Assembly (NCBI GenBank): GCA_964572095.1
Contig: CAZNGQ010000001.1
Span: 1-39,161, forward strand
Length of the DNA stretch: 39,161 bases
DNA from: an uncultured Oscillospiraceae bacterium
GTDB taxonomy: Bacteria; Bacillota; Clostridia; Saccharofermentanales; UBA5734
Direction: 5' to 3'
Part shown: in pieces, positions 1 to 39,161 of the stretch
How the letters are laid out: every line of letters starts with the position of its first letter
How positions within the stretch are numbered: position 1 is the first letter of the stretch
Translations under genes and position numbers: made by a program
Notes under the pieces: model-generated
What the model saw: the letters and a program-made list of their open reading frames with translations, nothing else
What the model was told of the DNA's origin: nothing
Database searches by the model: none

Positions 1-1
1 G

Positions 2-1030
2 CAGACCGGGGCCTTCAACAAGCGGATGCTGGGACAGGTCCAGTCCCGGATCGATCCGCAGGGCTTTCCATGGCGCCTGGAGAACATTCTCCCGGAGGTC
101 CTGTCCGCAGGGGACAACGCCGGAACCCTGACCGCCGAGGGGGCCGCGCTGCTGGACCCCGCAGGGATGCTCCGCCCCGGCATTCCGCTCTGCCCGCCCG
201 AGGGGGACGCGGGGACCGGCATGGTGGCGACGAACAGCGTGACGGTCCGCACCGGAAACGTGTCCGCCGGGACTTCCGTTTTCGCGATGCTGGTACTGGA
301 AAAGGACCTGTCGCGGGTGTATCCCGAGATCGACCTAGTGACGACGCCGGCCGGCAAGCTGGTCGCCATGGTTCACTCCAACAACTGCACATCCGATTAT
401 GACGCCTGGATCGGGCTGTTCGGCGAGGCGGTCCGGGCGCTGGGCCTGGATGTCCGCAAACCGGTGCTCTACGACACGCTTCTCGGACTGGCGCTCCAGG
501 GGGATCCCGACGGCGGCGGACTGTTGTCGTACGGGTACGTCTCCGGCGAGCACATCACCCATTTCGAAGAGGGACGGCCCCTGTTCACCCGCCTGCCGAG
601 CGCGAACTTCACACTGGCCAATTTCATGCGGACCCAGCTGTTCGCGTCCCTGGGCGCCTTGAAAACCGGGCTGGACATCCTGTTCGAGAGGGAAGCGGTC
701 CAGGTGGACGAGATCCTGGGACATGGCGGGTTCTTCAAGACGAAGGAGGTGGGCCAGCGGATCATGGCCGCCGCCATGAATGTTCCGGTGTCCGTCATGG
801 AAACGGCCGGGGAGGGCGGGGCCTGGGGAATCGCCCTGCTTGCGGCTTATCTGGTCAACCGCGCCGACGGCGAGACGCTGGAGGCCTATCTCGGCAAGAA
901 TGTCTTCGCCGGAAACCGGGGGAGTTCCATCGCGCCCGATCCGGCCGACGTGGCGGGTTTCAACGAATTCATGAAGCGGTACACGCGCGGGCTTGCCATC
1001 GAGAGAGCCGCGGTGGACAACCTGGGATAG
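2..1030 (+). CDS. FGGY-family carbohydrate kinase, C-terminal part (5' end lies outside the window)
   Basis: Frame is open from base 2. C-terminal FGGY-like motifs GHGGFFKT and [13 protein letters not shown] are present. It sits next to a fucosidase. Sugar specificity cannot be assigned. Confidence 0.75.
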
Positions 1031-1059
1031 CCGGTCATCCGGATGCACAGGAGGCAGGC

Positions 1060-2523
1060 ATGAAGGAATCATTCGCCATTCAGGAAGGTCCGTTCCAACC
1101 GACAGTGGAAAGTCTGCGCGGGTTCACGTGTCCCGACTGGTTCCGGGATGCGAAATTCGGCATTTGGAGCCACTGGGGGCCCCAGTCCGTCCCGATGTTC
1201 GGAGACTGGTATGCACGGAACATGTACCTCGAAGGCAGTGCCCAGTACCTGTACCATTGGCGCAAGTACGGACATCCGTCCCGATTCGGGTACAAGGACA
1301 TCGTCCCGCTTTGGAAGGCCGAGCTTTTCGACCCCGCGGGACTGATGGACCTGTATGTCGAAGCAGGGGCCCGGTACTTCGTCGGTCAGGCGATGCACCA
1401 TGATAACTTCGACAACTTCGATTCCACCCACAATCCGTGGAACTCCGTAAAAATCGGTCCGCGCAAGGACATCTGCGCGTTGTGGCAGGCAGAGGCGAAG
1501 CGGCATGGACTTCCGTTCGGCTTGTCGGAACACCTCGGCGCGTCGTACACCTGGATGTCCGCCTCTCATGGGGCGGACAAGGCGGGGCCGTATGCCGGTG
1601 TCCCGTATGACGGCGCCGATCCGGCCAACCAAGGCCTGTACCGCGATAACGACAGCGAGCTGGTCAGCACCCCCGAAGGCTGGAACTGGTACACGAGCAA
1701 TCCGAAATACCAGGCCGACTGGTTCCGTCGCATCAGGGACGTCATCGACCGGTTCCAGCCCGACCTGCTCTACTCGGACGGTGAAGTCCCGTTCCGGGAC
1801 ATCGGCTACGCCATCGTGGCGCACCTGTACAACACCAGCGCCCATGGTCACGGCGGACGCAACAACGCGGTCTACAACTTCAAGCAGCACGATGCCCGGA
1901 ACAAAGCCGAAGGCATCACCCGCATCGGAGTGCTGGACATCGAGCGCGGGCTTTCCGCCAATCCGCTGCCTGAACCCTGGCAGGACGACACAAGCCTCGG
2001 CGACTGGTTCTACAATGTCAAGGACGTGTACAAGACCGCGATGGAAGTCGCGGACACGCTGGTGGACATCGTGTCCAAAAACGGAAACCTCCTGATGAAT
2101 GTGACACAACGGCCGGACGGGACTATCGACGACGAGACGCGCCACACACTGAACCGGGTGGGGGTGTGGCTGAAGGCCAATGGGGACGGCATCTATGGCT
2201 CGAGACCCTACGTGAAACACCGTGAAGGCAAAACGGAACTGGCCGGCGGCCCCTTCCAGGAGGGCAAAGCCACCTGGCAGCCGTCCGACTACCGGTTTAC
2301 ACAGAAACCCAACAGCGTTTTCGCTTTTCAGATGCGTGCCGGCGACGGGGATACCGCGACCGTGCGCAGCCTCGGCGGCCTGTACGAAAGGAAAATCACT
2401 TCCGTTGCCGTTTCGGGCCGCACGGCGGAATACGAGCAGCGGGACGGTGCCTTGCTCGTCCGGCTTCCGGCCGGACTGGACAAGAGTATGCCGGTCTGCA
2501 TCCGGGCGGACCTGAAAGGCTGA
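1060..2523 (+). CDS. alpha-L-fucosidase (GH29-like)
   Basis: N-terminal KFGIWSHWGPQS resembles the GH29 'FGIFxHWG' signature. Length is 487 aa. AGGAGG lies upstream of the ATG. Confidence 0.8.
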   Translation: MKESFAIQEGPFQPTVESLRGFTCPDWFRDAKFGIWSHWGPQSVPMFGDWYARNMYLEGSAQYLYHWRKYGHPSRFGYKDIVPLWKAELFDPAGLMDLYVEAGARYFVGQAMHHDNFDNFDSTHNPWNSVKIGPRKDICALWQAEAKRHGLPFGLSEHLGASYTWMSASHGADKAGPYAGVPYDGADPANQGLYRDNDSELVSTPEGWNWYTSNPKYQADWFRRIRDVIDRFQPDLLYSDGEVPFRDIGYAIVAHLYNTSAHGHGGRNNAVYNFKQHDARNKAEGITRIGVLDIERGLSANPLPEPWQDDTSLGDWFYNVKDVYKTAMEVADTLVDIVSKNGNLLMNVTQRPDGTIDDETRHTLNRVGVWLKANGDGIYGSRPYVKHREGKTELAGGPFQEGKATWQPSDYRFTQKPNSVFAFQMRAGDGDTATVRSLGGLYERKITSVAVSGRTAEYEQRDGALLVRLPAGLDKSMPVCIRADLKG

Positions 2524-2586
2524 CGGTCAATGAGGGGAGTCTGCATCCGTTGATCTGAATTGTGTTTTTATACACGAAACCATGCG

Positions 2587-2618
2587 AAAGGCGCCCCGAT
2601 GGACCGAGGCGCCTTTTC
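2587..2618 (+). terminator. rho-independent terminator after the fucosidase gene
   Basis: Stem AAAGGCGCC ... GGCGCCTTT followed by a T-run (aaaggcgccccgatggaccgaggcgcctttt). Confidence 0.7.
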
Positions 2619-2653
2619 CTCGCAATTTCGTGCAGAAAACAGTAAAAACCGGA

Positions 2654-2683
2654 TTGCCACGGGTCGTCCGGATCGTGTATATT
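2654..2683 (+). promoter_or_regulatory. candidate sigma-70 promoter for the permease/PRT pair
   Basis: TTGCCA, an 18-nt spacer, then TATATT, about 35 nt upstream of the GTG start. Confidence 0.4.
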
Positions 2684-2716
2684 GATTGCATTATATTCAG
2701 GAAAGGGTGATTTTGC

Positions 2717-3865
2717 GTGCCATCTTTCATCGACTCCATCGGTCCGTTTGTCCTGGCGGTCATTGCAGTCATTATCAACGGCGTTCCCCAGCTCCTGTAT
2801 GCCGAGGCCCGCGGTTTCGCGTTGAAACCGGCCGGGTTCGCCTATCTGGTAGGTGCGTTCGGCAACCTGTTCACCGGTTCGGTGACCCCGATCTCGGCGC
2901 AGGCCGAAACCATCACCGTGGCCAGCATCAAGAAGAACCTGAGGAACAACGTGAGCTCCATCCTGCTGGCCGCCATCCTGATGATGGGGCTCGGGATTTT
3001 CGGCGGAGTGACCAAAATCGCGGATTTTGCCGGTGTCACGATTCTGTCCGGCATGATGAGCGGCGTCGGCCTGATCCTTGCCGGGGTCTCCTGGGACATG
3101 TTCGGGCAGGAGAAACGGACTTCGATCATCTCGATCGTGTCCGCCATCGCCGCATATGCGGTTTTCCAGAACAGCTCCAACAAGGTGGTCTGGACTATCT
3201 TCATTTCGGTCGTGGTCGCGACCGCGGATTACCTGTTCCTGCAGAAGAGGCGCGTCGACCTGTCCAAGATCATGGAAGAGGGCCGCGAGCAGCTCCAGAT
3301 GAGCACGGAGTGGCGCTTCTGGAAAAAAGCGTACTGGAGCGACTTCAAACTGATCAAACCGGTGGTGAACCTGACCGTCGTGCTGGGCGCGCTCAGCCTG
3401 GTGATGCTGAATATCGGCGCCAACATCTCGTTCGGCGGCATCACCGCGAGCATCGCCGGGACGACGCAGAACTACGACCACCTTTCCGTCATCAATTCCT
3501 TGGCTGACTTCCCAAGCGCGCTCTTCGGCGGCCCCCCGATCGAGGCGATCATCTCTGGCACCGCGGGCGCTCCCTGGCCGGTCTGGTGCGGCATCGTCTT
3601 CATGTTCGTGACCGGCATCCTGGTGCTGGTCGGGCTGATCGGCCGGCTGGGCAAGTACCTGCCTGCGCAGAGCATCGCCGGATTCCTGTTGGTCATCGGT
3701 CTCGCCCTGACCTTCGCCCCGAACCTGTCGGCGGTGTCCCAGTCGGACGAGCCGATCAGCGGATACATCGCGCTTGGTGTGACGGCCTGGTCCAAGAACC
3801 CGTTCCTCGGAATGGTCATCGGCGTCGCGGTGCGATATCTCGGCTCATACGTCGGCCTGGCATAG
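2717..3865 (+). CDS. polytopic membrane permease (possibly a nucleobase transporter)
   Basis: 382 aa and hydrophobic throughout, with many predicted helices. GTG start behind AGGAAAGGG. A phosphoribosyltransferase follows 11 nt downstream. Substrate is inferred from context only. Confidence 0.6.
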   Translation: MPSFIDSIGPFVLAVIAVIINGVPQLLYAEARGFALKPAGFAYLVGAFGNLFTGSVTPISAQAETITVASIKKNLRNNVSSILLAAILMMGLGIFGGVTKIADFAGVTILSGMMSGVGLILAGVSWDMFGQEKRTSIISIVSAIAAYAVFQNSSNKVVWTIFISVVVATADYLFLQKRRVDLSKIMEEGREQLQMSTEWRFWKKAYWSDFKLIKPVVNLTVVLGALSLVMLNIGANISFGGITASIAGTTQNYDHLSVINSLADFPSALFGGPPIEAIISGTAGAPWPVWCGIVFMFVTGILVLVGLIGRLGKYLPAQSIAGFLLVIGLALTFAPNLSAVSQSDEPISGYIALGVTAWSKNPFLGMVIGVAVRYLGSYVGLA

Positions 3866-3876
3866 GAGGTTACCTG

Positions 3877-4449
3877 ATGGATACCGGTTTTCCCCCTGTC
3901 TGGAAAGTGCGGCTCGGTCCCGACTGCGAGATCGATCTGCCGCTGATGGACATCGGCGGGGGTTTCTGCATCTACTCTTTCGATATGACCGGTGAAGCCG
4001 CGTGGAACCGTGCCGCCGCCAGGCAACTGACGGAAAAGCTGGCTGCCTTCGAGTTCGACTCGTTCGTCACCGTGCAGACCAAGTCGTCCGGCCTGACCCA
4101 GGCCATCTCCGGCTCGCACGCCAGCTACCTGGAACTGCGTAAAGGCCGCAAGAGCTTCATGAAGGAACCCAAACACGTCGTCGCCAAGTCCATCACGACG
4201 GAAGACCCGCAGCAGTTGTGGATCGGCCGGGAGAAATACGAGCAGTTCCAGGGCAAGAAGCTGTGTTTCATCGACGATGTGGTGTCGACCGGCGGCACCA
4301 TCGACGCGGTGATCGCCATGGCCGGGAAAGTCGGCTTTGAGCTGTCCGTCATCGCGTGTGTGCTGACGGAAGGCGAGAAACGGACGGAGTACAAGGGCAT
4401 CCCGCTCGTATCCCTCGACCACATCCCGCTGCCTGGCAAGATCCGCTGA
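3877..4449 (+). CDS. phosphoribosyltransferase family protein (adenine/xanthine PRT-like)
   Basis: PRPP-binding loop CFIDDVVSTGGTIDA. AGGAGG lies 6 nt upstream of the ATG at 3877. The track ORF starting at 3586 overlaps the permease and is an over-extension. Confidence 0.75.
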   Translation: MDTGFPPVWKVRLGPDCEIDLPLMDIGGGFCIYSFDMTGEAAWNRAAARQLTEKLAAFEFDSFVTVQTKSSGLTQAISGSHASYLELRKGRKSFMKEPKHVVAKSITTEDPQQLWIGREKYEQFQGKKLCFIDDVVSTGGTIDAVIAMAGKVGFELSVIACVLTEGEKRTEYKGIPLVSLDHIPLPGKIR

Positions 4450-4476
4450 GGATCGGAGATCCCCAAACCATGCGAG

Positions 4477-4506
4477 GCGGGTTCCCCATACGGGGGACCC
4501 GCTTTT
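4477..4506 (+). terminator. rho-independent terminator after the PRT gene
   Basis: GGCGGGTTCCCC-ATAC-GGGGGACCCGC followed by TTTT. Confidence 0.75.
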
Positions 4507-4718
4507 CCATCCCGTTCATCCGGGTGGCGTTTTTCGGCGAGCAGGGATATCATGGGAGACAGCAATACGACGTGGAGGTGGCGCGCATTCATATGCAACG
4601 AGGTAACCGCTCCGTGCAGTCGACGCCTGTCGCCGGCAGATTGTACTGAGCGAAACCCCCGCCGGCCGGCTCGACTGCACGGATCCGTCCACCCGAAAAA
4701 GGAACGGAGGAGTGCGGT

Positions 4719-6407
4719 ATGAAATACCTGATCGCTTACGTCAAAACCAACGCCGGGCTGACCGCCTGGTATCTTTTCGCAGGGATCCTGATCTCCCTGC
4801 TTTCCGGCTTCAACGCCAATTATCTCCGGAAGCTCGTCGACCGTTTTACGGACGGGTCGCTTTCCATCGGAACCATCGCCGTGTTCGGCGTGCTTCTGGC
4901 CTCGCTGTGCGCGCTCAGCTATCTGGACGAATATCCGTGGCGCAAGATCGAGTATGGGATCCATCTTGACCTCAAGCTGGCCGCCCTTCGTAAAATCGCC
5001 CGGATCGACTATCTGGCCTGCCAGTCCCTAGGCACGGGCCGGCTGATCCAGCGGATCGAGAACGGTGCCGCAGCGGGAAAAGGCATCCTGTTCGACTTCG
5101 GGTTCCGGCTGGTCCGCGACATCATTCCGTCGATCGTGTTCAGCATGGTCTTCATTTCCCGGATCAACCGGACGGTCATGCTGACGATCCTGGCCGGGTA
5201 TGTCATCGTATTCCTTTTCACCAATCTGCTTCTCAAGGCGCTGTACCGGATCAAGGAGCAGATCCTCGTCAACGAAGAGAAAATGAGCCGATTCCTGGTG
5301 CGCGGGTTCATGGAGATGGTCGTATTCCGGCTGAACCGGCGGTTCCCGTCCGAGATCCGGAAAGCGCAGGCGGCCCGGGACGAGATCGTCACGTCCAAGG
5401 TCCGGATGAAAATGATCCATGAAGCGTTCTTTGCGGTGTTCGCCATGCTGATCATCCTGGTCAAGGTGGCGATCATCCTGTACGGATGGCAGTCAAAAAC
5501 CCTCAGCATCGGGGCGATCATCGCGCTGATCACGCTCGTGGACAACGCCTATACCCCGATCGCCATTTTCAATGTGCTGTTCGTCCAGTACCGGTTGGAC
5601 CGGACCGCTTTCCGGCGGTACGAGGAGTTCCTGGAATCCCCGGACGACGCGCAGATCGGTCGGGGGGATCCCGTATCCGACGTGGGCGGCGATATTATAT
5701 TCAGCGGGATCCAGTACCGGTATGAGGGCCGCGTCGTACTCGACGCCCTGGACCTGACGATCCGCAGGGGCGAAAGCGTGGCCATCGTCGGCGAGAGCGG
5801 ATCCGGCAAGTCCACGGTCGTCAAGCTGCTCGCAGGCCTGCTGAAACCGGAAGCGGGGGAGATCCGAGTGGACGGGATCCTGCTGTCCGCCGCGGACCTC
5901 GACAGCTACTACGCGCACATCGCCTATATCCCTCAGGACTCCCCGGTGTTTGACGGGTCGTTGCGTGAAAACCTCGTGTTCGACGAGTCCATAGGCGATG
6001 CGGAGATGGTCCGGGCGCTTCGCGAAGTGAGTCTGTCCGACCTGCTGGACAAGCTGGAAAACGGCCTGGATACGCAGGTCGGGGAGAAAGGGCACCTGCT
6101 GTCCGGCGGGGAAAGGCAGCGGCTGGCGCTGGCCAGACTGTGGTTCTCGCAAGCCGGCATCGTCATCCTCGACGAAGCGACCTCGGCGATGGACAATATC
6201 ACCGAAGAACACGTGATGGCACGGGTGATGAGACATCTGCGGGGCCGGACGGTCGTCGCCATTGCGCACCGGCTCGGATCCATCGCCGATTTCCAGCGAA
6301 TCCTCGTTTTCAAGGACGGCCGGATCGTCGGACAGGGAACCCTGCCCGCCTTGATGGCGGACTGCCCGTATTTCCGTGAGCTGTACCGCGCGGATCCGGC
6401 CGGATGA
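4719..6407 (+). CDS. ABC exporter, fused permease and ATPase
   Basis: N-terminal six-helix-type membrane domain. Walker A GESGSGKST, signature LSGGERQR, Walker B IVILDEATS. GGAGGAG RBS. Confidence 0.9.
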   Translation: MKYLIAYVKTNAGLTAWYLFAGILISLLSGFNANYLRKLVDRFTDGSLSIGTIAVFGVLLASLCALSYLDEYPWRKIEYGIHLDLKLAALRKIARIDYLACQSLGTGRLIQRIENGAAAGKGILFDFGFRLVRDIIPSIVFSMVFISRINRTVMLTILAGYVIVFLFTNLLLKALYRIKEQILVNEEKMSRFLVRGFMEMVVFRLNRRFPSEIRKAQAARDEIVTSKVRMKMIHEAFFAVFAMLIILVKVAIILYGWQSKTLSIGAIIALITLVDNAYTPIAIFNVLFVQYRLDRTAFRRYEEFLESPDDAQIGRGDPVSDVGGDIIFSGIQYRYEGRVVLDALDLTIRRGESVAIVGESGSGKSTVVKLLAGLLKPEAGEIRVDGILLSAADLDSYYAHIAYIPQDSPVFDGSLRENLVFDESIGDAEMVRALREVSLSDLLDKLENGLDTQVGEKGHLLSGGERQRLALARLWFSQAGIVILDEATSAMDNITEEHVMARVMRHLRGRTVVAIAHRLGSIADFQRILVFKDGRIVGQGTLPALMADCPYFRELYRADPAG

Positions 6408-6436
6408 AGCGGCTGGAAATCCGGAGGCGACCGACC

Positions 6437-8671
6437 TCAGCCCTGGCGGTCCAGGCGGTACCGGACAAAGACATCCAGGCTGCGGATCGCGGCGGGGATG
6501 TCCGTGTAGACGGGGACGCCCTGGTCTTCCAGATAGGCGACGATGTTCTGGTAATGGTTTCCCGTATTGATGGAGACGACGATCGGCTTTGAGGTCCGGC
6601 GTGCGATATCGGCGAGCAGGACGATAAAGGAGTCCGGGTCCAGGTAGTTATCCTCGAGCATCTTCAGGTTCTGGATATGGGGGACGGCCGCCACAAACAG
6701 GCAGTCCACGTTTTCATCCTGGACCACCGCTTCGATGAACTGCGCGAACAGGTCATCGTCCGTCATGGGGGTGACGTCCAGGAACGAGGTGTGGATGTCC
6801 ACCAGCCCGTGCCGGTTCAATTCCCTGATCCGGGCCACCGTCGAATCCGACAAAACCGTTTGCTCCAGGAACTGCAGCGTATCGGCGCCCATCGTCGCGT
6901 CCAGTCCGGCGTTCACGACACCGGCCACCCGCTTGCCGGCGACCGTCTTGCCGTTCAGCATGGCGAACGCCTTGGTGGCGTTGTAGAAATCCTCGAGCTC
7001 CTCGGCCAGCACGCATCCGGACTGCAGGCAGGCCGCCTTGAACACATCGTAGCTGCCCGACATCGAGGCGGTGTGGGAGGCGGCCGCCTTGGCGCCGGCC
7101 TCCGTACGCCCGGCCTTGTACACGATGATCGGCTTGCGGCTCCGGCTTGCCAGCCGGAAGAATTCCCGGCCCTCTCCGGGATTGATTCCCTCGATGTACA
7201 GGGACATGACGTCGATGTGCGGTTCGTTTTCGAAATAGGCCATCAGGTCAGGAATGTTGACATCCGCCTTGTTGCCGATGCTGACGATGGTCCGGATGAT
7301 GCGGGAATGCTGGGCCCTCTCGATGATGGAGATCCCCATGGCGCCGCTCTGGGTAAAAAGAGCGGTGTTGCTTCGGTTGGAAAAGGGGATCTGCAACCGG
7401 CTTTCGTCGATGAAAAGCGTGTTGACGCCTGGTTCGCCGCGGTCCGGCGCGTTGAAGACACCCATGCAGTTCGGGCCGATCAGCCGGATCCCCTTGCTAC
7501 GCGTGCGGGCCGCGGCCAGGAATTCCGCATAGTCGGTATCGGGCGGAAAGCCCGAGATCAGGATCACGGCCTTGTCTTCCGGCACGGTCGCGAGGAACTT
7601 CAGCGTGTTTTTCGCAGGCGCGGCATAGACGGCCAGGTCGTAGGGACCCGGCAGTTCCGACAGGTCCCGGTACAGCGGATAGGTCCGGTCGCCGACCTGC
7701 GCGTCACCGCCCTTGGGGTTTATGCAGTACACGTCTTCTCGCCCCAGGTCCTGGAAGAGCGAGACGATGATCCGGGCCATGGAATACTTGTCCTCGACGG
7801 AGGAGACCCCGAGGACCGCAACCCCTTTCGGCCTGAAGAAACGGTCCAGGTTCGTCGTGTCGGCATTGCTGTCGTGCGGCGCACGGGGAGGGGCCTCTCC
7901 GAATTCCGCATAACCGTCGATCGCGATGAAACGGCCGTCCTTGGCGAAAACCAGCGGGTTGACGTCCAGAACGGACAGACAGAACCGCGGGGACCGCTCG
8001 GACATGGATGAGTAGTGGTGTCCCAGCAGACTGATGGAAGAGAGCGCCCGGGCCATTTTATCCAGATAGTCCGGATGTCCGGTCTCCTCATACCGGTGCC
8101 GGATTTTCAGCGAACGGGTGATCCGGACGGCGGACTCGTAGGGAACCGGCGCCAGGAACAGGTTGGGGGCGTCATAGTAACGGGAAAAGAACTCCGCGTC
8201 CTCGCCGCCCTTGGTGAGCGTGACGACCGCGCCGAACGCGGGATCGTCCTTGAGTCCGATCATGATCTCGTTGCCGAGCGCCTCGGTGAACCGGATGAAC
8301 TCGACGATCAGGAATCCGTCGATCCGCGGCTTTTTCCCGTCCGGGAAATGGGAGAGGACTTCGGTCTCCATATTGGCCATGACAAACCGGATAAACAGCG
8401 GGTCCAGGGTCGAAACCGGCTTGACCCCGCCGTAACGCTGGTTGTGGGACAGGTCCCGCGAAACGGCCTTGACCATGACGGTCGGGCCGGGGAACCGGGA
8501 CAGGAGGCCGGCATCCACTTCCTTTGCGTCCCGGACGAAGACACATCGCGGGACATCGATCCCGATTGCGGACAGGATGCCGTAGACCTCGTGCTCATGG
8601 AGCGTATGGCGGCCCTCGCCGGACGCCTCCGCCAGAATGTGGTCGATCACCGGGAACGCTTCGTCTTTCAT
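6437..8671 (-). CDS. ADP-forming acetyl/acyl-CoA synthetase family protein (CoA-binding and ATP-grasp domains)
   Basis: CoA-ligase motifs VAVLGVSS and IGPNCMGV, plus an N-terminal ATP-grasp-like region. I chose the start at MKDEAF (8671) because GAGGTG lies 7 nt upstream. The track ORF extends to 8728. Confidence 0.8.
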   Translation of the reverse strand: MKDEAFPVIDHILAEASGEGRHTLHEHEVYGILSAIGIDVPRCVFVRDAKEVDAGLLSRFPGPTVMVKAVSRDLSHNQRYGGVKPVSTLDPLFIRFVMANMETEVLSHFPDGKKPRIDGFLIVEFIRFTEALGNEIMIGLKDDPAFGAVVTLTKGGEDAEFFSRYYDAPNLFLAPVPYESAVRITRSLKIRHRYEETGHPDYLDKMARALSSISLLGHHYSSMSERSPRFCLSVLDVNPLVFAKDGRFIAIDGYAEFGEAPPRAPHDSNADTTNLDRFFRPKGVAVLGVSSVEDKYSMARIIVSLFQDLGREDVYCINPKGGDAQVGDRTYPLYRDLSELPGPYDLAVYAAPAKNTLKFLATVPEDKAVILISGFPPDTDYAEFLAAARTRSKGIRLIGPNCMGVFNAPDRGEPGVNTLFIDESRLQIPFSNRSNTALFTQSGAMGISIIERAQHSRIIRTIVSIGNKADVNIPDLMAYFENEPHIDVMSLYIEGINPGEGREFFRLASRSRKPIIVYKAGRTEAGAKAAASHTASMSGSYDVFKAACLQSGCVLAEELEDFYNATKAFAMLNGKTVAGKRVAGVVNAGLDATMGADTLQFLEQTVLSDSTVARIRELNRHGLVDIHTSFLDVTPMTDDDLFAQFIEAVVQDENVDCLFVAAVPHIQNLKMLEDNYLDPDSFIVLLADIARRTSKPIVVSINTGNHYQNIVAYLEDQGVPVYTDIPAAIRSLDVFVRYRLDRQG

Positions 8672-8804
8672 CACAACACCTCGCTTGTTCACCTCCATCA
8701 TATCGTTGTAAGGATGCAATATCAGCAAGTCCGGTCCAGGCGGCTCCGGATATTATGGTAATCTGGTAGACATATACGTTCGGGAGACGGCAAAGGAGGG
8801 TGTC

Positions 8805-9440
8805 ATGGACCGCTATGACGGATATCTGTTCGACTTCGACTACACGCTGGGCGATGCGACCGACGGCATCGTCATCGCCATGAATGTCGCGCTGGAGCGG
8901 GCAGGGCAGCCGCCCGCGGACCGTGAATCGATCCGCCGGACGGTGGGTATGCACTTGGCGGAAACCTTCGAGCGGCTGACGGGCCTCTCCGATCCGGCCC
9001 GGAGCGAGGTGTTCCTTGAGGCGTTCCGCAGCAAGGCGGACGAGGTCATGACCCGCAACACCACCCTGTTCCCCGAATCGGCCGACGTGCTGCGGCGCTT
9101 GAAACGCGCCGGCGCCAGGGTCGGAATCGTGACGACGAAATACCGTTACCGCATCGAGGAGATCCTGCGCAAGTTCGATATCGTGGACCAGGTCGATCTC
9201 GTTGTCGGCGGCGAGGACGTGGCTAGGCCAAAACCGGACCCGGAAGGATTGCTGCTTGCGATCACGCGGCTTGGACTCATGAAAAGCCGGATCCTGTATA
9301 TCGGCGACAGTACCATCGACGCGGAAACCGCCAGCGCGGCGGGCGTCGATTTCGTCGGGGTGACAACGGGGACAACGGACCGGGAAACGCTCGCGGCTTA
9401 TCCGCATGTCCGGATCGTCGACCGTCTGGAGGAGTTGTGA
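8805..9440 (+). CDS. HAD-superfamily hydrolase (phosphoglycolate-phosphatase-like)
   Basis: DxDxT motif in YLFDFDYTLGD and a C-terminal GDSxxD motif (YIGDSTIDAETA). AAAGGAGGG RBS. Confidence 0.8.
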   Translation: MDRYDGYLFDFDYTLGDATDGIVIAMNVALERAGQPPADRESIRRTVGMHLAETFERLTGLSDPARSEVFLEAFRSKADEVMTRNTTLFPESADVLRRLKRAGARVGIVTTKYRYRIEEILRKFDIVDQVDLVVGGEDVARPKPDPEGLLLAITRLGLMKSRILYIGDSTIDAETASAAGVDFVGVTTGTTDRETLAAYPHVRIVDRLEEL

Positions 9441-9441
9441 C

Positions 9442-9855
9442 ATGGAAATCCGAAAATGCGCGATCGCGGATTGCGGACAGCTCGCGCGGATGAACCGGCA
9501 GCTGATCGAGGACGAGCGACATGACAACACCATGCCCGTGCCGGAACTCCAGGCCCGGATGGAGGGTTTCCTCGAGAGCGATTACACGGCGTTCTTTTTT
9601 GTTGTCGGGTCGGACCCCGTCGGTTATGCCCTGGTGAAACACACCTGCTCCCCTCTCTACCTGCGGCAGTTCTTCATTTGCCGGGAACAACGGAGAAAGG
9701 GATTCGGCACCGAGGCGTTCCGCCTGCTTCTCGAACGGCTTCAAGCCAGGACGATCGATATCGAAGTGCTTTGCTGGAACGAGGCGGGCCTCGGATTCTG
9801 GGAAAGCCTGGGATTTCGGCCGAGAAGCATATACATGAGGTATGGGGAAAAATGA
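9442..9855 (+). CDS. GNAT-family N-acetyltransferase
   Basis: Acetyl-CoA loop RRKGFGTEAF. About 137 aa counted from MEIRKC. The stop overlaps the next start (ATGA). Confidence 0.7.
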   Translation: MEIRKCAIADCGQLARMNRQLIEDERHDNTMPVPELQARMEGFLESDYTAFFFVVGSDPVGYALVKHTCSPLYLRQFFICREQRRKGFGTEAFRLLLERLQARTIDIEVLCWNEAGLGFWESLGFRPRSIYMRYGEK

Positions 9856-10676
9856 ACCTGCGCAGGATCCACTCGAAAAATGCGGACTTCCAAAAGTTCG
9901 AAGTCTTGAAGACCAACCGGAACAAACGGCATCGATACGGAGAGTTCTTCGTCGAGGGCGTCCGCAACATCAACGAGGCGATCCGGAACGGCTGGCGGAT
10001 CAGCGCGTTCCTGTACTCGCCTGACAAACCCCTGTCCCGATGGGCCCGGGGCATCCTGGACTCGGTGGAGGCGGACACGGTCTTCGAGCTGCCGGCGGCC
10101 TTGATGGAAGAGCTGAGCGGCAAGGAGGACACATCGGAACTGCTGGCCGTCATCCGGATGCGCGAGGACGACACCTCCGGCCTGCGGTTGTCGGATAAAC
10201 CTGTTCTGGCGCTGCTTGACCGGCCGTCCAACCGCGGCAACCTCGGGACCATCATCCGGTCGTGCGACGCGCTCGGGGTCGAAGCGCTCCTGATCACCGG
10301 CCATGCGGTCGACCTGTACGACCCCGACACCGTCGTCTCCACCATGGGGTCCCTGTTCAGCGTACCGGTGGTGCGCATGGCGGAGAACGCGGAGGCGGAG
10401 CGCTTTTTTCTGCAGATGAAAGAGCGGTATCCGGACTTTGCGATCATCGGGACCTCCGCGCACGCGGAAACCGCCCTGTTTGACATCGACATGGATCGGC
10501 CGCTGCTGTTCCTCATCGGGAACGAGACCGACGGGCTCAGCAGCCGCTATCTCGAGCGGTGTGACGTGGTGGGCCGGATCCCGCACGCGTTGGATTCCGC
10601 CGCCACATCGCTCAATGTCGCATGCGCCGCGACGGCGATGTTCTACGAAGCGATCCGGCAGCGTGCGATTTCGTAA
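9852..10676 (+). CDS. SpoU/TrmH-family RNA 2'-O-methyltransferase
   Basis: SPOUT motifs SNRGNLGTIIRSCDALG, IGNETDGLS and SLNVACAATAMFYE. The start ATG overlaps the GNAT stop. Confidence 0.8.
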   Translation: MNLRRIHSKNADFQKFEVLKTNRNKRHRYGEFFVEGVRNINEAIRNGWRISAFLYSPDKPLSRWARGILDSVEADTVFELPAALMEELSGKEDTSELLAVIRMREDDTSGLRLSDKPVLALLDRPSNRGNLGTIIRSCDALGVEALLITGHAVDLYDPDTVVSTMGSLFSVPVVRMAENAEAERFFLQMKERYPDFAIIGTSAHAETALFDIDMDRPLLFLIGNETDGLSSRYLERCDVVGRIPHALDSAATSLNVACAATAMFYEAIRQRAIS

Positions 10677-10767
10677 GTGTATTTTTCCGTAACGCCTGTC
10701 ACAAAACGGTTGGATGTCGTATAATCTTAGTGATAGTTGAACTGACACACGATCGGGGGAACCAAAC

Positions 10768-11499
10768 ATGCGTAAAGTCTGTGACGAACTCGCGGGAACC
10801 GCTCTTTTCCGCGGCCTCAAGCACGAATTCTTTGAACCTTTCTGCCTGATGACCTCCATCCGCCTGGTCTGGAAGGGCGAGATCCTGATCCACGAAGGCG
10901 ACCTGTGCGGATTTGTCGGCATCGTCGCCGAAGGCCAGCTGGCCATGCAGCGGTACACCGGGGCCGGCGACGCCTACACGCTGGGGCTGATGGGGCCGGG
11001 CGACATCATCGGCAGCGACATGGTGTTCGGGACGGACCATATCTGCCCGATGACGATCGAGGCCGTCACCAACAGCAAGGTCATCATTTTGTCCAACGAC
11101 TTGCTGAAGCGCATGATGCAGGCCCGCCAGGGGGTCGAGATGAACTTCATCCAGGTGTTGTCCGACCGCATCCATGTCCAGAACAAGCGCATCTCGCTGC
11201 TGTCGCAGAAAAGCCTGCGGCAGAAGATCGCATTCTACCTGCTGGACCTCGACAGCGAGGAAAGGCGGCGCAAGGCCGCGGCCAGCCTGTCGTCCAAGCG
11301 TCTGCCGGGACCGGCCCAGGTGAGGCTGCCCGCGTCCAAGGAAGTCGTGTCGCGGCTCCTGGCCATGCCCCGCCCCTCGTTCTCACGCGAACTGATCAAC
11401 ATGGAAAAAGACGGGCTGATCCGCGTCAACGGCCGGAACATCCAGATCGTCTCCCCGGATCGGCTGGAGCAGGATGTCCTCGAAAACCTGACCAATTGA
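10768..11499 (+). CDS. Crp/Fnr-family transcriptional regulator
   Basis: N-terminal cNMP-binding-like beta-roll (LFRGL...GD..GFVGIVAEGQL) and a C-terminal HTH (SRELINMEKDGLI). Confidence 0.8.
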   Translation: MRKVCDELAGTALFRGLKHEFFEPFCLMTSIRLVWKGEILIHEGDLCGFVGIVAEGQLAMQRYTGAGDAYTLGLMGPGDIIGSDMVFGTDHICPMTIEAVTNSKVIILSNDLLKRMMQARQGVEMNFIQVLSDRIHVQNKRISLLSQKSLRQKIAFYLLDLDSEERRRKAAASLSSKRLPGPAQVRLPASKEVVSRLLAMPRPSFSRELINMEKDGLIRVNGRNIQIVSPDRLEQDVLENLTN

Positions 11500-11512
11500 A
11501 GGAGCCGAGCGC

Positions 11513-12880
11513 ATGATTTTTTCTATGAGCGATGTTTTCAGCAACATGGGCGATTTTTTCACCCAGTTGTTCAACAGCATCTCCAGCGGCATCGTGTTCT
11601 TCGGCGGTCCGATCGACATCGTCCTCAACATGGTCGACATCCTCGTCACGACGCTCGTCATCTACTATATCCTGCGCATCATGGCCGACACGCGCGCGTG
11701 GCAGCTGCTGCGCGGCATCATCCTGATCCTGATCCTGACCCTGATGTGCGACATTTTCGGACTCGTCACCATCGGCTATATCCTCAACAATTCCATCTCG
11801 GTGTTGGCGATCGCGTTCGTCGTCGTGTTCCAGCCGGAGCTGCGGCGCGCGCTCGAAACGGTGGGACGCAACACCTTCCATATCCTGCCGTCCCGACTGA
11901 GCCTGGACGAGGAGGTCAACCCCACATCTATCCATAAAACGATCGAGTCCATCGTCCTCGCCTGTGAGAAGATGGCGGCGACCTATACCGGGGCGCTGAT
12001 CATCATCGAGCGGTCCACCCGCCTCGGCGAGCTGCTTGTCCAGGAAAACGTCGTCACGCTGGATTCCAACCTGAGCGCTACCGCCCTCATGCAGATTTTC
12101 TACAAGGGGTCGCCGCTCCATGACGGCGCAGTGCTGATCCGCAACGGCAGGATCTATGCCGCCCGCTGCCATGTTCCCCTGTCGGACAACTACCACCTGA
12201 GACGGGACTACGGCACCCGGCATCGCGCGGCCGTCGGGGTCAGCGAGATGGGCGACGCCATCGCGGTCGTGGTTTCCGAGGAACGCGGCGCGATTTCGGT
12301 CGCGCTGGACGGCCGGCTGTTCACTCTGGACAACGCCGACGCCCTGCGCACCCTGCTGCACAAGCTGATGGCCACGGAAAAGCGGACGGGCGGCGTATTC
12401 TCCAGCATCATCGGCAAGGGCCGCAGGATCATCCGTGACGAAGGGGCGGAAATCCCCGTCGCAGACGGATCGATCGAGAAACCCCACATGCCCAAGAAGC
12501 GCAAACGGCTTCTGCTGGTGGCGTCATTGGCCATATCCGTGTTTGTCTGGCTGTTTGTCCAGACGACGACCAACCCGGTCGAGACCCGCCAGTATACGGT
12601 GGCGCTCGAGACGAGGGGGGTCGAGGCCCTCCAGGAGAAAGGGCTTCAGGTCGAGTATCCCATAACGCAGGTGACGGTCGACGTGCGGGGGCGGCTCCAG
12701 AATTTCGACAAGCTGTCCACCCTGGACATCACCGCATATATCGATGTGTCCGGAATCAAGGACCCCGCCGTCCAGACCCTCGATATCGGCATCGCCATCT
12801 CGTCGGTGATGCACTTCGAGGAAGGGCCGGTCAAACCCGGCACCATTACGGTGAACGTCTACAAGCCCTCCGGGTCCTGA
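11513..12880 (+). CDS. cdaA: diadenylate cyclase CdaA fused to a TM helix plus a single YbbR-like (CdaR-type) domain
   Basis: Three N-terminal TM helices. DAC-domain motifs LHDGAVLI (DGA) and GTRHRAA (RHR). With no intervening stop the frame continues into KKRKRLLLVASLAISVFVWLF (TM helix) and about 95 aa of YbbR-like beta-rich sequence. Confidence 0.85.
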   Translation: MIFSMSDVFSNMGDFFTQLFNSISSGIVFFGGPIDIVLNMVDILVTTLVIYYILRIMADTRAWQLLRGIILILILTLMCDIFGLVTIGYILNNSISVLAIAFVVVFQPELRRALETVGRNTFHILPSRLSLDEEVNPTSIHKTIESIVLACEKMAATYTGALIIIERSTRLGELLVQENVVTLDSNLSATALMQIFYKGSPLHDGAVLIRNGRIYAARCHVPLSDNYHLRRDYGTRHRAAVGVSEMGDAIAVVVSEERGAISVALDGRLFTLDNADALRTLLHKLMATEKRTGGVFSSIIGKGRRIIRDEGAEIPVADGSIEKPHMPKKRKRLLLVASLAISVFVWLFVQTTTNPVETRQYTVALETRGVEALQEKGLQVEYPITQVTVDVRGRLQNFDKLSTLDITAYIDVSGIKDPAVQTLDIGIAISSVMHFEEGPVKPGTITVNVYKPSGS

Positions 12881-12895
12881 CGCTCCCCGGGGATA

Positions 12896-12904
12896 TGGTA
12901 TAAT
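12896..12904 (+). promoter_or_regulatory. candidate extended -10 element (TGgTATAAT) ahead of glmM
   Basis: TGGTATAAT lies about 28 nt upstream of the glmM ATG in the 51-nt cdaA-glmM spacer. Confidence 0.4.
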
Positions 12905-12931
12905 CGGAAAAAATCACGACAAGAGGTACCC

Positions 12932-14278
12932 ATGGGCAGACTTTTCGGAACCGACGGCGTACGTGGCGTCGCCAACCGCGAATTGACACCGGAACTGGCG
13001 TTCAGCCTTGGCTGCGCGGGAGCGGCGGTCCTGGCCGGGCATGTCAGCCATCGTCCCCGGATCCTGATCGGCATGGATACGCGCGTCTCGTGCTCGATGC
13101 TGGAGGCGGCGCTGTCCGCGGGGCTATGCTCGGCAGGCGCCGACGCGGTGTCCTGCGGGGTGATCCCCACCCCGGGGATCGCCTTCCTGACCCCGGCCTA
13201 TGGCTGCGATGCCGGCATCGTGATCTCGGCCTCCCACAACACGTTTGAATTCAACGGCATCAAGTTCTTCGACGCGAACGGGTATAAGCTGCCGGACAGC
13301 GTCGAGGACGAGATCGAGGCGATGATCGCCGCACAGGCCTATCCCGCACGGCCCGACCGGGAGGGTGTCGGCCGCTGCAGCCGCCATGGCGAGGCCGCGG
13401 CGGATTACGCCCGGCATCTCCGTCAGGCCGCAGGCGGCGACCTGGCGGGACTACTGATCGCCATGGACTGCGCGAACGGCGCCGCGAGCGGCATCGCGCC
13501 CGCGCTGTTCCGGGAACTGGGCGCGCAGGTGCTTACGATCGGCGACAGTCCGGACGGGACCAACATCAACGACGGCTGCGGATCCACCCACCTGACCGGT
13601 CTGGCCCATCTGGTCCGCGAGCAGGAATGCTCGATCGGCATCGCGTTCGACGGCGACGCTGACCGCATGCTGGCGGTGGACGAGTACGGCGATCCGGTCG
13701 ACGGGGACATCATCATGGCCATCATCGCCGATGATCTCCGCCGGCAGGGCCGTCTGGCCGGGGACACGCTGGTCGTCACCGTCATGAGCAATATGGGCCT
13801 GGACATCGCCGCGGGCGAACTGGGAATCCGGCTGGAAAAGACCCGGGTCGGCGACCGGTACGTGCTCGAGGCGATGGTCGCCGGCGGGTTTTCGGTCGGC
13901 GGCGAGCAATCCGGGCATGTCATCCTGCTCGACCACGCCACCACGGGCGACGGCATGCTGTCCGCGCTGCACCTGCTGCAGGCGCTCCGGAACCGCGGCC
14001 AGACGCTGGGCCAGGCGAGAAAAATCATGGCGGTGCTGCCGCAGGTGCTCAAGAGCGCCCGGATCCCCAACGGGAACAAGGACCAGGCCATGGCGGATCC
14101 CGAGATCCTCGCCCTGTGCGCCGACACCGAAAAGGAACTTGCCGGCCGCGGCCGGGTGCTTGTCCGCGCTTCCGGCACGGAACCCATCGTCCGAGTCATG
14201 CTCGAGGGGGAGGACATCGTCCGGATCACCTCGATGGCGGAACGGATCGTTTCCAGGATTGTGGAAAAACACGGTTGA
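12932..14278 (+). CDS. glmM: phosphoglucosamine mutase
   Basis: N-terminal FGTDGVRG and phosphoserine loop ISASHNTFEFNGIK. Length 448 aa. Conserved position downstream of cdaA. Confidence 0.95.
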   Translation: MGRLFGTDGVRGVANRELTPELAFSLGCAGAAVLAGHVSHRPRILIGMDTRVSCSMLEAALSAGLCSAGADAVSCGVIPTPGIAFLTPAYGCDAGIVISASHNTFEFNGIKFFDANGYKLPDSVEDEIEAMIAAQAYPARPDREGVGRCSRHGEAAADYARHLRQAAGGDLAGLLIAMDCANGAASGIAPALFRELGAQVLTIGDSPDGTNINDGCGSTHLTGLAHLVREQECSIGIAFDGDADRMLAVDEYGDPVDGDIIMAIIADDLRRQGRLAGDTLVVTVMSNMGLDIAAGELGIRLEKTRVGDRYVLEAMVAGGFSVGGEQSGHVILLDHATTGDGMLSALHLLQALRNRGQTLGQARKIMAVLPQVLKSARIPNGNKDQAMADPEILALCADTEKELAGRGRVLVRASGTEPIVRVMLEGEDIVRITSMAERIVSRIVEKHG

Positions 14279-14327
14279 GTTCCGGTCTCATGAGGATCGG
14301 GGCCATTTCAACAAGGCGGTGACGAAT

Positions 14328-16175
14328 ATGTGTGGCATTGTCGGCTATATCGGCAGGCAGGAAGCGATTCCCGTTCTGATCGATTCCCTCGGAAAACTGG
14401 AATACCGCGGCTACGACTCGGCCGGGGTCGCGTTCATCGACAAGGACGGCCTGACGGTCGTCAAGCGCAAGGGCAGGCTTTCCGTGCTGGCGGACGAACT
14501 CAAGGCGACCGGCCGCATGGACGACGGGGACATCCACATCGGCATCGGGCATACCCGCTGGGCGACCCACGGCGCGCCCAGTGACGAGAATTCCCATCCG
14601 CACCTGTCCAACAGCGGCCGCATTGCGGTGGTCCACAATGGCATCATCGAGAATTTCGTGGAGCTTCGGGACTATCTGGTCTCCCTCGGGTACGTTTTCC
14701 GTTCCGAAACCGACACCGAAGTCATCTCCCACCTTGTGGAGCACCACTACACCGGACGCGAGAAAGGGAACCTGCTGCAATCCGTCCTCGAAACCCTGCA
14801 GGAGATCGAGGGTACCTATGCGCTTGGCGTGATCTGCAGCGACACGCCGGACCTGTTCATCGCGGCCCGCAAGGACAGCCCGCTGGTCATCGGCCTCGGC
14901 GAGGGCGGCAACTTCATCGCCTCCGACATCCCGGCCATTCTGCAGCACACGCGTGAGGTCATCATCCTTGAGGACCGCGAGGTCGCGGAGATCCGGTCGA
15001 ACGGCGTCCGGGTGTTCGACGCGCTCGGGCACGGCGTCAGCCGCCAGCCCATGCATGTCGACTGGGATGTCGACGCCGCGGAAAAAGGCGGCTTCGAGCA
15101 TTTCATGATCAAGGAGATCCACGAGGAACCCCGTGCCGTACGCGACACCATCGGGCCTCGCATCCGGGACGGGCGCATCACGCTGCCGGACTTCCCGCTG
15201 ACGCGCGAACGCCTTCAGAACTGTGACATGATCCATATCATCGCCTGCGGGACGGCGTATCACGCCGGCATGGTCGGCAAGTACCTGTTCGAGAGGCTGT
15301 GCCGGATCCCGGTCAGCGTCGACGTGGCTTCGGAGTTCCGCTACCGCGACCCGATCGTGACGGACCGGAGCATCGCCCTGATCATCAGCCAGTCCGGCGA
15401 AACCCTGGACACGCTGGTCGCCATGCGCGTAGCCCGTGAAAAAGGCGCCATCTGTGTCGCCATCGTCAATGTCGTCGGCAGTTCCATCGCCCGCGAAGCC
15501 GATTATGTGCTTTACACGCACGCCGGCCCCGAGATCGCGGTCGCCTCGACAAAAGCCTACAATACCCAGCTGGCGGCGTTGTACCTGCTGTCGCTCCATG
15601 CGGCGGATCGGATCGGGAGCATTGAGCCGGACGACTACAACCGATATGTGGCCGCATTGTCGGGAATCCCGGACAAGCTGGACGAACTGCTGAAATCCAA
15701 GGAAGACATCCAACGGTTCGCGGCCGGTCACTACAATGCGAAGAGCGTGTTTTTCATTGGCCGCGGACTCGACTACGCCCTGTCGATGGAGTCCTCGCTC
15801 AAACTCAAGGAAATCTCCTACATCCATTCGGAAGCCTATCCGGGCGGCGAACTCAAGCATGGTACGATCGCCCTGATCGAGGAAGGCACACTGGTTGTCT
15901 GCCCCATGACCCAGCCGGCGCTGATCGACAAGATGATCGGAAACGTCCGGGAGGTCAAGGCCCGGGGCGCCATCGTGCTCGGGATCGTCGCCGACAGCAT
16001 GGTGCGGGCTTGCGACGTCTGCGACGAGTCGTTCCTGCTTCCGGAAACGGATCCGCTGCTCACGCCGATTCTGGCTGTAACGCCGGCCCAGCTGTTCGCC
16101 TATTATGTCGCCGTCTACAAAGGCTGCGACGTGGACAAGCCCCGTAACCTGGCAAAGAGCGTGACGGTCGAATAG
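14328..16175 (+). CDS. glmS: glutamine--fructose-6-phosphate aminotransferase
   Basis: Starts MCGIVGY (Ntn catalytic Cys2) and ends ...NLAKSVTVE. Contains two SIS domains. The 752-aa track ORF is an in-frame upstream extension that overlaps glmM. Confidence 0.95.
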   Translation: MCGIVGYIGRQEAIPVLIDSLGKLEYRGYDSAGVAFIDKDGLTVVKRKGRLSVLADELKATGRMDDGDIHIGIGHTRWATHGAPSDENSHPHLSNSGRIAVVHNGIIENFVELRDYLVSLGYVFRSETDTEVISHLVEHHYTGREKGNLLQSVLETLQEIEGTYALGVICSDTPDLFIAARKDSPLVIGLGEGGNFIASDIPAILQHTREVIILEDREVAEIRSNGVRVFDALGHGVSRQPMHVDWDVDAAEKGGFEHFMIKEIHEEPRAVRDTIGPRIRDGRITLPDFPLTRERLQNCDMIHIIACGTAYHAGMVGKYLFERLCRIPVSVDVASEFRYRDPIVTDRSIALIISQSGETLDTLVAMRVAREKGAICVAIVNVVGSSIAREADYVLYTHAGPEIAVASTKAYNTQLAALYLLSLHAADRIGSIEPDDYNRYVAALSGIPDKLDELLKSKEDIQRFAAGHYNAKSVFFIGRGLDYALSMESSLKLKEISYIHSEAYPGGELKHGTIALIEEGTLVVCPMTQPALIDKMIGNVREVKARGAIVLGIVADSMVRACDVCDESFLLPETDPLLTPILAVTPAQLFAYYVAVYKGCDVDKPRNLAKSVTVE

Positions 16176-16211
16176 GGGCGATCACCCGGAGCGGGTTGCC
16201 GTTTGTAAAGC

Positions 16212-16244
16212 AAGGCCGTCCGGTTTGAACCGGGCGGCCTTTTA
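16212..16244 (+). terminator. rho-independent terminator after glmS
   Basis: GGCCGTCCGG-TTTGAA-CCGGGCGGCC (one G-U pair) followed by TTTT. Confidence 0.7.
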
Positions 16245-16258
16245 GCGGATCTGTGCGG

Positions 16259-17062
16259 TCAGTTCACATCGCCGATATTCATGGTGATGCCTTGATTGTC
16301 GAAATAGTACATGTTGTCATTGTATTGAATCGGAATGCTCAGGCTGCCGACCAGCTCCCTGCCGTCATCGCTCTCCAGATAGGCGTTGATCGTCACCGCC
16401 ATGTCGGCTGTCGGTTCCGGCACGATATCGGAATCGTTGAACGGCGACCAGATGTACTGGCGATCATAGGTCACCTCGTATCCCAGAACCGTCATGATCC
16501 CGTATTTCGAATCGATATCCACCTGCGGCGGGATCTCCTGGGAGACGATGCTGCCCGAACTGGCCAGCACCTCATACAAGAGCTTTCCCTGGGACTCGAG
16601 ATCCCTGCCCATCGCGGCGACAAACTCCAGCCCTCTCCGGGAAGACATCGAAAGCGTGTAGAAATTGTCGACACAGGAGAAACAGATCCCTTCGCTGTTG
16701 ATCTGGATGCCCCAGTAAGCTTCATCCAGTTCGGAACCGGGTTTCGTGAACCGGGTGACCGGGTTCCTGGCTGCCGTCGGGACGATGTACGGATCGGAGG
16801 TTTCCGTACCGGTTCCCGGGCCGGCTGCCGGCCATCGGGCCCGGATCCATCCGAAGCCGCCGGCTGCCTGGAACGCGACGACGACCACCAGTACGGTGAG
16901 CGCGGCATTGACCGCCAATGGCCAGCGGGGATGGCTGCGGCTGGTGCGGAGGACTGTGTCCGGAACGGCTTCGGAACGGATGCGCAGAATGGTTTTCCGT
17001 TTCAGGTCCATCGAGGGGCGGATCCTGTCCAGCACCCTGCGGATGTCGTCATCAGGTTTCAT
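16259..17062 (-). CDS. putative anti-sigma factor: single-pass membrane protein with an unrecognised extracytoplasmic domain
   Basis: Overlaps the 3' end of the ECF sigma gene. It has a short cytoplasmic N-terminus, one TM helix (LAVNAALTVLVVVVAFQAAGGFG) and a C-terminal domain of about 180 aa with no motif I recognise. No HxxxCxxC zinc motif. The start could be 17080 or 17062. Confidence 0.5.
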   Translation of the reverse strand: MKPDDDIRRVLDRIRPSMDLKRKTILRIRSEAVPDTVLRTSRSHPRWPLAVNAALTVLVVVVAFQAAGGFGWIRARWPAAGPGTGTETSDPYIVPTAARNPVTRFTKPGSELDEAYWGIQINSEGICFSCVDNFYTLSMSSRRGLEFVAAMGRDLESQGKLLYEVLASSGSIVSQEIPPQVDIDSKYGIMTVLGYEVTYDRQYIWSPFNDSDIVPEPTADMAVTINAYLESDDGRELVGSLSIPIQYNDNMYYFDNQGITMNIGDVN

Positions 17063-17594
17063 AATTCCATTCACCCCCATGCGGGCGGCCCAGCTTTGCC
17101 CGCGCGCGCTTCAAGCGGCTTCGTACCGTCGATTCCGTGATGTGGAGCAGACGGGCGATCTCCGGAGTCTCCATCTCGAACCAGGCTTTGAGGAGCAGCA
17201 CCTCGCGATAACGGAGGGGCAGGTGGAGGACCTTATCCAAAAGCCGGCTTTCCGACTCCCTAAATTCCAGCCCTGCCTGCAGATCCTCCGGATCCCATGG
17301 CCCGGAGTCGCCCTCATCGCCGCCGATCTCGTCCCGGTATTCCGCACGCGTCCGGAACCACGAGCTGCGCAGCAGGTCCCGGCAGGTGTTGCGGGCAATC
17401 TGCAGGATCCACGCGCGTACATCCGAGTCGCCGCGGTAGGTGTCCCACTTCTCGATCGCTTTGAGAAACGTGTCCTGGAAGGCGTCGTCCGCCAGCCCGT
17501 AACGTCCGAGATAGACGTAGCAGACCTTGTAGACGTCGTTTCCCTGCGTTTCGACCAGGGTCTCCATATCGGGTCCGATGCGTGTTGCGGCCAC
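17052..17594 (-). CDS. ECF-type RNA polymerase sigma-70 family factor
   Basis: Region 2 (FLKAIEKWDTYRGDSDVRAWILQIARNTCRDLLRS) and region 4 HTH (PLRYREVLLLKAWFEMETPEIARLLHITESTVRSRLKRAR). GTG start behind GGAGGA. Confidence 0.85.
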   Translation of the reverse strand: MAATRIGPDMETLVETQGNDVYKVCYVYLGRYGLADDAFQDTFLKAIEKWDTYRGDSDVRAWILQIARNTCRDLLRSSWFRTRAEYRDEIGGDEGDSGPWDPEDLQAGLEFRESESRLLDKVLHLPLRYREVLLLKAWFEMETPEIARLLHITESTVRSRLKRARAKLGRPHGGEWNYET

Positions 17595-17626
17595 ACTCTC
17601 CTCCGGGAACCGGTTCTATCCATAGG

Positions 17627-17652
17627 ACGGATGCGGGTTGCTGCGCGTTGCA
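17627..17652 (-). promoter_or_regulatory. possible ECF-type autoregulated promoter (TGCAAC-N17-CGTC)
   Basis: The minus strand reads tgCAAC, 17 nt, then CGTCcta about 30 nt upstream of the sigma-gene start. Match to the GGAAC/CGTC consensus is loose. Confidence 0.3.
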
Positions 17653-17729
17653 GCGGGGTACCCTTATTCTAGCCCGAACAGGTGCAACGCAGATGAAACA
17701 CTTTCCTCCGCAATGCGGAAAAACGAGTG

Positions 17730-17738
17730 TGATATAAT
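17730..17738 (+). promoter_or_regulatory. candidate extended -10 element (TGaTATAAT)
   Basis: TGATATAAT lies about 35 nt upstream of the ATG at 17773. Confidence 0.35.
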
Positions 17739-17772
17739 GCGATCAAACTTTTCTCCCGGAGGCCACTTCTGT

Positions 17773-18459
17773 ATGGAAAGCCCGTTGAATTCCATTCGGA
17801 CCGGCATGTTGCTCGATCTTGGACAGACCATTGCCGCAGCGCTGTTTGACAGCATCGAATATCCCTGGCAGGCCTTGGGCGGCATCCGGGATTTCATTCT
17901 GCTGACCGGCCCGTCGCTGCCCGCGGATCTGTACGACCGGGCCGGCGAGGATGTCTGGATCGCGCGCAGCGCCACGGTCGCGCCGACCGCCTGCATCCAG
18001 GGCCCGACCATCATCTGTGATAAGGCGGAGATCCGCCACGCCGCTTTCATCCGCGGCTGCGCGATCGTCGGCCGGGAATGTGTCGTCGGCAATTCGACGG
18101 AACTGAAAAACTCGATTTTGTTCAATGGCGTGCAGGTCCCGCATTTCAATTACATCGGCGACTCCATCCTGGGGTACCACTCCCATCTCGGCGCCGGCGC
18201 AATCACGTCCAATGTGAAATCCGACCGTTCGATGATCCGTCTGACCATCGGCGGCACGCGGCTGGAGACGGGACTCCGGAAATTCGGCGCCATTGTGGGC
18301 GACGACGTCGAAGTCGGCTGCAACTGCGTTCTCAACCCGGGCACGGTGATCGGCAGGAGAAGCAGCGTCTATCCGCTGACAATGGTCCGGGGTGTCGTAC
18401 CGCCCGACAGCATCGTGAAGTCCCGACGCGAAACCGTCCGGCGCGAATCGCATGACTGA
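17773..18459 (+). CDS. left-handed beta-helix (hexapeptide-repeat) acyltransferase, GlmU C-terminal-domain-like
   Basis: Consecutive hexapeptide repeats (IGDSILGYHSHLGAGAITSN..., VGDDVEVGCNCVLNPGTVIG). GGAGG lies 10 nt upstream of the ATG at 17773. The track ORF start at 17638 has no RBS. Confidence 0.65.
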   Translation: MESPLNSIRTGMLLDLGQTIAAALFDSIEYPWQALGGIRDFILLTGPSLPADLYDRAGEDVWIARSATVAPTACIQGPTIICDKAEIRHAAFIRGCAIVGRECVVGNSTELKNSILFNGVQVPHFNYIGDSILGYHSHLGAGAITSNVKSDRSMIRLTIGGTRLETGLRKFGAIVGDDVEVGCNCVLNPGTVIGRRSSVYPLTMVRGVVPPDSIVKSRRETVRRESHD

Positions 18460-19657
18460 GCGCCGCAACGGATATCCCGGCGTCCGGCGCGCCAGGCTGA
18501 TGGTCAGCGCCATCCTCCTGTTCAGCCTGGTCGTGATCCTGGCCAACCACCCCTGGAGCGGCGGGGAAGCCCCGGCATCCACGACGGGCGGCATCCCCGC
18601 GGCCACGACAAAGTCCGGTGTCACAACAGCCGCCCCGACCGATGCGACTGCGACGCCGCCTGTTGCGGAACGCAGCCTGCTGTTCTATCCGCCTGTCCCG
18701 CTCGGCGAACCGGGTGCCGCACAGCCCGAGATGCGCCGCTGGCCGGCCTCGGGGTCCGTCGAGACGGTGCGTGATGTGGACCTGGCCGTCTATGCGGGAC
18801 GCTCCCGGACGGGAAAGCCGCTGGAGGGGATCACAGTCATCCTTGACGCGGGACATGGCGGCATCGATTCCGGATGCGGCTATCCGATCGGCATCCGCAA
18901 TCAGGACATCATGGAAAAGGACGTCGCCCTGTCCGTCGTCACCGCGGCGAAAAAAGAGTTAGCAGAGCTGGGCGCCCGCGTGCTCATGATTCGTGACGAC
19001 GATACATTCCGCTCGATATTCTGCCGGCCCGCGATGGTCGGCCGTACCATCCTGCAGGATTTTACCGGTTTGGCGGAACGAGCCGGCATCGAAGCCGGGC
19101 CGATCGAACGGCTTCTCGCCCCGCTCGTCCCGATCATCGATGCGAACGAAGACACGTTTGCGGGCATCATGGGAGGATCCGGCACACCGCTCGACCTCAA
19201 GCATGTGATGGACATCCAGCGGCAGTATCCGGACTGGCTGTTTATCTCCGTCCACTGCAACGCATCCGAATATTACCCCGACGCGCGCGGGCTTCAGGTC
19301 TATTACGATACCAGCGAGGTCGTGCAGCATGACGAACGGCTGGAGGCGCAGGCGATCCCCTCCTCCGATTGGCAGCCGTCCTACCAGTACTACGACGACG
19401 GCGGCAGGCTGAGGATCGCTTCGCTGCTGTACCATTCCATCTCCACCAAGGTGCCCGCGCTGGGCAATGGCACGCCGTCACCGCTCGTGGACCAGGATTT
19501 CGCCATCCTGCGCGAACAGAATCTGGTGAGCGCAATGATCGAGCTCGGGTTCCTGACAAACGACTCCGACCGCGAGGTCCTGGCATCGGCCGACCGGAGG
19601 GCCGACCTTGGCGAAGCCATCGCCGATGCGGTATACTCCTTCTATTGTGAATCTTGA
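18452..19657 (+). CDS. N-acetylmuramoyl-L-alanine amidase (Amidase_3) with an N-terminal membrane anchor
   Basis: Zn-site motifs VILDAGHGGIDSG and FISVHCNA, plus C-terminal ELGFLTND. TM helix LMVSAILLFSLVVILA. Overlaps the upstream gene by 8 nt. Confidence 0.8.
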   Translation: MTERRNGYPGVRRARLMVSAILLFSLVVILANHPWSGGEAPASTTGGIPAATTKSGVTTAAPTDATATPPVAERSLLFYPPVPLGEPGAAQPEMRRWPASGSVETVRDVDLAVYAGRSRTGKPLEGITVILDAGHGGIDSGCGYPIGIRNQDIMEKDVALSVVTAAKKELAELGARVLMIRDDDTFRSIFCRPAMVGRTILQDFTGLAERAGIEAGPIERLLAPLVPIIDANEDTFAGIMGGSGTPLDLKHVMDIQRQYPDWLFISVHCNASEYYPDARGLQVYYDTSEVVQHDERLEAQAIPSSDWQPSYQYYDDGGRLRIASLLYHSISTKVPALGNGTPSPLVDQDFAILREQNLVSAMIELGFLTNDSDREVLASADRRADLGEAIADAVYSFYCES

Positions 19658-19714
19658 CGGGACGTTCCCGTTGCTGGTAGACTGCGGCTCCTTACCGCTA
19701 TTTCGGAGGGTCCA

Positions 19715-20950
19715 TTGAAAGCGAAACCCATTTCGTGTTTCCGTATGAAATCGGCTCGTTCCTGCTTTGCCGTTCTTTTCCTTGCGTCGGCAATCGCGCT
19801 GACCGGTTGCGGCGTGCCGGCGGCGACCACAACCACCGGATCGTTATCCACCACGTCCGCGACCGCCGCCACTTCCCGCACCACGGCCGCCACGAATCGG
19901 ACGGACACAACGTCGACCGCTGCGCCGGAAACGACCGCGACTGCGCCGGCCACAGAACCGACGGCCGTCTCGACAACCATCTACCAGCCGCCGGCAACGA
20001 CCGCCGTTCCGTCGGTCCTGCTGGAGCGCTGGCCGACCGAGTCGAGCCTGCCCCCTCTGTACACTCCCAACCGGGCGAACGCTTCGGCCGCGAAGCCGCT
20101 GGCCGGCATGACGGTTCTGCTGGACGCGGGACATGGCGGCGCCGATCCCGGAGCCGTCGCTGCCGACGGGACCGGAGAGAAAACGATCAACCTGCCGATC
20201 GCGCTCAAGACCCGGACCCTGCTCGAATCCATGGGCGCAACGGTTGTCATGAACCGGACCGACGACTCGTATCTGTCGATCTACTGCCGTGTGGCGAAAA
20301 CCGGCCTGCATATCCTCGGCCGGGCGTCCGGCTTGCCCGGATTTGCCGAGCAGTTCGATCTCTCCACCTACCAGAATGACTTCAACGCCATGATTTCCGC
20401 CAATACGGGCGACCGGGACGGCGCCATGACGGGACGTGGAATGCACCTGGGATTCGGCGTCCGCGAAGAGATCAAAAGGCTGCTGGACCTCGAGCGACAG
20501 TTCACCGACACCATCGTTGTCAGCATCCACGCCAACAGCTCGGGGGCGTCCACGGATGCCCGGGGCCTGCAGATCTACTACGGCCCGACAGAGTATATCT
20601 ACAACGATGAACTGGAAGGGATCACGGAGGACCGCGATACCTATCATTGGGGATATCCGGTTTTCAAGGCGTATACGGGTTACAACGACGCCGCGAGGGC
20701 GAGTCTGGCCGGCAGCGTGTATAGCGCTGTCGCCGGGCTGGTGCCTGAACTTGCCGCAGGCGCAAGTGCGGGCGTACGTGCCGGAAACTACGGGATCCTG
20801 CGGGAGAACGCCTTGACCAACATCCTGGTGGAGACCGGATTCATATCCAATCCCGAGGATCTCGCCATTCTGAAGGACGACGGCAACCAGGACCGGATCG
20901 CACAGGGCGTGGCCAACGGTATTCTGGCCTACTTCACGTCGATCGGCTGA
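19715..20950 (+). CDS. N-acetylmuramoyl-L-alanine amidase (Amidase_3), predicted lipoprotein with a Thr/Ala-rich linker
   Basis: Lipobox LASAIALTGC followed by a T/A-rich low-complexity stretch. Motifs LLDAGHGGADPGA, VVSIHANS and ETGFISNPED. TTG start 5 nt after GGAGGG; the alternative ATG at 19745 has no RBS. Confidence 0.8.
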   Translation: MKAKPISCFRMKSARSCFAVLFLASAIALTGCGVPAATTTTGSLSTTSATAATSRTTAATNRTDTTSTAAPETTATAPATEPTAVSTTIYQPPATTAVPSVLLERWPTESSLPPLYTPNRANASAAKPLAGMTVLLDAGHGGADPGAVAADGTGEKTINLPIALKTRTLLESMGATVVMNRTDDSYLSIYCRVAKTGLHILGRASGLPGFAEQFDLSTYQNDFNAMISANTGDRDGAMTGRGMHLGFGVREEIKRLLDLERQFTDTIVVSIHANSSGASTDARGLQIYYGPTEYIYNDELEGITEDRDTYHWGYPVFKAYTGYNDAARASLAGSVYSAVAGLVPELAAGASAGVRAGNYGILRENALTNILVETGFISNPEDLAILKDDGNQDRIAQGVANGILAYFTSIG

Positions 20951-20983
20951 CGGTTGGACAACACGGCAGGTTCGTTCGGCTGA

Positions 20984-21595
20984 TCAGTTTACCAGACGGA
21001 TGAGTCCCGCTCCGGCCAGCCCGACGAGGCCGGCGGCGACCAGAAGGGCCGGTGTTCCCTGCATGCAGGCGGGGATGCCGGCCGTTTGCATGCGGTCACG
21101 GATCGCTCCCAAAAGGGCCAGCAGGAGGACGCAGCCGCAACAGGATCCCAGCAGGAACACGGCGGAGGGCAGGAACGCCATGGCGGACAATCCGCGATCC
21201 ATGGCCGGATACAAGGCCAATGCGCCCGCCAGCAGATAGATCCGCGCATATCCGGATGGCTGCCGTTCAGCAAGACCGGACTTCAGGGAGTCACTGATCC
21301 GCCTCAACAGGAACGATATGCCGCTGAACAGCGCGAGCAGGACCAGCGGTCCCAGCAAGGCGACCGGGACCACCCCATGCAGGACGCGCAGAATGATCTG
21401 TGCCGCCAGACCGCCGGGCAGCGCGAATACGGCAACCTGCAGCCCGGTACCCAAAGCACTTTTCACGAAATCAGGACAGTGGTCCGCGTCGGCCGGGAAG
21501 AGGCCGGGCAACGTGAACAGCGGTGAGCCGATTCCGATAACGGCGATCAGGAAAAGCAGGGGAAGGCTGGCGGTCAGTTCCGGTAAAGCGGTCAT
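20984..21595 (-). CDS. rnfA: Rnf/Nqr RnfA-like integral membrane subunit (divergent)
   Basis: 203 aa with about six TM helices, in the last position of a C-D-G-E-A gene order. HCPDF resembles the conserved LCPF motif. The C-terminus (IPACMQGTPALLVAAGLVGLAGAG) resembles the RnfA tail. The start ATG overlaps the rnfE stop (ATGA). Confidence 0.6.
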   Translation of the reverse strand: MTALPELTASLPLLFLIAVIGIGSPLFTLPGLFPADADHCPDFVKSALGTGLQVAVFALPGGLAAQIILRVLHGVVPVALLGPLVLLALFSGISFLLRRISDSLKSGLAERQPSGYARIYLLAGALALYPAMDRGLSAMAFLPSAVFLLGSCCGCVLLLALLGAIRDRMQTAGIPACMQGTPALLVAAGLVGLAGAGLIRLVN

Positions 21596-22227
21596 TGTCC
21601 TGAACCTCCCGCGGACATGCCGCGTCCTTTTCCGGACAGCCAGCGCAGGCCGCCCAGCGTGAGACCGGCCAGGATCAATCCGACCGGAATCGAGACGGCC
21701 AGGTCCGCAATACGGGTTCCCGCATCCACAGATCCAAAGAACGTGCCGTACAGGATCCCTTCGCGCAAAATGCCGATCGAAACCAGGACGATGCAGAAGA
21801 AGGCGCCGGTACCGGCCAGCCGCAGGGGCACCGTGTAAATCGGGCCGTCGTTTTCGTCGTTCAGCAGGGACAAGGACTGGACAAGCAGCAGCAGCGGGGC
21901 GGCCAGCATCGGAAGCGGATGCGCATCCACCGGGATCCAGCCCGGCAGGCGGGCGACCAGCCAGACGAGCGAAGACACCGCACACCCGATGGCCACGACC
22001 GGAAGACGGCCACGGGGGAAGCGGCTCCAGCGGCGAAGCAGCTGAAGGGAGCACCAGGTAAGCAGCAGGACCGCCAGCGAGGATATCCCGACCGCCAGCG
22101 CGCTCCAGGCGTGCCCGGCAGCGGCGACCGCCGGGTAGGCGATCGCGAGGCAGGTCAGCCCTGCCGGCAGCCTGTCCGGATCCAAGTAAATCGGGATGTT
22201 GCCTTCCGACATATCGGGTTCGTTCAT
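21592..22227 (-). CDS. rnfE: Rnf/Nqr RnfE-like integral membrane subunit (divergent)
   Basis: 211 aa and polytopic. ILREGILYGTFFG resembles the RnfE 'REllG.G.l' motif. It sits between the rnfG-like and rnfA-like genes. Confidence 0.6.
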   Translation of the reverse strand: MNEPDMSEGNIPIYLDPDRLPAGLTCLAIAYPAVAAAGHAWSALAVGISSLAVLLLTWCSLQLLRRWSRFPRGRLPVVAIGCAVSSLVWLVARLPGWIPVDAHPLPMLAAPLLLLVQSLSLLNDENDGPIYTVPLRLAGTGAFFCIVLVSIGILREGILYGTFFGSVDAGTRIADLAVSIPVGLILAGLTLGGLRWLSGKGRGMSAGGSGQ

Positions 22228-22251
22228 GTCAGCCTCCTGTCCCGGACCGCA

Positions 22252-23622
22252 TCACGATCCGGCGTCCGCCTTCGCGGAGAGAATCCACACGACATACTCG
22301 ACGGCCAGATTGGCGGCCTTGACAACCGCGCGCGACGTGACGGTCGCGCCCGACACCGCGTCGATCAGTCCGGACGCGAGGGCCGGCGTCGGTGTCGCCG
22401 CGGCAACCGCGGACATGCCGGCCTGCAACATGCAGCCGCGCATCAGGTCGAGCGCCGCCGAGACGGGTACCACGACGCCGGGTACTTCGGGAGCGCGGCC
22501 TTCGGAATCGACGGATACGACGGTGGGATCCTGCAGTTTCATCAACCAGGCGGCCATGGCCGCGGCCTGCTCCCCCCATGGGGCGCTGCCCTCGGGTACG
22601 CCGCCGCCGTCTTCCGCATCCGATCGCAGGCTGCCGTCCTCTCGCTCCGCATTCCAGACGATCGACACGATTTTCTCTTTCTCGATCGTGAGTTCGACAA
22701 AATCACGATAACCGGTCGCGGGGTCGAACTGCTCCTGCTGCGCCCGGAACAAGCCGTCGTTGAGCGTTCCGGTCAGGAGGGAGGGGATTGCCGCCTGCGC
22801 CGTACAGGTCTCCGCCAGCGTGACGAACGGCGCGACGGGAATCGTGACGCCTTCCGCCGCTCCGGTGGTGCCGTCGGCATTCACCAGGATGAAGGCGGGA
22901 TCGCCGAGCCGGATCAGAAGGGCCTCCATCGCGATGGCCTGTTCGTGCCAGGGGAGAGCGCCGTCCAGGATGTATTCGCCGTCCTGCGATGCCTTGCGGA
23001 GCGATTTGCCGCCGTCGTCGCGGACCGCGTCCCAGAGTGCGTCCGCAATACGGCCGCCCGACACTTTCATGGTGAATGTGTGGCGGTAGCCGGTCGCGGG
23101 ATCGGCAGCGGCGTCTTCCGCGGAATAGGTGCCGTCCCGCAGTGTCCTCGGCTCCGGATCGGCCGGAGGCTGTTCTCCGCGCAGGTACAGGGGAGCGGTA
23201 CGGCCTTCGAACTGGGTATGGAACACGGGGAGGGTGACGCGGCCGCCGGTCGACTCCGGTTCACCGTGGGACGCGACACGGGCGCCAAGCACCTGGTGGC
23301 CTGTCTTGTCCACCGCCACGCGGACGGTCAGGTCACTGGCGTAGCCGGGAACCTCGACCAGCAGGACATAGCCCAGGCCGCCTCCGTCGGAGGACAGCGC
23401 CTGATGGATATCCAGGATGGAGCGGGCCTTGGTGAATGTACCATCGACAAGCAGGCTTTTATACGTGTCCGCAGGAACCAGATCCTGAAAATCCTCCAGC
23501 AGCCGGCCGTACTCCCGGTTGCGTTCCCGAATGGAGCCGACCGCGTTCATGCCGGCCAGGAGCCCGATCGACACCGCGGCCATGACGACGAGATGGATCA
23601 GCTGCCTACTTCGACTTCTCAT
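22252..23622 (-). CDS. rnfG: RnfG-like FMN-binding subunit, expanded by two inserted tandem FMN_bind-like modules
   Basis: N-terminal TM helix. The RnfG-type N-lobe is (GYVLLVEVPGYASDLTVRVAVDKTGHQVLGARVASHGE). A canonical flavinylation motif DAVSGATVTS lies near the C-terminus. AGGAGG lies 8 nt upstream of the ATG at 23622. Confidence 0.75.
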   Translation of the reverse strand: MRSRSRQLIHLVVMAAVSIGLLAGMNAVGSIRERNREYGRLLEDFQDLVPADTYKSLLVDGTFTKARSILDIHQALSSDGGGLGYVLLVEVPGYASDLTVRVAVDKTGHQVLGARVASHGEPESTGGRVTLPVFHTQFEGRTAPLYLRGEQPPADPEPRTLRDGTYSAEDAAADPATGYRHTFTMKVSGGRIADALWDAVRDDGGKSLRKASQDGEYILDGALPWHEQAIAMEALLIRLGDPAFILVNADGTTGAAEGVTIPVAPFVTLAETCTAQAAIPSLLTGTLNDGLFRAQQEQFDPATGYRDFVELTIEKEKIVSIVWNAEREDGSLRSDAEDGGGVPEGSAPWGEQAAAMAAWLMKLQDPTVVSVDSEGRAPEVPGVVVPVSAALDLMRGCMLQAGMSAVAAATPTPALASGLIDAVSGATVTSRAVVKAANLAVEYVVWILSAKADAGS

Positions 23623-24532
23623 ATCGTGAGCCTCCTGTTCCGCTGGGTCTGGAGCGGGTGAAACGTTCAATGAGGGGGGAGGCGGCGTTCAGGACCAGGA
23701 TCGCCTCGAAGATTCCCGCCGGTGCCGTTCCCCACAGAATGAACAGGGCTGTCAGGAAACCGGTGCCCAGGCCGAACACCAGCCGGCCGACGCGCGTGGC
23801 CGGTGACGTGACCGGATCGGTCACCAGGAAAAACGAGCCGAGCAGGAGGCCCCCGCTGAAGAGGAACGCGACGGGATCGCCCTGAAGCAGGTATTCGCCG
23901 CCGAATGCCCAGTAGAGGAATACGGCGGAACCAAGGCTGGCCAAAGGCGCGGTGAGCAAAATCACCCCGCGCAGGTAGAGGTACGCCGCGCCCAGCAGCA
24001 GAAGCATGGCCGGCGCGGCTCCGATGGCGCCACCCGCATCGGCCGGCCCGCGGGTAAGCAGGCGGAACAGGTCCGAGCTCGTGTCGACGGTCGGAGACAG
24101 GAAAGCCGCAGGCCACACCAAGGCGATCACCGCGCGTCCGGCCAGGGCGGGGTTGAGGAAGTTTCGCCCCAGTCCGCCGAACAGCGACTTGACCACCAGA
24201 ATTGCAAACAGGGCGCCGACCGCGACGGCGGGCAGAGAAATCCCGGCCGGCAGGGTCAGCGCCAGAATCAGGCCGGTCACAGCCGCGCTTCCGTCGGACA
24301 CGGTCATCGGCTTCCGTCGCGCCAGACAGACGCAGCATTCGACACCCAGACAGACCGCGATGGAAACGGCCAGGACGGCGAGCGCGCGCATCCCGTTGTA
24401 AAAGATGGAACCGATTACGACCGGCCCAAGCGCGATCAGGACATCGCGCATCATGCCGGCGGTCGTCCAGTCCCGCGTGATGTGGGGGAAAGCGGCAGGT
24501 TCGCCCTGGATATCGCTTTTCAGCTTTCTCAT
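23606..24532 (-). CDS. rnfD: RnfD/NqrB-family membrane subunit
   Basis: Motifs DGSAAVTGLILALTLP, KSLFGGLGRNFLNPALAGR, FLVTDPVTSPAT and ILVLNAASPLIE. The start ATG overlaps the rnfC stop (ATGA). Confidence 0.8.
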   Translation of the reverse strand: MRKLKSDIQGEPAAFPHITRDWTTAGMMRDVLIALGPVVIGSIFYNGMRALAVLAVSIAVCLGVECCVCLARRKPMTVSDGSAAVTGLILALTLPAGISLPAVAVGALFAILVVKSLFGGLGRNFLNPALAGRAVIALVWPAAFLSPTVDTSSDLFRLLTRGPADAGGAIGAAPAMLLLLGAAYLYLRGVILLTAPLASLGSAVFLYWAFGGEYLLQGDPVAFLFSGGLLLGSFFLVTDPVTSPATRVGRLVFGLGTGFLTALFILWGTAPAGIFEAILVLNAASPLIERFTRSRPSGTGGSRYEKSK

Positions 24533-25836
24533 GACAGGACACCTCCGCCGGCGGAGAAAATCCGGGGCGCCAACCGGCGTTTCGCGGGGCAGGCGTACGA
24601 GCAGGCGCCGCATCCCGTGCAGACTTCGGGGTGCAGTTCCCGGATCCGTTCAGGGTCGTCGAGAAGAATCCGTTCATCGATCCGGTAGGGAAGAAGCTTC
24701 TCCGGACAGGCGCGCACACAGGCGCCGCAGCGGATGCAGACCGTCTCGGTCTCGGCAGGGGCCGGGAGGGCCAGGACAGCGGACGTGGAGGCGGTGACGG
24801 GCGTATCCCGCGACACCACCCGGCCGGTCATCGGGCCTCCGGCGACCAGGCGGTCGGACGCGTCTACCATCCCGCCGCGGAAAGCGACCAGTTCGCCGAC
24901 CGGCGTGCCCAGCGGAACGAGCACGTTTTGCGGATCCCCCATGCGGCCGCTGACCGTGACCACACGCCGGATGACCGGCATGCCGGTTTTTGCCGCGTCA
25001 TGAAACGCGAAGGCCGACGCGACGGGAACAACCAGCGCCCCGACATCCATGGCGCGCCCCCCCGCGGGAATCTCGACGCCAAGCGCCGCACGGACAAGGG
25101 AACGCTCCCCGCCCAGCGGGTAGATGCTTTTCAGGATCGAGATCCGGACATCGGTGCCCTCCACGGCGATCTTCAACGCCTGGATCGCCGCCGGACGGTC
25201 GTCCGGAAGGCACAGGACCGGGATGGCGGCTCCGGCCGCGCGCGCCAGGAGCCGCGCCGCAAAGACCGCCGGGATGGCGTTTTCACGCAGCGGGGCATGC
25301 ACGCAGGTGACATAGGGCTCGGACTCGCACGCGTCGATCAGGACGTACTCGACCGAACGGTCCATCCCGTCCCGCGTGAAGTCACGGTGGAGAGGGCTTG
25401 CGCTGCCGTCCATCCGGACCGCGCCGGCCTCGCGCATCATTCTGCGGATTTCGGCCGGTTCCAGACTCTGGGCGATATCCGCGCCGCCCAACCGGGTGCG
25501 GCGCGGCAACCCGGCGGCCGGTCGGCTGCGCCGGTTGTTCTCGATGGTGACGCAGACAGCGGGTCCGTCGGGGGTTTCGCGCCGGCCGATTCCGGTGATC
25601 CGCCCCGAGACGCTCGCATGGATGGCGACCATGTCATCATCGACCGGTTCCCCGATCACCTGGCCGAGAAGCACTTCGTCCCCCTCGGACACGGCGGCCC
25701 GCACACCGGCACGTTCCGGAAGCGGGATATGGACGGTTTTCGGGGTATAGGAAACAATGCTTTTACCATCGGTGAGCTTGCGCCCGTCATGCCCCTCCAG
25801 TGGTTGTATTCCGAAACGCAGCAGTCGGACAGGCAT
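24529..25836 (-). CDS. rnfC: RnfC-like subunit (barrel-sandwich N-domain, SLBB-like middle domain, 2x[4Fe-4S] C-domain)
   Basis: N-domain ...VAIHASVSGRITGI; DACESEPYVT; YPLGGERSL; AGGPMTG. Two ferredoxin motifs, CIRCGACVRACP and CTGCGACSYACP. GGAGGTG RBS. Confidence 0.8.
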   Translation of the reverse strand: MPVRLLRFGIQPLEGHDGRKLTDGKSIVSYTPKTVHIPLPERAGVRAAVSEGDEVLLGQVIGEPVDDDMVAIHASVSGRITGIGRRETPDGPAVCVTIENNRRSRPAAGLPRRTRLGGADIAQSLEPAEIRRMMREAGAVRMDGSASPLHRDFTRDGMDRSVEYVLIDACESEPYVTCVHAPLRENAIPAVFAARLLARAAGAAIPVLCLPDDRPAAIQALKIAVEGTDVRISILKSIYPLGGERSLVRAALGVEIPAGGRAMDVGALVVPVASAFAFHDAAKTGMPVIRRVVTVSGRMGDPQNVLVPLGTPVGELVAFRGGMVDASDRLVAGGPMTGRVVSRDTPVTASTSAVLALPAPAETETVCIRCGACVRACPEKLLPYRIDERILLDDPERIRELHPEVCTGCGACSYACPAKRRLAPRIFSAGGGVLS

Positions 25837-25848
25837 GAGGCACCTCCA

Positions 25849-27051
25849 CTAGGATCCGTAGATCCGGTCCGTCAGCACGGCATCGATACCCGGTGTGGAC
25901 TCGACACGGCCGCCGGGAAAGATCCAGATGGCGTCTATGCCCTGCATCGAATCCACGAGCGCCCGTCCCGTTTCATAGGGCAGCAGGAAAAGCGTCGAAG
26001 ACAGGAAATCGGACAGTCCGCAGTCATCCGTGAAAACCGACACCCCCCGGAAGAACGTCGCCGGCATCAGGGTGTCCCGGTCGATCAGATGACTGTAGTG
26101 GACGCTTCCCACCGTATAGTAGTTCTGGTAGTCGCCGCTGTTGCCGATCGTCCGGTCGTTCAGCATGGCGACGGCGGCATAGTCCGGCTGGCTCTCCGCC
26201 GATTGGCCGGTCTCCGGCAGGAGCGCCGACGGATTCTGCATGCCGATGCTCCAGGTCTCCTTGCCTTCCTGGAACGGACGCCCGTGCAGGATGATGCTGC
26301 TTGCTCCGCAACTGATCAGGAAAGACTGGAATCCCGCATCGGCCAGTTCCCGTTCGACGATCTCCGCGGCGAATCCCTTGGCGACCGCACCGACATCGAG
26401 CCGGATGCCGGCCTTGGCGACCCGGACGGTTCCCGCGGCCCGGTCGACCACGAGGCTGTCCATTCCGCTCGACGCGGCCGCCGCCCGCAACGCAGCCATA
26501 TCCGGCAGTACCGCGCCGGACGGATCGTTCCTGCCGGCTTTTCGGGCTTTCGACCAGATGTCCAGCATCGCCCCGAGCGTGATGTCGACCCGGTTGCCGA
26601 TGGTTTTCTGCTTGTCCTGACAGAATTCAAGCAGGTCGATGATCTCCGGGGCGACCGTGACTGCGGGACCGCCGGCCGCTGCGTTGACGGTATGGAGATT
26701 GTTCAGCCCGTCATAGGGGTTGTAGATATCGAACAGTCTGTTCAGTTCGGTGAACCGGACCTCCGCCATCGAGGCGAACCGGTCGTAATCCTCCTGGGAG
26801 CCGCAGTAGGCGATGAGGGAGATCACAGTGTCGAACAGGCCGACGATGTCGCTGGAATACCGCTGATAGCCCGCGTATTCGCCGGTGCCGGTCGTTGCCG
26901 TCCCGGACGGGTTCGCATTGCCGCACGCGAGCGGAGACGAGAGGAGTGCCAGGCACAGGAGCAGGCAGGGCAGAATGCGAAGACGATGCCTTCGCACGTG
27001 TTTTACCATCCCAAACGGTCTGTTTCCACTGTTTTTCATCGGCATACCCAT
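25849..27051 (-). CDS. apbE: ApbE-family FAD:protein FMN transferase, predicted lipoprotein
   Basis: Lipobox LLSSPLACG. ApbE motifs DVGAVAKGFAAE, IGNSGDYQNYY and YSHLIDRDTLMP. It lies 12 nt upstream of rnfC. Its first ATG shares a base with the CE15 stop (TGATG). Confidence 0.85.
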   Translation of the reverse strand: MGMPMKNSGNRPFGMVKHVRRHRLRILPCLLLCLALLSSPLACGNANPSGTATTGTGEYAGYQRYSSDIVGLFDTVISLIAYCGSQEDYDRFASMAEVRFTELNRLFDIYNPYDGLNNLHTVNAAAGGPAVTVAPEIIDLLEFCQDKQKTIGNRVDITLGAMLDIWSKARKAGRNDPSGAVLPDMAALRAAAASSGMDSLVVDRAAGTVRVAKAGIRLDVGAVAKGFAAEIVERELADAGFQSFLISCGASSIILHGRPFQEGKETWSIGMQNPSALLPETGQSAESQPDYAAVAMLNDRTIGNSGDYQNYYTVGSVHYSHLIDRDTLMPATFFRGVSVFTDDCGLSDFLSSTLFLLPYETGRALVDSMQGIDAIWIFPGGRVESTPGIDAVLTDRIYGS

Positions 27052-28112
27052 CAGGTCACGTCCAGAAAGAAATCCACGATGGCGTTCCAGTCCAGTACGT
27101 TCTGGGCATGTCCGCCGTCGCGGTAGTAAATGGCGTTCCGCCCGGGCACGCCGAGCAGGTCGAACACCGGCTGGGCCGCGCGGCTGGTGACGCCGCTGCC
27201 GACCGGATTGGACCAGTAGTCCTGGTTGCCTTCGGTTGTAATCAGCGCGCGGGGGGCGACCAGGGCCTTGAGGGTGTGCAGGTCAAAGGGAAGCCGGTCT
27301 TCGCGGCCGGAGAACGTGCGCAGCCGGTCCGCAAACCAGAACGGGAAGGCGCCGGTGATGTTGCCGAGCGTCTCGGCCTTGGGATCCATGTCCGCCGCAA
27401 ACCGGAAGCATCCGGCTCCGCCGCAGCCCGAACCGCTGGAGGTGACGACGTCGATCCGCTCGTCGAAGACGCCGGCGCAGGTGGTCGCCTTTCCGCCGCG
27501 GGAATGTCCCATGATGCAGATGCGCGGCCTGGGCGCGCCGTCCCCGCCGCGGGCCGCGATCCAGCTGTCGACCGCCATGTGCCCCCACGCCCAGGCGGCC
27601 AGGCATTTCAGGTGCAGGGAAGGGAAGCAGGGATACAGGCCAAGGCTCATGTCGTCTCCATCCGGCGCGACATCCGTGCGGTTGAACGTGATGAGCTCGA
27701 TCCCCTCGGCGACCAGCCGGTCCTCGATCGGACACGGCTCCAGGTGGTTTCCGCTGTTTTTCACGATGACCCGGGCGCCGACCGGTTTTGCCGGCAGGAC
27801 CTGGGTCGCGCGGAACGAGAAGTCCCGTCCGGTGTCGCCGACATCCCGGATGTTGATCCGGAGGAGGTTCACGGTCCGGTCTCCGCGCGACGGCAGCGTT
27901 CCCAGGATCTCCGCATCGACACGGTCGGGTATCGGCGGGATATCGCCGAACAGGTAGTGCTCTGCCATCGCCTTGAGCCGGCCGGTTTCCGCCGTCCATT
28001 GACCGGCGGTCGTGATTTTCTTGCCGTCCGGCGTTCTCAGCAGGTCGGGCAGCGCGACGACCGACGGCAGCGCGTCCGCCTCCTGGAAGCCGTATTTGTC
28101 CTTGTCGTACAT
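27051..28112 (-). CDS. CE15-like (glucuronoyl-esterase family) alpha/beta hydrolase with no signal peptide
   Basis: Nucleophile motif GHSRGGK (family consensus G-C-S-R-x-G-K). N-terminal LPDLLRTPDGKKITTAGQW resembles the CE15 N-terminus. DGGHAQ lies near the C-terminus. AGGAGG precedes the ATG at 28112. Confidence 0.75.
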   Translation of the reverse strand: MYDKDKYGFQEADALPSVVALPDLLRTPDGKKITTAGQWTAETGRLKAMAEHYLFGDIPPIPDRVDAEILGTLPSRGDRTVNLLRINIRDVGDTGRDFSFRATQVLPAKPVGARVIVKNSGNHLEPCPIEDRLVAEGIELITFNRTDVAPDGDDMSLGLYPCFPSLHLKCLAAWAWGHMAVDSWIAARGGDGAPRPRICIMGHSRGGKATTCAGVFDERIDVVTSSGSGCGGAGCFRFAADMDPKAETLGNITGAFPFWFADRLRTFSGREDRLPFDLHTLKALVAPRALITTEGNQDYWSNPVGSGVTSRAAQPVFDLLGVPGRNAIYYRDGGHAQNVLDWNAIVDFFLDVT

Positions 28113-28172
28113 GAATCCTCCTGACGTCCGGCCGACGCGAAAGCGGCCCGGACACAATCATGCCGTCCGCCG

Positions 28173-28688
28173 CTACTCGACAAACACGGCGGAATACCAG
28201 TTCTGTGGTTCATCCGGACCGGCCAGCGTCCGGATCGGCAGGCCAAACGCCCGAACGGTCTTGAACACATCGATGCCGACACTGTGGAAGGCCGGGCGCG
28301 CCTGCTTGGGAAAGCGGCACGGCTCGCCTGTGGCACATCCCGCGCAGGGGTCGCAGAGCGCGCAGTCGGACATCGAAAACGCGAAATAGTATCCGTCGAC
28401 AAACGCCTGGCGCTCGATTGACAGGGAAACCCGCTGGGCCGTGCGCTTGTCGCCGGAGTGGATGATGATCCCCCAGCGGTAGTTTCCGAGCATCTCGCGG
28501 TACTGCTGCGGCGACGGCGATCCCGGCCTTGACGGGCAGGTCGGCCCCTTGCCCCAGTCGGCGCAGCCGAACATGCACTTGAGGAGTGTGCGAGAATCGA
28601 ACGCGATGTCAGCCAGATTGAATGCGACGGCGTCCGTGGCGCCTTCCCGCAAGGCCGCCGAAATGTATTTGTCCCGATCTTCGATCAT
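28173..28688 (-). CDS. DUF2284-like predicted metal-binding (Cys-rich) protein
   Basis: Cys clusters CMFGCADWGKGPTCP and CALCDPCAGCATGEPC, followed by RPAFHSVGIDVFKT as in DUF2284/COG5423 proteins. Confidence 0.65.
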   Translation of the reverse strand: MIEDRDKYISAALREGATDAVAFNLADIAFDSRTLLKCMFGCADWGKGPTCPSRPGSPSPQQYREMLGNYRWGIIIHSGDKRTAQRVSLSIERQAFVDGYYFAFSMSDCALCDPCAGCATGEPCRFPKQARPAFHSVGIDVFKTVRAFGLPIRTLAGPDEPQNWYSAVFVE

Positions 28689-29647
28689 ACGAGTCCGCTC
28701 CCTTCGAATCCTTCGCCCAGCACCTCGCGGGTCTCCATGACGGTGACGAAGGCATTTGCGTCTTCTTCGTGGACAATCTGCTTCAACCGCTGGATCTCGT
28801 TGCGGGTCACGACGCAGATCAGCACCTGCTTGCCGTTTCCGGTGTACATCCCCCGCCCGTTCAACCCGGTGACGCCGCGTTTGATCTCGTGCAGGATGCG
28901 GGCGGCGATCGCGTCGCCGTTGTCCGAGATGATGGTCACGGACCGGCGGTAGTCGAAGCCTTCCAGTACGAAATCGATGGCCTTGGACGTCAGGTACATG
29001 GCGATCGCGGAGTACATCGCAAGGATGAAGCCGGTGTTCGCCACGTCCATGTAGGCCATGGCCGAGGCGAAGATCACGACCGCGTCCAGCACCCAGAGCA
29101 GCTGGCCGATGCTGAGCGCCTTGCTGTACTTGCGGATGATCACGGCGATGATGTCCGATCCGCCCTGCGTAAAGCCCTTGCGCATGACGATGCCGATACC
29201 GACCCCGTAGACCACGCCGCCGACGACGCAGAACAGCACCGGATCGGGGGCTCCTCCCGCCGGCGCCGCAAGGAACCGGTCATAGACTCCGGCGAAAAGC
29301 GGGTTGGTCAGGTCGATGACGAGCGCATAGACCGCGGTGCCGATCAGGCTTCGGACGACAAACCGGCGGTTGACGATCAGCATGCCCAGGAGGAACAGGG
29401 GAAGATTGAACAGGAAGACCATGGTACCGAACGGGAGGGGGATCTTGTGGCCGGCCAGCTGATAGATGATCGATACCACACCGGTGACGCCGCCCATGGT
29501 CAGGCGGACCGGAACAAAGAAGACCGTGATCGCGAACGCGCAGACCACGGAGCCGGTGATCAGCATCCCGGCTGGAACCAGCGCCTTTTTTGCGCCTTCG
29601 GCCAAACGACGCGCCCTCGGCACCATCCGGGACCTCCTGTGATTCAC
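28685..29647 (-). CDS. YitT-family membrane protein with a C-terminal DUF2179 domain
   Basis: Polytopic N-terminal part with GGSDIIAVII. The soluble tail (VTIISDNGDAIAARILHEIKRGVTGLNGRGMYTG...VVTRNEIQRLKQIV) is typical of DUF2179. Overlaps the DUF2284 gene by 4 nt. Confidence 0.8.
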   Translation of the reverse strand: MNHRRSRMVPRARRLAEGAKKALVPAGMLITGSVVCAFAITVFFVPVRLTMGGVTGVVSIIYQLAGHKIPLPFGTMVFLFNLPLFLLGMLIVNRRFVVRSLIGTAVYALVIDLTNPLFAGVYDRFLAAPAGGAPDPVLFCVVGGVVYGVGIGIVMRKGFTQGGSDIIAVIIRKYSKALSIGQLLWVLDAVVIFASAMAYMDVANTGFILAMYSAIAMYLTSKAIDFVLEGFDYRRSVTIISDNGDAIAARILHEIKRGVTGLNGRGMYTGNGKQVLICVVTRNEIQRLKQIVHEEDANAFVTVMETREVLGEGFEGSGLV

Positions 29648-29817
29648 ATGTGAAACCGTTCTTTTGTAGATTACCCATGATGAGGTGAAAAGTCAATTTG
29701 GCGCGGCCGGACCGTGGTTTGCAGGGGTATAATGATTTTCGGCACGGCAGGCGGAACCTCGTCTGCGCGCACGAGACGCCGCCCACGGCGGCGAACGGTT
29801 CATGGGAGGAGACGGAC

Positions 29818-30720
29818 ATGAATTTTCGCGACATCCAGAAAACCATGAAAATCGGCATCATGGGATCCAACTACGTCCCGCCGGTCGAGATGTCCCAGCC
29901 TGAAAGGGGCCGGTGGCTGATCCGCAAGTCGGCGGAACTCGGGTGCGACTGCCTGCACTATTCGGTGGATTTCCCGGAGACCGACGAGGAGATCGCGGCA
30001 ATTCGCGCGCTTCTCGACGAGACCGGCGTCGAGCTGGAACTCCGTGCGGTCCGGGGCGTCTTCGAACTGAACGGCCCCGACGCCGCAGCGGCGCGGCGGT
30101 CGATCCTGGACCGAATCGCCACGATGAAAAGGCTCGGATCCCGCATCATGCGCTGCGGATACGGCTCCCTGCGGATCGAAAAGAGCCGGTTCGCGCCGGA
30201 CGGCCGCGAACAGCTGCGCGCGATCGAGTCCAGCCTCAAGGAAGCCGCGCGCATCATGGAAGACCAGGATGTATACCTGGCCGTCGAGAACCATTGCGAT
30301 TTTCTGGGCGCCGATCTTGCGCGGATGTTTGAGAACGTCGATTCCCCGCACGTCGGATGCGCGCTGGACACCGCAAACGGCTACACCGTGTTCAACGACC
30401 CCGACCTGGAAGTCGCGCAGCTGGCGCCTTTCGCCGTCACCACCCATATCAAGGACATGCTGATGGTCCAGGAGCACATCGGCCCCCGCATTCCGTTCGC
30501 GCCGTACGGCGTCGCGCTGGGCGAAGGCTCGGTCGACCTGCCCCGCGCGATCGAGACGATCACCCGCAAGGCCCGCAATCCGGTCGGCCTGCACATGATC
30601 GTCGAGCTCGGCTGGGTCCGCTACGCGCCGGACGCGACGCCCGCCCAGCGCGCTGAAGTCGCCAACGGCATGCTGCACCGCAGCATCGGCTACCTGAAGG
30701 ACTATCTTCGCCGCGCCTGA
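29818..30720 (+). CDS. sugar phosphate isomerase/epimerase (xylose-isomerase-like TIM barrel), paralog 1
   Basis: Metal-ligand pattern AVENHCDF / DTANG / THIKD / IVELGW. GGGAGGAG RBS ahead of the ATG at 29818. Confidence 0.8.
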   Translation: MNFRDIQKTMKIGIMGSNYVPPVEMSQPERGRWLIRKSAELGCDCLHYSVDFPETDEEIAAIRALLDETGVELELRAVRGVFELNGPDAAAARRSILDRIATMKRLGSRIMRCGYGSLRIEKSRFAPDGREQLRAIESSLKEAARIMEDQDVYLAVENHCDFLGADLARMFENVDSPHVGCALDTANGYTVFNDPDLEVAQLAPFAVTTHIKDMLMVQEHIGPRIPFAPYGVALGEGSVDLPRAIETITRKARNPVGLHMIVELGWVRYAPDATPAQRAEVANGMLHRSIGYLKDYLRRA

Positions 30721-30756
30721 GACGCGCCGCATACGTCTGCCTGTGGAGGGAATGAC

Positions 30757-31677
30757 ATGAGTTACCAATCGATCGTCAACACCATGCGTGTCGGGTTCAT
30801 GGCTTATAACTATCCGGTCCCGGAGTCCGTACCGGAAGAGGAGAAAATGGAATGGGTCCATCGCCGCGCCGTCGAACTCGGCTGCGACTGCCTGCAGATG
30901 CGTTATCCCTATGAGACGCACGGACCCGGGAGCGTCGCGCTTTTCCGCGGCTGGATGGATCGGTACGGCATGGAATACGACATTCATGCCATGCTGCCCA
31001 TCTTCAAGATCAACGGGGAGGGCGGCGAGGCGATCGCCGCCGAGCTTCGAAGGCGCTGCCGCATGATCCGGGAACTGGGTATGGACAAGATCCGCAGCGG
31101 ATACGGCGGACTCCGGATCGAGTCCAGCCGTTTCGCCAAGTCCTCGCCGACGGCCGCCGAACAGAAAGTCGCCTACGTGGAAGCGCTGCGCACGTGTGCG
31201 GCCATCCTGGAGGACGAGGGCGTCTACCTGGCCGTCGAGAACCATTGCGATTTCACGGGACGCGAACAGGCCGAGATGTTCGCCGCCGTCGATTCGCCGT
31301 TTGTCGGGTGCGCGATGGACACCGCAAACGGGCTGACCGTCTATATGGATCCGGACGATGACATCGCCGCCCTGGCTCCCTATACCTTCACGACGCACAT
31401 GAAGGATTTCGAAGTGCTGCAGGAGACTGTCCCGGGACGCATCCCGTTCTACGCCAACGACTGCACGCTGGGCGAGGGCATCGTCGACCTGCCGCGCGCG
31501 ATCGACCTGTTCGCCAAATACAGCCCGTTCCGCAAGGGCCTGCATCTCGTCATCGAGACCGGTTGGGATCCCAAGCGGATGGACTTGACCAGGGTCGAAC
31601 AGGACGCGGCCAAGAAAAAGCGCATCGATGACGGAGTCGCTTACCTGCTGCGCCTGCGGAAAAACAATTACGCATGA
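30757..31677 (+). CDS. sugar phosphate isomerase/epimerase (xylose-isomerase-like TIM barrel), paralog 2
   Basis: AVENHCDF / DTANG / THMKD / VIETGW. Clearly paralogous to the gene at 29818..30720. Confidence 0.8.
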   Translation: MSYQSIVNTMRVGFMAYNYPVPESVPEEEKMEWVHRRAVELGCDCLQMRYPYETHGPGSVALFRGWMDRYGMEYDIHAMLPIFKINGEGGEAIAAELRRRCRMIRELGMDKIRSGYGGLRIESSRFAKSSPTAAEQKVAYVEALRTCAAILEDEGVYLAVENHCDFTGREQAEMFAAVDSPFVGCAMDTANGLTVYMDPDDDIAALAPYTFTTHMKDFEVLQETVPGRIPFYANDCTLGEGIVDLPRAIDLFAKYSPFRKGLHLVIETGWDPKRMDLTRVEQDAAKKKRIDDGVAYLLRLRKNNYA

Positions 31678-33314
31678 GATGATAGTCCCGCCAGCCTTGC
31701 CTTTTCCTCCGCCTCCGCCTCCCGGGGAATCCGGTCGAACAAGGGGGATGGTTCCGGCAGCTTCCGTCCAGACGGCACGTCCTGAAAATGCCAATCCGCT
31801 TTCAATCCCAGCTCGCCGGCCAGGCGTTCAGAGGAGAAGGGGAGGAAAGGCCGCAGGAGCACGGACAGGTTGGCGACCGCCTGCACACAACTGAACAGCG
31901 TGTCCGCGCAGGCTTCTGGATCCGTTTCCCGCGTGATCCAGGGCTGCTGCGCGTCAAAGGCGCGGTTGGCGGCCCGCACTTCGTTGAATACGAGGTCGAG
32001 CGCGTCCTTGAACCGGGCTTCCTCGATGCATGCGCCGACGGCCGGGAACAGGGCCGTCAACCGGTCGCGCCAATCCTCCGCCAGCCGGCCGGCCGGGACG
32101 CAGCCGCCCAGAAAGCGGTGAATGAACGCCAGGGTGCGGTGCGCGAGGTTGCCGTACCCTCCCAGCAGTTCACTGTTGACGCTGTGGATGAACGCATGCC
32201 AGGAAAAATCGGTGTCCCGTTTTTCCGGACCGTTGGCGACAAGAAAGTACCGGATCGCATCCGGCTGGTAACGCTCCAGAATATCCCGGGCCCAGATGGC
32301 CCAGTTCTGGCTTGTGGAGATCTTGCGCCCTTCCAGTGTCAGATAGCCGCTTGCCACGATCGAGTCCGGCAAGTGCCAGCCCGGTCCGCCGGCATCGGTG
32401 TTCGCCAGCAGCAGGGCCGGCAGGATGATCGTGTGGAACGGGACGTTGTCCTTGCCATGGACATAGTAATGAAAACTGTCCGGTCCCCAAAGGTCCTCGA
32501 ACGAGGTCCTGCGCTCCCGCGTGCTCTCCTGGCTCATCGACAGGTACCCCAGTACGTTTTCCGCCCAGATATACACTTTCTGGTGAGCAAAGCGCGGATG
32601 GGGAACGGCGACGCCCCAATCCAGGTCCCGGGTCAGCGCACGATCGCGCAGGCCCTCGTCCAGGTATCTCCGGGTCATCGAGACGACGACTTTTCTCCAT
32701 TCCGGATGGCTGTCGAGCAACCGCCGAAGCGGCTCTTCCAGTCCGGAAAGAACCAGGGACAGGAACCGGGACTCCCGGAAGACAGGCGACGAACCGCACA
32801 GGGCGCAGCGGGGATCCGCCAGTTGCTCGGGTTCCAGCACGTTTCCGCATGCGTCACACTGGTCGCCGCGCGCAGCCTCCCCGCAAAAAGGGCAGGCACC
32901 CGATACGTAGCGGTCGACCAGGAACTGGCCGCAGGTCTCGCAATACGCTTTTCGCGCGGTCGTCTCGCGGATGTGGCGGCTCCGGTACAGCGTTCGATGG
33001 AACTCCCGCACAAAATCCCCATGTTCCGCGGACGAGGTTTTTCCATACCGGTCATAGCTGAAACCGAGGCGGGCGAACACCGAGGTGAACTCCGCATGGT
33101 ATTTGTCGCTGATCTCCAGCGGCGTCCGGTTCTCCTGCCGCGCCCGCAACGTGACCGGCGTACCGTGGCAGTCGCTCCCGGAAACGTAATGGACCTCGTT
33201 GCCGATCGAACGGTGGTAGCGGGCCAGGATATCACCCGGCAGAAGTCCGGCGAGATGCCCGATGTGCAGGGAGCCGTTGGCATAAGGCCAGGCTCCTCCG
33301 ATCAAGACCTTCAT
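31668..33314 (-). CDS. metG: methionine--tRNA ligase (short form without a C-terminal tRNA-binding appendix)
   Basis: HIGH motif (GSLHIGHL), KMSKS variant KISTS, and zinc knuckles CETCG...CPFCG...CDACG...CALCG. GAGGAGG RBS. Preceded by a Met T-box. Confidence 0.9.
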   Translation of the reverse strand: MKVLIGGAWPYANGSLHIGHLAGLLPGDILARYHRSIGNEVHYVSGSDCHGTPVTLRARQENRTPLEISDKYHAEFTSVFARLGFSYDRYGKTSSAEHGDFVREFHRTLYRSRHIRETTARKAYCETCGQFLVDRYVSGACPFCGEAARGDQCDACGNVLEPEQLADPRCALCGSSPVFRESRFLSLVLSGLEEPLRRLLDSHPEWRKVVVSMTRRYLDEGLRDRALTRDLDWGVAVPHPRFAHQKVYIWAENVLGYLSMSQESTRERRTSFEDLWGPDSFHYYVHGKDNVPFHTIILPALLLANTDAGGPGWHLPDSIVASGYLTLEGRKISTSQNWAIWARDILERYQPDAIRYFLVANGPEKRDTDFSWHAFIHSVNSELLGGYGNLAHRTLAFIHRFLGGCVPAGRLAEDWRDRLTALFPAVGACIEEARFKDALDLVFNEVRAANRAFDAQQPWITRETDPEACADTLFSCVQAVANLSVLLRPFLPFSSERLAGELGLKADWHFQDVPSGRKLPEPSPLFDRIPREAEAEEKARLAGLSSHA

Positions 33315-33317
33315 CTG

Positions 33318-33640
33318 TTTTCCTCCTCGTATTGGAATGGCTGACCCGGTTTTGAATATGAAAAAGCCCTCACCTCCGAAACATCCGTTTCGGGGACGAG
33401 AGCTAACCCGTGGTACCACCCCTTTTTGCCCGCGCTTTGCAGAGCGGGCCTCATCGGGTACGGACCGGGAAGCGGTCGATACCCTATCGCGTTAACGGGC
33501 GATCCCGTCGCAGCCTAAAACCCGCAGAACGGCTTTCGGTGCGCGGCTCCAAGACCATGTTCGGCGGCTTGCGTCCTGCCCGTTCCCAGCATCCGGGCTC
33601 TCTGTGAGGACGATCGGCGGCCTACTCTTCTTTTCGCTGC
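33318..33640 (-). promoter_or_regulatory. T-box riboswitch leader with an AUG (Met) specifier
   Basis: On the minus strand: an AGAGAG box in the stem I region, a GAAC-AUG-G specifier-loop context (about 33556..33558), the T-box sequence GGGUGGUACCACGGG (about 33406..33420), and a long terminator hairpin (about 33362..33403) ending in UUUUU just upstream of the metG RBS. Confidence 0.8.
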
Positions 33641-33668
33641 CTTTGATCCGATATGGAATTGTAGGCTC

Positions 33669-33698
33669 AGTATAGTCGGCGGTTCACAGGGATGTCAA
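33669..33698 (-). promoter_or_regulatory. candidate sigma-70 promoter driving the T-box/metG transcript
   Basis: On the minus strand: TTGACA, an 18-nt spacer, then TATACT. The -35 element overlaps the stop-codon region of the upstream hydrolase gene. Confidence 0.45.
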
Positions 33699-36600
33699 CG
33701 GACTTCCGTCTGCTTTGCCGTCTTTTCATACAGGTCCGGGCTCTTGAGGATGCCGGCAGGTTTCAGGCGGTACTCATAGGTCCAGGAGTCCCCGACCGTG
33801 CGCCAGGAGTTGGGACCGAACCATTCCATCGTGTCATCCGCGTTGTGCAGCTGCGCAAAGGTGTTGTACCGCATGCCGTACAGGCGGATGTCGATCCGGT
33901 GGTTACCGGGATGGAGTCCGGGGAGATCGAGCGTATACGGGGAATAGACGATCCGTCCGGCGGGCTGCCCGTCGACGGCCACATCCAGCAGCGCGCCGCG
34001 ATACCGCGGGACACGCAGGACGGCTCCGGTCGTACGGGTGCGGACGTCGAGGTGGTAGACCAGGTTGCCGCCGTAGAACGGCAGACCCTGGCCGACGATG
34101 TCGCCGAAGGCCAGCCGGCGGACCGGCCTGCCCAGAGAGACCTCGCATCCGCGGAGCCGTACGCTGAAATCTCCGATCAGGTACAGGGCCTCCAGATTTG
34201 TCTTCCTGCCGAACGGAACCTCGACTTCGAGCACATGCCGGCCTTTCCCGAGCTTTGGCAGCGGGATGGTCTCGATCGACTCGTCCACATAGAAGCCGAC
34301 GGGCGTTTTACGGACCCGTTTTCCATCGAGCCGGATTTTGGCGCGGGAGGCGTCCTCGAGGGCCAGCCGCGCGCCCCCGACCGCTTCGGAACAGCGGAAG
34401 CGGAAGCGCATCGTGACACGGTGAGCCGGCTTTTCGGGTTTCATTGTCCAGGGCTGCGCGACGGACTCCTCGCGGGAAGGCCAGGACAGAATTCTTCTCA
34501 ACCGGTTGTCAGCGCGCAGGACCTCTTCCCGCGGAGCAAAGGAACCTCCGTCCAGCGAGACTTCGGGCAGGTCGAGCACGGCGGCGTTGGGTTCCTCCAG
34601 CGTTACCGGAACACGCTGGCCGAACGGCAGCGTGTTTTCCCCGCCGAGATAGACATTGCCGATCCGGCGGGGTACGGTGAACGGGATGCGGCCGACCCCG
34701 TCCGCCGGCGCGGCTTGTCCGGACGCGTCCGCTCCGGACAGCAGGCGGAGCAGCAGGGAGTCGTGTTCGTACCAGGCGGTTTCAAACGCAGTCCAACCGG
34801 CGTCGCGGACGACCGGCAGGGAAACAGCGGTGCCGTCCTGCGTGTTCCAGGATTCGATGCGGAACTCGCCCTTGATCCGGATGCGAAGCATGCGCGGATG
34901 CACAACGTCCGGCTGTGCGGGATCACGTCCGTGCGCCAGGAAGACCCAGCGGTTTCCGTCTTCTTCCTGCCGCATGCGGTACAGCAGATCCTCGGCCCGT
35001 GACCCGTCCCCGTCGCGGATGTCGATGTCCCTGCAGGGTTCGAGTTCCTCCAGCAGGGCGAACCGCTGGCAGGGCAGCCGGACCGACCGGTTCCAGAGCG
35101 CCTGTCCGCGATCGTCCGGCCGGGCGTCGGCCAGTTCGGGCGGACCTCCCAGGAACACCAGCCGGCCGCCTTGGCCCGCGAACGCCTCGAGTCGCTCCAG
35201 CGTCGTGGTCCGCAGGGTCCCGACCGGCGGCACGACGATCGTGTCATAGGCCATTACGCCGACACGCAGCGGATTGCCGCCCGCCGGGCACTGCGCGGGG
35301 AGCAGGGACTCCGAGATGAAGTCGAAGTCGATCTGGCCGAACAGCAGCCACTCGGTCAGAGAGAGGAAATCGCGGTCCATCTGCTCGCGCTCCAGGCGTG
35401 TCCGCTCGTTGGAGCCGAACCGGAGCCAATAGCTTTCGACCGGGTGGACGACGCCGATACGGACCAGCGGGCGACCGCGCGTCATCGCGACATTGACCCG
35501 GGCGAAGTGGTTTTCGATGAAAGGATATTGCAGATACCAGGGAGACTGCCGCCCGATGGCCGCGGGATAATCCCGTTTCGCCTCGCCGGCCATGGAGATC
35601 CAGGCCAGATGCGGGACACGGACCGTGACGCCGAGCGCGGCCTGCCAGTCGCCCTGCAGCTTGTGCCCGCGGAAGTCGTAGTCCCAGTTCGTCACACCGT
35701 ACAGCTCGGACAGCACGCCCGGATTCCCGTTCTGGTTGGAAACGGACTGCGCCTGCTTGGCTGTCGTGTACTCGTGGCGGTTGCACAGGATGTCGATGCC
35801 CGGCAGATCAAAACCGCGCAGGGAGCGCATGGCTTCGCCCAACGCGCGCGTCTGGCTTTCCAGCGTGGGCTCTTCCATCATGTGACCGGTCAGCATCAGT
35901 CCGTTCCGACGGCACCAGGCGCCGCACTGGTCGGCGAACGAGCGGGCGAACCGCTCCGCGATGTGGTCGTGGTAGTGATACCGGACCGTCGAGACGCGCC
36001 GTCCCGGAAGTTCCCAGAAAAGCTCGGGCAACCGCTCCAGCAGGTCCTCGCCGTATGCCGCGCCGAAGCTCTCCGGCAGGTCGTCGGTCCAGGGCAGGAT
36101 GACATCGGTCTCCGAGTCCGTGAAATCGAGTACGGTTTTGTGTGTAAACTGTGGTTCGTCGGTGAAAATCGCCGGCACGACCCGGCCGAACTCCTCGCCG
36201 ACCGCCTTGAGGTATCGCTCGTGCGTGATCTCGATGAACTTCCGGATCGCCGCGGGATTGAGCGTGTCGACGTACGTCTCGTTGTTGAACCACGGGTTTT
36301 CCGCGGCGGTTTCGAGGTAGGCATGGCAGACAAAACCCTGCGGGGACTCGTCCGGCCCGATCCGGCGGTAGGTGGACAGGTCTCCGGCATGGTCCAGAAC
36401 GATGTCATAGCGTGCGATCAGACGTCCGTTCCCGGTGCGCAGGGGCGCGGAAGTCGACCCTTTGGTCACGGTCCGGACCCGGTCGTCCGGGCCATAGGGA
36501 CGCCGGGTGAAGAGCAGGTGGCGCGCCCGAAAGGCGGGATCCCGCGTCACCAGGCCGCCCGCCGCGCCGGAAGGCCAGCGGTCCTCGTCATACAGCCAGG

Positions 36601-36865
36601 CGAGCATACCGTCCTTTTTGGCCTTGTCGACACAGAACCGGATCAGGCGGAAAAAAGAATCCGACAGGTAAGGGGTCGCCATGCCGGTGCGGACATGCAT
36701 GTGGAATCCGCCGAACCCCATCTGCTTGAGCGTATCGATGCCGCGCTGGAGGAGATCCTCGTCCAGTTCACAGTTCCAGGACCAGAACGGCGTTCCCCGG
36801 TATTCCGGATCGGGGCGGAGGAAACGTTCCATGGCGACCGGTTCCTGGGCATGCGGATACAGCAT
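33695..36865 (-). CDS. large glycoside hydrolase-like protein (GH106-like / 'glycosylhydrolase-like jelly-roll' type); specificity unknown
   Basis: The N-terminus (YRGTPFWSWNCELDEDLL...GFGGFHMHVRTGMATPYLSD...WLYDEDRWPSGAAGG) matches the pattern I associate with this family of roughly 1000-1100 aa cytoplasmic hydrolases. GGAGGA lies 7 nt upstream of the ATG at 36865. No signal peptide. Confidence 0.65.
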   Translation of the reverse strand: MLYPHAQEPVAMERFLRPDPEYRGTPFWSWNCELDEDLLQRGIDTLKQMGFGGFHMHVRTGMATPYLSDSFFRLIRFCVDKAKKDGMLAWLYDEDRWPSGAAGGLVTRDPAFRARHLLFTRRPYGPDDRVRTVTKGSTSAPLRTGNGRLIARYDIVLDHAGDLSTYRRIGPDESPQGFVCHAYLETAAENPWFNNETYVDTLNPAAIRKFIEITHERYLKAVGEEFGRVVPAIFTDEPQFTHKTVLDFTDSETDVILPWTDDLPESFGAAYGEDLLERLPELFWELPGRRVSTVRYHYHDHIAERFARSFADQCGAWCRRNGLMLTGHMMEEPTLESQTRALGEAMRSLRGFDLPGIDILCNRHEYTTAKQAQSVSNQNGNPGVLSELYGVTNWDYDFRGHKLQGDWQAALGVTVRVPHLAWISMAGEAKRDYPAAIGRQSPWYLQYPFIENHFARVNVAMTRGRPLVRIGVVHPVESYWLRFGSNERTRLEREQMDRDFLSLTEWLLFGQIDFDFISESLLPAQCPAGGNPLRVGVMAYDTIVVPPVGTLRTTTLERLEAFAGQGGRLVFLGGPPELADARPDDRGQALWNRSVRLPCQRFALLEELEPCRDIDIRDGDGSRAEDLLYRMRQEEDGNRWVFLAHGRDPAQPDVVHPRMLRIRIKGEFRIESWNTQDGTAVSLPVVRDAGWTAFETAWYEHDSLLLRLLSGADASGQAAPADGVGRIPFTVPRRIGNVYLGGENTLPFGQRVPVTLEEPNAAVLDLPEVSLDGGSFAPREEVLRADNRLRRILSWPSREESVAQPWTMKPEKPAHRVTMRFRFRCSEAVGGARLALEDASRAKIRLDGKRVRKTPVGFYVDESIETIPLPKLGKGRHVLEVEVPFGRKTNLEALYLIGDFSVRLRGCEVSLGRPVRRLAFGDIVGQGLPFYGGNLVYHLDVRTRTTGAVLRVPRYRGALLDVAVDGQPAGRIVYSPYTLDLPGLHPGNHRIDIRLYGMRYNTFAQLHNADDTMEWFGPNSWRTVGDSWTYEYRLKPAGILKSPDLYEKTAKQTEVR

Positions 36866-36915
36866 GGCGGAATCCTCCTTGGATTCATGGAGTGAGGCGA
36901 TACGGTCTGTTCCCA

Positions 36916-37779
36916 TTATAGCGATCCGGTCCGCTCTCCGCCTCCCATTTCCGGCATGCCCTCCCAGATTTCAAAGATCACCGCGTCGCAGCAGCGCACG
37001 GCTGTCGACCAGCCGGCGGCGTCGCGCACGGTCCAGCCGACGGTCAGCGCCCCCAGCCGGCGGCAGAGACGGTAGGAAGGGTTGTCCATGTCGTTGACGC
37101 GATAGGCGATGAAGTGCGGCCTGCCCACCACATCGACCAGCAGGTAGCGCAGGACGAGCCACTGCAGCCGGGACCAGCGGCTGCCGCTGCCGCCCCGCCC
37201 GGCCAGCTGCCCGCGCAGGATGCCGGGCCTGTTCCGGCGGAACCATCCGACGATCAGGGGATCGAACGACTCCACACAGAACCGGCCGGGGTAGGTGTCC
37301 AGCATGCCCGCGACGGCCTGGCACAACTCCTGGCGGAGGGGAGAGGACTTGACCTCGACGATCAGCGGCACACGTCCATCCACCAGGGACAGCACGTCCG
37401 AAAACAATGGGACCCGCTCGGCGGTACCGGCCAGCCCAAGGCCGGCAAGCTCCCCGTATGGGAGTTCCCAGATCCTGCCGGGCCGGCCGCACATGCGGTC
37501 CAGGGAATCGTCATGAAAAACCACGAGCCTGCGGTCCGCCGTCAGGGCGACGTCCAGCTCGATCCCGCAGCCGGCTTCGATCGCCGCCGCAAACGCCGCC
37601 GTCGAATTCTCGGGCACCTGCTGGTCCCGCGTGAACAATCCGCGGTGCGCATACCTCCATCGCCGGATCCAGCCGGATCCGCCCGGCGCGCGGCCGGGCC
37701 AGACGAGAAAGAGGAGAACAGCGGCCGCTGAGATAGCCGCAACGGCAACAGCCAGTAGAAAAACCATCCAGCAAGACAT
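36916..37779 (-). CDS. glycerophosphodiester phosphodiesterase family protein, membrane anchored
   Basis: N-terminal TM helix, then GDPD motifs YAHRGLF, PENSTAAF, GIELDV and VFHDD. Confidence 0.85.
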   Translation of the reverse strand: MSCWMVFLLAVAVAAISAAAVLLFLVWPGRAPGGSGWIRRWRYAHRGLFTRDQQVPENSTAAFAAAIEAGCGIELDVALTADRRLVVFHDDSLDRMCGRPGRIWELPYGELAGLGLAGTAERVPLFSDVLSLVDGRVPLIVEVKSSPLRQELCQAVAGMLDTYPGRFCVESFDPLIVGWFRRNRPGILRGQLAGRGGSGSRWSRLQWLVLRYLLVDVVGRPHFIAYRVNDMDNPSYRLCRRLGALTVGWTVRDAAGWSTAVRCCDAVIFEIWEGMPEMGGGERTGSL

Positions 37780-37942
37780 AGATAATGACTCCCAACTCTA
37801 CCAAAATAATAGTACGATTCAAACCCAAATTCACACAAAATTGTCCGGGAAAAACCGAAAACCGCAATTGCGTCCCATCTCATTGGAGTATACTGGAACA
37901 TGGTTGGTAATGCCGATTCATTCAGCAAGAGAGGTGCAAGAA

Positions 37943-38839
37943 ATGGATGTTCTCAAGACCATGCGTGTCGGTGCGGTAGCTTCTTTCGCCGGGATCCCCA
38001 AGGATCTGCCCCGGGAAAAGATGCCCGAATACGTCATCGACAAAGCCATCGAGTACGATCTGGGCGTCGCGCAGATCCAGGTTCCCGCCAACATGCCGGA
38101 CGCGTATTACGCCGCCCTGCGTGCCAAATGCGAAGAGCATGACATCGAGCTCGACGTCGGCGCGACCATGTCCCTGTTCGAACTGACCGGCGAGAATGCC
38201 GCCCAGGCACGCCAGGACCTCGTCGACATGGTCCAGGTCATGAAAAAACTGAACGCCACGATCATGCGCCGCGGGTACGGCCGCCTGTCCTACGAGACCT
38301 CGCGCTTCAACCTGGCCTATCCCTATGAGAAACACATGCAGTTCCTCATCGACAACCTCAAGGAGGCCGAGAAGATCCTGGCCCCCGAGGGCATCTACCT
38401 GGCGATCGAGAACCACTGCGACTTCAAGGGCACCGAACATGCCGAGATCTTCAAGGCCGTCGGTTCGAAGTACATCGGATGCGCGCTCGATACCGCGAAC
38501 GGCTATACGGTCTACTGCGATCCGATCGACGAAGTCCGCGCCCTCGCCCCCTACACCATCACCACCCACATCAAGGACATGGTCGTCCGCCGCGACAAGG
38601 GCTGGCGCATTCCTTTCTATCCGAGCGGCTGCGCCCTGGGCGACGGCAACGCCGAAGCCGCGAACGCCGTCAACATCATCGCGGCCAACTGCCCGCGCCC
38701 CGAGGGGCTGCACCTCATCGTCGAGAACGGCTGGGTCGAGTATCCGGAAGGCGTCACCGACTCCGAAAAAGCCGCCATCAGCCTCGAATTGTATCTCAAG
38801 GGCATCAACTTCCTGAAGAAAATGACCGGAAAAATCTGA
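37943..38839 (+). CDS. sugar phosphate isomerase/epimerase (xylose-isomerase-like TIM barrel), paralog 3
   Basis: AIENHCDF / DTANG / THIKD / IVENGW. The N-terminus TMRVGAV parallels paralogs 1 and 2. The long upstream extension in the track ORF (from 37631) is Arg/Gln-rich junk. Confidence 0.8.
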   Translation: MDVLKTMRVGAVASFAGIPKDLPREKMPEYVIDKAIEYDLGVAQIQVPANMPDAYYAALRAKCEEHDIELDVGATMSLFELTGENAAQARQDLVDMVQVMKKLNATIMRRGYGRLSYETSRFNLAYPYEKHMQFLIDNLKEAEKILAPEGIYLAIENHCDFKGTEHAEIFKAVGSKYIGCALDTANGYTVYCDPIDEVRALAPYTITTHIKDMVVRRDKGWRIPFYPSGCALGDGNAEAANAVNIIAANCPRPEGLHLIVENGWVEYPEGVTDSEKAAISLELYLKGINFLKKMTGKI

Positions 38840-38864
38840 AACGGCTCGTGGAGGGAACCCCGTC

Positions 38865-39161
38865 ATGAATGAAAACTACAAGAATGTCCTGATCACCGGC
38901 GGTGCCGGCCGGCTGGGCCGCTACCTGTTCGAGGAGTTCAAGGGCGAGGGCTACAACGTCGCCCTGTTCGACCAGAAAGCCCCCTCCGAGCAACCGTTCC
39001 CGTGGGAGTTCAAGGGCGCGATGTTCATCAAGGGCGACTTGACCAACCTCGCCGACATGATGCGCGCCATCACCCTGTCCCGCGCGACCCTGGTCGTCCA
39101 CGTCGCGGCCATCACGCACACCACGGACCTCCAGCCCGGCGTGCCCCGTCCGCAGATGCTG
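38865..39161 (+). CDS. NAD-dependent epimerase/dehydratase (SDR family), N-terminal 99 codons (3' end lies outside the window)
   Basis: Not in the ORF track because there is no stop inside the window. ATG at 38865 follows GGAGGG. Rossmann motif VLITGGAGRLG. Frame is open to the window end. Confidence 0.75.
   Translation, partial: MNENYKNVLITGGAGRLGRYLFEEFKGEGYNVALFDQKAPSEQPFPWEFKGAMFIKGDLTNLADMMRAITLSRATLVVHVAAITHTTDLQPGVPRPQML

Follow-up and report, generated by a model that had tools for sequence, protein, structure and literature searches.

Canonical Rnf moves electrons along a semicircle, from ferredoxin through RnfB and the RnfA/E iron centre to RnfG-FMN on the outside, and in the second half of the path from RnfG-FMN through RnfD-FMN, riboflavin and the RnfC [4Fe-4S] clusters to RnfC-FMN and NAD+. 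In Na+-NQR, rnfB has been lost from an rnf-like operon and replaced by NqrF, and the RnfC homologue NqrA has neither a NuoF-type site nor FeS clusters, but the iron centre of D/E and the two covalent FMNs are kept. The cofactors of the membrane subunits have been described as "strictly conserved" between RNF and NQR (PMC12174285). Meheust et al. 2021 and Huang et al. 2024 described NQR/RNF-like systems made of two subunits, an FMN_bind subunit and an RnfD-like membrane domain that carries a fused NAD-binding part of the NqrF type (PF00175), with no RnfC, A or E (PMC8238504; PMC10979944). These occur chiefly in Actinobacteria and the candidate phyla radiation and have a single transmembrane path, for which one-way transfer from the cytosol to the outside has been proposed. 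In other RNF clusters RnfG is multi-flavinylated (Meheust et al. 2021). These operons are complete, their E, A and B are normal and apbE is often adjacent; the enlarged RnfG, with tandem FMN-bind1 domains and several canonical SGAT motifs, would extend the path to extracytoplasmic acceptors. Finally, flavin-based extracellular electron transfer (EET) of the Listeria type (FmnB/PplA/EetAB/Ndh2/DmkAB) employs, at the outer surface of a monoderm membrane, an ApbE-type transferase together with domains of the PplA type (FMN-bind2), with membrane input from Ndh2, demethylmenaquinone and EetAB.

The window, that is, the whole 39,161-nt stretch of DNA analysed here, contains six tightly packed co-directional genes at 20984-27051, all on the minus strand and with the junctions that an earlier note on this DNA had described (Table 1). 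The five Rnf-type genes follow the C-D-G-E-A order of canonical Rnf (7ZC6, 8AHX, 9ERI), to whose subunits all are homologous, and four of them (D, G, E and A) have the same boundaries as independently called proteins in a public collection. We compared the locus with 73 canonical rnfCDGEAB operons (72-74 sequences per subunit). In common with these it has two RnfC [4Fe-4S] motifs, the riboflavin-site residues of RnfD, a flavinylation motif in RnfG and dependence on ApbE. In contrast, it is without RnfB, the A/E iron ligands and the covalent-FMN site of RnfD, and only here is the FMN/NADH loop of RnfC remodelled and RnfG enlarged by two FMN-bind2 inserts. Thus, two of the membrane-subunit cofactors called strictly conserved would be missing.

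Table 1. Features of the cluster and its upstream neighbours, in window positions
Feature	Position	Strand	Details
YitT/DUF2179 membrane protein	28685-29647	minus	4-nt overlap with DUF2284 gene
DUF2284 Cys-rich predicted metal-binding protein	28173-28688	minus	15-nt gap to esterase gene
CE15-type esterase	27051-28157	minus	1-nt overlap with apbE
apbE	25849-27051	minus	12-nt gap to rnfC
rnfC	24529-25836	minus	435 aa; ATGA overlap with rnfD
RnfC residues 138-153, GAVRMDGSASPLHRDF	25378-25425	minus	in place of canonical GIVGMGGAGFPTHVKL glycine-rich FMN/NADH loop
RnfC residues 168-180, DACESEPYVTCVH	25297-25335	minus	in place of canonical NGAECEPYLTxDH
RnfC [4Fe-4S] motif 1, CIRCGACVRACP	24703-24738	minus	motif scan and canonical alignment
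RnfC [4Fe-4S] motif 2, CTGCGACSYACP	24586-24621	minus	motif scan and canonical alignment
rnfD	23606-24532	minus	308 aa; 17-nt overlap with rnfG
RnfD residues 146-159, SPTVDTSSDLFRLL	24056-24097	minus	shortened loop at canonical DAV(S/T)(S/G)ATPLA flavinylation site
rnfG-like	22252-23622	minus	456 aa; 24-nt gap to E-like gene
RnfG' inserted domain 1 (~residues 161-286)	22765-23142	minus	non-canonical xG[V/I/L][T/S]; EGVT, Thr260
RnfG' inserted domain 2 (~residues 287-402)	22417-22764	minus	PGVV at equivalent site; relatives V, D or T
RnfG core flavinylation motif DAVSGAT, residues 421-427	22342-22362	minus	alignment
E-like (E')	21592-22227	minus	211 aa; ATGA overlap with A-like gene
A-like (A')	20984-21595	minus	203 aa; last gene of cluster; 33 nt to convergent amidase gene (stop at 20950)

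Although apbE heads the six genes, and the cluster had on this ground been called ApbE-led, the head of the transcription unit is uncertain, as three co-directional genes abut upstream. These YitT, DUF2284 and CE15-type esterase genes may be co-transcribed with the apbE-rnf cluster, with a functional link that is only putative. The same arrangement is syntenic in two related loci (L001, L004) and was not found upstream of the clusters of a sister lineage (L005, L010); the synteny reflects the common ancestry of one lineage. Cell-wall genes (two amidases, glmS, glmM and cdaA) also lie around the cluster. Profile HMMs placed ApbE, RnfC, RnfD and RnfG in their families, whereas E' and A' had no match in Pfam. 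High divergence had been claimed for every subunit; it is extreme in E' and A', but RnfC (TIGR01945, 278 bits, above cutoff; best PDB match 7zc6_C, 4.6e-62) and RnfD (PF03116, 8e-76; best PDB match 7zc6_D, 8e-54) are clear family members.

A scan for CxxCxxCxxxCP in all six frames of the window returned only the two motifs in RnfC, and the annotation of the other window genes yielded no ferredoxin-like product, which confirms that the window encodes no RnfB. By profile-profile comparison with hhalign, E' matches 72 canonical RnfE (probability 99.4%, E 3e-21) and A' matches 73 canonical RnfA (probability 96.9%, E 1.6e-10; PDB match 9eri_A, 4.8e-5), and the top 11 Foldseek matches to the AF2 model of E' are RnfE/NqrD (query-normalised TM 0.53-0.60). 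E' is thus RnfE-derived and A' RnfA-derived, both very divergent. Both Fe-ligand cysteines are present in 71-73 of the 72-73 canonical RnfE and RnfA sequences. The corresponding positions of E' hold Tyr31, which is family-invariant, and Ser118; in A' the second is Leu126, and the first (Cys40, in HCPDF) is kept in the window only, not in the relatives. Across the family, none of the four canonical A/E ligand positions has a conserved Cys. The A' proteins of L004 and L092 have a single Cys each, no Cys of E' is invariant and the E' of L007 is without any, so the cysteines previously proposed as candidate cluster ligands in A/E do not survive comparison with relatives. As judged from these alignments the iron ligands of A' and E' are lost, most likely leaving the two subunits as a redox-inert membrane scaffold.

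The loss of the flavinylation motif from RnfD', suspected earlier, holds against 74 canonical RnfD sequences: the acceptor Thr is gone in the shortened loop, and the motif was likewise not found in L001, L004, L007, L093 and L094. Substitutions affect the residues lining FMN-RnfD in 7ZC6, and the equivalents of the riboflavin-site residues Asn124 and Asp248 are kept (for the roles of these residues, see PMC9588780). The covalent-FMN site of RnfD' therefore seems to be lost. RnfG' gave an N-terminal RnfG match and an FMN_bind match split over residues 309-441 (Pfam, NCBIfam). It has a TM helix at the N-terminus and an FMN-binding core of the RnfG type, into which two FMN-bind2 (PplA/Tp0171-like) domains are inserted, and a Foldseek search with its AF2 model (pLDDT 87) found RnfG/NqrC as well as the small FMN-bind-like domains 2kzx and 3o6u. 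While (S/A)GAT was found in every RnfG' homologue, the inserts depart from the usual motif. That of domain 1 aligns with the flavinylated Thr position of PplA-type proteins, with T/S kept in 9/9 homologues; given that an ApbE motif with an Ala-to-Val change retains ~50% flavinylation (PMC12052999), this candidate xGV(T/S) site may or may not carry a flavin. Domain 2 is probably not flavinylated, in view of its PGVV and the variability of the site among relatives. ApbE itself matches its Pfam family over the full length (1.9e-47), and its N-terminal hydrophobic signal ending in Cys (PLAC|G), an arrangement seen in 5/5 homologues, suggests that it is probably an extracytoplasmic lipoprotein.

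On balance, we lean toward an Rnf-derived half complex, in which RnfC, RnfD and RnfG would form a one-way electron conduit beside redox-inert A/E subunits. With RnfB absent and the iron ligands of A'/E' lost, the whole input arm would have been removed. The single remaining transmembrane wire would start at the cytoplasmic [4Fe-4S] clusters of RnfC' and run through a non-covalent flavin in RnfD', held at the retained riboflavin-site residues, to a covalent FMN on RnfG', installed by ApbE outside the membrane, from which the paired PplA-type domains would hand electrons to an extracytoplasmic partner; no gene for an extracytoplasmic reductase was found near the cluster. Given the loss of covalent FMN from RnfD', the flavin of RnfG' would have to contact that of RnfD' directly. 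A direct flavin-flavin step of this sort has already been suggested for the NQR/RNF-like complexes with two subunits (PMC8238504; PMC10979944), although the gap from RnfG-FMN to riboflavin could be too long in the absence of FMN-RnfD unless the subunits repack. We infer cofactor occupancy, electron path, direction, donor and acceptor, and read the cofactor losses from motifs. The combination of these losses and the remodelled RnfC loop with the retention of the RnfC FeS motifs, the RnfD riboflavin-site residues, RnfG SGAT and ApbE fits and strengthens the suggestion of the earlier note that the locus would encode not a ferredoxin:NAD+ oxidoreductase but a transmembrane conduit, derived from Rnf, to an extracytoplasmic flavoprotein of increased size.

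In theory, the same wire could run in reverse, from an extracellular donor via RnfG' and RnfC' to a cytoplasmic FeS acceptor, with the membrane potential or an ion gradient acting through RnfD' perhaps helping the transfer. Reversibility is known for canonical Rnf (PMC12174285), RnfD' still has the residues of the site proposed to serve ions and riboflavin in RnfD, and the relatives were sampled from digesters and gut-type anaerobic habitats, settings with interspecies electron transfer. However, we consider such uptake unlikely, as nothing in the sequence sets the direction, no uptake-associated partners (cytochromes, hydrogenases) were found among the window genes near the cluster, and published flavinylated FMN-bind systems of such kind have mostly been read as exporters (PMC8238504).

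RnfC' is the best conserved subunit in the family (70-74% identity), keeps 8/8 FeS cysteines and still has Pfam-detectable Complex1_51K and SLBB domains. Its NADH/FMN loop had been called degenerate, and comparison with 73 canonical RnfC sequences bears this out: near-invariant glycines and Phe, Thr and Lys are substituted by Arg/Tyr, Asp, Ser/Arg/Lys, Leu and Asp. The change from GMGGAGFPTHVK to RMDGSASPLHRD occurs in 8/8 family clusters, and the derived loops were not found in the next-nearest hits outside them. The NuoF-type FMN/NADH site is thus remodelled, and its remodelling into a family-invariant motif suggests that the cytoplasmic donor is probably not NADH acting through such a site. 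The FeS domain of RnfC' could serve as the docking site of a ferredoxin-like donor, or the remodelled pocket could accept a new ligand as donor; with the FMN/NADH site remodelled, the wire may also lack an input. Alternatively, NAD(P)H may still be used in an NADH-driven exporter, the new pocket binding flavin and nucleotide in a manner different from NuoF. Such an exporter would resemble the published NQR/RNF-like systems and the sister lineage, which keeps the canonical site; the two domains are still detected, and the conservation of RnfC' with its invariant new loop would point to a functional ligand site and not to decay. Nevertheless, the near-invariant residues are substituted, and the Asp in the phosphate-binding turn would speak against FMN binding, which makes continued use of NAD(P)H improbable in our estimate.

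The arrangement of the window recurs in at least 7 other metagenomic loci and amounts to ~8-10 sequence clusters among 5.8 billion; this cut-down Rnf relative is carried by a rare group of uncultured Clostridia. With dN/dS of 0.07-0.29 for C, D, G, E' and A', its genes are under purifying selection, and in all family members the eight FeS cysteines of RnfC and the SGAT motif of RnfG persist, along with a dedicated ApbE. These constraints argue against a relic or a repurposed cluster that no longer carries transmembrane electrons, for example an ion/flavin transport module or an Rnf-shaped envelope scaffold. That several canonical cofactor sites were lost or altered together, that E' and A' have no Pfam match and that the cluster lies amid cell-wall genes would fit such a role; however, shared ancestry within one lineage explains the synteny, and we regard this explanation as quite unlikely. 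In the sister lineage, the clusters are RnfB-less with E/A fused and Cys-poor, yet keep both the canonical RnfC NADH loop and the RnfD flavinylation motif. The lineage therefore looks like an intermediate, making a stepwise route of loss plausible.

No rnfB follows A' or the fused E/A in 7/7 loci that extend past that point (L001, L004, L007, L092 and L093 from the lineage of the window, L005 and L010 from the sister lineage), whereas among the ~72 nearest canonical RnfD loci the majority have rnfB directly after rnfA, the remainder being mostly cut contigs or having rnfB upstream (L065). An ordinary ferredoxin:NAD+ Rnf, with rnfB elsewhere in the genome or lost by fragmented assembly, is hardly credible even though the window is one 39-kb contig of a metagenome-assembled genome and NCBI names the RnfC homologue RnfABCDGE subunit C, because the 33-nt junction of A' with the convergent gene recurs in independent assemblies and leaves no room for a lost gene, the RnfA/E ligands that would take electrons from RnfB and the FMN site of RnfD are gone, and the NAD+-side FMN loop of RnfC is remodelled.

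By published operational definitions, the cluster is neither RNF, having no RnfB, nor NQR/RNF-like, having no fusion. The concept is not wholly unprecedented, given the unidirectional partial NQR/RNF-like systems, with their unflavinylated RnfD-like subunit, and the multi-flavinylated-RnfG RNF clusters (PMC8238504, PMC10979944). Like the former, the clostridial cluster would be a partial Rnf/Nqr derivative in which the RnfD-like flavinylation Thr is not conserved and an RnfG-like partner, with ApbE associated, is flavinylated; in contrast to them, its RnfC is a subunit of its own with FeS clusters, A/E persist in vestigial form, and PF00175 is absent. It shares an enlarged RnfG with the latter (L012, L023, L034, L053, L056 and L083 among the compared loci), but has FMN-bind2-type insertions with non-canonical sites in an operon without B. 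Unlike Na+-NQR, it has no RnfB substitute and seems to have kept the RnfC FeS clusters while losing the A/E centre and RnfD-FMN. Compared with Listeria-type EET, the membrane input is an Rnf-derived complex, and the PplA-type domains form part of RnfG and have no canonical [S/T]GA[S/T] motifs. Two-domain lipoproteins of the PplA/Tp0171 type are homologues of the inserts, and one such protein (P0013) lies in an Ndh2/UbiA/polyprenyl-synthase locus resembling the Listeria EET locus.

The cluster comprises six genes on the minus strand, and the layout and junctions that an earlier note had described for them were reproduced by our ORF list (see the table). The D, G, E and A products are already present with identical boundaries in a public protein collection, showing that an independent gene caller concurs. 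Promoter and terminator scans of this high-GC region gave no usable signal. The family assignments of the earlier note, for which it had called for profile HMMs, were confirmed by Pfam and NCBIfam for ApbE (Pfam 1.9e-47, full-length), RnfC (RnfC_N, Complex1_51K, SLBB and Fer4 domains; TIGR01945 at 278 bits, above cutoff), RnfD (PF03116, 8e-76) and RnfG, but Pfam recognised neither the E-like nor the A-like product. The signal of ApbE ends in Cys, as it does in relatives.

Positions of the cluster, its neighbours in the window and related loci elsewhere
Feature	Position	Strand	Remark
apbE	25849-27051	-	12-nt gap before rnfC
rnfC	24529-25836	-	ATGA overlap with rnfD
rnfD	23606-24532	-	17-nt overlap with rnfG-like gene
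rnfG-like	22252-23622	-	followed by 24-nt gap
E-like	21592-22227	-	ATGA overlap with A-like gene
A-like	20984-21595	-	ends 33 nt from stop of convergent amidase gene
YitT/DUF2179 membrane protein, Cys-rich DUF2284 "predicted metal-binding protein", CE15-type (GCE_fung) esterase	27051-29647	-	upstream of apbE
Amidase_3 genes	18452-19657; 19715-20950	+	tandem paralogues
ECF-type sigma factor and 283-aa ORF	16259-17615	-	overlapping
1091-aa ORF	33695-36970	-	
Sister-lineage clusters	L005:2775-8247; L010:7400-13454		apbE-rnfC-rnfD-rnfG and fused E/A-like protein
Long RnfD ORFs	L059:1583-3121; L067:9908-11527; L068:4225-5997		512-590 aa
Partial Rnf-like clusters	L091:5312-9217; L089:2-2517		
Locus of lipoprotein P0013	L006:2250-6670		

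RnfB, the polyferredoxin subunit that forms part of the definition of Rnf, had been reported missing from operon and window alike, and both gene annotation and a six-frame motif scan agree. No RnfB-like ORF lies within the window, its two CxxCxxCxxxCP motifs are both in RnfC, and the remaining window genes (housekeeping and carbohydrate genes) include no ferredoxin-like protein. Nor does rnfB follow the A-like gene, or a fused E/A gene, in seven related loci. A literature search for an RnfB-less Rnf subtype returned nothing relevant.

The E-like and A-like products (E' and A') have diverged almost beyond recognition. E' matched nothing in Pfam or NCBIfam, and A', with no Pfam match, gave just a weak, C-terminal, sub-threshold match to RsxA in NCBIfam. 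In single-sequence searches of the PDB, E' reached RnfE at an E-value of 0.075 and A' reached RnfA at 4.8e-5; a word-indexed search with E' returned the window's own protein alone, and an exhaustive HMMER search recovered 8 clusters among 1.84 billion representatives. Because canonical RnfE was out of reach of single-sequence search, we built profiles and compared them with alignments of canonical-operon references, 72 for RnfE and 73 for RnfA. Profile-profile comparison aligned the E' family with RnfE over 187 columns (probability 99.4%, E 3e-21) and the A' family with RnfA over the C-terminal 120 columns (probability 96.9%, E 1.6e-10). The top eleven PDB fold matches of the E' AF2 model (pLDDT 72) are RnfE/NqrD chains, with query-normalised TM scores of 0.53-0.60. 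E' and A' are genuine, extremely divergent homologues of RnfE and RnfA.

While homology and fold are kept, the four Cys ligands of the iron centre that defines these subunits in Rnf are not. In structures, four Cys of RnfA and RnfE ligate an intramembrane iron centre, the electron acceptor from RnfB (PMC9588780; PMC12174285), and 71-73 of 72-73 canonical sequences carry the pairs of RnfE (GMCP, VNC) and RnfA (GICP, TNC). The corresponding residues of the window are Tyr31 and Ser118 in E' and Leu126 and Cys40 in A'; at none of these positions is Cys conserved among six family members, so that the candidate cluster-binding cysteines of the earlier note are not borne out. Tyr31 is invariant across the six, no Cys of E' is invariant, and one homologue is devoid of Cys; Cys40 of A' is unique to the window, and the sole invariant Cys of A' is located in a different helix.

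Two further losses, a degenerate NADH/FMN loop in RnfC and a missing flavinylation motif in RnfD, had been suspected by eye and stand up against 73 and 74 canonical sequences, respectively. The glycine-rich loop of the window's RnfC (RnfC'), canonically GIVGMGGAGFPTHVKL, reads GAVRMDGSASPLHRDF, and a second segment, canonically NGAECEPYLTxDH, reads DACESEPYVTCVH. Set against the 73-sequence consensus, the NuoF-type FMN/NADH site (GxGGAxFPxxxK, NxxECEPY) is thus replaced by RMDGSASPLHRD and DACESEPY. The derived loop forms recur in 8/8 family clusters, and the two [4Fe-4S] CxxCxxCxxxCP motifs keep 8/8 of their Cys. A pocket so remodelled yet so strongly conserved speaks against NADH oxidation of the NuoF type and in favour of a new ligand or of a protein partner on the FeS domain. 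The window's RnfD (RnfD'; 308 aa, with PF03116 as its sole Pfam match) has deleted the DAV(S/T)(S/G)ATPLA flavinylation segment, which is near-invariant in the 74 references, as is the ATP of the D-x-x-S/T-x-A-T motif within it, and the flavinylated Thr is accordingly absent. Residues lining FMN-RnfD in the canonical Rnf structure 7ZC6 (Asn90, Glu185, Ser284) are changed, and those of the riboflavin/ion site (Asn124 and Asp248 in 7ZC6 numbering) are kept, within LNPAL and VTDPV; the roles of both sets are taken from PMC9588780.

RnfG', the window's RnfG, retains what is expected of this subunit: an N-terminal TM helix at residues 11-29, an FMN_bind domain, a canonical DAVSGAT at 421-427 near the C-terminus with its predicted flavinylated Thr, and a fold match to 7zc6_G. 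In Pfam and NCBIfam the FMN_bind match is split, RnfG matches lie at the N-terminus, and a PplA-model match covers residues 160-206. Two inserted copies of a domain of ~125 residues separate the N-terminal half of the RnfG core from the SGAT helix. They are homologous to two-domain PplA/Tp0171-type lipoproteins (P0013, E 1e-31; P0014, 6e-22), the PplA-type model NF041941 matches them at 4.4e-10, and the AF2 model of RnfG' (pLDDT 87) has both RnfG/NqrC and small FMN-bind-like domains among its fold matches. The inserts are of the FMN-bind2 subtype, described as functioning in pairs (PMC10979944). Where canonical PplA-type sites read [S/T]GA[S/T], the window has EGVT in insert 1 and PGVV in insert 2. 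The site in insert 1 follows the pattern xG[V/I/L][T/S], with T/S in 9/9 homologues, and the equivalent position of insert 2 is variable. Given that Ala-to-Val in the flavinylation motif is reported to cut flavinylation to ~50% without abolishing it (PMC12052999), insert 1 may still be flavinylated. P0013 itself, a two-domain PplA-type lipoprotein with canonical SGAT/SGAS sites, adjoins genes for Pyr_redox_2 (Ndh2-like), a UbiA prenyltransferase and a polyprenyl synthase; its locus, L006, comes from an uncultured organism and resembles the EET locus of Listeria.

The cluster is rare and lineage-restricted. A search with RnfC' returned eight clusters at 65-100% identity, followed by a drop to 38% or less, and the matches beyond those eight carry the canonical GxGGAxFP loop wherever it is readable; with RnfG' the yield was about ten clusters (46-60% identity), all of them derived from metagenome bins of Clostridia. 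The full apbE-C-D-G'-E'-A' order is found in loci L001-L004 and L093 (where apbE is cut at the contig end), L007 and L092 span G'-E'-A', and in L094 the contig breaks off within E'. Within this lineage A' is followed by a convergent gene and not by rnfB. Since dN/dS of the window against its relatives would be saturated, we computed it on the closer pair L004/L093 and obtained 0.07 (C), 0.19 (D), 0.13 (G), 0.29 (E') and 0.19 (A'). Purifying selection acts on each of the five, which indicates that the operon is not decaying.

Among the best 80 RnfD loci of GTDB species representatives, from which the reference sets were drawn, all besides L009 and L010 belong to canonical C-D-G-E-A-B operons, whole or truncated, and rnfB follows rnfA wherever the contig is long enough, except in L031 (none detected) and L065 (rnfA-rnfB upstream). 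L009 is of the window's lineage and shares its contig with L003. L010 forms a sister lineage together with L005, with one or two FMN-bind2 inserts in RnfG and a fused protein of 344-361 aa whose N-terminal half matches E'/RnfE with ~92% probability and whose C-terminal half matches A' with 76%. This fused protein has no conserved Cys set, and in neither locus does rnfB follow it. With a canonical RnfC loop and an RnfD DAxSSAT motif still in place, the sister lineage resembles an earlier stage. By these motifs it looks like an evolutionary intermediate in which the input arm is gone and the NADH-to-outside wire would be intact, the window's lineage having moved further along.

Some surveyed loci have D-G fusions or tandem-FMN-bind1 RnfGs with apbE nearby. 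Enlarged RnfGs also occur in complete apbE-rnfCDGEAB operons (L012, L023, L034, L053, L056, L083); they were considered as direct precursors of RnfG' and rejected, as they are tandem FMN-bind1 duplications rather than FMN-bind2 insertions. Their ORFs measure ~400-419 aa (299 aa in L055, likewise a tandem duplication); several of these seven RnfGs carry two SGAT-type motifs, and they match the published multi-flavinylated RnfG class. In all seven loci rnfCDGEAB is complete, save for L023, which is cut after rnfA, and apbE mostly lies just upstream, or downstream in L056. In L059, L067 and L068 no separate RnfG gene precedes RnfE, and the long RnfD ORFs apparently represent RnfD-RnfG fusions, the operons being canonical otherwise. 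Further partial Rnf-like clusters, lacking RnfC, G and B, occur in L091 and L089. In one, an 898-aa protein whose N-terminal domain is RnfD precedes RnfE- and RnfA-like genes; in the other, RnfD-RnfE-RnfA is followed by a NusG_II-domain protein. In proteins of such partial clusters the GLCP Cys is kept in P0020 and replaced by Ser in P0021.

In canonical Rnf, electrons travel from Fd through RnfB, Fe(A/E), FMN-G, FMN-D, riboflavin, the [4Fe-4S] clusters C-2 and C-1 and FMN-C to NAD+ (PMC9588780). The losses described here would strip exactly the first arm of this path, RnfB together with its acceptor site in A/E, and their joint disappearance would give a coherent account of why rnfB is dispensable. 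Left in place would be the second arm: the FeS clusters of RnfC, the riboflavin site of RnfD, RnfG in flavinylated form, and ApbE. A parallel to the loss of FMN-D exists in two-subunit NQR/RNF-like complexes, where the RnfD-like flavinylation Thr is unconserved and, according to a proposal, the flavin of the RnfG-like subunit extends into the RnfD-like flavin site (PMC10979944). We therefore incline slightly towards a one-way wire in which electrons would pass from RnfC' through RnfD' and RnfG' to the FMN-bind2 pair, with A' and E' as a redox-inert scaffold and cofactors predicted from motifs. We infer its direction, its acceptor and any ion coupling; the donor is where this reading is weakest.

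Coupling in Rnf and Nqr relies on a semicircular path via the A/E iron centre and two covalent FMNs. The membrane cofactors of both are regarded as strictly conserved (PMC12174285). A scaffold that is under selection without the input arm or the RnfD FMN is a natural experiment on which parts serve transmembrane electron transfer and which ion coupling. The cluster departs from Rnf in RnfB, the A/E iron ligands, RnfD flavinylation and the RnfC NADH loop. It is also unlike NQR, the other known outcome of rnfB loss, in which NqrF replaces RnfB and the membrane cofactors are kept (PMC12174285). The flavinylation survey of Meheust 2021 requires RnfB for RNF and, for NQR/RNF-like systems, an RnfD/NqrB-like domain fused to a C-terminal PF00175 NAD-binding domain (PMC8238504). 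Our cluster has no such fusion and does have RnfC, A and E; nevertheless it shares with NQR/RNF-like systems a flavinylated-type FMN_bind partner, ApbE and an unconserved RnfD Thr (PMC10979944), and by analogy it may work like them in concept. With multi-flavinylated RNF clusters it has the idea of an extended RnfG in common. The flavin-based EET genes for Ndh2, EetA/EetB and demethylmenaquinone synthesis are all absent from the window.

As a tentative and rather doubtful proposal, the cluster could represent a third evolutionary fate of Rnf beside canonical Rnf and NQR: a minimised complex without the ferredoxin-input arm (RnfB and the A/E iron centre) or the RnfD covalent FMN, with an RnfC that has gained a new ligand or partner site of a non-NuoF kind and an RnfG whose embedded PplA-type flavin domains form an extracellular outlet in monoderm Clostridia. 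If true, the RnfC-RnfD-RnfG half would work alone as a transmembrane wire, a natural dissection of the Rnf/Nqr mechanism. Should the complex export electrons, it would add a further membrane module for flavin-based extracellular electron transfer in Gram-positive bacteria. Lying outside both survey definitions, such clusters are likely to be annotated wrongly as ordinary Rnf in reconstructions of anaerobic-digester and gut Clostridia, yielding wrong inferences on ferredoxin/NADH balancing and energy conservation.

The transcription unit may start further upstream and comprise nine genes rather than six, as the YitT, DUF2284, esterase and apbE genes are packed with a 4-nt overlap, a 15-nt gap and a 1-nt overlap. 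This arrangement is syntenic in L001 and L004. The Cys-rich DUF2284 protein was considered as the missing cytoplasmic partner and set aside, its synteny being confined to the window's lineage and absent from the sister lineage; the literature gives DUF2284 no function, and a role as cytoplasmic redox partner is pure speculation. On the other side, the cluster end faces two convergent Amidase_3 (N-acetylmuramoyl-L-alanine amidase) genes, the products of which have N-terminal linkers rich in Thr, Ala and Pro; the pair is syntenic in all window-lineage relatives. Beyond them, the 283-aa ORF that follows and overlaps the ECF-type sigma factor gene (Sigma70_r2/r4_2) has no Pfam match and may encode its anti-sigma factor. 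The 1091-aa ORF shows coding-like codon bias without a Pfam match, and an unannotated protein of similar size occurs in L001 to L003.

Follow-up and report, generated by a model that had tools for sequence, protein, structure and literature searches.

The window, a 39,161-nucleotide stretch of DNA from the metagenome-assembled genome of an uncultured Oscillospiraceae bacterium (416 contigs), carries a gene cluster in the order apbE-rnfC-rnfD-rnfG*-rnfE'-rnfA'. All features for which we give coordinates lie on the minus strand. The gene rnfG* (22252..23622, stop codon included) encodes a 456-aa RnfG-type subunit with two nested modules and is supported by its ORF, an SD sequence, a Pfam FMN_bind match, and orthologs. 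The longest ORF runs over 22252..23670, with 472 codons from a TTG, and the true start is the ATG at 23622, because it is preceded by AGGAGG at a distance of 8 nt and every ortholog begins with M-[RK]-[SN]-[RQK] at this point. The rnfG* gene starts inside the end of rnfD, with an overlap of 17 nt.

Architecture of RnfG* and its operon

RnfG* begins with a membrane anchor (aa 8-28, LIHLVVMAAVSIGLLAGMNAV; 23539..23601), its only hydrophobic segment, which falls within a long helix over residues 2-48 in the AlphaFold model. We infer a topology with this single N-terminal anchor and an extracytoplasmic domain. Next comes the RnfG N-lobe (aa 51-150; 23173..23472), which makes up the N-terminal half of the canonical FMN_bind domain, covers positions 1-33 of Pfam FMN_bind and 2-139 of TIGR01947, and is modeled with beta strands over residues 53-118. 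The canonical motif DAVSGAT (aa 421-427; 22342..22362) ends in Thr427 (codon 22342..22344), and D-x-x-[SA]-G-A-T is found in 8/8 full-length orthologs. An earlier note, made by reading the DNA without database searches, had given this site as DAVSGATVTS with the same Thr codon, and 22333..22362 indeed translates to it. The canonical domain's C-terminal helix (22261..22344; Pfam positions about 52-76) is shifted behind both modules; in the model it spans residues 427-454, with block-mean pLDDT above 90 over 431-450. The full-length model has a pLDDT of 87 and a pTM of 0.56, and its inter-domain geometry is uncertain.

The Pfam FMN_bind profile matches whole RnfG* with 49.1 bits (cut-off 22), in two stretches that bracket the insert. 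Deleting the insert in silico yields one continuous match, covering profile positions 1-76 of 77 with 49.8 bits; therefore, the repeats are nested inside one canonical RnfG domain. The insertion point is the loop directly before the protein's own flavinylation motif, and in uninserted close relatives of about 190 aa (e.g., P0144) this junction is bridged by nothing more than a short loop. RnfG* scores under the cut-offs of the rnfG model TIGR01947 (54.1 bits, cut-off 102) and of NF041840 (47.6 bits, cut-off 230). Its identity as an RnfG is supported by the N-terminal anchor, the N-lobe, the DAVSGAT loop, and its place between rnfD and an rnfE homolog.

At the head of the operon is apbE (25849..27051), which encodes a flavin transferase with a lipoprotein-like N terminus (Pfam ApbE, 162.5 bits) and is the single match in a whole-genome search. 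The following rnfC paralog (24529..25836) scores 277.6 bits against TIGR01945 (cut-off 246) and has both C-x2-C-x2-C-x3-C-P 4Fe-4S motifs intact, while its FMN/NADH loop, GxGGAGFP, reads RMDGSASP. The rnfD paralog (23606..24532) lacks the flavinylated Thr motif; the segment that would carry this Thr is deleted in 5/5 clade members, and the motif is kept as DAASMATP in the genome's canonical RnfD and as DAVSSATP in one-insert relatives.

Downstream of rnfG* lie two genes whose products are highly divergent Rnf homologs, each without the two cysteines. We assigned rnfE' (21592..22227) from a six-ortholog profile that matches 7ZC6_E collinearly and over its full length (E 0.0017), and rnfA' (20984..21595) from profile matches to 7ZC6_A (E 2.3e-8) and NqrE (E 3.3e-6) and from a match to NCBIfam RsxA (E 3e-8). 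In the profile alignments to 7ZC6_E and 7ZC6_A, the positions of the intramembrane Fe-S cysteines of RnfE'/RnfA' are Y/A and L/gap. Neither the window's cluster nor any of four orthologous ones contains an rnfB.

Throughout the clade, RnfC strictly keeps its two 4Fe-4S motifs and RnfG its D-x-x-[SA]-G-A-T, and apbE is always the first gene of the orthologous clusters. Synteny is kept upstream (a CE15-like esterase, a DUF2284 gene, and yitT) and downstream (two convergent Amidase_3 amidases, glmS, glmM, and cdaA). Other contigs of the genome carry parts of a canonical Rnf: C81 has D, G, E, and the start of A, C172 has RnfB, and C377 has RnfC. A small Rnf-Nqr fragment adjoining RnfB on C172 is probably the C-terminal end of the canonical rnfA. 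The operon in the window is a second, divergent Rnf-derived complex, a paralog of the genome's canonical rnf.

Two nested modules of the extended FMN_bind type

Module 1 spans aa 162-278 (22789..23139), and module 2 spans aa 288-402 (22417..22761). Over about 115 aa they align end to end with 38% identity and 57% positives (E 9e-24), a similarity far beyond chance. The earlier note had described a 456-aa RnfG split by two homologous tandem modules, which is borne out by this alignment and by the single FMN_bind match that remains once the insert is removed. Its readings of the repeats translate exactly as well, 22789..23136 to DGTYSAED...AETCTAQAA and 22423..22764 to LNDGLFRAQ...RGCMLQ.

Direct tests for the FMN_bind family were null. 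A Pfam scan of the isolated modules returned no FMN_bind match, an NCBIfam scan returned weak matches to the PplA model NF041941 only, and a profile of 12 clade modules compared with canonical RnfGs gave a nonsignificant E of 0.28, in which the aligned segment was the flavinylation loop only. The family assignment comes instead through a bridge: 2KZX, a 131-aa NMR structure, matches module 1 at E 4.7e-15 and module 2 at E 1.3e-12, and its sequence is itself a member of Pfam FMN_bind (30.5 bits, above the cut-off of 22). Foldseek searches with the AlphaFold models of full RnfG* and of the two modules matched only 2KZX, 3O6U, RnfG, and NqrC, with the module fold at TM 0.66-0.74 to 2KZX and 3O6U. 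Thus, both modules are of the extended FMN_bind type that occurs as stand-alone extracytoplasmic flavoproteins (2KZX/3O6U/PplA type). The resemblance to such flavoproteins that the earlier note had proposed holds on these grounds, and the FMN_bind similarity it had expected is absent from direct Pfam and profile comparison and present via 2KZX and the predicted fold. The two-module model reached a pLDDT of 86 and a pTM of 0.74 in one model, and the other four of five were poor; we therefore claim no rigid pairing of the modules.

The stand-alone FMN-bind1 proteins (2KZX, which is A3DHT5 of C. thermocellum; 3O6U, which is CPE2226; and the PplA type, NF041941) are like the modules in sequence and fold and share with them the motifs DG-Y, GYR/GWK, W-x-EQA, and QDP. 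Both modules retain the W-x-EQA helix and, in the DG-Y strand, the aromatic residue. Huang et al. 2024 (PMC11334425) take 3O6U as the archetype of their "FMN-bind1" domain, and the flavin-binding Thr position of 3O6U is conserved (PMC10339131). The two groups differ at the flavinylation site, where the stand-alone proteins carry D-A-[IV]-S-G-A-[TS] and the nested modules here read GAAEGVT and PEVPGVV, and also in the last helix, where nested modules have a Cys and the stand-alone type an Ala. Stand-alone lipoproteins with two modules of this type also exist (P0013, P0014).

Flavinylation sites and the wider family of nested RnfGs

We aligned the sites of both modules to DAISGAT of 2KZX. In module 1 (GAAEGVT; 22843..22863), the acceptor position is Thr260 (codon 22843..22845), a predicted second flavinylation site; in module 2 (PEVPGVV; 22471..22491), Val384 (22471..22473) stands in place of the flavinylated Thr/Ser. 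The Thr is thus kept in the first repeat and lost in the second, as the earlier note had stated. Every ortholog in the clade has Thr or Ser at the module 1 site (GVT, GVS, GIT, GLT, DVT, or VVT), and two of them are without the Gly (ADVT and SVVT), whereas the module 2 position is V, D, or T. Module 1 of RnfG* lacks the Asp, and a Glu takes the position usually filled by Ser, Thr, or Ala.

The architecture of RnfG* recurs at 456-458 aa in eight sequence clusters, at 47-60% identity and from independent metagenome assemblies. These come from uncultured Oscillospiraceae or Clostridia, and the architecture is present in 5/5 genomes of the genus. In an exhaustive search, 592 relatives came up, the best 150 of which we scanned with a module HMM, leaving RnfG*'s own clade out of the counts. 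Among these 150, 52 are nested RnfGs in which 1-6 modules precede a C-terminal S/T-G-A-S/T motif, about 14 are RnfG-like, with a single module and this motif nowhere, and 60 are tandem or lipoprotein-type proteins. Within the 52 nested representatives, the site residue is Ser/Thr in 75 of 76 modules, the residue before it is Val in 73 of 76, and position -6 is Asp in 75 of 76. Such RnfGs, with their 1-6 nested modules, therefore form a broad family in which D-x-x-x-G-V-[ST] is the norm.

This comparison changes how the module 1 site is read. The earlier note had called its "G-V-T" degenerate; because 73/76 nested modules in relatives have the Val, Val for Ala before the Thr is the norm of the nested subfamily, not decay. 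Relative to that norm, the Asp alone is missing at this site.

In a tree of modules, all module 1 copies form one clade (support 100/99) and all module 2 copies another (98/97). With their 38% identity and separate clades, the two modules are old paralogs. A recent tandem duplication was considered and rejected on the same grounds; modules inside other multi-module RnfGs (P0017, P0033, and P0042) are near-identical to one another, unlike those of RnfG*. Mean identity between orthologs is 0.56 for module 1, 0.50 for module 2, and 0.49 for the N-lobe. Decay of module 2 was likewise rejected, as its conservation equals that of the N-lobe. Module 1 is therefore under constraint at its acceptor residue, and module 2 is a maintained domain whose acceptor residue has been lost.

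From these sites, covalent FMN is very likely on Thr427 and has about even odds on Thr260 of module 1, and module 2, with Val384, is predicted to be flavin-less and unable to be flavinylated. Our expectation is the same as that of the earlier note, one to two flavins plus a flavin-less copy. The mutational data of Bertsova 2019, as given in a JBC 2025 review of ApbE, show that in a tested substrate T-to-A abolishes flavinylation, A-to-V retains about 50% of it, and D-to-A has a minor effect (PMC12052999). We did not take the operon's ApbE as proof that the modules are flavinylated, since it is the sole ApbE in the genome. Taken together, RnfG* is a three-domain, membrane-anchored, nested "circularly permuted" RnfG with one canonical, one weakened, and one lost site.

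The relatives also differ in their operons. One-module relatives (L014, L053, and L054) have apbE-rnfC-rnfD-rnfG*-X, with the RnfC and RnfD motifs intact, and a sister family (f2; G040 and G046) has rnfC'-rnfD'-rnfG'-X, with no flavinylation motif anywhere and one module kept. By BLASTP, the fused protein X of L014 gives weak collinear matches to E' and A' (E 5e-4 and 1e-3). The clade of RnfG* is the middle of a graded series that leads from the one-module relatives to the sister family.

Predicted electron path and its alternatives

Because it lacks RnfB, the cysteines of RnfA and RnfE, the flavin Thr of RnfD, and the FMN loop of RnfC, the paralogous complex presumably cannot run the ferredoxin:NAD+ loop. 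Our preferred explanation, to which we give a probability of about 0.55, is that RnfG* belongs to an RnfB-less Rnf paralog, carries FMN on Thr427 and probably on Thr260, and serves a one-way electron path. ApbE would attach FMN to Thr427 and probably to Thr260 as well. A cytoplasmic donor would then reduce the Fe-S clusters of RnfC', from which electrons would pass to a noncovalent site in RnfD', on to the RnfG FMN at Thr427, and from there to the module 1 FMN, which would hand them one-way to an extracytoplasmic partner. Module 2 might act as a folded spacer, a docking domain, or a noncovalent binding domain, which is speculative. Such a one-way path is, by our analysis, the most likely function, and there is precedent for an unflavinylated RnfD-like subunit served by an RnfG-like flavin (Huang et al. 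2024, PMC11334425). Against a relay, RnfD has lost its flavin site and RnfC its FMN loop, which leaves no continuous path for electrons that the sequence could demonstrate, and the complex may not have ordinary redox activity. The operon's ApbE, being the only one in the genome, may simply serve the canonical Rnf.

Alternatively, Thr427 could be the only flavinylated residue, with both modules flavin-less relics kept for structure, docking, or another ligand, a possibility that we hold to be somewhat doubtful. It would fit a module 1 that lacks the Asp, has Glu at -3, and has lost its Gly in two orthologs, as well as the loss of cofactor sites throughout the operon, the failure of Pfam to recognize either module any longer, and the RnfG-like proteins of the sister family, which keep one module yet have no S/T-G-A-S/T motif. 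The retention of Thr/Ser in module 1 of every ortholog, while the module 2 position drifts, speaks against it, as do the status of G-V-[ST] as the family norm and the finding that neither D-to-A nor A-to-V abolishes flavinylation in the tested substrate (PMC12052999). The same losses (RnfB, the cysteines of RnfA and RnfE, the Thr of RnfD, and the FMN loop of RnfC), together with cell-wall gene neighbors (two Amidase_3 genes, glmS, glmM, and cdaA), could be read to mean that the operon transfers no electrons at all and forms an ion channel, scaffold, or sensor, with modules that bind free flavin or cell-wall components. We judge this improbable: the RnfC 4Fe-4S motifs and the RnfG D-x-x-[SA]-G-A-T are strictly conserved in the clade, and apbE invariably heads the cluster.

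That RnfG* is an artefact, a frameshifted or misassembled fusion of rnfG with a separate gene for a two-domain FMN_bind lipoprotein, has a vanishingly small chance. Although stand-alone two-module lipoproteins such as P0013 and P0014 exist and the metagenome-assembled genome behind the window is fragmented (416 contigs), the modules interrupt the canonical domain, whose C-terminal motif and helix come after them in the same frame. The eight conserved clusters, the conserved synteny, and the 52 further nested RnfGs exclude such a fusion, which the earlier note had named as something that would refute its reading.

We also considered, as a rather unlikely extension, that the operon belongs to an undescribed graded series of Clostridia clusters, rnfC-rnfD-rnfG*-X and never with rnfB, that has lost the pump's internal cofactors stepwise while keeping the modules and the RnfC Fe-S clusters. 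In the genus of RnfG*, the complex would be a one-way conduit with flavins only on RnfG*, and the Cys conserved in the last helix of the nested modules would give flavin-thiol chemistry on the outer face, not simple electron hopping.

Relation to known systems

Multi-flavinylated RnfGs of RNF clusters (Meheust et al. 2021, eLife, PMC8238504) likewise have extra FMN_bind domains on the outer face of the membrane, and they have been proposed as a second path for Rnf electrons to extracytosolic acceptors. RnfG* differs from them in that one extra domain is without an acceptor and the other has a weakened motif. RnfB, the defining RNF marker of that study, is not present here, and Pfam counts one FMN_bind in RnfG*, so that a domain-count screen would miss it. 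The topology of RnfG* is identical to that of the "circularly permuted" multi-FMN-bind1 proteins of Huang et al. 2024 (mSystems, PMC11334425, Fig. 3B). Their example is described as double-flavinylated, whereas RnfG* has three domains and a predicted occupancy of two at most, and not every extra domain has a Ser/Thr site (Thr260 in module 1, Val384 in module 2).

Canonical RnfGs (7ZC6_G, 9ERI_G, and 8AHX_G; TIGR01947) have the same anchor, N-lobe, DAVSGAT loop, C-terminal helix, and place after rnfD, but they are about 190 aa long, compared with 456 aa for RnfG*; the genome's own canonical RnfG is separate, on contig C81. Nqr/Rnf-like two-subunit complexes (Meheust 2021; Huang 2024) likewise combine a flavinylated RnfG-like subunit with an RnfD-like one that has no flavinylated Thr, and one-way electron export has been proposed for them (PMC8238504; PMC11334425). 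In those complexes, RnfD is joined to an NqrF-type NAD-binding domain, and RnfC, RnfA, and RnfE are absent, whereas here RnfC', RnfE', and RnfA' are encoded by separate genes. The multi-flavinylated and circularly permuted RnfG-type design is already published. New in RnfG* and its operon is that three things occur together: a weakened site retained by selection, a sister module conserved without a flavin, and an Rnf paralog that lacks RnfB and is depleted of cofactors.

The role proposed for additional flavin domains on RnfG is to carry electrons of anaerobes from the Rnf pump to acceptors beyond the membrane, and nested RnfGs tend to occur in RnfB-less Rnf derivatives. Screens that count Pfam FMN_bind matches or S/T-G-A-S/T motifs miss proteins such as RnfG*. 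The clade offers a natural comparison within one protein of a canonical site, a selected but weakened G-V-T site, and a sister module with a drifting acceptor, and could reveal which motif features ApbE needs and whether an FMN_bind domain without a flavin has its own role.

The nested modules and their last-helix cysteine

The two FMN_bind-type modules of RnfG* form an old and diverged pair, in contrast to those of the other multi-module RnfGs P0017, P0033, P0042 and P0015, where the copies inside any one protein differ very little from each other, with terminal branches of 0.01 to 0.15 in the tree. This near-identity points to gene conversion or a recent duplication in those four proteins. 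Both modules of RnfG* carry a cysteine in the last helix, 13 residues past the flavinylation position: Cys273 in module 1 (22804..22806, minus strand) and Cys397 in module 2 (22432..22434, minus strand). A cysteine occupies this position in 20 of the 22 modules of the RnfG* clade, the orthologs sharing the two-module architecture, in 47/77 nested-RnfG modules and in 27/32 modules from RnfG-like proteins that lack the C-terminal motif, but in only 8/131 stand-alone or tandem modules, where alanine is typical.

Altered cofactor sites in the neighboring subunits

The glycine-rich FMN/NADH loop of rnfC (25387..25425) is changed from GxGGAGFP to RMDGSASP, and R-M-[DN]-G is the conserved form of the altered loop throughout the clade; both 4Fe-4S motifs of rnfC are intact. 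In rnfD (24029..24100), the segment bearing the RnfD/NqrB-type flavinylated threonine is deleted in all five clade members, and this segment is retained in one-insert relatives and in the canonical RnfD of the same genome. The two membrane-protein genes at 20984..22227, rnfE' and rnfA', encode very divergent RnfE and RnfA homologs that lack the Fe-S cysteines, and neither gave a significant Pfam match. In relatives, the two appear to be joined as a single protein of 340 to 410 aa, protein X.

Related clusters lacking the flavinylation motif

Two loci from a sister family in the same order as the window's organism, L045 (G040:C9) and L046 (G046:C39), have the gene order sigma-70 gene, rnfC', rnfD', rnfG' and a 380- to 410-aa membrane protein, with neither apbE nor rnfB found adjoining the cluster. 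Their rnfG' has one module, ends in IDG-x-R/IDGLP-SEIRT and contains no S/T-G-A-S/T motif anywhere. RnfG-like proteins of this type make up about 14 of the best 150 of 592 relatives.

ApbE and the canonical rnf genes

Upstream of apbE (25849..27051) and on the same strand lie genes for a CE15/GCE_fung-like esterase, a DUF2284 protein and YitT (27051..29647), an arrangement also kept in loci L011 and L013. The esterase has no signal peptide, and the end of its gene, at the stop codon, overlaps the start of apbE. Three contigs (C81, C172 and C377) share the canonical rnf genes between them, with no rnfC upstream of rnfD on C81; a fragmented assembly or an atypical gene order may account for this. 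The operon's own ApbE is the only one detectable in this 92%-complete genome, and its probable targets for maturation also include the canonical Rnf and an FMN_bind membrane protein encoded on contig C126.
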